Part shown: one piece after another, positions 1-64,000 of the stretch | How positions within the stretch are numbered: the first letter of the stretch is position 1 | Layout: each line of letters starts with the position of its first letter | Origin: Squalus acanthias | Lineage: Eukaryota | DNA: 64,000 nucleotides | NCBI GenBank assembly: GCA_030390025.1 | Contig: CM059431.1 | Span: forward strand, 129,520,001-129,584,000 | Direction of reading: 5' to 3' | Translations under genes and position numbers: made by a program | The notes under the pieces: generated by a model | What the model was told of the DNA's origin: nothing | Seen by the model: the letters and a program-made list of their open reading frames with translations, nothing else | Database searches by the model: none

Positions 1-679
1 GAAGGGGATTAGTGGCAATAAACTGCCTGAAACAGGTAGTTAACAGGCAGTTTTTTGCCGAATCCCTATTTTGATGTGTGAAATGTGGGCTTCTCGACAG
101 GTCCCAACCACGCCAAGTTAGCAAGGCGGACCGTGGGTCTGCAGGGGTTGGAGGGGTCGATATGTCCGGTGGGCAGGTGAGTGATGGGTGCATGTGTGCA
201 GAGGTAAGTGTGTAAGGTAAGTGTAAAGTGTGGGAAAAAGTTTTACTTACCTTAACTTCCTCCTGCAGGTGTCAGCCCTTCAGGTCTCAGGTGTCAGAAA
301 TCTCACCGGCACAGAAAGCAGAATGGCCGTGGAGCTGTCAAAATCTGCAGCCTCTGTTTTCTGTGCTGGAATGATTTCTAACTCAGCCTGAGAGGAAGGA
401 CTCAAGTTAGAAGACAGATTGTCAGTGTTTGACAGATTCACAGAGCTGTCAAACGTTGATATTTCATCTGTCAAAAGCTCTTGACAGATGAAATGTCAAT
501 CTGTGACGTCACCTGTTGCCGGGTGGCCCTTAATTGGCCTACTGAGCTTGCTGGGCGGGCTCAACAAGATCAATCAAGTGAAAATGCAGTGGGTTGGCCA
601 CAAGTTGATGGAGGCGGGACTGCAACCCAAAAAGTGGGAGTCCCGCCTCCATCACGTCCCCAGTATCAAAATCCAGCCC
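1..679. mobile_element. Harbinger-like MITE, partial (left end outside the window)
   Basis: Ends in AAAATCCAGCCC (668-679), resembling other GGGCTGGA(A/T)TTT-type termini in the window. Segment ~495-600 resembles the reverse complement of ~56935-57020. Confidence 0.5.
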
Positions 680-682
680 ATT

Positions 683-1320
683 GAGAGAGTGGTTAGCAAA
701 GAATATGGGATCTTGGGCTTCATAAATAAAGGTATTGAGTACAAAAGTAGAGAAGTTATGCTGAAACTTTATAAAGCCACAACTGGAGTATTGCGACCAG
801 TTCTGGTCACCACACTTTAGAAAGGATGTGAAGGCACTTGAGAGGGTGCAAAGGAGATTTACCAGAATGGTTCCGGGGATGGGGGATCTTAGCTACAAGG
901 ACAGGTTGGAGAAGCTGGATTTGTTTTCATAAGAGCAAAGGAGGTTGAGGGGTGATTTTATAGAGGTGTACAAGATTATGACGGGTTTGGATAGGCTAGA
1001 CAGGGAAAGGCTGTTCCCACTAGTTGATGGTACAAGGACTAGGGGACACAGATTTAAGGTTTTGGGCAAGAGATACAGGGGGGATGTGATGAAAAACTTT
1101 TTTATGCAGCGAGTGGTGAGGACCTGGAACTCGCTGCCGATGGAAGTGGTGGAAGCGGAGACACTGAATGTTTTCAAGGGGAGACTGGATAGGCACTTGA
1201 GGGAAATAAACTTGCAGGGCTACGGGGATAGAGCAGGGGAATGGGACTGACTGGATTGCTCTACAGAGAGCCGGCGCGGACTCGATGGGCCGAATAGCCT
1301 CCTTCTGTGCCATATGACTT
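683..1320 (+). mobile_element. CR1 LINE 3' fragment (RT C-terminus and 3' UTR)
   Basis: Frameshifted peptides YGILGFINKGIEYKSREV and RGDFIEVYKIM...WNSLP...GYGDRAGEWD, followed by a CR1 3' hairpin. Confidence 0.9.
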
Positions 1321-1323
1321 TTT

Positions 1324-2963
1324 GGGCTCGATTTTGCCAGTGTGGGCAGGCTGGGGCGTGTCAGGTGGCATTTGTGTCAGGACCCCGACTCTGAAGTGAA
1401 GTGGGGAAAAAGTGCGATTTTCCCCTAATTGGGCAATTGATTTCCAGCATGTGGGAACCCCTGGCCCAATGAGTCTTTTCATACTGAAAGTCGCCTCCGA
1501 TGACGTCATCAATACTGCTGGATTTAAGGCCTGCAAGCAGCCTTGCTTCTTCTGGAGACTGCAAACTTTATGGTGATTGTAGTAAGGAATTCATTGATCG
1601 ACTATGTCCACCAGCAGGCAAAAGTGTGCTCCACGCTTCGATGAGCCCTCCCTCCAAGCTCTGGTGGAGGGAGCAAGATCGAATAAGGAGGTGCTCGTCC
1701 CTTCCTCAGGGAGAAAAAAGCCACCCCAGCCCTTAACAACCACTTAATTGCCTCTATAATCCAATTTTGAGAGGCCTTTCTGATTTTTAGACATTTCCCC
1801 CATCCTACAGGAGCAGCAGACTGTTGCTGAGCCCTCACAGGTTCGCAACCTCAGAGGATGCCCGCCAAAGGCGTCGAGACAGGAGCAGCAAGAAAGTGAG
1901 CAAGGGGCCTCCACATCTGCTGAAGCCACAGAGGAAGCATTACATAGGAGCACGCATAAGAGGAAGATAATGCACAAGTAGCCACAAGGGTAGTCACTTG
2001 GGTGCTGTGATGTATTGTATTTGGACCAGCCATCCTTGTCATGGTATCGTAAACAGATTTGATGGCAAACTGTTGAAGTTGTGGCCAGTGTCATTTCGCA
2101 AATGGGACTTTCACATTGAGGGCTTAGGGCGACTTGCAATTGTCAGTATGGTAGTCAGAGTGATAGGAATCCGCAGGTTCTTGTCCATTGTCGATGCTCT
2201 GGTAAGAAGGTGCGAGACAAAAATGTTTGATTGTGCAGGCTAAGCAAATCTGGCCAACATGAGTGCGTCCCTTGCATCCCGGGCAGCAATGTGGTCGCGC
2301 TCTGGCACCTTCTGGCCTGTGCAGTTTCAAGTGGGTGAGCAGCAGCTTGGCGCTCCTGTTGTTGCTCCTGCTGTTTGTGCTGCTATTGTTCAGGGTTCTG
2401 CTGCCGCGGCTGGTCTTCGTCCAAATCTGATGTCCAGGAGGAAAGGAAATAAATGGTTCCCATGCTTCTGCTATATACTTCAGTTGAGGAAGCGCTCAGT
2501 CAAGGTGGCGAGAGGGGTTTCCCAGGAGGTCACACTGGAGATGGGTCTCAGGCTCCAAATTTCCACAACAATGAGTATGCCTGCTAAAAGTTCCCCCAGA
2601 CCTGAGACAACAAAGTTCTGCCACCTGCAAATGATGATTGCTGAAAACTCCTTTTTAATGGTGGAGCTGCAGCTGTTACGAAGCAATCCACTTGTGAGGC
2701 CACAGGATTACCTGCCGCGTTCCAGAGGAGGAGTGTAGGATGGGGGAAATGTCTAAAAATCAGAAAGGCCTCTCAAAATTGGATTATAGAGGCAATTAAG
2801 TGGTTGTTAAGGGCGGGATGGAAACGGGGTCTGAAACCCCAATTCTGGGAAAATTGCTCGGAAGCGGGATGGAGGCGGGATCAGGCCCGCACGCCATTTT
2901 TTGCGATTTTAACACCTCACACGCCTCCAATCCCGCCTCCTCGGGCCTGGCAAAATCGAGCCC
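1324..2963. mobile_element. Non-autonomous PIF/Harbinger-like element with perfect 17-bp TIRs and an internal 81-bp inverted repeat
   Basis: GGGCTCGATTTTGCCAG (1324-1340) / CTGGCAAAATCGAGCCC (2947-2963); flanks TTT/TCT. Confidence 0.75.
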
Positions 2964-4029
2964 TCTGACGCTATAAGTGTGCACATGTGTTACAGACACC
3001 ATTTTGGGAGCTTAATGGGCCTTGTAGCACCCAAATAACGGACGCTACAGAGCCCAATTTTGTCCCCATGGTTTTCAGACCAACAATGTTGTGTATGAGT
3101 GCTACTGTGATTTCACCAGCTAAAACACTGGTAAGATTCCTACTACTTTTCCAGCTGCAAACACTCCACCTGTTAAGACAGAAATGCTAAACACATGGCC
3201 ATCGGGCTAGATCTGGCTAATTAATTCCCAGAGGGGTGTCTTCATTAGTCCGTCAGATTGTCTTTGAACTAATGAGCTGTCTAATACTTCACTTGGTGTA
3301 TTGCACCACTCAAAAAGAGTGAGGTAAGGGTCTCTGCTGGATCTGTGTGCTTTTTCTAGGAGTGCTTTTACTATGTTAAAAGAATCTTCTGCGTTGCCAT
3401 TCGAATATAGAGACCTTGGTAAGCTGGTGACTTGACGGAACTCATACTGTTGTGCAAACTGTTGGAATTCTCTTGAGTTACATGGTGACCACAGTCTGAT
3501 ATAAGCTAATTTGGAATTCCATGATATGCAAAATGAGCTTTCATCGCAGCGCTGCCTTCTTTCCCTTTTTAATCACACAGTCAGTCTACTTCAAATAAAT
3601 CAGAATAATAGCCAGAATATATGAGAGAGTTTTTTGCATCCACTTCAAACAGATTACACCCGATTTACTCTGAGGGCCTTTCTGGAATTTGGTGACTAAT
3701 AATCAATTCCTTTGGCTGTTTGGCTTGGAACGGTGTGTATCACATGTATATCTCTATGTCCTTGTTCATCAAAGGACAGCAAATCACTTCTATAATTTCG
3801 GGGTAGAGTTTCCGCACATTTAAGCCAGTAATATCATTGCAATCCAGGCAGAATCAGCCGAACCAGCGCAAAAGATCGAGGAATTTTAAACGTAAGTTAG
3901 TTACACCCAAAACCATTTACATGCATGTTTTCCATGATCAGTTACACTGGTTTAAGATTCCAGGGAACACAAGCCTAGTTTATGCAAACTCTCCTCATAA
4001 TCTAACCCTTGGAGCCCTGGTAACATTAT

Positions 4030-5860
4030 GGTGAATCTGTGCTTCACTTCTTCCAAGGCCAATATATCCTTTCTAAAGTGCAGTGCCCAAAACTATAAAC
4101 AGTACTCTAGATCAGGGCTTTGCATAGCTGGAACAAAACTTCCTTCCCTTTATAATCTAGCCCTCTAGATATAAAGGCTAACATTCCATTTGCCTTGTTG
4201 ATCATTTTTTGCACCTGTTAGTGATCTGTGTACAAGGACCCCTAAATCTCTCTAGGCCTCCACTGTTCCTAGATTTTCACCATTTAAAAAATACTTGGAT
4301 CTATCCTTTTTTGGTCCAAAATGGATGACCTCACATTTACCTGTATTGATATCCATCTGCCACAGTTTTGCCCACTCACTTAATCTATCAATGTCTTTGT
4401 AATTTTATGCTCCCGTCCACACTACCTACTGTGTCACCCATCGTTGTGTCATTGGCAAACTTGGATATATGGCTTTCTATTGTGTTATCTAAGTCATCAA
4501 TAAATATAATGAATAGTTGAGGCCCCAGCACAGATCCTTGTAGGGCGGCACTCGTCACTTCCTTCCAATTTGAGTACATACCCATTATCCCTACTGTCTT
4601 CTGCTGCCTAACCAATCCCTTAACCAGGTCAATAATTTGCCTTCAATTCCATGGTCTTTAATTTTAGCTAACAGTTTCTAATATGGAACCTTATCAAGTA
4701 CCTTCTGGAAGTCAATATAAACTACATCCGTAAACATTCCCCTGTCTACTACTTTAGTTACGACCTCAAAAAAATTAATTAGGTTCGTTAGACATGACCT
4801 ACCCATTACAAATCCATGTTGGCGCTCTCTAATCAGCTAAAATATCTTTAAGTACTCAGTCACTTTGTCCTTAATTATAGATTCTAATAACTTCCCCACA
4901 ACAGATGTTAGACTAACAGGTCTATAATTTTGTGTTTTCTTTCTCTCTCCTTTCTTAAATAATGGAGTTATATTTGCAATTTTCCAATCTAAAGGGACAA
5001 TTCCTGAAATGAGAGAGCTTTGTAAGATTATGGCTAAAGCATCTGCAATTTCTTCATCTATTTCCTTTAAAACCCCGGGGTTGAAACCATCAGGTCCTGG
5101 GGACTTGTCAGTCTTTAGTGTCATTATTTTTTCTAATACTGTTTTCTTGTTTACTGTAAATTTAGTGAGTTTCAGTCCTTGATTCATTATTAGTTTCTCT
5201 GGAATGTCAGGTATATTACCCTCTTCCTCTACTGTGAAGACTGACACAAAGTAATTATTCAGCAAGTCTGCCATTTCCTTATTTTCATTTGCAATATTAC
5301 CCACATCTGTTTTTAAAGGGCCCACATTACCCTTGACTACCCTTTTACTTCTAATATAATTGTAAAAACTTCTGGTGTCGATATCCCTTGCAAGTTTCTT
5401 TTCATATTCCCTTTCTATCTTTTTGTCTTCCTTTCCTGTTCTTTATATCTCTCCCAGTCCCCTGGATCTACACTATTCTTTGTACTTTTGTATGCTCTTT
5501 CCTTCAGCTTTATCTTATCTCTCACCTCTTGTCGACCATGGCGATTTTATTTGGTAAGTAGAACTCTTGCCCTTGAGGGGTATATACTGGCCCTGTATTA
5601 ATAAAAATTATTTTTGATCACCTCCCACTGTTCCTGTAGTTTTACCCGACAACAGTTTTGACCAGTTTGCAGTCTTGTCTCATCCCATTAAAGTTAGCCG
5701 TACAAAATCTAAATCTTAGTAACCGTGTTAAGTTTTACCTTTACAAACCTAACATTGAATTCAATCATATTATGATCACTGTCAGATAAATTTTCCCTTA
5801 CTGTTAGATTAATAACTAAGTCTGGCTCATTAAATCATTACTAAATCTATTATGGCCTCT
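4030..5860 (-). mobile_element. Degenerate CR1 ORF2 fragment
   Basis: KSPGPDG, NYRPVSLTSVVGKLLESII, QGSVLGPQLF, SKFAND motifs in broken frames. Confidence 0.9.
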
Positions 5861-6244
5861 AGTTGGGAGATCAAGACTCAGGGCAGGTAGGGAGTTGGGA
5901 GATGGGGATTCGGGGAGGGGATCAGCAGATTGGGACTCGAGAGGAGGAGTGTTGGGGGATTGAGATTCAGGGAGGGGAGTCAGGAGATTGGGACTTGGGT
6001 CAGGGAAAGAGTGTAACAGGGGACTGGGAGTCGGGGAAAGGGTGACAGGGAGTAGGGAGTCAGAGATGGGGGCTCAGGCGGGGCGGAGAGTGAGAGGCTA
6101 GGAAGTGGTTGTCGGGAGATTAGAGCTCAGGCGGAGGGAGAAAAGGAAACTGGAGACTGCGCGATTGGGCATAAGGGAGACGTGGGGTTGAGGGATTGGA
6201 GCTTGGGTGGCGGAGAGAGAGAACCTGCGAATGGGGTGGTGTGA

Positions 6245-7386
6245 TGTTGTAAAGGAATGAGCCATATTTCAGAAAAATACACCATCCTATGAACAGAATT
6301 CAGACTTTATTAAAATATGACAAACTGGGTTTAAAAATCTGAAAGCCTCAACAACACAGGCTGCAAACAGAACACAGGCTTCTGAGATAAGATGAAGTGT
6401 TAACACAAAAGTTGTTAACACCACACAAGCTTTTGAAATGGGAAATGGTTGTAAATACTAACACAATGGCCTCATTGAAGAAGCAAAGAGTTGGTTCCAA
6501 GGAGTCTGTAGTTTGGAACCAAAACAATAGCAATACCCAAGTATAAGTGTTAAAATCTAACACTTTGAACAAGAAAAACAGAATATTAAAAAACCATGTG
6601 CCTTTGATAAAAGGAACATCAAATGAAACAGGAAACACGATTATATATATATATAACCAACTAAGATGGCTAGGAAAACAAACATCCTGGTTGAAGTGGT
6701 TTTGATTTACATATTGTAAAAGGTACGCAACAGAACACTTTGTGAAAATATTACATCAATAGATGTACCAAGCAATCACATTGTTTATGTGTTGAAATTG
6801 GAACACACGGCGACACGACGTCTGTAATACAAGCAGCTAAAGTGATTTAACAATTCAATGGAAAACCTTCCTAAGAATGGCATCAAATAGATAAATCTGT
6901 TATACCATATTTTATGATAAGTTTTTGAAACACCTATACAGCAGACAGGATTCTAAAAGTTGGCAGCTGAAATAACAGTAAGAATAGAAAAGAATTCAAT
7001 AGAGAATGGCTGGAGATAATTAGCTTACATCAGCAGAAAACTTCAAAGGATAAACCACTAAAAAATGGTATAAAAATAGAGCTTTTCAGATAGAAAGTCA
7101 GAAGTCACTGGGAGGGTAATCAAGGTATTTCATTTTGGTGGATATTCTGGATTAAGAAATAAGTAGAAGTGTGGAAATGTAATGAAGTTAAGATTTGAGA
7201 ATAAGGATCTCTGATAAGAAATGTAAGCTATTTGTATTTTGAACTGTTAAAGTTGCGATTGAAATCAAGAGCTGTTAACTACATGTCGGTTCTTTAATAA
7301 ATCTATATATTTTTAAATTGTCTCAGAGTATTTCTGTATCAACCTCGCGAACTCAATTTCTGTACACTCTTTTGTAAGGAGTTGCA
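6245..7386 (+). mobile_element. Putative ERV-type LTR followed by a degenerate tRNA-Pro-like PBS
   Basis: Starts TGTTGTAAAG; TATAAAAA 7069-7076; AATAAA 7296-7301; ends GTTGCA; then TGGGGGGGTTTCCGGA at 7393. It splits a repeat that is contiguous at 40.5-41 kb. Confidence 0.5.
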
Positions 7387-9721
7387 GAATTCTGGGGGGG
7401 TTTCCGGACCCTCATAATATCCGGAAGGTTACAGTCAAGTTAAACTTGTTAAAAGTGCTATCTGGAGGATGGTAACATCTTCAGGCTGTTCCTTTCCTTT
7501 AGGGAGAGATAGTCTGAACCTTTAGACCCAATTAAGCATCTCTAGGATTCGGCTACCGCTAACTTTAGTTGAAGGTGAATGTCTGGGGAATACGCCTGAT
7601 CTGGGGTAGCCCGAGAAGGGCTAGGACTTGTAATTATCCCTTCAATGTGGGGGGGCGGTGCGTGGGGCCCAGCATCTCCTGCAGAGCCGGCAGCAGCAGC
7701 ATGATGAGTGGGAGTGGTGCCGAGAGAAGAGCAGCCAGTAAAGGGCTAAATGAAACCTGGGAACTTTACTCCAGGTAAATATAGAAAGATTGTTACCATT
7801 GGTAGATGCATGGGGAACTAGTGGATGGAGACTGAGGATTCTCCCTGCCTGTGGGCAGGTACACCATCACAAGCTCCAATACATGGAGGATTGAGATGCA
7901 GGAGGGCTGATTATGCGCTGGCAGCGGCCACAGTAGTACTGTGGAGCTGCAAGGAGCACTCCTGCTCCTTCACGCTCCATCTCCTCCTTCACACTCCACA
8001 GAAGGAAAAGTAAAAAAAACTCTCCCTATCATTTCTTCAGTGGCCTCCAGCATTCCTGTTATAGACCATCATTTAGGCAGCTGTAGAACTGGAAAAATTA
8101 GTTGATGCTTGTACAGCATATACTCCACCTAGTTTTTCGACATTTTACAGAAGGGTCCTAAAACATGCGCAGGACCCTTCTTTGCATATCTAAATTGACC
8201 TAATGCTGATTTCAGGCAGTCACCAGGTACGCCTAAATACAGTGAGGACCAATATTTTTTTGTACAAATGGGAGTCAAAATGCTGCCGCACAGATTAGAT
8301 GCAGGACCTCGCGCCAAGTAATTGGTATACGTTGGCCAAAAAACAGGCAAAACACATGCTAATGTATACCCCAATATGTTCAAATAACTTCTGCTAAATG
8401 TGGCCCATGTGAAGTACCAGGATGCTGGATCAGGCCCACCATGTAAATCGAGTGTGGCACTCCTGCTTTAGAATCTAGAAGTCGGTTGGAGTGCTGAACA
8501 ACGGATAACAAGGTCACAAGCTCAAGACATTGGAGACACCTGAATGTCCAACTTGCTTGCTTCAGCTGGTAAACATTGTCAATTTTCAGCCAGGCTGCAG
8601 AATTAATATACATCAATTTACTCTACTTATAGCATCCTTCTTGCTGGCAATTAAGAAGCAGCATTCACAGCTCTCTTCACTCCCGGAAAAAAAAATTGTG
8701 AGGAGGAAAATAGAAGGAAAAAAATCTGAACATTACTGTCTCACACCCAAACATTCCCTGTCATCTGAATTTGCCTCAATGTTCCATACTAACATGAAGA
8801 GAAATATTGAGATTGGCATCTTCTGCTGCACCACAACCATCTCCTAGCAGAAGATCACAGGGTAGTGTTGAAGCCACATGTAGGTCAAAGGATTTTGATG
8901 CAAAGAAATTCATGAACAACTGTAAAAAAATGTACCCTCTGTGAACATCTTGACATCTGCCTTGAAACAACCGTTTATTTGTACTACTTCTTTTCTATAG
9001 GCCCATTGGCTAAGATTTTTGTCATCACTGCTTTAACTCTGCACCTAATCATGCTATTAGAAAACTATTTCAAATAACATGTCAAGTTCTTAATTGTTCA
9101 CATAAGGCACAAAAGCCATGACATCACTCCCTGCACTTTAATAGCAACATAGAAAAAACAATAAATGTGAGAGGCACAGTGAGTACAATCAGCATAGTGC
9201 CTTTCTGCCCATCATTTCTACTGTACCACACTACCACATTCTTCTGACAATGAATGCTACAGCTCAGCTAATGCTATTTCTGTCGAGAAAGCATCAGCAG
9301 ACCTCATTGCTCAAATTTTACTATTAATCTGACCAGTGATCTTGATTAGCATTTAGAAGTATGAATATTGTGCAAAATGTTTATCGTTATAAGCAGCAGC
9401 TACAGAAGAAATAGAAATCTTGTCAGGGTCGAGATTGATACAACATTCATCCAACACAGCAACCTGACTTCATATCATGCTGCAAGTTGGTAGAACAAGT
9501 ACCTAGATCTATATTTCTTTTAATTTAGTTATCATCCCTTGCCCATCAGGATAGATGTAATGTAATCACTCCTAAGAGATTTGGGAATTGTTGGGAAATC
9601 TCAGGATAGAGCTGATAAGCTTGCAAAGATGTTGTGTATCCGATCTGTGTCTCCAGAGTGGTCTAGATAGGCCTGGAGCTTGTAAATGACACCAGAATCC
9701 TACAGGTCTCAAATTTCTAAA

Positions 9722-11770
9722 GAGAAGAAGAAGGAGGAGGAGAAGAAGAACAACAACAACTTGTATTTATAAAGCACCTTTAACGTAGTATAACATCCCA
9801 AGGTGCTTCACAGGAGTATTATAAGACAAAAAATTTGGCACTGAGCCACATAAGGAGAAACTAGGGCAGGTGACCAAAAGCTTGGTCAAAGAGGTAGGTT
9901 TTAAGGAGCGTCTTAAAGGAGGAAAGAGAGGTAGCAAGGCGGAGAGGTTTAGACAGGGAATTCCAGAGCTTAGGGTCTTGGCACCTGAAGGCACGGCCAC
10001 CAATGGTTGAGCGATTAAAATCAGAGATGCTCAGGAGGCCAGAATTAGAGGAGCGCAGATATCTTGGGGGGGTTGTGGGGCTGGAGGATAGGGAGGGGCG
10101 AGGCCATGGAGGGATTTGAAAACAAGGATGAGAATTTTGAAATCGAGGCATTGCTTAACTGGGAGCCAATGTAGGTCAGCGAGCACAGGGGTGATGGGCG
10201 AACAGGACTTGGTCACCAAGTCGGATGACCTCAAGTTTACGTAGAGTAGAATGTGGGAGGCCAGCCAGGAGTGCATTGGAATAGTCAAGTCTAGAGGAAA
10301 CAAAGGCATGGATGAGGGTTTCAGCAGCGGATGAGCTGAGGCAAGGGCGGAGACAGGCGATGTTACGGAGTTGGAAATAGGCGGTCTTAGTTATGCCACG
10401 GATATGTGGTCGGAAGCTCATTTCAGGGTCAAATATGACATCAAGGTTGTGAACAGTGCGGTTCAGCCTCAGACAGATGTTAGGGAGAGGGATGGAGTCA
10501 GTGGCTAGGGAACGGAGTTTGTGGCGGGGATCAAAAACAGTGGCTTTGGTCTTCCCAATATTTAATTGGAGAAATTTCTGCTCATCCAGAACTGTATGTC
10601 GGACAAGCAGTCTGACAATTTAGACACCATGGAGGGGTCGAGAGAAGAGGTAGTGAGGTAGAGCTGGATGTCACCAGCGTACATGTGGAAACTGACGCTG
10701 TGTTGTCACATGATGTCGCCAAGGAGCAGCATGTAGATGAGAAATAGGAGGGGGTCAAGGATACACCCTTGGGGGACACCAGAGGTAATGATGCGGGAGT
10801 GGGAAGAGAAGCCTTTGCATGTGATTCTCTGGCTACGATTAGATAGATAAGAATGGAACCAGGCGACTGCAGTCCCACTCAGCTGGACAATGGTGGAGAG
10901 GCGTTGGAGAAGGATGGAATGGTCAACCGTGTCAAAGGCTGCAGACAAGTCAAGAAGGATGAGGAGGGATACTTTACCTTTGTCACAGTCACAAAGGATG
11001 TCATTTGTGACTTTGATGATAGCTGTTTTGGTACTGTGGCGGGCCGGAAACCTGATTGGAGGGGTTTCAACATGGAGTTGCGGGAAAGATGGGCATGTAT
11101 TTGGGAGCCGATAACACGTTCAAGGACTTGAGAGGAAAAGGAGGTTGGAGATGGGGCGGTAGTTTGCAAGGACGGAGGAGTCAAAGGCTGTTTTTTTTTG
11201 ATGAGGGGCTGATGACAGCCGATTTGAGAGAGAGGGGGACAGTACCTGAGGAGAGAGAACCGTTAACAATGTCAGATAACATGGGAGCCAGAAAAGGAAG
11301 TCGGGTGGTCAGCAGTTTGTTGGGAATAGGGTCGAGGGAGCAGGAGGTGGGTCTCATGGACAAGGTGAGCATGGAGAGGTCATGAGGGGAGATCGGAGAG
11401 AAACTGAAGATGTGAGTTCAGGGCTAAGCAGGGGGGAACCTTAGAGGAAGTTTGGCCCAGTGGGCTAGGGGAAGGAAGAGAAGTGGCAGAGGCAGCTGAA
11501 CGGATGGTCTCAATCTTAGAGACAAAGAAGTCCATGAGCTCCTCACACTTGTTGTCGGAGGTGAGGGTGGAGGAGACAGGGGAGAGGGGTTTAAGAAGAT
11601 GGTCAGCAGTGCAGATTGAAGCCGGGGTTCATCTTTGCATTCCAGAATGATTCTGGAATAGTGAGCAATTTTGGCAGACGAGAGCAGGACCCGATAATGC
11701 TTTATGTGGTCCAGCCAGATCTGGCAGAGAATGGCTAAACCAGTTGTCCACCATATCCGTTCAAGTCTGA
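9722..11770 (-). mobile_element. L2-clade LINE, 5'-truncated and frameshifted
   Basis: SCSLDPIP, SAAFDTVDHSILLQRL, GVPQG, AFVSSRLDYSNALL, ITPVLADLHWLP, LWNSL, FKTLLKTYLF; simple-repeat tail at 9722-9760. Confidence 0.9.
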
Positions 11771-12605
11771 ATCTCTTGCTCCACAAAATGTATCCCCATC
11801 TGCAAACGTTTACTACTTCAAATTATTGCTCCTTCTGGATTAGTATACCACATGAACTGATCCTGAGGGATCTGTTAATTCTGAGAACTGTAACAATATT
11901 TTCCATCTTTAAAAAAAAATTCCAAGGAGACTGGAAACATCTACATCTTTAGTACTTTATAATATAATCATTAATAACCCACAGGAAATTTTGTGTGACT
12001 TAAACATGTATTTGAAGCTACAATTGGCATTTAGTAGTAAATCCATAAACGCTTGTCTTTTTATAGGCTGGGTGTATAAAGAAAAAGGACATTATTCCAT
12101 TTGTTTTCTACAACTATTTTAAAATTACTTTTGCGAAGAAACTTAATTCTTAAAAGACCCAAATAACAACGCCAACACTAATAACAAACCATTTTAATCA
12201 CCTGATTTACAGCACAGATCTCATTCCAATCAAGACTTGATCATTTGAATGTATTGCCTGCTGGGCAAAGCCTGCTCAATGAGATTAGTCAGAAAATGGT
12301 ACAAGTGTGTACAACTGTTTGATTAATTAAGTACTTCAGGGGATGAAAATAGATTAGTAAATTGTTCAATGAATTAGGATTTAAAGAAGCTTCTTTTCTT
12401 GCTCTGCAAAAATATATAAAATAAAGTTGCATAATCTTTTCCCATGGGCCAATCTTTGTGGGGGGCAATGAATAAAAATCTGTGTTTATGTTATGTAACC
12501 TCTTAGGCTGTACAGCTTGTGAAACAGGGCCAATTTCAAATTGGAAATTAAATGATAGATGGAGTAACAAAAGCAGGCAATTTATTTGCAAGACATTAAT
12601 CACTT

Positions 12606-13186
12606 CATAGAATCATAGAGAACCATAAGTTACAGCACGGAAGGAGGCCAACAAAGAGCTATCCAGCCTAATCCCACTTCCCAGCTCTTGGTCCGTAGCC
12701 CTGCAGGTTACAACATCCCAAGTACATATCCAAGTACTTTTTAAATGTGATGAGGGTTCCTGCCTCTCCCACCCTTTCAGGCAGTGAGTTCCAGACCCCC
12801 ACAACCCTCTGGATGAAGAAATTTCCCCTCAAATCCCCTCTAAACCTTCCACCAATTACTTTAAATCTATGCCCCCTGGTTTTTGACCCATCTGCGAAGG
12901 GAAATAGGTCCTTTCTATCCACTTTATCTAGGCCCCTCATAATTTTATACACCTCAATAAGGTCTCCCCTCAGCCTCCTCTGTTCCAAGGAAAACAAACC
13001 CAGCCTATCCAGTCTTTCCTCATAGCTAAGATTCTCTACTCCCGACAACATCCTTGTAAATCTCCTCTGTACCCTCTCCAGTGCAATCACATCTTTCCTG
13101 TAATGTGGTGACCAGATCTGCACGCAGTACTCTAGCTGTTTTATACAGTTGAAGCATAACCCCCCTGCCCTTGTATTCTATGCCAC
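12606..13186 (-). mobile_element. CR1 LINE 3' fragment
   Basis: ORF 12668-13123 WSPHYRKDVIALERVQRRFTR...GYGPRAGKWD plus the CR1 tail. Confidence 0.92.
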
Positions 13187-13294
13187 GGCTTCCACTCTGT
13201 ACACTCTACAAACCCACAAATCAGCAATGCCACACTTGAGTCCCAACCTCACACTAACCCATACAGCCAAACATGTCAGTACATATCCTCAAAC

Positions 13295-14408
13295 AAAAAG
13301 CCTTTGATAGGTACCATACGGTAGGCTCATGACAAAGGTAGGGCATGTGGAGTCAGGGGTCAAACAGCTGAATGGATAGCAAATTGGCTAAAAAATAGAA
13401 AGCAAAGAGTAGGGGTAAAGGGTAGTAATTCAGATTGGAGGAAGGTAGAAAGTGGTGTTCCACAAGGATCAGTGCTGGGACCACTGTTATACATAATTTA
13501 CATTAATGATTTGTACTTAGGAACAAGTAACTCTATATCTATATTTGCAGACGATAAACTGGGGGGGTATAGCTAACACTGAGGAAGAATGCAACGTAAT
13601 ACAAGATATTAGAAAACATGCAGACTGGGCAGTTAAGTGGCAAATTGACTTTAACATAGATGAGGTGATGCACTTTGGTAAAAAAAATAGAAACATCACC
13701 TACACATTAGAAAATAAGAAACTGAATGGGGTAGAAGAGCAAAGGGATCTAGGGATACAGGTGAACAAATCATTAAAAGCAGCATCACAGTTCAGCAAAG
13801 CAATTAACAATGCTAACAAAGCATTGGGATTTATTTCTAGTGGTATAGAATTCAAAAGTAGTAAAGTCATGTAAAACTTGTATAGGATCCTGGTCAGGCC
13901 ACACTTAGAGTACTGTGCACAGTTCTGGTCTCCATACTATAAAAAGGACATAGAAGCACTGGAGAAAATGCAAAAAAGATTTACAAGTATGGTACCAGAA
14001 CTGAAAGAATACAGCTATAGGAAAAGATTGAACAGGTTGGGGCTTTTTTCTTCAAAAAATGAGAAGACTTAGAGCTGACCTGATAGATGTCTTTAAAATT
14101 ATGAATGGTTTGGCCAGGATAGATGTGGAGAATCCAAAACTAGGGTCCATAAATACAAGATAGTTACTAATAAACCCAATAGGGAAATAAGGAGAAATTT
14201 CTTCACTCAGAGAGTGGTTAGAATGTGGAACTCGCTACCACAGGAAGTGGTTGAGGCAAATAGCTTAGATGCTTTCAAAAGGAAATTAGACAAGTACATG
14301 AGACAAAAGGGAATTGAGTGTGGAGTATAAACACCAGCACAGACTAGTTGGGGCGAATGGTCTGTTTCTATGCTGCATGTTCTATGTAATTCTATGTAAT
14401 TTTATGTA
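13295..14408 (+). mobile_element. Degenerate CR1 RT 3' fragment
   Basis: GVPQGSVLGP, FADD, VRPHLEYCAQFWSP; tail repeats (TTCTATGTAA)n. Confidence 0.88.
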
Positions 14409-15959
14409 CTGATTTAACCCCAGCTTTTAATAACATTCATCTCATCTTCGTCCATTTTTTAGATGTAAAATGGTTGGCGGGCCAGCAAATTTCTTTTGGC
14501 GACCTCCCCCACCTGATCTGGCCTGCAAATAAGCCAGTCAAGAGTTTGGAAATGGGTACCTTTTAGGTGTCATGGGCATTAGACACTTTACCTATGCAAG
14601 TCATGGTCTTAATGTTGGTTGGAGGACCAACCCCAATGTAAAATCCGAGTACAAATGCGTGGAGCTTGCACTGTGCAAGCTCTGCCTAGTTGTACTAGGT
14701 TTTGAGCAGCCTAAACAGTGATCCTTTTTAAAACTTACATTTCTGTGGAGCCAGGTGGAGCAGCCCTCTGCTTCGCCTCTTCCCCCTCCTAACTATGACT
14801 GGCTCAGCATCGGAACCAGCCAGAATCAGTCAGGTCCCTACAAGTGTCTGGCATTGGGATGCCTAAAGACCACCTGTTTCATTTAAATGAGGCCCGATGC
14901 TAAATTTGACTCGGGCCTCCCACCAATGTCATTGGGCGTGCGTTGTGATTGCACAACCCGTTTCACGCAGAAAACTAGCACAAGTTGAGCTTCTCCCCTA
15001 TGTCCTTGCCTGTGGCTGATTCTGCTCAGTGGATTTAATAGAGAACTGTGGATCAGCTACAGAATTCAAGTGGTCATATCTCAACCTTTCTTAGGACTGA
15101 GTCATAACTGGAGGTGCTCCTCAGTTACAGTTTGGTAGCTTCTGAGGTCCTCTCAGACCTTCAGAGCAGTGCAGATCTCTAGCTTTCTGGTCACTGCTGT
15201 GTCCACCCCTCTTCTTGCTGCTGCAAGAGTCAAATCAGGGGAAGGAAGGAGAAGCAGAAGAGTGAGTACTTAAATCAGTATTCAACTCTGTGCTTGGCAC
15301 TCATTAGTACTGATGCATGAAGCCTCCTCAGGCAGCAGTATAGTATGGTCACTCATTTTTTATGCCACATTCGGATTATAAAAACAATTTCCATCACACT
15401 GACATTCCAGAGTAAAATTTGGTCTTGATCTGAATGTAACATAGCTCCTGACCCACACACTGTAGGAGGAATTTTAACTCTCCCCACTTGGTGGGAATAG
15501 AACGAGGGAGCAGTTAAAATAGAGCAGCTCCATTTCGCGCTCTGTGTCCATGCCGTTGGGTTTGGCAGTGGACGGTGCTCCTGCCAGACTCCAGAAAGAA
15601 CATCGTTAATAAATGCAAATCGGTGTCCCATGACGTACATGGGACTTCGATGGCATTTTAACCCACTCCTGAGCAAGGCGCCTGACCCAGCTGCCCCACC
15701 AGGTAAAGCTGTCAGGAAGCCTACGACCTGTCTTAAACCTTGCACAGCTGAATACGACGTTAAATGGCATGAAAGACCACCCACCAGCCCTACTTAAAGA
15801 GATTATGAACTACTTACATGTTAGTTGCTGAATAATTTTTCTGGCTACTGGTACAATTGTATGCATTTTTGGAGCTTTCCTATACTTGCCTAAAGTTTGA
15901 ATAGTGTACAGGGAGTGGTCTGGCTGGTGCTGAAGTATTTTTTTGTTCATTTAAATGCT

Positions 15960-17162
15960 TGTGCTGAAACAAGTTGGGTGGCCTGGTAGGCCTTCCTCTT
16001 GGAATTGAGCATGACTGGTAGAATGAACAGAGGCCACGCAGAGCAGGACAAGCTGCTAGAAGAGGGAGGAGGAGGAGGGGGAATAAGGGCTCCCAACAGG
16101 AGGCCATATACACCGAGGGTCTTTAGAGAGCAATCCTCTTACCTTAACTTCAGCAACGACCAATGCACGAGACGCCTTCGCTTCACTAAAGAGGTCGTAA
16201 CTGAAATCTGCCAACTGTTGCAGCCACAACTACAATCTCAAAGCAGGGCAAGGACTGCATTGCCTGTAGCTGTCAATGTGGCTGTGGCTCTTAACGTTTA
16301 TGCATCTGGCTCCTTCCAGGCTGCTGCTGGAGATATAAGCAACATCTCACAGTTTTCAGTAGATTGCTGCATAAGGAAGGTCACTGAGGCTCTCTATACA
16401 AAGAGAGACATTGTCATCTCATTCCCTCTTGCCAGAGACAAGCAGGCGGAGTGAGCACGAGAGTTTGCACTGATTACAGGCTTTCCCATGGTGCAGGCTG
16501 CCATTGACTCCACGCCCATTGCCTTGCGAGTGCCTCATGTCAATTCGGCTGTTTTCATGAATGCTAAAGGGATTCCACTCACTCAATGTGCAGTAGGTGC
16601 GCTGGTGAATGCCCGTTATCCTGGCAGTAGTCACGATTCCTTCATTTTTCATTCTGTGGCAGTCCTTTGTGCCAGCTGTAGTTAACCCACCACAGCAAGT
16701 CAAAGGCTGGCTACTGGGCAACAAGGATTATCCACTGATGACATGGCTCATGGCTCCGGTCCGGAACCCACGCACACGTGCACAGCACGCCTACAATGAG
16801 AGCCATGCTGCCACAAGGAACATTATAGAGCACACCATTGGCATCTTCAAGCAATTTTTCCACTGCCTGGACTGAAGTGGAGGAGCTCTACAGTACTAGG
16901 CTGAGCGACTATCAAGATTTGTGGTAGTTTGCTGCATGCTGAACAACCTGGCCATTATGAGGGAACAGCCCTTACCACTAAATATCAGGCGAGAAGCTCA
17001 GGAGCAGGAGCACGAAGAAGAGGAGGTGTAGGAGAAGGATGTGGAGGAGGAGGAAGTGCAACAGGAAGTGGAGGAACAGGAAGAGGAAGGGGGCTACAAC
17101 ATAGACAGCCCCTTTCTGCCCAGGCTCTACATGATGAAATGATTAATGAGCGATGCCAGTAA
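15960..17162 (+). pseudogene. PIF/Harbinger (HARBI1-like) transposase remnant
   Basis: RLRFTKEVVTEIC, YASGSFQ, GFPMVQAAIDSTPI, VNARYPGSSHDSFI, GWLLGNKDYPLMTWLM, YNESHAATRNIIEHTIG; stops and frameshifts. Confidence 0.88.
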
Positions 17163-17464
17163 CCTCAACAACACTTCCCCATTCACCAGCAGTCCCACGC
17201 TCCCTACCTTTCCTCTATCACTGACCATCACATTGTGCTCTTTCCAACAACACAAATAAAAACCACCAGAAAATGCACATTCCAATACAAATTTATAAAT
17301 TCAATCATGATATAATGCATATAAAAATGAACTAATCACCCTTGTGCATTCCCTTAGTGCCTGTCTTCCGTGTGCATTTGCCTCTCCTAGTGCTTCTACA
17401 AGGTGCCTCCCCAGTGGCTCTAGCATCGGTGGTGGAAGGCTGCTGTGGTTGAATAGCTGCCAGT

Positions 17465-18450
17465 GCAACTAAGAGAAGAGGAAGGAGGAGGGCACTACAT
17501 ACCCACAGCAGGTCTTCAAGGAACACTTCTCCTACCTCAACTTTACTCAGCATCAATCTCTCAAGGCATCTTCGCTTCACCAAAGAATCTGCCGCCGAGC
17601 TATTTCATCTGCTGCAGCCACAACTTGAGCCTCAAACCAAGGCATGGACAGCACTGCCTGTGGCTCTCAAGGTCAGCATAGCCTTACCTTTTACGCACCT
17701 GATTCCTTTCAGGCTGCATCAGGTAACATCAGCGGCATATCACAGTTTATAGTCCAACTTGTATCAGGGAAGTCACCAAGGCTCTCTATGTCTGGAGGAA
17801 CACTGACACCTCTTTCCCCACGGACAGTGAAGCACTAAGCTTCACCTGCACTGCAGGCTTTCCCAGGGTGCAAGATGCCATAGACTGTCCCCTCATTGCC
17901 TTGTGTGCTCCCCATCACTGTCCTGGCATCTGAATAGAAAGAGTTTCCAGTCCCTCAATGTCTATGTTGTTTGCGACCACATCATATATGCCTGTGCCCG
18001 GTATCCTGGCAGCAGTCATGATGCATTCATCATGTGCCAATCCTTTGTGCCGCCTTTATTCCAACCTGGCTGTCAGGTTGCAGGCTGGCTACTGGGTGGC
18101 AAGGGCTGTCCCTTTAAGACTTGACTCATGACTCCTGTTAGGATGCCGTCACGGCTGCAGAGGTGGCCTACAACAAAAGCCATGCTGCCATCAGAAAGAT
18201 CATCAAGCAGACAGTCAGCATGCTCAAACAACACCTCCGCTGCCTGGACCATTCGGGAGGAGCCGTGCAGTACAGCCCTGAGCAGGTGACTAAATTTGTG
18301 GTTGTTTGCTACATACTGTATAACTTTGCCATCATGAGGGACCAGCCTTTATCACCACCCAGGCAGCAACAAGTGCAGGAGGATATCGACCACCAGTACC
18401 CCTAGCTGCCAGAACTCTCAGAGAGTAGCTCATCGAAGAGCACTTCGCAT
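17465..18450 (+). pseudogene. Second Harbinger transposase remnant
   Basis: DSFQAASGNISGISQ, ARYPGSSHDAFI, GWLLGGKG, YNKSHAAIRKIIKQTVSMLKQ. Confidence 0.85.
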
Positions 18451-18669
18451 GAATCATTCCTTCCATCCCCAATACACCAATGGTTCCACACTCCTTATCA
18501 TCACCATCCTTACTACCACCATCGGATTGCTTTCCTTCAGTCCAACTTTATGGGTCTTGCCCTCATTTCACTACAAATATAAACACCAAATCCAGAACAA
18601 AATAAAATTGTCAAACAACTCAATTTCATTTGAATTTCATCCGTGTCTAATAGTTTATAGAAATTCTAA

Positions 18670-19638
18670 GAATCACCATTGTGCAACCCTTTAGTGCCTG
18701 ACTTTTGTGCTTGTTAACCTATCCTGCTGCTCCTACGAAGTGTTTCCCCAGTGGCTATCGTTTGGGAGGTGGAAGGCTGCTGAGCTTCTATTGAGGACAC
18801 TTCAATGGACATGGTGGGTTACCTCGAGCAACTCTGGGCCTTGAGGGTCTGGCTGCAGACTGCAGCATCTCTTCGTGGGCAAGGGTAGACTGGCCCAGCT
18901 GGCTGTGTGGCACTAAAAAAGGACACTGTTGGAGTGGGTGGCATGGGTGCAGGTATGCTGTGATTCTGAGAGAGGAAAGCAGGTGCCTCTCTTATGGAGC
19001 CAAGGCCACCCACCTAGGGCTGCACCTCAGCGCTCTTATGGCGCTGCACAAGATCAGAGTGGATGAGTGATATGACGCTCTTGAAACCCCTGTCAACAAT
19101 GGCCCCCGGAGCAAAGATGGCAGCCATCTGAACTTCCATGGCAGCAGTGTGAGCTGCCATGGAAGCTGCCAGTGCTGTCAGCACAGGCTCCATCATGGTG
19201 GGTGCCACTGTCATGTTCATAGAGCTGACCACTCAGTACATGTTGAACTGAATGGTCTCCATGCTCTGCGCAAAATGCCAACACAAGTTGAAGCTGGAAA
19301 TCAACATGCTCTGATCCATTGTGCACAAACTCACTAACAGGCTGCCCAGTGCACCTAGCATTTCCTGGTGTATGCCCATCAGCCCTTTTCGGTAGCCTGG
19401 GCACTTGAAGTCAGCATCTGAGTCCTCTGCAGCAGAGCTAGTAGGAGATACCCCACCCCAACTCCTGCACACATGAGCCCGATGATTTACCACGTGAATA
19501 CCCCTCCTCTAGCCTAGTCTCTAAAGTAGACGTGGTGCCAGTCTCTGAGCTGAAGCTTGCTAGTGCAAGACTCAGTGATGCTGCAAGAAGGCTGGCCTCC
19601 CCTTCCTGAAGTGGCAGAATTGAGAGTGCAGTTTGTCA
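18670..19638 (-). pseudogene. Last-exon remnant of the Harbinger Myb/SANT partner gene, cut by the CR1 insertion
   Basis: SAAEDSDADF...MGIHQEMLGALGSL parallels SAAHDSDEDL...MGMHTELLGAMASL at 28030-28404. The upstream part continues at ~24810-25200. Confidence 0.65.
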
Positions 19639-19933
19639 CGGAGTGCAGATCAGAACAGAGTGTTAAACTGCGAGTTTGGTGAGTGAGGGTGTGAGGGGAG
19701 GGAGGTGTTCCTTTCTTTTTCCATCTTTGTCAGCTTCCAGGAGAGCAGGAGCTAAAAAGCTGCATAAGAGGGGACAGAGAACCAGCGGTGAGTGTTTCGA
19801 CAGTATTTCTACATTCCAGTCAGTAAAGTAAAAGTAAGGTCTCTAGTTTAGAGTAAGTAGAGTTTAAAGGGAAGTAAGGTCCCTAGTGTATTTAATATTC
19901 TTTAACTTAAAAGGAGTAAATTAAGGGTAGGAC

Positions 19934-20880
19934 ATGGCAGGGCAGCTCGGCTGTGTGGAGTGCTCCTCTTGTGCTATGTTGGAAGTCAGGGACACTTTAG
20001 GTGTCCAGGGCGAACACATGTGCAGGAAGTGTCTCCAGCTGCAGCTACTCGAAATCCGCGTTTCGGAGCTGGAGCTGCGGCTGGAGTCACTGTGGAGCAT
20101 CCGCGAAGCTGAGAGCTTCGTGGATAGCACGTTCAACAAGGTGGTCACACCGCAGGTAAAGAGTGCACAGGCAGACAGGGAATGGGTGACCACCAGACAG
20201 AGTAAAAGAACTAGGAAGGTAGTGCAGAAGTCCCCTGGGTCAATCTCCCTCTCCGACAGATTTTCCATTTTGGATACTGATGGGGAGATGGTTTCTCAGG
20301 GGAATGCAGCAAGAGCCAAGTCCGTGGCACTACGAGTGGCTCAGCTGCACAGGAGGGGAGGAAAAAGAGTGGGAGAGCAATAGTGATAGGGGATTCTATC
20401 GTAAGGGGAACAGATAGACGTTTCTGTAGCCGCAGACGTGACTCCAGGATGGTATGTTGCCTCCCTGGTGCCAGGGTCAAGGATGTCACTGAACGGCTGC
20501 AGGGCATTCTGAAGGGGGAGGGCGAACAGTCAGAGGTTGTGGTTCACATTGGTACCAATGACATGGGTAGAAAGAGGGATGAGGTCCTGCAACAAGAATT
20601 TAGGGAGCTAGATAGCAGATTAAAAAGCAGGACCTCAAAGGTTGTAATCTCTGGATTACTCCTGGTGCCACGTGCTAGTGAGTATAGGAATAGGAGGATA
20701 GAGCAGATGAATGCATGGCTAAAGAGTTGGTGCAGGAGGGAGAGCTTTAGTTTCCTGGATAACTGGGTCTGCTTCTGGGGAAGGTGGGACCTGTACAAGT
20801 CAGACGGGTTGCACCTGAACCAGAACGGGACCAACATCCTTGCGGGGAGGTTTGCTAGTACTGTTGCGGTGGGGGTTTAA
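19934..20880 (+). pseudogene. CR1 ORF1 (zinc finger/leucine zipper and SGNH esterase) with one frameshift near 20285
   Basis: CSSC...CRKC, then GDSIVRG, HIGTND and DGLHLN in a second frame. Confidence 0.88.
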
Positions 20881-23815
20881 ACTAACTTGGCAGGGGGATG
20901 GGATAAGGAGTAGAGCTATAGTAGGGGCTGATGCACAGCCAAATATAGAGGAAAAAACAAGTCAGCCTGGAAGGCAGAGCAAATATGTAACGGCACAAAG
21001 GAGTATGGCAAGGCTGAATGGCATTTATTTTAATGCAAGGAGTCTTACGAGTAAGGCAGATGAATTGAAGGTGTTGATGCACACATGGGAGTATGATATT
21101 GTTGCTATCACAGAGACATGGTTGAGGGAGGGGCAGGACTGGCAGCTCAATATTCCGGGGTACAGAATCTTCAGGCGGGACAGAGGTGGGTGTAAAAGAG
21201 GAGGGGGTGTCGCAATATTAATCGAGTCAATTACTGCTGCAAGGAGGGATGATATCTTAGCAGGTTCCTCTAATGAGGCCATATGGGTAGAACTTAAAAA
21301 CAAAAAGGGGGCAAGCACTTTGCTGGGAGTGTACTATAGGCCCCCAAACAGTCAGGGAGAGAGAGAGGCACAGATATGTAAGCAAATCTCAGAGAAGTGT
21401 AGAAATAATAGGGTAATAATAGTAGGGGATTTCAACTTCCCCAATATTAACTGGGATAGTCAGAGTGTGAAAGGCTTAGAGGGTGCGGAATTCTTAAAGT
21501 GCATCCAGGAGAGCTTTTTGAGTCAGCATGTAGAAAGTCCGACAAGAGAGGGGGCGGTACTGGACCTAATTCTGGAGAATGTAGCCGGGCAAGTGGTAGA
21601 AGTGTCAGTAGCAGAGCATTTTGGTGACAGTGACCATAATTCGGTGAGATTTAAGGTAGTCATGGAAAAGGACAAAGATGGACCGGAAATAAAGGTTCTA
21701 AATTGGGGGAAGGCCGATTTTAATATGATAAGGCAGGATCTGGCCAAAGTGGACTGGGGTCAGCTACTTGTAGGAAAATCCACATCAGAGCAGTGGGAGT
21801 CTTTCAGAAAGGAAATAGAGAGAGTCCAACGGCAACATGTTCCCGTAAAGGTCAAGGGTCGGACCAATAAGTCCAGGGAACCCTGGATGTCAAGGGATAT
21901 GCGAGAATGGATTAGGAAAAAAAGGGAGGCTTTTGGCAGATACAAAGGACTAAAAACAGTGGAAGCCCGAGAGGAGTATAGAAAGTGCAGGGGGGTACTT
22001 AAAAAATAAATTAGGAGAGCGAAGAGGGGGCATGAAAAAACACTGGCGGGCAAAATAAAGGAAAATCCCAAGGTGTTTTATAAGTATATTAAGGGCAAGA
22101 GGATAACCAGGGAAAGAGTAGGGCCCATTAGGGACCAAAGTGGCAATCTGTGTGTAGAGCCAGAAGATGTAGGTGGGGTTTTAAATGAATATTTTGCATC
22201 TGTGTTCACTATGGAGAAGGACGATGTAGGCATAGAAATCAAGCAGGGGGATTGTGATATACTTGAACAAATTAGTATTGAGAGGGAGGAGGTACTAGTG
22301 GTTTTAGCAGGCTTAAAAGTGGATAAATCCCCAGGCCCAGACGAGATGTATCCCAGGCTGCTGTGTGAGGCAAGGGAGGAGATTGCAGGGGCTCTGACAC
22401 AAATTTTCAGAACCTCTCTGGCCACAGGGGAGGTGCCAGAGGACTGGAGAACAGCTAACATAGTACCATTATTCAAGAAGGGTAGTAGGGATAAACCAGG
22501 GAATTACAGGCCAGTGAGCCTAACATCAGTGGTAGGGAAATTATTGGAAAAAATTCTGAGGGAGAGAATTAGTCTCCACTTGGAGAGGCAAGGATTAATC
22601 AAGGATAGTCAGCATGGCTTTGTCAGGGGGAGATCATGTCTGACCAATTTGACTGAATTTTTTGAGGGGGTGACTAGGTGTTTGGATGAGGGTAGTGCAG
22701 TTGATGTGGTCTACATGGACTTCAGTAAGGCTTTTGACAAAGTCCCATATGGGAGACTGGTCAAGAAGGTAAGAGCCCATGGGATCCAGGGCAACTTGGA
22801 ACATTGGATCCAGAATTGGCTTAGTGGCAGGAGGCAGAGGGTGATGGTCGAAGGTTGTTTTTGTGACTGGAAGCCTGTGTTCAGTGGTGTACCGCAGGGA
22901 TCGGTGCTGGGTCCTTTGCTGTTTGTAGTGTACATTAATGATTTAGATATGAATGTAGGAGGTATGATCAGTAAGTTTGCAGATGACATGAAAATTGGTG
23001 GGGTGGTAAATAGCGAGGAGGGAAGCCTCAGGCTACAGGACGATATAGATGGGCTGGTCAGATGGGCGGAACAGTGGCAAATGGAATTTAACCCTGAAAA
23101 GTGTGAGGTGATGCATTTTGGGAGGACTAACAAGGCAAGGGAATACACAATGAATGGTAGGACCTTAGGAAGGACAGAGGATCAGAGGGACCTTGGTGTG
23201 CATGTACATAGATCCCTGAAGGCAGCAGGACAGGTAGATAAGGTGGTTAAAAAGGCATATGGGATACTTGGGTTCATTAGCCGAGGCATAGAATATAAGA
23301 GCAGGGAGGTTATGATGGAGCTGTACAAAACGCTACTTAGGCCACAGCTGGAATACTGTGTGCAGTTCTGGTCGCCACACTATAGGAAGGATATGATTGC
23401 ATTGGAGAGGGTGCAGAGGAGATTCACCAGGATGTTACCTGGGCTGCAGCGCTTCAGCTATGAAGAGAGACTGGACAGGCTGGGGTTGTTTTCCTTAGAA
23501 CAGAGAAGGCTGAGAGGGGACCTGATTGAGGTGTGCAAAATTATGAGGGGCATAGATAGGGTAGATAGAAAGGAACTTTTCCCCTTAGTAGAGGGGTCAA
23601 TAACCAGGGGGCATAGTTTCAAGGTAAGGGGCAGGAGGTTTAGAGGGGATTTGAGGAAAAACTTTTTCACCCAGAGGGTGGTTGGAATCTGGAACTCACT
23701 GCCTGAAAGGGTGGTAGAGGCAGGAACCCTCACAACATTCAAGAAGCATTTAGATGAGCACTTGAAACGCCATAGCATACAAGGCTACGGACCAAGTGCT
23801 GGAAAATGGGATTAG
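20840..23815 (+). pseudogene. CR1 ORF2 (AP endonuclease and reverse transcriptase) with an in-frame stop at 22007-22009
   Basis: YFNARS, ITETW, GDFNFP, SDH; RT motifs QHGF, DFSKAFD, GVPQGSVLGP, FADD. ORFs 20840-22009 and 22073-23815 share a frame. Confidence 0.93.
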
Positions 23816-23895
23816 AATAGACAGGGCTTGATGGCCGGTGCGGACACGATGGGCCGAAGGGCCTCTTTCTGTGCTGTAAAGCTCTATGACTCTAT

Positions 23896-24801
23896 GGGGT
23901 AGAAATTAGGTCGCGCCCCATTTGGGGCGCAAATATCGTCTGGACGCAAATATTAGCGCCTGGCGCTAATTATCGGCACTGACTGGAAACTTCACTTTTA
24001 CCGCCCCGGGAGGTGAGTGGAGCGCTAAAGCAGGCGCTGCACACCTGTCTTAAGGCGCAAAGGCCGAGGAGTGAGGCGTTAACTCAGAGCGCTGGCGAAG
24101 CTCATGTAATGTCAGTCAGCAATGGAACACACACACAATGGCATGGGCCAGTTCTTAAAGGGGATGGTTAATCTTGCTTTCCATCCACATCCTGTTCATT
24201 GCAGCCTTGAATCTCGGCCTGGAGAGACTTGCACATCAAATGTGCTGGAAAGAACAATGGAGAGTACCAGGCAAAGAGCTCAGAGTGCAGCTCCCACAGT
24301 CTCTGCTAAATCGATACAAGGAATGGCAAATCAAAATGAACCTGCAAAGTGCTGCTCAGTACCCAAAACTCCTTCACACAACGTTGAATCTCTCCAGAAG
24401 TCTCTCCCTCTCTCTCTCAGAATGCGTAGTTCAAAAATGCCACCAACAATAAAAGACAGGAAGAGGCCCCCTTTAAATAGCGCCCCCCCCCCCCCCCCCC
24501 CCCAGCCCCACAGTGATTGATAGCGTTCCAGTCTTCTGGTTGTTGGATGCGCCAGGCAGTAAGGCAGGGGGCGCCACTCAATTTCCGCTCCGGGGCGCCA
24601 CAAGGGCGTTGCACCATGGAATGACGTCACAATCTGCGCGCGCAGGTGGTCGCAGCGGTAAGTTTTAGCGCCGCCGCACAATCTCAAGTTAAGTTCTCGA
24701 GCGGCGCAAACATCGCTGCGCCTGGGCGTTAGCGGCTTTGCGCCCCATTAGCGCCCTCTTAAGGCGCTAACGGGAGGCGCAACCAACTGAATTTTTACCC
24801 C
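23896..24801. mobile_element. Harbinger-like MITE inserted in the CR1 tail repeat
   Basis: TIRs GGGGTAGAAATT / AATTTTTACCCC; 3-bp TSD TAT (23893-95, 24802-04); related copy at 45941-46669. Confidence 0.85.
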
Positions 24802-25983
24802 TATGACTCTAAATGGCCCCACATTTTCAGCACATGAAATGAAAGAGAGGGACAAATGTTAGCTTTTAGTGTGAAGGGAGAGCAGAGGAAGAAGTGCCTG
24901 TTGGAAGCAACTGCAGTTTGTCATGCCGAGTGTGTAGGGTGAGATAGAAGTAAGAAGGGAAAAAGAGGATAAAGGGGTGAAGAAGCCCTGCGTGACCTCT
25001 CCTCCATCAATGCCAGTTGCCATGGCCTGCAAGTGATGGCCAACATGTTCTCTTCGAGGGGGGAGAGGGTGTGCAGGTGGACTCGGTCTCCTCCGGTGAC
25101 AGTATCCTGGAACAGGTTGTCAAAGACCTTCTGCTGCAAGAAAGAAGGGAGTGTGTTAATGACATCCTTGTGAATTGTTCAGAGAATGTGCCTGTTATGG
25201 TAGAATAGTTGGTATGCAGTCTAAGAATATGTAGATGTTTTTACATTATTCTAATGCAGAACAAAGACAGAACAGCTAAAGTAGATAGAATTGGTTTAAA
25301 CTGTGTGCGCACAAATTCTATCTTTTGATCACAATGACGCTGATAACATTTGAGAAGATGGATTTCAGGGCCGGAGACATTGTACTCTGTAAGGATAGGC
25401 ATAAATAGATTATTAAATAAATAAGTTGGCATTAATGATATAATATGGAGATAAAGGGTTGTTAGGTTAAATCACAGGGGCCTAGAAATTCAGGGGTTTA
25501 GCGCAACCCGGTACTGCCAGAATCGGGCAAAAAAATGGTGGCCAGCACTCTTCCACCAGCTGGCGGCGGGACCCACGACAGCCACCATTTTCAAATGGCC
25601 AGCAGCACTGCTGATATGAGCAATCGCGAAAATCATGGAAATGATGCAGGTCACAAGGTCAGTGAGTGTGCAAAGCTGACTTGATGCCTGAGCTGCGAGT
25701 TTGGAGTTCACTGTTCAACTTACCGGCATGCCTCAAGTGCGACGAGCTGAGCAAGCATTCACAAGCAGGAAGGAGGCTCCAGCAGTGGTATTTAAAGCGA
25801 TCATCAGCAATTACTAGCACCTGACATGTTTCTGCAGTTTGACTGGCTCTGTGCAACTTTCTGCAACCCTAGCAGCTTTATAAACTTCTTTCAAGGTTCT
25901 AAGGTAGCAGGAAGTGTTTTTGCAAGTGGAGAACGCCTTCATTCTTATTTAAAGGCTTCTGCTTACAACACTGGCTCACAGTC

Positions 25984-27368
25984 ATGGAGGATGTACTGGC
26001 AGTCCTCCTCGCACTCGAGTATCTTCGGGAGAGGGAGCAGAGGCAGCGAAGAAGAGGAGAAGATACACGTAGAGGGAGGAGGAGAAGGAGGAGAGACAGG
26101 AGGGCTCCCAACAGAAGGCCTTACCCACCTCGGGTCTTCCGAGAGCACTTTTCTTATATCCACTTAAGCGAGGGAGCCCCGCTTCACCAAGGAGGTGGTC
26201 ACAGAACTCTGACACCTCCTACAACCAGACCTGCAGCATCAGAGCAGGTAAAAACACGGCTCTCTCAGTGGCAGTCAAGGTCACCGTGGCCCTCAATTTC
26301 TTCACCAGCGGATCCTTCCAGTCTGCAGCAGGAGACATAGCTAACATCTCACAGTTCGCCGTCCATTGCTGCATCCAGGAGGTTACTGAGGCTAACTACA
26401 CCAGGAGAAGGGATTACGTTGTCTTCTCTCTGAGCAGAGAGAAGCAGGACTACATAGGATATACAGCACAGAAACAGGTCATTCGGCCCAACCAGTCTAC
26501 GCTGGCGTTTATGCTCCACTCGAGCCTCCTCCCATCTTTCCTCATCTAAATCTATCAGCGTAACCCTCTGTTCCCTTCTTCCTCATATGTTTGTCCAGTC
26601 TCCCCTTAAATGCATCTATACTATTCGCTTCAATCACTCCCTGTGGTAGCGAGTTCCACATTCTCACCACTCTTTGGGTAAAGATGTTTCACGAGCGTGC
26701 ATGTGGCTTTGCCAAGGTAGCAAGCTTCCCCATTGTACAGGGCATCATCGACTGCACCCACGTGGCTTTGTGGGCGCTGTATAACAATCCTGATATCTTC
26801 CATAACTGCAAAGGCTACCACTCTCTTAATGTACGGTTGGTGTGCAACCACGCCCAGCACTTCCTGATGGTCAGTGCCCGCTATCCTGGCAGCAGCCATG
26901 ATGTCTTCATCCTGTGTCAGTTCGGTGTGCCAGCAATCTTCCAGCCACCACAGCAAACTCGAGAGTGATTGCTCAAAGACAAGGGTTATCCGCTCTCCAC
27001 CTGGATCATGATTCCCCTCCACAACCCCAACACTTGTGCCCAGCACTCATAACGAGAGCCATGTTTCCACCAGGAACATCATTAGGTAGACCATCAGGCT
27101 ACTGAAGCAATGGTTCCGCTACCTTGACCGCTCAGGAGGAGCCCTCCAGTACACGTGAGTGTCCCATTTCGTGGTGGTCTGCTGCTTGCTTCACAACTTG
27201 GCCATCATGAGGGCACAACTCTTGGCAGCAAAGATTGCGGGACCACCTCAGGAGGAGGATGAGGGAGAGGAGGAGGAGGAAGAGGAAGAGGACAAGGAGG
27301 GAGGGAGGAGGCAGGCAGCCAATCCCCCTTCTGGACTAGCTGTCCATGAACACCTCATCAGACTCTGA
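25984..27368 (+). pseudogene. Harbinger transposase, frameshifted and interrupted by a CR1 tail
   Basis: RRPYPPRVFRE, FFTSGSFQ, FPIVQGIIDCTHV, ARYPGSSHD, DKGY, CCLLHNLA, acidic C-terminus. Confidence 0.9.
26450..26688 (-). mobile_element. Short CR1 3' tail inside the Harbinger transposase
   Basis: Reverse complement reads FTQRVVRMWNSLPQGVIEA followed by the CR1 3' hairpin. Confidence 0.8.
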
Positions 27369-27559
27369 TTCCAATGAATGAAACCCCAGATCTCCGTTGC
27401 TCACCACATCCCCATCATACCATCCTTCTGGCATGGAATGTCACAGCATCCTCCTGGACACAAAGATGAAATGAGAGCCACCACAAAAGATTCTAATCAA
27501 AATTAATAAATTTAGCAAAAATCAATTCACATATATTTACAGTAACAATATGAACTAAT

Positions 27560-29523
27560 CATATTTGTGCAACGCCATAGTGCCTGTCGTTTGGGAGCCC
27601 TTTCCTGTCCTAGTGCTCTAACGAAGTGCTCCCCCAGTGGCTGCAGCATGGCTGGTGGAAGGCTGCTGAATTTCCATGGAGTAGACTTCAGATGGCCTTG
27701 CATGATGACCTCAAGCAGCTCTGGTCCTTGAAGGCCCGGCTGCAGACTGCACCACCTCAGCATGGGCAGCAGCAGTCTGGGCTGGCTGGCTGACAAGCAG
27801 CGGCAAGGGTAATGGCAGAGTGGCAGTGGTGGGAACAGGAATACTGTCATCTTGAGAGAGCACAGCAGGGTCCTGCTCCACTGACCCACTGCTACTCCCC
27901 CAGGATGGGTCCTCAGCATTCCTAGCAATCTGTTGGAGCACAAATTGCTGGGCTGCTGCAAAACCCTGCAAGCCCCAGTCGACAGTGCTAAACACAGCGG
28001 CGATGGCAGCAGTCAGAGCTTGGGCAGCATCAAGCGGTCTGTGCTTCCACTGCAGCACTAAAACAGTGGGTCGCTTCCGCCTGTGCTGCAATGGCAGCCG
28101 TGACATCGCCCATCACACGCACCAACACGTATGGGTCAACACAGTCTCTTCGGGAGCTTTCCATCATTTCGAGGCTGGAAATCCTGGGCTCCAAGCTTTG
28201 CGCAGTGCCCTGTCCAATGCTGGAGTGGGACTCCTCCATGCTCCTTGACATTGCCAAGAGGCTCTCTGGCAGGCTTGCCATTGCACCTAGCAATTCGGTG
28301 TGCATGCCCATCACCCTTCTTCTGAAGGCCGCCCCATCGAGGTCCTCATCTGAGTCGTGTGCAGCAGAACTTGCGCAGATCCCCGTGGCCTTGCTGCAAC
28401 CCACTCATGCCTGGTATCGCACCCTGTGCAGGTCCTGCTACTATACTAGCTTCTAAAATATATGCAGTGCCAGTTTCTGAGCTGGTGTCTGCAACTGACA
28501 GATGCAGTGACGCTGTGTCTCCTTCTTCTTTTTCTTCTTTTATCCCCTCACTCTCATGCATCGCTTCAGGGACACGCTGCTCAGGTGCTTGTTGCTGACT
28601 TTCTGAAAGCAGAAAGGCACAAGAGTCGGGTTATGGTGAGGGGAGGGGGAGGGAAGCAAGATATGCATGCATACAGCATCAGCAGCTTGAAAGTGAGAAG
28701 AGATTGTGGGATGGGGGGTGGGGGTGGGGGGGAAGTGAGATGTGAGAAGGATTAGGAATGAGCATAACGTTGTTGTCCCCAAGGGGTTCAACCTCGCCAG
28801 TTGCCACGGCCTCTACGATCTGCCGCCCAATTATGTTCAGCACTCTCTCCTCCAGCTGGCTGAGGTCGTGGATATCAGCCTGCCCCCCATCCCCTGCCTG
28901 TCTGCCATTGCTCCCTCTGGTTATATGCGGCTTGGCCTGCAAGAGAAAGAGAAGTGTGTGAGTGAGTGTGGTGCAATGTGTTTGGGTGATGTGCCTGCCA
29001 TAGTTGAATAGCTTTCAGTGTGTGCAAGCTGTGTGATGTGGGTGTGAGTGTTGCAGTAGTGGTAAGGTTGTGAGAGTGAAGTAAAGCTCTGATTGTAAGG
29101 TGTGAATGGTGATAGGTACAGATTATCGTTGGTGAGTGCTGGGGGATGTAGTGCATTGAGTAGTGTGAGAGGCTTGTGGTGCAGATGGTAGGATATGGCA
29201 TTTGCTGAAACCTTGACCTGCAGTGTGAGGTCATTAAACTTCTTGTGGCACTGGATGGCTGATCTTGGCACCACAGTGCTGGCCGACACATGGGCGGATA
29301 TCTCCTGCCACAGCCTTCGCGAGGTGTCTGGCGAGGGCTTCCTTCCAGTGTGTGGGAAGAGGACAACCCGCCTCCTTTTCACGACCACGAACAGTGCCTC
29401 AAGAGCCGTGTCAAAAATCTCCTGGCTCTCTCCCTTTGAGGATGCTTGGCAGTACCTTCTTCTTCTTTGTCTTCTTGCAGCTGTAGGTCTGAGTGGCTTG
29501 ACAATGAGGTGTTTTAGCATCAA
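27560..29523 (-). pseudogene. Harbinger Myb/SANT-like DNA-binding gene, about three exons (~29523-29212, ~28937-28770, ~28603-27560)
   Basis: FDTALEAL...LWQEISAHV...RSAIQCHKKFNDL; pyrimidine-rich acceptors TTTCTCTTGCAG and TTCTGCTTTCAG on the minus strand. Confidence 0.75.
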
Positions 29524-29784
29524 TGCACCTCCCTTTTAAGTACTGAATAAAGCCTGTGCCACATATGACTAGGAATTAAACTGGACCCAAAATTGGTCCA
29601 CCTGTTGCGTATTAAGCCAATGAGCAGCAGTTTTAGCTGACTATAATCATGTTAATGAGGAATGAGCACAAATTTTGCGTGCTACAGAGACCATTTTGAG
29701 GTGGTGCAGCTTAACATCGTTGGGCCTTAATACTGCCTGTTTCGTGGCCATATACAATTTCTAGGCCAGGCTTTTTAAAAACAG

Positions 29785-30687
29785 GGGGCTAAAAATTTGA
29801 GTACGTCACAAAAGCTGCCGAAGCCACTGTGACTAGGGTTTAACAGCCGCTGAAAATGGTGGTGCTGGTATGGCTGAAAAATTGATGCTGGGGACTAATG
29901 ATTATTAGCCCATGCGCTAAGCTCACTGTGTAACGCCCTCCTGGTGGCATTCATCCTGGCATCAAGCCCCAATGTGGCATCTACAAGCAGCATTGCAGCT
30001 TCCAACAGCCTCTGAAAGCGAGGTTGTGATTTCTCAAAGCATTGTGGGATCTTAAAATGGCAATGCATTTTAGTTTTCTTAAAAGGGCACAGCCTTCTGA
30101 AATGATCTGCCGAGTGAGGTTGCTAAATTTCTTCCTGCACTGTGTGTGGGTCCTGGGGACCACAGTGCTGCCCAAGACCTGCTGCGCTACCTCTCCCCAC
30201 ATGGTGCGGAAAACTTACGGTGAGGGACTCCTGCCACTTGCCGGTTACAGCACCACCCTCCGTCTCTCCACAGCGAAGACCAACGCCTCCAATGCCTGAT
30301 CACAGAACTTGCGAGCTCTCTCCCTGGGCCGTTGATCTGCCATAATGACACCTCCTTCAGTGGCCCGGTTCCTTCTCCTGGGCCTTCTGATTCTTGCTGA
30401 GACAGCTGCAGAAGCAGCAATGCTGAGAATGAGGTTCTGCAGCATGATTGAACTGGAAAGAGCCTGTGGCAATGATGACTGGCGATTAGACTGCACTTGA
30501 AATTGCTTAGTGCTTTGAGTCTAATGCAACTGAGCTTGGTCATTAGCGCTTGATTTAGCTCTCCCATCCTTTCTTTGAGCGATGACACTGAATTTTGCAT
30601 GCAGTGAGATTCTTTAGCGCCTGGCGCTAAACCTCAAACTTTTCAGAAGTTAGCGCCCATTCCTGGGCGATAATGAATTTCGCCCCC
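29785..30687 (-). mobile_element. Short Harbinger derivative retaining Myb/SANT exon 1
   Basis: Termini GGGGCTAAAAATT / AATTTCGCCCCC flanked by CAG(G); peptides RERARKFCDQALEAL and WGEVAQQV...RTHTQCRKKFSNL. Confidence 0.75.
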
Positions 30688-30690
30688 CAG

Positions 30691-32907
30691 GTGTTTAACG
30701 ACACCCGTTACCGGCATAATATGGCGGAACAGCGGCAGCCGCTCTTCCACCAGCTGGTGGCGGGTTCTGTGGCGTCCGCTATTTTGCGAGAGCCAGCAGG
30801 GCTGCCAGTAAAAGCGTTGGCCCATGAAATGTAAATGGGGAGAGGGTGACGTAAGTTGGCGTGCGTGCAACACCGACATAACGTCACCTCAGCGGACTTG
30901 GACCTTAGTGCTGAGTTCAGCACTGTGCCCTAAGCTCGTCATGAAATCCCAGTGTGCAGCAGACTGACAGAGGCGCTGTCAGCACTTCTTGAATGGACAC
31001 ACATCTTTCAGGTAAGTTTGCATTTAAGCTTTTGGAATTTTTTTTAATTTTATTGAAGTAGTCACTTGCTGCAATACATGTTAAAAGTTTTTAAGTGTGC
31101 AGGGAGTGCTGCTGGACACATGGATGGTAAAGGAAGGCCTCTGAGAAGACAGAAAATGTTGCAAATGCTCAGCAGGTCAGACAACATCCGTGGAGAGAGA
31201 AACAGGGTTCATGTCTCAGGTCGAGATGCTGCCTGACCTGCTGAGTATTTCCAGCATTTTGCGCTTTTATTTCAGATTTACAGCATCCGCTCGCAGAGTG
31301 AAGAGGAAGATGCAAAAGAGTAAGATGCAGAAGAGGAAGACGCACAAGAGGAAGAAGCAGAAGAGGAGGAAACAGAAGGAAGGATGCAACCCAGACAGCC
31401 CCTTTCTGGCCGGGATATCCGGGATGGAATCATCCACCTGCAGTACCAGTCACCACAACCCTAATTCCCCTTTCCACATTTGTCCCACATCTTACCTTCC
31501 CTCTGTTACTGACCATCACAGCGTCCTCTTGGACACAATGCTAAAATAAAAGCCACCACAAAGCAAACTTTCCAATCCAACTTTATACATCTATTCGTCC
31601 AATATGACATCAAGAAATCAACTTATCACCCTTATGCGTTCTGTTAGTGACTGTCTTGTGTGTGCCTTTGCCTATCCTACTGATGTCACGCAGTGCTACC
31701 CCAGTGGCTGCAGCATGGCTGGTGGAAGGCTGCTGACTTTCAGTGGAGGACACTGCAAATGGCCTTGCTGGTCAACATTGAGGAGCTGGTGGCTGGGAGT
31801 GTGAAATCAAGTAACGGTGTTTCTTCTTCTTCTCCTTCTTCTTCATTCTCCTCTCCCTCTCCTTGGCCAACCACTGGCTGGGCAGGCTGCATTTCTTGGG
31901 TGTGTGAAATGAGGAAGGCACAAGGGTGGAGTTGTGGTGAGGGGAGGGCGGGAAAGCATGAGGTGCATGCCAGAAGGAGGATAACGTATGAGGATACCAA
32001 CATCTTGTATCCTTTCAGCCCCACCGCTGGCCAAGGGCTCAGCCATGCACCTGCCAAGAATGGCCTGCACCATCTCCTCCAAGGGGGTGAGGTGAGGCTA
32101 GGAATGGGAGATATGCCTCGTGATTGGTGCAGATTGTTGGAGGTGAGTGACTGGGGGTTCATGCATTGAGCAGTGTGAGAGGCTAGTGGTGCAGTTGGTA
32201 GGAGATGGCTTTTGAAGATGCATTCACTGACCTTGACCAGTGTTCTAAGGTCATGAAGCTTCTTTGAGCACTGGAGCCAGGAGGTGGAGGCAACACTGCT
32301 GGCAGTGATGACCTCGGTGATGTACTCCCACATCGTTCTTTCTGGAGGGCCTCCTGGCCCCTGTGGGTAGAGGACGTGTCTTGCAGTGTTAACCACTGCA
32401 CAAAGCTGTAGTGTTGCATGCGAGACCCTGGGTGCCCCTTCCCTGGCTTGCTGAAGCAGTTTTCCCATGTTTTGAGGTTAGCAAGGGAATTCAGCTTTAA
32501 CAGCTGAATAATCACATTTGGCATCTTCTTTTTAACGTTAATTTTTTGTATGAAAAGGCAGTAAGGGCTTAAAACTGTATTGTTTCACTTAATTTTAATT
32601 TGTATTAATTCAGAGTACATGGCCCCTTTAATTCCCAGGCCTTTTCATTGCCCACAATTCCTTGCAAGGTCCACAGCCTCACTTCCAGAGGCTGTGCGAA
32701 GCTCGAACACCACACCTGGGACAAGAACTTCGGGTCAGATGCCTCCACCAATGCCACCAGGACAGCATTGCACGAAAGGTTAGCGCTGTGCCATCAATTT
32801 CCAGCACCCCCAGATGAATTTTGCCCTGTTAGCGTTGCGGCCATTTTCAGCAGCCATTAACTCTAGTTGTCACCGGCAACTATACTGGCGAACACAAATT
32901 TCTCCCC
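30691..32907. mobile_element. Internally deleted Harbinger derivative with a Penelope-derived hairpin and Myb/SANT remnants
   Basis: Left subterminal sequence resembles 25490-25600; WLQCSKKLHDL on the minus strand; right terminus AAATTTCTCCCCC. Confidence 0.65.
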
Positions 32908-33029
32908 CATAGTTTCTCCAATCTTTTCTCTTTACTCAGAGCCCTGATGCTGGATGAGCCTCGAGGCCCTCCCCTGCATTGCCTCCAATGCTTGAATGCC
33001 TTTTTTGTTTCTTGGAGACCAGAGCTGGC

Positions 33030-33796
33030 CAAGAGGACACTGTGATGGTCAGTTACAGATGGAAGGTAAGGTGTGGGACTAATGATGAAAGGGGATTTGG
33101 GGCTGTGGTCACAGGGACCGCAGGCGGATGATTCCATCTCGGATATCCCGGCCACAAAGGGGCTGTCTGGGATGCATCCTTCCATATGCTTCCTCCTCTT
33201 CTGCTTCCTCCTCTTCTGCTCCCTCCTCTTCGGCTCCCTCCTCTTCTGCTTCCTCCTCTTCCCTCTGCAAGCGGATACTGTAAATGTGAAATGACAGCAT
33301 CTTGACCTGAGACATGAACTCTGTTTTTCTCTCTACGGATGTTACTTGGCCTGCTGAGTACTTGCAGCAGTTTCTGTCTTCTCAAAGGCCTTCATTTACT
33401 TTCTGAGCCATTGCAAGCATCCAGCAGCAGTCCCTCCACACTTAGAAAACATTTCACATCTATTGCAGCAAGCCACTACTTCAATAAAATCAAAAAAAAA
33501 ACAGTCCAAAAGCTTAAATACAAACTTACCTGTCAGCCTGCTTGCACGCCAGGTTAACGAATTCAGCGCTAGGGTCGAAGTTCACGTTTGAGACGTTAAG
33601 TCAGCGTTGCACATCCGATTGACATCGCAATGCCGCCATTTTGTTTAGGGTGGCCAGTTACCAGCAGTGCAAAGGTAGGGACCAAAATGGTGGCAGCCAC
33701 CGGACCCACAACCAGCTGGCAAAAGAGCAGTGGGCGGCATTTTAGCGCCATTTAATGGCACTACGGAGTAGCGCTAAAGTCACGAATTTCTAGCCC
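33030..33796 (-). mobile_element. Inverted partial copy of the 30.7-31.5 kb Harbinger derivative
   Basis: Terminus AATTTCTAGCCC; reverse complement aligns by eye to ~30700-31530 (both translate C[IN]PDSPF[VL]AGIS.MESS...PYLPSVTDHHSVLL). Confidence 0.75.
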
Positions 33797-35224
33797 TAGG
33801 TCTTTTCGGCCTTGAAATGAGGCATCTGAGAAGTAATCTTATACAAGTATATACAATTGTTAAGGGTATAGAACAAATTAACTCAGATATTGCTTTAAAT
33901 TAGACTGCAGGAGCAGAACTAGGGGTCACAGGTTTAAACTAAGAAAAGTACTTTTAGAACAGATATTAAAAAAACGGCAGTGATCAATGTGTGGGTGTTA
34001 GAGTTTCCATTCTGCTCCTGTGATTCTACAATCACGAGTGCACTGCAATAACCTCTCACCTCATAACCAAGCAGAAACTGTACAAATAGTAACAATAAAG
34101 CTTGAACAGCAGAAAAAAACAAAAATCAATAAATAAAACGTTTTTGGGAATAAATTTCCATGGGGGTTCTCCGATCGTCCGCTGTAACTTATGCATTAAA
34201 TCCGGAGAAACGGTGGAAAAATGGCATCAACGGTATTCATTCACACTGTTTATCTGGCGCTTCTGCGTATCTTGTGGCAAATGATCGGGAGAACCCTGGC
34301 AGAAATGAATGCTGTGTGTCTTTTTCAGCCATTAAGCCGTTTAAATAAAGCCCAAGGTTTAGGTTGAGGTTTTTTGTGCCCATCAGGGAATTTGATGCTT
34401 GCGCTGCAGCAGAAGGGATGTTTATGAGGTGCTTTGACATCAAGCTCAGATCTTGAGGCCAGAGTCAGGCAGGCAGGACCAGACTCTGATGAATGACTGC
34501 CCGTTCACGGTTTTTGTCATTGGATATTTGCTCATCGGGAAAAGTCTCCCTAACACAATGCTACACCAATGACAGCTTCAGCATCAATTATAAATCCATT
34601 GTTGGAAGTAAGGAGAGAAAGAAACTCTATCTCTTTAAAATCATCAAAATAACTGAGAAAAAACATTTTGGTCAGGAAGGATGGAAAAATAAACAAATAA
34701 ACAAAATACTTGCAACCAATATTCCGTCTAATTGTTATTTGTACTGGGCCGACCACAAACTCCTCTGAGTGCGACTTTTTTGTTTATGGGCAGTTTACAT
34801 TTTACAACAACAGCAACCACTACAACCACTTCAAGCATATATACAACAATGCAAGTAAATAAGGTTGACATTTATTCAACATGACTTACAGTTACATTGC
34901 TTGAAATTTCTCCCGTCTGTCTTTCTCAGTTTTCCAGTGATGGAAAATTCTGTCAAGGTTATCTTCATTTGCTGTGAGGTAGGATTTTTTCCTCATAAGA
35001 TGGTCCAGATGGGTAACTTCCAGTCTGTTGCGAGACTTGGTTTTAATCTGATACATTAAACTGAAGCCATGCTCGCAATCAGCACTGGAGGCTTGAAAGG
35101 TGCCACATATATCAACCAACATAGCCAAGTCTGTAAACTGCTCTTCTTTCAGGGTGTAAGTTACCATGTCAGCAAATGTACTAATTGCACCTTCTTTCAG
35201 TTTTTCCACAACAATAGACATATT

Positions 35225-35969
35225 GGGCTGGAAATTACAGTCAAAGGCTTGCCGCCCGCATACGCCTCTGAACCGCAAGAAAACTCCATACTTAGCTGAT
35301 GGCTGCGGAGCTTCGGACTCTTGCGGTTCTGGGCCTGCAGGCGTACGCCTGCGTAAAGGCCCACACATCCCAGGGGCACATGCGGTTCACAAGCGTCCCT
35401 GGGATCACGTGGGCCAGGCCAACCAATGACAAAGGATTCCATTTACTTACGGAATCCCCATAGCATAATAGGAATCACCAAAAAAATACAATTTCACAAC
35501 ACTGAAATAAAAATAAATGAACACAGGTTCAAAATTAATTAAAATACCATTTAATTAAACATTTAAAATAAAAATTAAATTTTTTGAAAAATAAATGTAA
35601 ACATTTTTAACCGGGACAAAATTTACCTAAACTAATTTTAAAATAAGTGAATATTTAATCATTTAAAAAAATTTATTTTAACATTTATTTAAACCCTTAC
35701 GCTGGTAAAAGAAGGCCTTACTTCTGCTTTTACCAGGCGTAAGGGTTTGGTGGGTATTCACTGGGCAGTAGTTGGGCAAATAACCCAAACCTGCGCCAGC
35801 GAAAGTCAATTTCCAGCAGATGGGTACGATCTGTCAAGGAGAAACTTGACAGAGCGCAAGTTCCATGTTTTCGCGCATGCACATTGCATGCAGAAACCCG
35901 GAACTTGCGGGGCACTTACGATGGCGTACACTGTGCATACGCCATCATAGGCCCCATAAAATCCAGGCC
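35225..35969. mobile_element. Harbinger-like MITE inserted into the hAT transposase
   Basis: Termini GGGCTGGAAATT / AAAATCCAGGCC, AT-rich core; interrupts ...KQYTDY | NMSIVVEKLK... Confidence 0.7.
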
Positions 35970-37705
35970 ATAGTCTGTGTACTGCTTGCCGATGTGATCG
36001 GTTATTGATCCATCAGTTTGCACTGGTAGATTTAAGACTGCTTTGTACTTGTGAACGAGTTTACTTACATTTTCTGTGCCGTAATCAAATTTGGCTGAAA
36101 CCAGTGCTTCGATGTCGAATGCGGACCACTCTTGCAGCTCATTCTCTGGAAATCGAGCATCTAAATGTTCACATCGTCTTGTAATGAAACAGAGAATACC
36201 TGTATTGGCGAGAGATGCCATTTCTTGTTTCACTTTCTCACTCCAGTGAGTTTTTTCTCTGAGGTACTGGGCGCGCATTTTTTCAATTTTGGCCTTTGTC
36301 ACTTCAATGACACTGAGACTACTTCTTTGAAAAATGTGGCACAGTTCAGACAATTTCCACGAATCGTCATCTAGCACAGTCAGTGCAATACGATGCTGCA
36401 GATCTGTTAGCTTTTGAGACAGTACTTCGCTATAGGATCATTATCATTGGCTTCCACCTTGCAGTAGTGTACTTGTACATCGTAATTTCTCAGAAGGGCA
36501 TTTACAGCAAATTTACATGATTATCAGCGCATTTCATTCAAAGGCCTGAATGATAATGCATCAACTTCCAAAAGGCTGGCTAACTCCTCAAACTTAGCTT
36601 TCTTAACAGATGATCTGCTAAATATTGCACATACAGTTCGTACTAATGTCTCCACTTCTTTCATCATCGGCACATCTTTCCAAGCATCATCAATTCCCAG
36701 ATCTTCTCTGTGGGCAACACAATGTTGTTCTAGTAAGTGCAGCATGCACTCTCTAAGCTGGGCAGCTACACTGTTATGCCTATCTAGCATGACAGTTGCA
36801 CCATCTGAAGTCAGCATCACCATTCTCTGTAGATCCAGATTGTGATCCATGTAGAATTGCTTGATAGCATCAGTAATGCTCCAAGCATCACATGAAATAA
36901 AGTCAATCTTGTGCTGCATTAACATGACCACGGTATAATATTACATGCACTTAACTGGATAATGGCAAGAAATACAGCCTTGTGGCTGGCATTTTTCCGT
37001 TCTCGAAACTTGATGTACAGAATTAACATTTTATGCACAACATTGTCGGTGCTTTCGTCAACTATCAGCGTACGAACTCAGGAATTGCGTACAGCTGCCA
37101 TTACCTCGTTTTGCATTACAGCGTACAAATTCAAAGGCATAGTTCTTGCTTCTCCAGCTGGTAGGAACATTAACATATTTCGTTACGTATTCGTTAATTT
37201 TCTGCACCGACAACATGGATGTGTATATGTTCATAGCAAGGAACACATTGTCAATCAGAATTTTTATTTCATCCGGATGTGCTTGCTGACATTCCCCCAT
37301 TTCAATGCGCTTCTGTCAGTTTTCAGCAGACTCTGTAAATAAACGTTGAATTCCAATGCCATGTTTCTGGTCATGTAAACTTTTAACTGCCTCAATATGA
37401 ACTTTTTGAACTAAGTGGTGTTTCAGATAGTCCAGTTTCCATTCAGTCCATCTTTTACCACTTGTAAATTCTCCATTAACTTTGGCATCAGACAACCCCG
37501 GCACTCACTGAATACTGAAAAATGTCTCCCAGTTTCAAAAGGCCCCTACCAGAGACATCGGTTGTTTCAGTTTCCACAACTTCCAAAAACCAATCTTCTT
37601 TAAATGCTGAAGAGTATTTTTTCTGAGACACTGTTAGTGCCTGGGCTCCTGCCTTTCACTTGGACATGATACTTACCTAGGCTAAAACGCTAACACAGTG
37701 GAACT

Positions 37706-37875
37706 CTCAGCCTCACCCTTTTCAGTGCTCTGCTCTGGGCCTCGGCCTTTTCAATGCTCCACTCTGGGCCTCGGCCTTTTCAATGCTCCACTCTGGGCCT
37801 CAGCCTTTTCAGTGCTCCATTCTGGGCCTCGGCCTTTTTAATGCTCCACTCTGGGCCTTACTCTTTTCAATGCTT
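37706..37875. repeat. ~29-bp tandem repeat, about 5 copies
   Basis: CTCGGCCTTTTCAATGCTCCACTCTGGGC units. Confidence 0.85.
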
Positions 37876-37879
37876 CAAT

Positions 37880-38520
37880 GTCATCCTCGATCTCCGTTCC
37901 CGCTCCGATGTCATTCTTGATCTCCTTCCCACTCTGATGTCGTCCTCAATCTCCCTGCCCCCTCCAATGCCATCCTCGATCTCCCTGTCCGCTCCAATGC
38001 CATCCTCGATCTCCCTGTCCGCTCCAATGCCATCCTCGATCTCCCTGCCCCCTCCAATGCCATCCTCGATCTCCCTGTCTGCTCCAATGCCATCCTCGAT
38101 CTCCCTGTCCGCTCCAATGCCATCCACGATCTCCCTGTCCGCTCCAATGCCATCCTCGATCTCCCTGTCCGCTCCAATGCCATCCTCGATCTCCCTGTCC
38201 GCTCCAATGCCATCCTCGATCTCCCTGTCCGCTCCAATGCCATCCTCGATCTCCCTGTCCGCTCCAATGCCATCCTCGATCTCCCTGCCCCCTCCAATGC
38301 CATCCTCGATCTCCCTGCCCCCTCCAATGCCATCCTCGATCTCCCTGCCCCCTCCAATGCCATCCTCGATCTCCGTTCCCCCTCCAATGCCATCCTCGAT
38401 CTCCCTGCCCCCTCCAATGCCATCCTCGATCTCCCTGCCCACTCTGATGCCATCCTCGATCTCCCTGTCCGCTCCAATGTCATTTGTCGTCCTCGATCTC
38501 TTTCCCGCTCCGATGTCGTA
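37880..38520. repeat. 30-bp minisatellite, about 17 near-perfect copies plus degenerate flanks
   Basis: CCATCCTCGATCTCCCTG(TCCG/CCCC)CTCCAATG units. Confidence 0.95.
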
Positions 38521-39439
38521 TTCACGCTTTATTGGCCTCACCCTTTGATTGGTTGCTTCGAATAATACTGTTCCATTGCTATTGGTCAATGTGTGCAGCC
38601 TCTTCACTGTACTGCGCGATACATCTCGGGTTGCTGCGTGGCCACACGCGTGCGCAGCTTAGAGGGAACACTGTTTGCTACTTAATTAAATACTGCAAAT
38701 CAATCATATTAGTTAAGGTAATATATATATTTCAGTAAATTTGCAGTGTTACAGTGATGGGTAAGCCACCGTCACGTTTAGGCTGCATTAGAGCTTCGGT
38801 TGGTATCAGAAACCATGGTTTAGATCCCAGAATACAATAAAAAGGCCATGTTAATTCTTCTAGTGTATTATAAAAATACACAGGTATACTATATAGATAC
38901 ACGTGTTGGGCACGCGCGCACTCACGCACACTTATGCACTCACACACGCACGCACCAACCAACTATATATAATAACAGTGGCGCAAAATAAAGAAAAGCT
39001 CCACATGAGCTGTACAGACTGTAAAAGCAGTACTGCCAAAGTCAAACCACTGGATTGTTTGTTAAAAAAACAATGATGTAGACTAAAAAGCACTAAAATG
39101 AACTGAGCTTTTAATACAGCAAGTCATTGAGAAAGAGGGTCAACTTTTCACATAAAACAAGAACATTATGGGAGATAATTGACAGGTGTCTAAAGAGGAA
39201 GATATTAAAAGAATAGGCTTCAGGCTGGGACAATGACAAGGTGTCTTGGGAATTCGATGTATTGCGCTGGGAGAGGAAGGACAACTGCTTGCACCTATAA
39301 TTCTTCACATGCTGAGTACCTCTAGGGCTCCCATGTTTGGCTAGCTGACATATAATTGATTTGGGAGATGGTGTACGTCAGCTACTTTTTGCCTCAGCAT
39401 CCAACCTAAACTACAGAGAACAGGCAAAATATATTGGTT

Positions 39440-40050
39440 AAAGACAGAAATAACAGAAAATACTGGAAACACTCAGCAGGCCAGGCAGCATCCGTGGAGA
39501 GAGAAACAGAGTTAACGTTTCAGGTCTCTGACCCTTCGTCAGAATGGAAAAAGTTAGAGATATAATAGGTTTTAAGCAGGTGCAGAGGCAGGGAAAGGGG
39601 GAGGGGAAGAAAGACAAAAGGAATGGTCTGTGATAGGGTGGAAGGCAGGCGTGGTTAAATGTTGCAAATGGGAATGGCAGAATCATCAACAGCTGCCATG
39701 TGAAAAAATAGGGGCAGGGGTTATAGTCTGAAATTGTTGAACTCAATGTTGAGTCCAGAAGACTGTAAAGTGCCTAATCAAAAGATGAGGTGCTGTTCCT
39801 CGAGCTTACGTTGAGCTTCATTGGAACAGTGTAAGAGGCCGAGGACAGAGAGGTCAGAGTGGGAGTGGAGCGGAGAATCAAAGTGACAAGCGACCGGAAG
39901 CTCGGGGTCACCCTTACGGACTGAACGGAGGTGTTCCACAAAGCGTTCACCCAATCTGCGTTAGGTCTCCCCATTGTAGAGGAGGCCTGCAGAGTGTTTC
40001 CAGCATTTTCTGTTATTTCAGATTTCCAGCGTCTGCAGTATTTTGCTATT
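39440..40050 (-). mobile_element. Penelope-like element fragment: GIY-YIG end, pLTR and an inverted pLTR piece
   Basis: Minus strand reads YNGET.RRLGERFVEH...PVACHF...QRKLEEQHLIF.LGTLQSSGLNIEF; an inverted copy of the pLTR end lies at ~39990-40050. Confidence 0.85.
39505..39548 (-). ncRNA. Minimal type I hammerhead ribozyme motif (Penelope-associated)
   Basis: CATT-CTGACGA-AGGGTC-AGA-GACCT-GAAA-CG-TT-AACT on the minus strand. Confidence 0.7.
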
Positions 40051-40376
40051 GTATTGGTCAAAGTCAGCACAGTCTTAACTTAATTCACTGATGTCTTATC
40101 TCCAATTCCACATTTAACATCTTAGAAAGAATAGAAGGGTTTACGATCAACATGGGGTTCTGCAGTTTATAAGAAAAGCACATCCAAGACGTAGGAAGGA
40201 AAATCAGCCCCACAGGACACAACTGCGGCACAGCCTAACCCCCATATATGCTGAAGAACTTTAAAAAGGAGCAAGGAATTCAAGTTAGGGAATCCTTAAA
40301 GCTCCAACCTTCCCATAAAATAATGTAACAATAGTGCCAGACCTGATCCAGCATTCCCTCACAGATCTGTTTTACT

Positions 40377-42197
40377 TAGGTTTGCTAAATGCCGAATTGC
40401 CCAGGAGTCTCCTGGAATGTGGCTAGAGACATTACCCAGGAGATCTGCGCACTTTAAAGTTTCCGCCGCAGTAGTGCCGAGACTTTACTCCCACTGCCAC
40501 AGAGAACTGGGACCGGTGAGGAGCGGAGTCGTGGGGGAAGCTGTCAACAATCGGGGGCACTCGGGAGTCTGAGTGGGGCTCGGGAGTCGGCAGAGTTCTG
40601 GAGTCGGGAATCGGGGGTGAGAGGGAGACTGGGGAATGGGAGTCGGGGAGAAGAGTGAAATGGCATGGGGGAGTCAGGGAGGGGAGTTAGGGAGAGAGGG
40701 AGATTGGGGATGAGGTTTGGGGATGATGGTTGGTGGAGAGAAGGAGACTGAAGGTTGGGGGATTGAGGTTCGGGCGGTGGGTACAAACAGAGATTGGAGA
40801 ATGGGGCGGGGGTGGGGTCCCACATTTTCTATAGAGCCAGGAGCAGCAGCAGCAGCGGGTGAGTGGGAGCTGTGCCGAAAGCGGAGCAGCCAGTAAAGGG
40901 GTAAGTGAAACCTGGGAACATTACTGTGGGTAAACAGTGCAAGATTGTTTCCACTGGTGGGCAAATGGGGAACTAGGGGACAGAGGCCGAGGATTGTCAT
41001 TGGAAAAACCAAAGGGAAAGGGAAAAGGGAGAAGGGAGGTTCTTGAACTGAGAGCTACTAGACTACGGGATGCTTCACCACAAGTTGCTATTAAGGTAGA
41101 GACTAGAACATTATTTAAATGGGAGTGGGATAAATATTTGGAAATGAGGAATATAAAAGGATCTTAGGGGAATGTGGTTAGATGAGAGCGCGGCACAGGC
41201 ACTGGGGTCTGAATGGCCTCCTCCTGTGCTGTAATTTCTATCATTCTGTGAAAACTCCCCACTATAGAGTCCGACCCCGGGAGCTGAGTTTAGGACAATG
41301 TGCCCGGTGAGATGTGCCTCAAACACAAAGCCCACTGTCCTTTCTATGATCTCTCAGTTTGGTTCAAGTCTTTCTGCACCGGCTGATTTTGACGTGTGAA
41401 GTTCAAGTACAAATCAGCTCTAACTGAGAATCCCAGTTCAGAACTGTCACCTTCACGTAGAACCTGAGTCCAAACTACAGTCCAAGGAGATAGGGCGACA
41501 GATGAGGCCTGTTAAAAGTTGCATCAATTAGGGAGCCTGACCGTATCTTGTGCACTGCAGGGGGATTCTGGCTGTAGTTTCAGGGTGAATATCAGCGGGT
41601 TATAGGATTACTATTAGCTACAGGTAGGATATTGGGATGTTGCACCTATTACTACCATTACATATAGACAATCAATGAGCTATTGTATTACTGTTGGTTA
41701 TGAGGGAAATTTTGTGTCAGACGTGGCTCAGTGGATGTGAAAACTTCCGTATTTACCAGTATTACAGTGAGTTACTATTAGCTACTGGTAGAATCCTCCT
41801 ACTTCTGTTTTCCCCTCTGTGAATCGCTCCCCTACCTTTGGTTTCACCTCTTCCTTGCTCTTGATTCCCCTCTTCCCCGCCCACATTTCCCCTCTTCCCT
41901 GACCTCAGTTTCCCCTCTTCCCTGACCTCAGTTTCACCTCTTCCCCGCCCATGGGTGGCCTCCTGGATCTTGGAACTTCTCGCACAACAGCTGCTAACGT
42001 AAAACCACAAGTAAAAATATTCAACTACAGGGGACCCAATCTTTATAAGGTAAATACAATAATATTTGTAGATGTCATTTGATCAGACATCACTTGATCA
42101 GACTCACATGATGAAATGTCACGCATCAGGTGTCCTGTGTTCAGTCATCACGTGATCAAACCTCCAGGAATGCACCCAACCAAAGTTGGCAACCATA
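40377..42197. mobile_element. Composite non-autonomous hAT-like element
   Basis: Termini TAGGTTTGCTAA / TTGGCAACCATA (TAGGGTTGCCAA type); 8-bp TSD GTTTTACT / GTTTAACT (7/8); contains a G-rich tract and a CR1 3' end. Confidence 0.65.
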
Positions 42198-43138
42198 GTT
42201 TAACTTTCACTCAATCCGGTTGTTTCTTGTCCTCTGCCACCCATGATTAATGCGTGGGTTAACATTGAGCACCCACTTCGCTGACAAGATCCAAAATGGC
42301 AACAAGGTCCTAAAAATATTATAAGATCCCGATTTAACTATATTAATGAGGTTTTCGCCCATTTCCAGCAGGACCGCTGACCGCCTAAATCGCATCGGGA
42401 AGACGGAAAGTCTATTTATTTATTTTTACAAATTTCATCTTGCTGTTGCCCTGTTTGTGCTGAAAAATGGGGAGGTAGAGAGACGAAAATCACCGCCGTG
42501 CAATTATGTCCTCTCAGGTGCACTACACCTGCAGTCACCCACTGGACAGAGAGGAAGATCTACCCTAGGATCTGTCCCATTTGTTATTACATGTAAGTCA
42601 GTAGTAAACAAAAGTTAATAATACGGCATCCATCAATCATACAAGCAATTTCCAGGTCAAAGAGAACATTCAGTGAACTTCCTGTGCTTCACTATTGATA
42701 AGAAAGTTTCAATGCAGTACTGGGTATCTTAGCCACAATAGTAATCACTCAGTTTTGTTTCCAGCAGACTTTCATTTATTAAAAATACATCAAATAGATA
42801 TTGAGTTCTAAAAGATCCTGGTGTTTATTTGATTTTTAATTTGCAAAGCCTAATTACATGACCTCTTAAGGGAAATCGACCTCAAGAATGAATTCAGCTT
42901 GAAAATGAAAATTGCAGGCCCTGAGGTGTGTCATTCTGCTGAGGCATACTGTAGAACTGGGAAACACACTTTTGCTCTCAGGGCAAATCTAATAAAATTC
43001 TGGTTTCATATGCAGTTCTGATACAAATTAATAAAATCGTACCTGCCTCCTTTCTGAAAGTTTACTGTTGTCTCGGTCCTATACAAGCAGCTGTCTCAGT
43101 TGTTGTACAATAGTCAGACTATGGTGATAATAACAAGA

Positions 43139-44097
43139 ATGGAGGGTAATGTAGCCAAGTTTGCAGATGATACAAAGATGGGTGGGAAAGCAAGTTGTGC
43201 AGAGGACTCAAAGAACCTGCAAAGGGATATAGACAGGCTAAGTGAGTGGGCAAACATTTGGCAGATGGAGTATAATGTGGGAAAGTGCGAGGTTATACAC
43301 TTTGGCAGGAAAAATAAAAAAGCAAATAATTATTTAAATGGAGAGAGATTACAAAATGTTACAGTTCAGAGGGACCTGGGGGTCCTTGTGCATGAAACAC
43401 AAAAAGTTAGCATGCAGGTACAGCAAGTAATCAAAAAGGCAAATGGAATGTTGGCCTTTATTTCAAAGGGGTTGGAGTATAAAAGCAGCGAAGTCCTGCT
43501 ACAACTGTACAGGGTATTGGTGAGACCACACCTCGAGTATTGCGTACAGTTTTGGTCTCCTTATTTAAGGAAGGATATACTTGCATTGGAGGCAGTTCAG
43601 AGACAATTCACTAGGTTAATTCCAGAGATGAGGGGGTTGACTTATGAGGAAAGGTTGAGCAGGCTGGGCCTATACTCATTGGAATTTAGAAGAATGAGAG
43701 GTGATCTTATCGAAACATATAAGATACTGAGGGGGCTCGACAAGGTAGATGCAGAGAGGATGTTTCCCCTCGTGGGAAATCTAGAACGTGAGGGCACAGT
43801 TTTAGAATAAAGGGTTGCCCTTTTAGAACGGAGATGAGGAGGAATTTCTTCTCTCAGAGGGTCGTAAATCTATGGAATTCTCTGCCCCAGAGAGCTGTGG
43901 AGGCTGGGTCATTAAATACATTTAAGGTGGAGATAGACAGATTTTTGCAAGATAAGGGAGTGAAGGGTTATGGGGAGCGGGCGGGGAAGTGGCTTTGAGC
44001 CCAAGATCAGCCATGATCTTATTGAATGGCGGAGCAGGCTCGAGGGGCCAAGTAGCCTATTCCTGCTCCTATTTCTTATGTTCTTATGTTCTTATGT
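43139..44097 (+). mobile_element. CR1 LINE 3' fragment
   Basis: KFADDTKMGG...RPHLEYCVQFWSP; tail (TTCTTATG)3. Confidence 0.93.
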
Positions 44098-44283
44098 AAT
44101 TTTAACTTAACCCTCCTGGTGAGAAACTGAGGGGATCAGATCGGCCATACGTTTTACACCCTGCCTGACTTTACTTTCCATGGAAAATATAATTGGATGG
44201 GGTATAATACAGGTAGTCCATCCAATCAGTTTCCTGCCAGGTGGCTTAATTAAAATTACCCCCTATATTTGCTAAATTAAATT
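44095..44283. mobile_element. Short MITE-like element
   Basis: GTAATTTTAA / TTAAAATTACCCC ends; similar element at ~62550-62706. Confidence 0.45.
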
Positions 44284-44713
44284 ATAGTATGTGATCAGTT
44301 AACAGCGCACAGACCAAGGAGTGAACCTGAGTCTGTCCTAATCTGCATGGCTCAGTACCATGCCATATGGTACATTTACAAATTGAGCCATTGGGACATT
44401 TGATGAATTTGCCTTTATTTGGACAAAACTGCTTTATGACAATGAACAGTTAAGACAAGCATTTTATGAGCAAAACATTAATAAGCCACACTCTTAGCAA
44501 ATTGCAAAATGATAGAATGTTACCATTTTAGGCAGCTGCATTATATCAAGATTTGTTCATTACTAGTGGATCTCCCTTGGCATCGTTCACAGTAAATCAG
44601 AGATACATTGCAACTTGTATGGTGGCACAAACCCATGGCATAGGTACACCGTACAATGTTCATGTATTACTCTACTGCTAATTGAAGTTATATTTCTTAA
44701 GGTCACTGCTTAA

Positions 44714-45080
44714 GGGGGCAACACGGTGGCATAGTGGTTAGCACTGTTGCCTCACAGCGCCAGGGACCCGGGTTCAAATCCAGCCCTGGGTGACTGTCTG
44801 TGTGGAGTTTGCACATTCTCCCGTGTCTGCGTGGGTTTCCTCCGGGTGCTCCGGTTTCCTCCCACAGTCCAAAGATGTGTGGGTTAGGTTGATTTGGCTA
44901 TGATAAATTGACCCTCAGTGTTAGGGGGGATTAAATATGTGGGGTTACGGGGATAGGGTGGGATATGTTAGGGGGGATTAAATACGTGGGGTTACGGGGA
45001 TAGGGTGGGATATGTGTCGGTGCAGGCTCGATGAGCCGAAATGGCCTCTATCTGTACTGTGGGGATTCTGTGATTCTGTG
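44714..45080 (+). mobile_element. tRNA-derived HE1/V-SINE-like SINE with a CR1-type tail
   Basis: A box TGGCATAGTGG, B box GGTTCAAATCC, V-domain GTGGAGTTTGCACATTCTC...GTGGGTTTCCTCCGGGTGCTCCGGTTTCCTCCCAC; 47-bp internal tandem duplication at 44921-45014. Confidence 0.85.
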
Positions 45081-45940
45081 TGCTGTAAATAGGCAAACTC
45101 TTAGGTCACTTAGAGGCTGATTGTTTCTTTGCAGAATGATAGCTAGTTGTAAATCCCTGGGTCATCGTTCAGGTCAGAAAAACTGGTAGAAAATGACTGG
45201 CTTCTCTTTCTTTATAAGAATGTTCTTCACGCAAAGAATAATGAATGCATGGAATGAAGTTGTAGAGGCAAAAACCCTAGAATTATTTAAGAAATAATTG
45301 GATTCTGCAACAGGGGAACTTTCTGGATGGATGAATTAAAATGGGTCAAATGGCCTTCCTCATCCGCAATTACCTTGTGATCTTGTGAAGTGTGACGGAG
45401 TCAAACCATTTTATGTGCATTAGTTGATCTCCAGTGGGGTTGCTCATGGAGAATGAGAGGACATGCTCATTTAGAAGGAAGAGGTTCTGTTGTGGCATTT
45501 ATTGTAGGATTGAAATAGTAAGTAATTGGGTGTGTAGAGTGGGATACCAAACAATTGGGTTAGTAGTGCAGAAAAAAGTGGCAAATGAGAACTTAAAAAA
45601 TAAATATTGGGTCATATTTTGCTGTAGCAGGGCAGTTAATGGCATCTGCCATTAGTTAGACTTGCCCTTGCACATATAGGATTATAAATTTTGTGCATGG
45701 CAAGTTGCTGAAAGTGCGAGCTGGTAACAGCAACACTAGGGAAACCGGGCTTCTGGGACCTAAGTGAACAGGGCAAGCAACAGCTTGTGAAATAAACAAC
45801 GCAAGGACTGAGAAGGAAGTGTAAATTAGAGTGGGTGAATTCAATGTCAAATCAGGGACAGAAAGAGAAATAAAGAGAGGGAAAGAAAGATTGGATTAAG
45901 AGAGACAGAAAAAAGAGACAGACAGAAAAGTTAAAAATAA

Positions 45941-46669
45941 GGGGGAAAAATTGGGTATCGACCATTTTGGAGCGCTAATATTGGCCGGGTGCAAAGTTTA
46001 GCGCCAGGCGCTAATTATCGTCCCCGGCTGCAAAATTAGCCTCTATCACCCCTGGAGGTGATTTGAGCGCTAAATCAAGCACTACACACCTCTCTTAAGA
46101 CGCTACCTCAGAACGCTACCGAAGCTCAGGCGATGTCAGTTACCATGGAAGCCAAACAGACTGGCGCCATCCAGTTCTTAAAGGGGAGGGGCCATCTTTC
46201 TGGCCAGCCACACCCTGCTCATTGCAGCCTTGAATCTCAGCCTGGAGAGACCTCTAAAGCAATTTTGTTGGAAGCACTAATGGATAGGCCCAGGGAAAGA
46301 GCTCGGCGCTTAGGAACCTCAAAAGTGGTGCTGAGGGCCAAAACTCCTTCGGACAGCGTTAAATCTCTCTAGACGTCTCTCTCCCTCTCAACCTGTGTGC
46401 ACCAAAAATGTTGCCAACAAGAAAAAGCAGCAAGCGCACGCCTTTAAATAGCGCTCCACCAGCCCCTACCCGACTTGAAAACGATCCCCTCTACCTGTCG
46501 TTCCTAGTGGCAGGCACTAAGGCAGGGGGCGCAGGGGTAGTGTTTATCACCAGCGCAAAACGACAGGTCAATTTCGCGAGCAGCGCTAAAATTGCTGCGC
46601 TCGGGCGCTAAGTTGCTAGCGCCCCCGGAGGCGCTAACGGGAGGCGCTAACCAACCAAATTTTTTCCCC
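45941..46669. mobile_element. Harbinger-like MITE, same family as 23896-24801, nested in an older repeat
   Basis: GGGGGAAAAATTGG / CCAAATTTTTTCCCC; shares CATTGCAGCCTTGAATCTC and GGCGCTAACGGGAGGCGC with the 24-kb copy. Confidence 0.8.
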
Positions 46670-48309
46670 ATATATTTTAAATTTGACATTTTTTAAATCT
46701 CCAACATCAATTAGTACCTGAAGGAATGAGACGCCACACTAGGATTAGTTCATTTTCAGTGTCAGAAAGGTTAACTGGCAGTAATTAACACTTATCACAT
46801 CGTTAAAAGGATACTTCCTCTTGAAATGACAAGACTTAACTTTCTGTGGCGAGTTTAATTCATATCTACCGTACAAATACGGCAACTTCAAGCTGTTCAA
46901 TGCATTTCGACGGTGAGCCAGACTGCGAGATGCCATTATTTCGAAGGCGGGGTGGCGCATCTCAGACAGCAACTTTTGGATATTTGCGTTTAACAGCACA
47001 TCTGCCCCTCACCTGAAGTTGCTGGACCATTCTCGCATAAAAAACAGCGAGCGCCATTAGCCTCACCGTTATTTTGACAGCAAATTCTGGCCCATTAGCA
47101 GGGAAAAGGAGATGAGAAAAAAAAGAAAAAATGTAGTAGTGAAAAAGAATCTGAAAAGATAAAAAGGCTGCAGGGAACAGGTTATAAAGAAGGCAACAGT
47201 GGAGAGCAGCCTTTTTAAAAAAGGAATTGTTGGAAACAGGATTTTAATTGTGGAGAACAGAACTTTTTAAAAATCGATGAGGAATGGGCCTTTAAGAAAA
47301 AAGGACTGGGGGAAAAGGCCTTTTTAACAAAACAGGGCCTTGAGACAAGACTAGCAGGAAAAGGTGTTTCAAAAGACAGAAGAAGAAGAAGACTTGCATT
47401 TTTATATCGCCTTTCACGACCACCGAACGTCTCAAAGCGCTTTACATGCCAATGAAACTGCAAAAGAAAAAAAATCTCCAAATAGAGCATGCGACAGGCC
47501 TTGAAAAACAGAGGCTTGGAAAGATAAACAATCAGAACAGGAAACAAGGCCTGGAAAAGCAGCAACCAAAGAAAGAAAAACACAGCACGCAATAAGGATT
47601 TAAAAAAGATAGCGAAAGAGAAAAAACAAAAAAAGCAGACAACCAGCCTTGGAAAAAGATACTGGAGGACAAAAAGCATGAAAATGCAAAAGGGGAACGA
47701 GCAAGGCTGAGAAAATTTACTTGCAGAATATCAACCAATGGGTACCTAAAAACAAAACCTGGGAGACAGAGTTTGGAGAACCAGTTTGGGAGAATGTCAC
47801 ATGAGCGACATGATCTAATGACAGCCAAGTATAATGAATAGAATAACGCCACGGCACCACCTATCTTGCAGACAAAGCAAGAGGATTCAAATGGAGCTCA
47901 GTATTATAAATAGGGATTTCAAACTAAATAACAAAATTAAAGCATGACACAAACACGTGACAGAAATAGCATGCATCAACATCGTGACAAGTGCACACAT
48001 AGACAGGACTTTTAATATTGTATCAGTGGATCTCCATTGCATTGTTCATGGTAGGTCTCAGAACATGCTTTCTGTCATACCTGTCTCTGTCAATTTTGTG
48101 GTACACTTTCTCGCTCTCCTCTTCCAGTTCTCTGTCTCTCTTTTCTTTTCTGTTTCTCTCTCCATCTCCTTTTGTTTTTCTATGTGTGTCTTCTCTTGTT
48201 CTCTCTTTTTCTTTTACCATCTGTCTTTTTCTTTTGTTATTTTGCCTTCTCTCTCCTTTATGTTCCCTCCTTCTTCATCGGTGGAGCTGAAAACACAGTC
48301 AGTGGGAAA

Positions 48310-48497
48310 TAAGAACATAAGAACATAAGAAACAGGAGCAGGAGTAGGCCATTCGGCCCTTCGAGCCTGCTCCGCTATTCAATAAGATCATGGCTGATCT
48401 TCTACCTCATCTCCACCTTCCCGCACTATCCCCATATCCCTTGGATCCCTTAGTATCCAAAAATCTATCGATTTCTGTCTTGAACATATTCAATTGC
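48310..48497 (-). mobile_element. CR1 3' tail fragment
   Basis: (AAGAACAT)n followed by the hairpin also seen at 44000-44097 and 49671-49770. Confidence 0.85.
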
Positions 48498-50268
48498 AAT
48501 GGTGAGGGGAAAATAACATTTTGGGACCAGTATATGAGTAATTTGAGACATGACATGTGGTAAATGTAACATGCTTGCTGACTTTGGACCTGTGGTTCCC
48601 AAAGCTCTCCATCAGTGGGGGTTTCCTTGTGTCATTTCTGGGTCTGTTGTAGACTAATTGATAGAGATTAATTGCTATGATTAGTCAACAACTCCAGTAG
48701 CATTTTATCATGCAACTACCAGAATGGTAGATGGCGAACTAGATGGACCTTGGTCTTTTTTCGTCTAGCAATTCCTACGTTCCGTATGAGGATTTGACCA
48801 GGGCTGTAGGCCGGCAGGTGGTGCAGGTTTTTCAGGCAGCCGGAGGCAGCTGGAGCGTGGGTCTGGGAGCAGGTTCAGAGGCCACATTTATTTGTGGCAA
48901 GAGAGCTGATTGAGTGTGAGGTAGAAGTACTGGCAGTGGAGGGATGCAGTGAGGACAGGAAGTGATAATATCAAGTGAAGAATAAGAACATGAAAGGTTT
49001 GATGCTGTGAGGCATAGCACCATCTACCTTAGAGACTGAAAGATAAGTATGCAGGAATGGAGTGGATTTTTGTGTAACTATTTCCATCAAGTGGGAGACA
49101 AATGGAGTGAGCCCACCACTCGCCTGATGGAAGTGGTCCGAGGCCAAACCAATGTTAATGGCCAGGCTACATTAGCATTGAATCAGTGAGCTGCTTGGTC
49201 ATTAGGAGCAGTTTACTGATCGGAGGGAGCCAAACATCTGGCCGCTCCACCTTGGAACTCAGCTGGTCCAGGTAAGTTAACAGCAAAGGAGGTGCTCCCG
49301 TGGGAGGGCCGCGGATGGGCGGGTATCACAGGGGCTGTTTGTTTCTGGGGCCAGGAGGAACATTAATGCTTCATCTTACCCCACAAAAATCATTTACAAA
49401 CCCATCTTTAAACATTTTCTAAGCGACCTGCTGGCGTTCCCTTTGAGGACCTCTGAGTAAGCTGCTCAATGGCAAGTGCCAATGGGCAGAGTAGGCGTAG
49501 CACACACTCCACTCACTGGTACTTCCAAATTTCATTGGAGTCCTGTTGGTGTCATAGGACCCCAATTTGCATGGGCTAAGGAGGCTCGCACCTGCTTCTT
49601 GCAGGCACCCAGGCCGTCCAGTTCAAGGTCCCAATCGAAACGCCAGAAATACAGATGTCTGCGGGATTAGAACATAAGAAATAGGAGCAGGAGTAGGCCA
49701 ATCGGCCCCTCGAGCCTGCTCCGCCATTCAATAAGATCATGGCTGATCTGATCCTAACCTCAAATCTAAAGAACACAAGAAGTAGGATCAGGACCCGGCC
49801 ACTCAGCCCCTGGGCCCGCTCCGCCACCCACAGGGCCCTGACCGATCCGAACTCAGCCTCATGTCCAATTTCCTGCCCGCTCACCGTAACCCCTAATTCC
49901 CTTTACCTCTAGGAAACTATCTATTTCTGTTTTAAATTTATTTAATGATGTAGCTTCCACAGCTTCCTGGGGCAGCAAATTCCACAGACCTACTACCCTC
50001 TGAGTGAAGAAGTTTCTCCTCATCTCAGTTTTGAAAGAGCAGCCCCTTATTCTAAGATTATGCCCCTTAGTTCTAGTTTCACCCATCCTTGGGAACATCC
50101 TTACCGCATCCACCCGATCAAGCCCCTTCACAATCTTATATGTTTCAATAAGATCGCCTCTCATTCTTCTGAACTCCAATGAGTAGAGTCCCAATCGACT
50201 CAACCTCTCCTCATATGTCCACCCCCTCATTCCTGGGATTAACCGACTGAACCTTCTTTGTACTGCCT

Positions 50269-51875
50269 TGTAGAATTCGCAAATTATCGCGATTTCGAAA
50301 TAACGAGATAGAGACATACAGTTTCGTAAAAACAGCTTTATTTCAGCAAAATGCTGTCAGGTTCAAAAACGGACACAAGAAGCCTGTAAAATGGCCACCG
50401 CGCCTCGTGGCAGAAGGTTCCAGATTTTTCAGTAGGCAGACAAGATGGCGTTTCAATAAACATTTCAGCAAGATCGGACAGTGCTCAGCATATTGATATA
50501 AGACAAGACGCGATCGTTTTGCATTTCTAACACCTGAGCAAGAAATATAAGTGTTGGAATCGGTTTTCCATACACAAACGGGGGCTATTGTACTGGGCAA
50601 TCAAGGGCCCATCCAAAGACATTGATACGCAAATTCCCCGCGGCTCTACGATGAGAGAGCCGTTCGCGGGTACTCACAACAAGAATTCGGAGGCCCCCAA
50701 AACACCTCCAGGGAGACTCCTAGCCGGTTCCACAATGGGAGAAATATTAACGGGTACTTAGACAGTTACAAGTATCACCGAAACCCATTAACGACAAGAA
50801 CCACCCCATACAAGAAGTTTGAGCGCCAAAACATGACAAAAGATGAACATTAAGTTTGGGCGGGAGATAATGAATTACAGTACTATAACTGTAGTGTCCA
50901 AGCGCCCATCGCTCTCTTATCCTTTTCATTTGCTTGGAATCGTCTCTTGGCTATTCTCCCGGACGACCGTTACTCTCTCTTGTTCCGCTGATCCCTTTTG
51001 GGGTCGACCTTGTGGCGTGCTGCGAAATCGGGTGCACCATCCCGAAGGTCGGTAAATGGTGTCTGGACCCGAAGGCCCGAGGAGATGAGATGAGATGAGA
51101 AGAAGAAGAATCCACGTGCCGCCGCGGTCAGTAAACCCCGACCGCGCCCGAAAATATATAGACCATTTTTGAACTCTATAGGTTACTGCACGAACTGACA
51201 CAGGAAGACTTTTCTTCGAATTCTATCGAACTGGTGTCGATCCAGAAAGACTTTTCTTTGAGTTCTACAGCCGGGCCCGAGCACTGTCGAGTTCTTCATG
51301 ACAACGGGGAGCCCAGCCTGCTTGCAACAGCAGAGCGAGTAAACAAGTGGGGTACAGAGACCCCTGATCAACACGTGAATAGTCAGGTGCTGTGGCGAAA
51401 ACATCCGACCATCGTTTTAGAATTCTCTGAGTTATCACGAGTGGTGAGCATGGTTCTAGATCCTACAGATCTAGATTAGGACAGGTATTAATAGGGGAGG
51501 GTTTTGTTTTAAGGATAATTATAATGTGTGTCCCCTTTTACGATGTGTCGTGCGCTCCTCGTTTCCCTAAACCTAGTTGCATAAATGTATGTAAGCTTGT
51601 ACTGTCATTAATCTGTGCTTATGACATGTATTTCGTAATCTTGAACAATATGCAATAAAGATTTTCCATTTCGTACTATTCAACCGGGTCTACCTGAGTT
51701 TTCTCTGCATTACTGCTCTCGCACCTAAGTCCAGTGTCAGAACCGTAAGGGCGAGTGGGTCGAACCACTCACAGGTGTCTAGTGCTACCAGGCTGGCTGG
51801 AGACCAGAACAGGCAACAAGGCCTAACCCCGCACTAGCACCCAGGCTAAGCACAGAGCCACCCGAACCCCTTTCA
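50269..51875 (+). mobile_element. Solo-LTR-like insertion of 1607 bp, probably ERV or Gypsy derived
   Basis: TGTAGAA...CCCTTTCA ends, perfect TSD GCCT, AATAAA at 51654-59; removing it restores the CR1 RT frame ALEAVQRR. Confidence 0.85.
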
Positions 51876-54402
51876 GCCTCGAGAGCAAGTATGTCTTTTC
51901 TTAAGTATGGACACCAAAACTGTATGCAGTATTCCAGGTGCGGTCTCACCAATACCTTATATAACTGCAGCAATACCTCCCTGTTTTTATAATCTATCCC
52001 CCTAGCAATAAAAGCCAACATTCCGTTGGCCTTCTTGATCACCTGCTGCACCTGCATACTATCTTTTTGATTTTCTTGCACTAGGACCCCCAGATCCCTT
52101 TGTACTGCAGTACTTTCCAGTTTCTCGCCATTAAGATAATAACTTGCTCTCTGATTTTTCCTGCCAAAGTGCATAACCTCACATTTTCCAATATTGTATT
52201 GCATCTGCCAAATCTCCGCCCACTCACCCAGCCTGTCTATATCCCCTTGTAGGTTTTTTATGTCCTCCTCACTTTCTACTTTCCCTCCCATCTTTGTATC
52301 ATCTGCAAACTTTGATATGTTACACTCGGTCCCCTCCTCCAAATCGTTAATATAGATTGTAAAGAGTTGGGGACCCAGCACCGACCCCTGCGGAACACCA
52401 CTGGCTATTGGTTGCCAGTCCGAGAATGAACCATTTATCCCAACTCTCTGCTTCCTGTTAGATAACCAATCCTCCACCCATGCCAGAATATTACCCCCAA
52501 TCCAGTGATTTTTTATCTTGAGCAATAATCTTTTATTTGGCACCTTGTCGAATGCCTTCTGGAAGTCTAAATACACTACGTCCACTGGTTCCCCTTTATC
52601 CACCCTGTACGTATGTCCTCAAAGAACTCAAGCAAATTTGTCAGACATGACTTCCCCTTCATAAAGCCATGCTGACTTTGTCCTATTAAATTATGTTTAT
52701 CTAAATGTTCCGTTACTGTCTCCTTAATAATAGACTCCAAAGTTTTATCCACCACAGATGTTAGGCTAACTGGTCTATAATTTCCAGCCTTCTGCCTACT
52801 ACCCTTTTTAAATAAGGGTGTTACATTAGCAGTTTTCCAATCTGCCGGGACCTTTGCTGAGTCCAGGAAATTTTGGAAAATTATTACCAAAGCATCCACA
52901 ATCCCTACTGCCACTTCCCTCAAGACCCTAGGATGTAAGCCATCAGGTCCAGGAGATTTATCCGCCTTGAGTCCCATTATTTTACTCGGTACCAATTCCT
53001 TAGTGATTTTAATCGTATTTAGCTCCTCCCCCCCTAGAGCCCCCTGTTTGTCCAGTGTTGGAATATTCTTAGTGTCCTCTACCGTAAAGACTGAAACAAA
53101 ATATTTGTTCAGCATTTTTGCCATCTCCATGTTTCTCACCATTAATTTCCCGGTCTCATCCTGTAAGGGACCTACGTTTGCCTTAGCCACCCTTTTTCTT
53201 TTTATATAACTATAGAAACTCTTGCTATCTATTTTATATTTTTTGCTAATTTATTTTCATAATCTATCTTCCCTTTCGTAATCAATCCTTTAGTTACCTT
53301 TTGCTGTCTTTTGAAGACTTCCCAATCTTCTATCCTCCCATTAAGTTTGGCTACCTTATATGTCCTTGTTTTTAGTCAGATACTATCCTTAATTTCTTTA
53401 CTTAGCCACGGATGGCTGTCATTTCTTTTACACCCTTTTTTCCTCAGTATTTCTTTTGAAAGTTGTAAAATAACTCCTTAAATGAACACCACTGCTCATG
53501 TACTGTCTTACCCTTTAATCTATTTTCCCAGTCCACTTTAATCAATTCCGCTCTCATACCATCATAGTCTCCTTTATTCAAGCTCAGTATGCTTGTTTGA
53601 GAACCAACCTTCTCACCCTCTAATTGGATATGGAATTCAACCATGTTATGGTCACTCATTCCAAGGGGATCCTTAACTAGGACATTATTAATTAATCCTG
53701 ACTCATTACACAGGACCAGGTCCAAGGTTGCTTGCCCCCTTGTAGGATCAGTTAATACTGCTCAAGAAATCCATCCCTAATACATTCAATAAACTCTTCC
53801 TCAAGGCTGCCCTGCCCAATTTGATTTGTCCAATTAATATGATAGTTAAAATCCCCCATAATTATAGCTGTTCGCTTATTACATGCCCCAACTATTTCCT
53901 GATTAATACTTCTTCCAGCAGAGTTGCAACTATTAGGAGGCCTATATACTACTCCCACTAGTGTTTTTTTCCCCTTATTATTCCTTATCTCCACCCAAAC
54001 TGTTTCATTATCCTGATCCTTTGACCCAATATCATTTCTCTGTATTACAGTGATTCCTTCCTTTATTAACATAGCCACCCCACCTCCCCTTCCTTCCTGC
54101 CTGTCCTTCCTGATTGTTAAATACCCTGGCATATTTAGTTCCCAGTCGTTGTCACCCTGCAGCCATGTTTCTGTAATGGCCACAAGATCATACCCATACG
54201 TAGTTATTTGTGCCGTTAACTCGTCCATTTTGTTACGAATGCTACGTGCATTCAGATAAAGAACTTTCAAATATGTTTTCTGACACTTTGTTCCTGTTTT
54301 TTCCTTTTTTAACACTTTACCTTTTACTCCATACCTTCTGTCCCTTCCTGACACGCTTTCCTCTGTCTCCCTACTCAGGTGCCCAACCCCCTGCCACTTC
54401 AA
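51876..54402 (-). pseudogene. CR1 ORF2 (APE-RT) with frameshifts and deletion; continues at 50268-49859
   Basis: YLNARS, ITETW, GDFN, SDHN, KSPGPDG, QHGF, DFQKAFD, FADD spread over several frames. Confidence 0.9.
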
Positions 54403-55349
54403 TTTAAACCCTCCCCAACAGCACTAGCAAACACTCCCCCTAGGACAGCGGTCCCGGCCCTGCCCAGGTGCAGACCGTCCGGTTTGTACTGGTCCCACCT
54501 CCCCCAGAACTGGTTCCAATGTCCCAGGAATTTGAATCCCTCCCCCTTGCACCATTCCTCTAGCCACGTATTCATTTGAAATATCCTCCTATTTCTACTC
54601 TGACTAGCACGTGGCACTGGTAGCAATCCTGAGATTACTACCTTTGAGGTCCTATTTTTTAATTTACCTCCTAACTCCCTATATTCTGCTTTTAGGACCT
54701 CATCCCCTTTTTTACCTATATCGTTGGTGCCTATGTGCACCACGACAGCTGGCTGTTCGCCCTCCCCCTCCAAAATGTTCTGTAGCCGCTCCGAGACGTC
54801 CTTGACCCTTGCACCAGGGAGGCAACACACCATCCTGGAGTCTCGGTTGCGGCCGCAGAAACGCCTATCTATTCCCCTTACAATTGAGTCCCCTATCACT
54901 ATAGCTCTTCCACTCTTTTTCCTCCCAGCCTGTGCAGCAGAGCCATCCATGGTGCCAGGAAGTTGGCTGCTGCTGCCTTCCCCTGATAAGTCATCCTCCC
55001 CAACAGTATTCAAAGTGGTATATCTGTTTGAGAGGGGAATGTCCACAGGGGACCCCTGCACTACCTGCCTGCACCTCTTGCTCTGCCTGGTGGTCACCCA
55101 TTTACTTCCTGCCTGTACACCCTTTGCCTGCGGTGTGACCAACTCGCTAAACGTGCTATTCACGAGGTTCTCAGCATCGCAAATGCTCCAATACGCATCC
55201 AATCGCAGCTCCAGCGCCGTAATGCGGTCTGCCAGTAGCTGTAGCTGGATACACTTCCCGCACACATGGTTGTCAAGGACACCGGAAGGGTCCCTGATTT
55301 CCCACATAGCACAGGAGGAGCATACCACGGGGCCGAGCTCTCCTGCCAT
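54399..55349 (-). CDS. CR1 ORF1 protein, intact 316 aa (zinc finger/leucine zipper and SGNH esterase)
   Basis: Uninterrupted ATG-to-stop ORF with CSSC...CGKC, GDSIVRG, HIGTND, DGLHL. Confidence 0.88.
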   Translation of the reverse strand: MAGELGPVVCSSCAMWEIRDPSGVLDNHVCGKCIQLQLLADRITALELRLDAYWSICDAENLVNSTFSELVTPQAKGVQAGSKWVTTRQSKRCRQVVQGSPVDIPLSNRYTTLNTVGEDDLSGEGSSSQLPGTMDGSAAQAGRKKSGRAIVIGDSIVRGIDRRFCGRNRDSRMVCCLPGARVKDVSERLQNILEGEGEQPAVVVHIGTNDIGKKGDEVLKAEYRELGGKLKNRTSKVVISGLLPVPRASQSRNRRIFQMNTWLEEWCKGEGFKFLGHWNQFWGRWDQYKPDGLHLGRAGTAVLGGVFASAVGEGLN

Positions 55350-56419
55350 GACTTACCCTTTAATGAATTCAAATTAAATTAAAACAAATCAATCCCACCA
55401 ATTGCACTACAGTTAAATGATATACTTAAGGGCCCTGGTTTACCAACAGTCCCCGCTACACCACAGAGAGCTTAGAAACTATAAGCCACAGAGTTTAAGT
55501 TTAAAAAGAGAGAAATACTCACCAACCAATCACTTACCTGCTTTCTGGTGACGTCACACTTCGATTACTTTTTACTTCTCTCCCTCCGAGCTCAGAGATT
55601 GGGAAGCCTACCTGGTCTCTGCCGCCTCTTAAACCTAGCCGCCGCCGCCTGGTTCCCCGCAGGTCCGCCGCCGCTCTGAGGCCTACCTGGTCTCTGCCGC
55701 CTCTTAAACCTCGCCGCCGCCGCCGCCTGGTTCCCCGCCGGTCCGCCGCCGCTCCATTAGGATGGTAAGTTCTGCACTATTATTTTAAACTTGCTACTAC
55801 TGCTTTGCCGCCCAGTGGAGGGGATGAAATTAGAGTAGCTGTAGTGATTTGCTGTAAGCACAGTGAACAATTTATATAAAACTTTTTTGGATGTCGATGG
55901 ACAGGTGACATGCTTTTGAGGAGCACAGATGATGATAACTCCATAACTGGAAAAAGCAAATATTATATCCTATGTCCCACGGACTAAAGATTTACAAAAT
56001 CAATAATGATGAAATTGAGTGTTTGCCAAAATACAGTGCAACCACGCTTCATCTTTCAGATGAGACAGTGAATCAATAAAAATGTTTACCTTCAAAGCTA
56101 AAGTAAAGCTATTTAATTATGTGGTGTTCTCGGAAACTGGAACTATTAGTTCCAAACAGTATTGTAAAGTATCATTGCAGTTTGAAAGTCTTATTAAACA
56201 AATAGTAACATCATAGCTGCTCTGAAAAAGAAGCTTCAGGGTTTCATTAAAATTTCTATAAAAGTTTACACAAAAATGTAAAAAATGCCATTACATGTTA
56301 AAGCTGTTGCAGTCATTTTATAATGAAGTTCTTGGAGAAATTCAGTACAGATACTTTATCAGGAGCTATATGCTATAATTAACATTGGTAGCAATAGAAT
56401 AGTGAATACTGTCATTCTA

Positions 56420-56700
56420 TCGCCATACCCATCGCTGCCCACATCATTCCTCTGTGCCTTTACCACCTTGAGGCTCAATTTCTCCAATGCACTCCTAACT
56501 GGCCTTCTCACTTCTACCCTCAACAAACTGCAGCTCATTCAGAATGCTGCTGCCTCTGTGCTTACTCATATGAAAGCCTCAAAGTTCCATCACCCTGGTC
56601 CTCACCAGGATCCATTGGCCTCATATTGCCTTCCAAATAAACTTCAAGATCCTTGTCCCCACACCTTCAAATATATCCACAGCCTTATTCCCCTCTACTT
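56420..56700 (+). mobile_element. Old L2 fragment
   Basis: AFTTLRLNFSNALL...LNKLQLIQNAAA. Confidence 0.65.
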
Positions 56701-56702
56701 CA

Positions 56703-57930
56703 GGGTCAGCTTGGCTCAGTGATAGCACTCTCATCCCTGAGTCAGAAGTTCATGAGCTTAAACCCCACTTCAGGATTTAAGTACATAATCTAGGATGGCA
56801 CTTCAGTGTAGTACTGAGGGAGTACTACATTGTCAGAGATGCTGTCCATGATTTTGTCATTGGTGTCGTGTTGGGTGCGGGACAGCTGGTTTCTGGCTTC
56901 CGGTCCCACCCTCAGCTGCATCCGCTCCACAGACGTGATTTTACGTTGATTGACCTTGTTAAGCCAGCCCTGCAGGCTTGCCAGCCAATTAACAGGAAGC
57001 TGGTCTGATGACATCATTTGATGACGCGTCATCTGTCGGTTTCTTTAAAGATACCACGCACACTTTAATTTTGACAGTTGATTTCTCAGTGTTTGACAGC
57101 ATTGAGGTGAATTCTTGCACCCAGGCTCTCCAATGACTTCCTCCATAGGATGGAATAGAGGCTGGCAGCTGCAGGTGAGGTGACAGAAGCGATCTGTCAC
57201 TGGTGAGAGAGGTTCCCCCAATGAGGTGGCACTGGACATATAGTTGGATTTAAAAACTTGTAAGCTAAAGAAATCTGTAAATGTTTTAAAAATGCAGTAC
57301 CCGACATTTTCTTTGCTCTGAAACTCACCATGTGCAACATTGGATCCTTCACACCACTTCTGCAGCTGTCATCATTCCACAAACATTACAGCAGACTCAC
57401 AACACGCCACATTTACCTGGCGTGGTGGCCGGACATCGGGAAACCCGACCCAGAAGTGGGAAAATCCAAAAACAGGCTGAAAACTACTGGCAAATACCTG
57501 TTAATAGGCAGGTAATTGCCTTTAATCCACTTCCCGCCGCTAGGTGTCGGGTCCATTCGCAAATCGGGAACCTGACACTTGGGAAAGCTGTTTGGAGGCG
57601 GGTTGACGGCGGGATCGGAACCCGCCATCAATCAAAACGAATTTAACCTCTGACCCGCCTCCAAATCCGCCCTCTGAGCGCGGCAAAATCGCGGCTGCTG
57701 TCTTTTACATAAGATGTTGAACTAAGGCCCTGTCTGCCTGTTCAAGTGGATGTAAAAGACACCATGGCACTATTCAAACAAGAGGAGGGTGCTTTTCTTG
57801 GCATCCGAGCCAATATATATCCCTCAACCAAAACTGCCACAACAGATTAGCTGGTCACTTATCTTATTGCTGTTTGTGGGACAAACAGATCGCCATGTTT
57901 GCCTACATGACAACAGTGACTACACTTTAA
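56703..57930 (+). mobile_element. SacSINE1/Deu-like SINE split by a Harbinger-like MITE (~56845-57694)
   Basis: tRNA-like head TGGCTCAGTGATAGCACTCTC...TGAGTCAGAAG at 56712; the body resumes at ~57697 and matches the 58.5-59 kb copy. Confidence 0.65.
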
Positions 57931-57953
57931 CCAAATATTCCCATTCATGCCCT

Positions 57954-58540
57954 TCAATCCTCTGACTCATCGTCCTCCATCCTCTTTGCTTTACCACTAG
58001 CAATCATGTTCTTTCTCAAAATCCAAGAAGCACGATTGCTGTCTTGGAAGTAGGCATTGACTTGTATTATCTTGTGCTGATCGTCACTGACCACCAGCAC
58101 ATTGATGGATTGAAACCCTTTGCAATTTATGCATGTCATGGCATTTTGTATAAGGCCCATATAGCCGCATATTGCCATTAATAACACCTTGGACTTTGGC
58201 AAATCTTGCAGTGTGGAAAAATTGCATTGCCATCTCATCCTGCAGCTGGATTTCCATGAAAAGCTGATGAAGGTAATCACCCTGGTAAACAACGTGTCAG
58301 GCATCTGCTTGATCCATCTGTGCATTGGAGATTGGCTGGTACCACTGGTTTCTCCTGGAGTAGCTTGGAAGGAGCAGAAAGCGTAATAGTGCTGTGGTGA
58401 CTATCACTGCCACTGGCAATGACTTTCTATGTTCAACATTGTTTTAAGCTCAAATTCCAGGAGAACCCACAAGCCAGTTATTGCCTTCTTGATGAAGTGA
58501 CGCCTGCAAAGACGCTTACCCTTGGAAATGCCCAAATAGA
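57954..58540 (-). pseudogene. Old Harbinger transposase remnant
   Basis: INCKGFQSINVLVVSD...IIQVNAYF; acidic end. Confidence 0.55.
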
Positions 58541-58544
58541 TGTG

Positions 58545-58961
58545 AAAGAAAGAAAGGCTTGCATTTATATAGCGCCTTTCACGACCACTGGACGTCTCAA
58601 GTGCTTTACAGCCAATGAAGTACTTTTGAAGTGGAGTCACTGTTGTAATGTAGAAAGTGTGGCAGCCAATTTGTACACAGCAAGGTCCCACAAACAGCAA
58701 TGTGATAATGACCAGATAATCTGTTTTTGTTATGTTGGTTGAGGGACACCGGGGATAGCTCCCCTTCTCTTCTTCGAAATAGTGCCATGTGATCTTTTAT
58801 GTCCACCTGACAGAGCAGTCGTAAAAGATCCAAAAGACAGCACCTCCAACAGTGCAGCACTCCCTCAGCACTGCACTGGAGTGTCAGCCTAGTTCATGTG
58901 CTCAAGTCCCTGGCTTCTGACTCAGAGGCAAGTGTGCTACCAACTGAGCCACAGCTGACAC
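58545..58961 (-). mobile_element. SacSINE1/Deu-like tRNA SINE
   Basis: Head TGGCTCAGTTGGTAGCAC, core TAAAAGATCACATGGCACTATT...TTGCTGTTTGTGGGA, tail AAGGCGCTATATAAATGCAAG. Confidence 0.75.
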
Positions 58962-60458
58962 CTGGTTCTGTCTACATGGCTCCATGGATAAGGGCAGTCT
59001 ACCACTGCTACAAGCAAATCTGTTGCACACCCCCTATTTCATCCTCTTCAGAACAATATCCACAACAATTCCTAGATTACAATTTAACTTATAGCTAGTG
59101 AAAAATACAGCTTTGAGTACTCAGTTGCTGGAAGGCCAGAACATCAATGGCTTTTATCGCACATTTCATATGGACAAGTTGATCACAGTACATTACCAGT
59201 GACTAGATTATGAAATCCCATGGATCTTATTTGCATTATGTTATGCAATTCAGTATTAAAATACAAACGCTAGCTGGAAATAATTATGCAGTTCAAGCAG
59301 GGATCTGGTGAGATGGATCTCCACCTGATTACAAGAAGCGAGAACGAGATTAACAAATCAAAATCAAGACTGTTTAAGTTCTTACACCATCACTACTGGT
59401 TTGCATTTGCTTTTATCCTAACTACAAATGGTTATAATGATACTTCAGCATTTTGTGCTCTTGCCAATTTTTGTATCTGCTATTCCAGCACAAAACAGTG
59501 TTCAATATAACCACAGCATAGTTGAAGTGAAGGTAAATTAGTAAAGTGCACAATCATTAATTTATCTGAGATGAAACATTGTTTTATCAGTCTAACCTCT
59601 GATATGGTTCCTTTATCTGTGGTCAAATCATATTATGAACCATAAAGAGATGACTAACTCTGTATATGATTTTTTTGTGCAATAATTTACAGAAGGACAG
59701 TTTTTAATCTTTTCTCAATGAAACAGTCAATAAAACTGAAACTATTAGAAGCTGGACCTATTATTTACATTGAAGCTACACTGACAGGAGGGGGCAATTT
59801 CCTTTATTCAATGCATTGCCCCAGCCAGTAAGGTCTATCACTGAAATAATATGAATAATAAACATGGGGGGAATTGGATTTCAACATCAAAGTTACTAGT
59901 ACTCGGATGTGCTCCATGAAGTTCTAGATCTGAAATGAAGTATCATCCGTCTATTTTTGTTTTCTAGTGAATCCCGTGAAATGCTGTATGAATATCACAA
60001 TATCTATGACAATTGTAATGGCCTCCAGACATTTCTCTGCAACTAGCCTTCAGCACAATAAATGTGCACAGCTGTTATTCTTTGCCATATTTTTATTGCA
60101 AGATTTTCTACAATCTGGCCAGTAGACTACCATAAAACTGAAATTCAGAAAGCCTAATTCTTGTTTGTATTAAAATGATTTATTAAAGCATAATACAGTA
60201 CATTTATTTAGATGACTGATTTGTGATGCACTAGAATAAGAGCATTGTTAGTAATTATAGTTACATTAAAGAACAGCCTGCAATGAGCAGCACTGTCAGG
60301 AATGGCGTACATTATGGTAGAAGCAATAATTTCCTGTTATTATTTGTCATGTAACGCCAGAATAGATAATGCAAAAGTGAATTTAATTTTTTTAAAGGCT
60401 ATAGGTTTAACCTTTTATACTCCAAAGTATATCTCAAAGTAAGAGAGACATGTGAGGG

Positions 60459-60632
60459 GAGTGAATTTCCACAGGAGTTATCTTGCTCGTCTGTCGTAAC
60501 TTCATCAGAAAAGCCATAGAAACCTTTCAAAATAGTGTGAATGGCATTTACGCCATTTTCCCAGGGTTTCCACGGCTCTTCAGCTGAAGTTCTTGTGGAT
60601 TAGCAGGAAAATCCTTGTGGAAATTGAACTCC
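60459..60632. mobile_element. Short palindromic MITE
   Basis: GGAGTGAATTTCCACAGGA / TCCTTGTGGAAATTGAACTCC imperfect TIRs; a related start occurs near 34146. Confidence 0.55.
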
Positions 60633-63044
60633 ATATACCCCTGGCAGGGGGAAGAGGGGATGTAAAATTTTGCCCGGCCGTTTCAAATTTAAGTGAAAAA
60701 CAGGTATAAAGAAAATTACATTTATATGAAACAGTAAATTATGTCTTATAATCATACTAACCTTTTTGCTAAAATTATCAATATGAGGAATCCCAAAACT
60801 CTTTACCCCTCTCCCAAAGTATCCTTGCCTGCTGGTTCATTTTACTCACCTTTAACTGGGTCTAAAACCAAGAGACCCACACAAACCTGGCTGATATCAT
60901 GTGCAGGCAATGCAAGTTGTTATTGTTGTTGTTGCTGCTGCTGCTGAGGGACCTGCCAGATTTATAGAAATATAACAGGTATATATTTTATTAAAATGTT
61001 TAGTCACACAAGTCTTTGATGCAAAAGGTAGGAGCTGTGAAACTGTTGCATACCAGGTACAACAATCTACCTTTGCTATTACTGGGCATAATTATCCAGT
61101 AATGCTACATAATGGAAGGCTTCTATTAAATGTAGAAAAACTAAGATGGTTGCAGAGTGGTTGCAAGTTTAGTTGGAAGGAGGTAATAACTGTCCTTGTA
61201 GAAATTAAAATAAATGCTGTTTGATATTTATTTGCAACGTAAGACATTTTTTTTACATATTTACAAATATATATGTATAAAACTGACACAAGAATTCCAA
61301 AACTTAGAGGACTGCATTGACAATTAGATACCTTTATTTGTTCTAATTATTTAGATTATTGAATATTATATGTCATTCATGAATAGAACTTTACAATTAG
61401 AGTGTCATAGAAACCCTGTGTTGGGCACTAAAATAGTCCTTCTATTCTTTAAAGAATTGTTTGCAGTGACTGCCCTTGAAATACCATTTGCTCTGTGCAA
61501 AGTCCACTGCATTTTCTTGGCAAAGAGTGCCATCTAATGTCCATTTATAATATCAGTACTGAAGATTGATTTATATATGACAAGTTATCCTTCCTCAACT
61601 GAAAGGACACACAGAGGACCTGCTGCAAGGCCTCTGAAACCAGACACTAGGAAGTGCAAATGATGATATGATTTTCTCTTCCCCTGGCCTGTGCTATGTG
61701 TAGTTGGCACAGCTAAGTTAAGGTAACCCAATACACGGAGAAGCATAGGCAATACCTACAACCATGAGAGAAGGCTTTTTAAAAATTCAGTGGTATTAGA
61801 ATTTAAATAATTTGTGAATTGTCCTTATTTCTAGCATATTTTTAAATTAAAAAAATCAAGTGGTTCTCGTCAACTCATCCCTTATTACTCTATTAGTAAT
61901 ATTCGGGCCAGGGGTGAAGGTCCCCAGGGTACCTGTTGTTTCTCTCTTTTTGGGTGCTGGCGAGTCTGCTGTGTATCTCTGGCATTTCCTGCTTTCAATA
62001 TTTTTTGTTTGTTTTTCTGTGCCTCTGACCCATAGTTACTTAGACTATTTTCATGCCCTTTTGCTCTTTTAATGGCTTGTTATTGCCTCACAGATGAGCT
62101 CTGTATATCATCCTCTTTACAGCTTTTCAAAAAACCCAAACACATTAAAAAAAAACTGTAGCTACTTAAAATCTTAAATAAACTCAAAAAATGCTGCCAA
62201 CACTCATCAGGGCAGTCAGCACCTGTGGACAGAACAGATATGTTTCCAGCAAACAAAAAACTGCTGGACATTTGACCCAATAACACCTCTCTGTGACAAG
62301 AGTCTGCATTCCTAATACTTATTTCCAACGTCCACCACCTACCCCCCCCCCCCACTCCCCCCCCCACCCCGCACCCCCACAGAGTTTGCTCAGCTCTATT
62401 TAGATTCTCCTTTATGTTTGAGTTTCCAGTCATGAGGAAAGGACTACATCTTAAATGTTAGCATCTGTAAAGAAAAAACATAGGTAATGGGCCAACATTT
62501 TTAGTTTTTATTCCATGTTACTCTACTCCAGGAGTGCCCAGACTGTTTAGGGTCAATTTTAACCAAACCTAGCCGCCTGTTTTACACCCCGCCCAAATTT
62601 GCTCTCCATTGACTTCAATGGAATGTAAAATAGGACGAGGTGTATAACGGACATCCAACGCAAACCCGTTCGGTTCCTGCGCAGTAGGTTAGATTAAAAT
62701 CAGGGCTTTTGTCTTCATGGGGTGCTTAGGTGCAAACCACGGACCCTCACAAGCCACAAACAGGGGGTGAATTTCACAGGGGTTCTCTTGTTTGTTGCCC
62801 ACCCATCTGTAGGGCAGCTGGCATTGAGCAGGACAAGAGGATAATGACAGGGAGGTCAGAGGGAGTGGGTTGGGGCAGAATGACAGGGGAGATCAGACTG
62901 GAGGAAGAAACTGAGTCTGGCAGTAGCATATTGCAAGGTGACACAATCAATTCTCTACCAGACCCCAGGACTGCCCTCTCAGTACTGCCAGATCCCGGGA
63001 CCGCTGTGCAGAGCTGCAAAACTCCAGGACCTTTGCAAGTTCTT

Positions 63045-64000
63045 TTTTTTTATTCATTCACAGAATGTGGACGTCGCTGGCAAGGCCAGCATTTATTGCC
63101 CATCCCTAATTGCCCTTGAGAAGGGGGTGGTGAGCCGCCTTCTTGAACCGCTGCAGTCCTTGTGGTGAAGGTACTCCCACAGTGCTGTTAGGGAGGGAGT
63201 TCCAGGATTTTGACCCAGGGATGATGAAGGAACGGCGATATACTTCCAAGTCAGGATGGTGTGTGACTTGGAGGGGAACTTGCAGGTGATAGTGGTCCCA
63301 TGCGCCTGCTGCCCTTGTCCTTCGAGGTGGTAGAGGTTGCGGGTTTGGGAGGTGCTGTCGAAGAAGCCTTGGCAAGTTGCTGCAGTGCATCTTGTAGATG
63401 GTACACACTGCAGCCACGGTGCACTGGTGATGCAGGGAGTGAATGTTTAAGGTGGTGGATGGGGTGCCAAATAATCAGGCTGCTTCGTCCTGGATGGTGT
63501 CAAGCTTCTTGAGTGTTGTTAGAACTGTACCAATCCAGGCAAGTGGAGTGTATTGTATCACACTCCTGACTTGAGCTTTGTAGATGGTGGAAAAAATTTG
63601 GGGAGTCAGGAGGTGAGACACTCGCCACAGAATACCAAGCCTCTGACCTGCTCTTGTTGCCACAGTATTTATGTGGCTGGTCCAGTTAAGTTTTTGGTCA
63701 ATTGTGGCCCCCCAGAATGCTGATGGTGGGGGATTTGCCGATGGTAATGCCATTGAATGTCAAGGGGCGGTGGTTAGACTCTCTCTTGTTGGAGATAGTC
63801 ATTGCCTGGCACTTGTGTGGCACGAATGTTACTTGCCACTTATCAGCCCAAGCCTGAATGTTATCCAGGTCTTGCTGCATTCAGGCATGGACTGCTTCAT
63901 TATCTGAGGAGTTGTGAATGGAACTGAACACTGTGCACTCATCACCGAACATCTCCACTTCTGACCTTATAATGGAGGGAATGTCATTGATGAAGCTGCT
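63045..64000 (-). mobile_element. CR1/L2-group LINE 3' part, runs off the window
   Basis: QQDLDNIQAWADKWQVTF, IYKAQVRS, WNSLP...FKKAAHHPLLKGN. Confidence 0.85.

Follow-up and report, generated by a model that had tools for sequence, protein, structure and literature searches.

A solo long terminal repeat of a many-copy family, possibly of foamy-like or loki-like origin, within a CR1 LINE of Squalus acanthias

Foamy-like endogenous retroviruses (ERVs) of fish produce 4-nt duplications (PMC5210030), and the long terminal repeats (LTRs) of two of them, AciFLERV and AliFLERV, are 1,498 and 1,634 nt long and accompanied by 4-bp duplications (PMC5512871). Foamy LTRs typically measure 950-1,700 nt (PMC6955096) and the LTR of Loki-Bsp, which has a long R region, about 1.8 kb (PMC7947760). 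Foamy-like ERVs are recognised by a spuma-clade reverse transcriptase (RT), a Gag without Cys-His box and a tRNA-Lys/Asn/Thr PBS, whereas lokiretroviruses are recognised by a loki-clade RT and an F-like Env; of the foamy-like GGGTG motif at the PPT:LTR border, a solo LTR keeps only the TG half. Foamy-like ERVs of sharks have already been published. Duplications of 4 bp are also made by MLV-type gammaretroviruses (PMC3790719) and by the animal Helenus TRIMs (PMC10886601).

Here we analyze an insert of 1,607 bp at positions 50269-51875 (+ strand) of a 64,000-nt stretch of the Squalus acanthias genome, which was analysed as a whole and is called the window. The insert lies within the foamy LTR size range and presents a putative long R and a 4-nt duplication, a duplication length that is not specific. 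The preliminary description of this locus had considered 1.6 kb to be long for a simple-retrovirus LTR and had proposed the insert as the best candidate for novelty in the window. Neither opinion is supported: LTRs of this size are found in fish foamy-like ERVs and lokiretroviruses, so that the length is unremarkable, and shark foamy-like ERVs are in print.

Host element and borders of the insert

The host of the insert is a CR1-type LINE located on the minus strand at 49862-55352, which has an ORF1 with a GDSL esterase (54402-55352) and an ORF2 with endonuclease and RT, and which carries several frameshifts. The insertion is in the 3' part of ORF2. The CR1 RT is in register across the insert, so that its removal restores the host frame as had been claimed, but only locally, since ORF2 undergoes three or more further frame changes, located near 53755, in the interval from 53456 to 53229, and near 52615.

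The borders of the insert are independent of its terminal motifs, because they are fixed by a CR1 paralogue, by the ORF2 alignment and by contig joints. The paralogue, at 43142-43992 of the same window, aligns to both flanks with an overlap of 4 nt; residues 220-466 of a paralogous ORF2 align to 52618-51878 and residues 468-600 to 50263-49865, both in frame -3; and contigs from three public sequencing runs (X11, X6 and X8) contain the joint 50264/51876, in which 4 letters fit either side. At these borders the insert starts with TGTAG, ends with TTTCA and is flanked by an exact GCCT duplication, whose left copy (50265-50268) corresponds to the 4-nt overlap with the empty paralogue and whose right copy (51876-51879) is also seen in contigs. 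Borders fixed in this way would show TG, CA and a repeat of 4 bp together by chance with a probability of about 1.5e-5. The joint 50264-51876 was also considered as a sign of insertion polymorphism; this was rejected, because CR1 paralogues yield the same joint and it is thus no proof of such polymorphism.

The insert contains 81 CpG sites. Its observed/expected ratio of 0.92 exceeds that of the window (0.40) and that of the host CR1 (0.41), and the highest value in 592 other segments of 1,607 nt is 0.74. Its longest stop-free frame, of 105 codons, equals the shuffle median (it is reached in 49% of 300 shuffles), and Pfam matches were found in 0 of its 11 frames. The TG...CA ends with their GCCT duplication, the many retained CpGs and the lack of a long ORF are thus confirmed, and the solo-LTR-like nature of the insert is supported by its ends, by its 4-bp duplication and by a many-copy family with the same borders. 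We conclude that the insert is very probably a real and well-delimited solo LTR. A coding U3, as the tail of an accessory gene, was tried and discarded: a frame as long as the one of 75 codons at the left end is seen in 11% of shuffles, no longer homologue turned up, and the two protein matches obtained are sums of weak matches to repeat proteins.

The TG...CA ends and the duplication would also fit a DNA transposon or MITE; Ginger, for example, combines a Gypsy-like integrase with 4-bp duplications. This origin is scarcely credible, being largely refuted by the absence of a terminal inverted repeat in the insert and opposed by promoter and poly(A) signals arranged as in an LTR. No internal direct repeat or duplication of note occurs in the insert, and no second copy of the LTR in the 64-kb window, where the best other match has an E value of 0.025. 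A Helenus TRIM, which consists of two short LTRs with a tRNA-derived promoter around PBS and PPT (PMC10886601), was rejected on the lack of an internal direct repeat and on an ARAGORN tRNA search of the LTR that gave nothing.

Several other repeats were observed in the window. A 75-bp GC-rich tandem duplication (55606-55749) lies upstream of ORF1 of the host CR1, and a short retroposon tail is present in three copies that are 92-94% alike (44003-44095, 48317-48400 and 49666-49749), one of them just beyond the 3' end of the host CR1. A second near-full-length CR1 (19900-23830, + strand), with a GDSL ORF1 and long open pieces of ORF2, is 78% alike to the host CR1 over about 1 kb, and an RVT_1 fragment at 10709-11119 (minus strand), unmatched by the host CR1, probably belongs to another LINE family. 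Adjacent tandem arrays of 29-bp (5.9 copies) and 30-bp units (20.4 copies, 92%) occupy 37703-38483; either strand can be read without a stop over 263-284 codons, and Pfam returned no match there. The regions 16300-18900, 25800-29535 and 31009-33532 hold remains of Harbinger-like transposons, with DDE_Tnp_4 (26564-26965) and Myb/SANT (28924-29535) matches, together with a block of 2.5 kb whose inverted arms are nested. Two MITE-like units were also found, at 1726-2817 (inverted arms of 84 nt, 99%) and 39447-40019 (36 nt, 94%).

Layout and orientation of the LTR

Read on the + strand, the LTR can be divided into a putative U3 of about 910 nt (50269-51180) with 54 CpG, whose boundary is set by a TATA-like box; a putative long R of about 495 nt (51181-51675), which is AT-rich in its 3' part (GC 0.36) and is placed by analogy with the LTRs of FLERVs; and a putative U5 of 200 nt (51676-51875), with GC 0.56. 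The TATA-like box (51155-51162) agrees with the consensus at 7 of 8 positions, as do five other sites in the LTR, and the 80 nt upstream of it have a GC content of 0.59 and 9 CpG. The AATAAA signal at 51654-51659, 216 nt from the right end and 499 nt from the TATA-like box, is the one that had been noticed at about 220 bp from that end; its flanks are T-rich, and TGTA occurs four times in the 150 nt upstream of it. As motifs, TATA and poly(A) signal stand in the order expected of U3-R-U5, with the former as a putative promoter. A canonical + strand TATA box is present at the same place in one contig of run X6 (a single contig, of depth 7.6).

Folding of the U5 region was no better than that of shuffled sequences (z of -0.57 and -0.05), and z went no further than -2.2 when 25 windows, each of 120 nt, were folded for both strands. 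A hairpin in U5 (51752-51773) has a loop that resembles a tRNA T-loop on the minus strand; it is not a tRNA, and ARAGORN returned nothing. The search in Rfam returned one chance match (E 0.31).

This layout is close to that of fish foamy-like LTRs. AciFLERV and AliFLERV LTRs start with TGT as the shark LTR does, the TTTCA end of AliFLERV is identical to the shark end, and the distance from TATA to AATAAA, counted on the printed sequences, is about 560 nt (PMC5512871). They also have an AT-rich stretch before AATAAA and a GC-rich tail; their U3 is shorter (475-645 nt) and their U5 longer (430-465 nt), and the likeness is one of layout, with no sequence similarity shown. Among the lokiretroviruses, the Loki-Dcl LTR starts with TGTAG like the shark LTR, whereas the loki LTR ends compared are CTACA, TTACA, CGACA or CAAC(A), unlike the TTTCA found here, and the loki TATA lies near 305 (PMC7947760); neither 'target site' nor 'shark' occurs in the main text of that paper. 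The catshark ERV-Spuma.0-Sca has LTRs of 866-869 nt, shorter than 1,607 nt (PMC10699275). It shares the host class of the shark LTR, as does the shark CmiERV, with no motif in common in the parts of the two sources compared (PMC10699275, PMC4422223). On this comparison we regard a foamy-like or loki-like (spuma-related) provirus in the CR1 LINE, reduced to a solo LTR, as the likeliest explanation, with moderate confidence.

A Gypsy origin was weighed on the same terminal features. Barthez-like Gypsy retrotransposons make 4-bp duplications and have long LTRs, so that TG...CA ends and a 4-bp duplication would also be found in a solo LTR of this kind. Gypsy LTRs usually carry a TGT...ACA inverted repeat, and the ends of the insert are asymmetric (TGTAG, and TGAAA on the other strand); this asymmetry and the match of its layout to FLERV and loki LTRs make such an origin quite unlikely.

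The orientation of the LTR depends on signals of unequal quality. The preliminary description had read it antisense to the CR1, and the TATA and AATAAA signals described above favour this + strand reading, which is probably correct; against it stand the five other sites with 7 of 8 positions, the TATA-like box itself, which is near-palindromic and reaches 7 of 8 positions on the minus strand too, and a second AATAAA, at 50337-50342 on the minus strand. The latter, which had been overlooked like a third AATAAA at 50455 (+ strand), faces outward at 68 nt from the left end and is followed by GT-rich sequence, with no upstream TGTA. Three AATAAA in total are not unusual in shuffled sequences (P 0.10).

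These minus-strand signals bear on a different retroviral origin, in which the solo LTR would come from a gamma-, epsilon- or SnRV-like ERV, perhaps with the minus strand as its sense strand and so parallel to the CR1; read in this direction it would start with TGAAAG, which is also the start of the MLV LTR, and have its AATAAA 68 nt before a terminal CTACA. The chance that AATAAA lies no more than 100 nt from a given end is about 2.5%, and MLV makes 4-bp duplications as well (PMC3790719). Moreover, this minus-strand reading resembles the end of scaffold 2 of the elephant-shark CmiERV, an SnRV-like ERV of lineage I, in which AATAAA stands about 70 nt before a terminal TCTAACA (PMC4422223). A short U5 with AATAAA near the end is, however, seen on the minus strand only, where the other signals are weaker: the AATAAA lacks upstream TGTA, the TATA lacks a GC-rich upstream region (GC 0.41, versus 0.59 on the + strand) and R would be about 800 nt long. 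The canonical + strand TATA box of the X6 contig and a length that fits foamy and loki LTRs better also oppose this origin, which we consider unlikely.

The presence of outward AATAAA signals within 300 nt of both ends, which occurs in 0.7% of 2,000 shuffles (a post hoc count), suggested in addition a composite of two LTR-like modules placed head to head with their poly(A) ends outward, or a small non-autonomous unit. The bin 50940-51006 has the lowest depth in 4 of 4 runs, a measure that cannot rank parts of the element, and it is bridged by other copies (X1 records 5 and 6, X11 record 12); a composite also finds no internal duplication or repeat of note, and a second AATAAA, given one real signal, has a chance of 2.5-7.5%. 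We hold a composite to be highly improbable.

It is also very doubtful that the LTR has transcription in both directions built into it, so that an antisense RNA of U3 alone would be made and ended within the LTR. In this scheme the near-palindromic TATA (51155-51160) would also fire leftward, the outward AATAAA at 50342 would terminate an antisense RNA of about 0.8 kb covering U3 alone, and this RNA would pair with the U3 of the genomic RNA to give double-stranded RNA. The scheme has a partial precedent, because BLV shows ADAR-type edits in U3 together with an antisense transcript (PMC8025556). An ADAR signature was sought in the shark LTR copy and set aside, since among its 16 private changes only 3 are of the ADAR type, a number too small for such a signature.

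Family, subfamilies and age

Words of the element are contained in 20 public sequencing runs from 9 studies, which represent seven coded organisms (A-G), with shares from 0.70 to 0.05. Contig alignment covered 4 of the 20 runs, two from organism A (X1 and X11), one from B (X6) and one from D (X8), and organisms C, E, F and G are represented by the word index alone. In all four aligned runs, from three coded organisms, 30 of 30 bins of the LTR are covered. In X1, 9,914 contigs align to the element plus 200-nt CR1 flanks, of which 2,014 are at least 99% alike, 2,867 are 95-99%, 3,649 are 90-95% and 1,384 are under 90%; another letter at a single site is found in up to 55 X1 contigs and 1-bp indels occur throughout. 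An exact start at 50269 is shown by 3 of the 32 pieces listed. There are four alternative U5 ends, as sister subfamilies depart from the reference after 51777, 51835, 51847 or 51856 in contigs of X1, X6 and X8. The LTR belongs to a family of many copies that is divided into subfamilies and is common to at least three organisms; the subfamilies have R-U5 in common and differ at the very end.

Among the pieces listed no contig spans the whole element and none shows a PBS, a PPT or the junctions of its own locus, and among the 24 loose ends listed, besides which 765 more exist, there are no paired copies around internal genes. Contig depth gives no copy number here and cannot rank parts of the element, and its use as a marker of copy number or orientation was dropped, the runs being in disagreement (depth is highest at the right end in X6 and X8 and in the left part in X1 and X11). 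Expression from X11 contigs was dropped as well, X11 being only guessed to be RNA.

The age of this copy was estimated from 36 in-element differences among the 40 listed of 220. At 16 of these 36 sites, 90% or more of X1 depth disagrees with the copy, and at 21 of 36, 80% or more does; decay of CpG accounts for 4 of the 16 private changes. The best word share, 0.70, corresponds to about 1.1% divergence, and the divergence of the copy from the family majority is about 1-1.5%. At the substitution rates assumed for sharks, 2.2e-10 (PMC4422223) and 0.5e-9 (PMC10699275), a divergence of 1.0-1.5% corresponds roughly to 20-68 Myr, an age which is only rough because X1 may not be the species of the window and because an unseen subfamily may be closer. 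The insertion, which had been described as young, is thus recent only in a relative sense, with about 1% divergence that amounts to tens of Myr at the published shark rates and a family present in at least three organisms. The high CpG content cannot serve to date the LTR, because the host CR1, little decayed itself, has a ratio of 0.41.

Origin and significance

Recombination of a provirus's two LTRs with each other is an established mechanism that leaves a solo LTR. In the preferred explanation, a foamy-like or loki-like ERV would have integrated as a provirus into the CR1 LINE; its integrase would have cut the target with a 4-bp stagger, duplicating GCCT; and LTR-LTR recombination would then have deleted the internal genes. 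The LTR left on the + strand would comprise a U3 of about 910 nt with a CpG-rich TATA promoter, an R of about 495 nt up to the AATAAA at 51654 and a U5 of about 200 nt.

The borders, the duplication, the non-coding nature of the insert and its membership of a many-copy family in three organisms are direct observations; the solo-LTR origin, the orientation, the clade and the U3, R and U5 limits are probable assignments. Within the window no internal retroviral region was found, and gag, integrase and env gave 0 matches among 94 frames. Motif searches in three ERV supplements did not connect the LTR by sequence with any published ERV: the CmiERV supplement (PMC4422223) has 0 matches to three short LTR motifs and the catshark and lamprey supplement (PMC10699275) has 0 to two, in the portions of these supplements searched, and the matches in the corresponding portion of the loki supplement (PMC7947760) fall only in coding sequence, in 4 passages. 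Pattern scans for a copy with internal flanks returned 0 and 12 loci in metagenomes, 3, 2, 0 and 0 in viral sequences, and 0 and 0 in prokaryote genomes; all 17 loci are chance matches, because the match spans only 18-27 nt around the seed. No description of the LTR family was found in the literature, in a search outside which most subscription papers lay.

The insert is an ordinary kind of genomic repeat. It marks a large shark ERV family, probably uncatalogued and common to several species, for which a relationship with the known foamy-like viruses of fish is most likely. As it stands the family brings no new biology and is useful for repeat annotation and dating; it would have greater weight only if the antisense poly(A) signal at the left end were functional. 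The retroviruses of cartilaginous fish are thinly described, and this LTR, once joined to its internal genes, would add a foamy or loki lineage to them.
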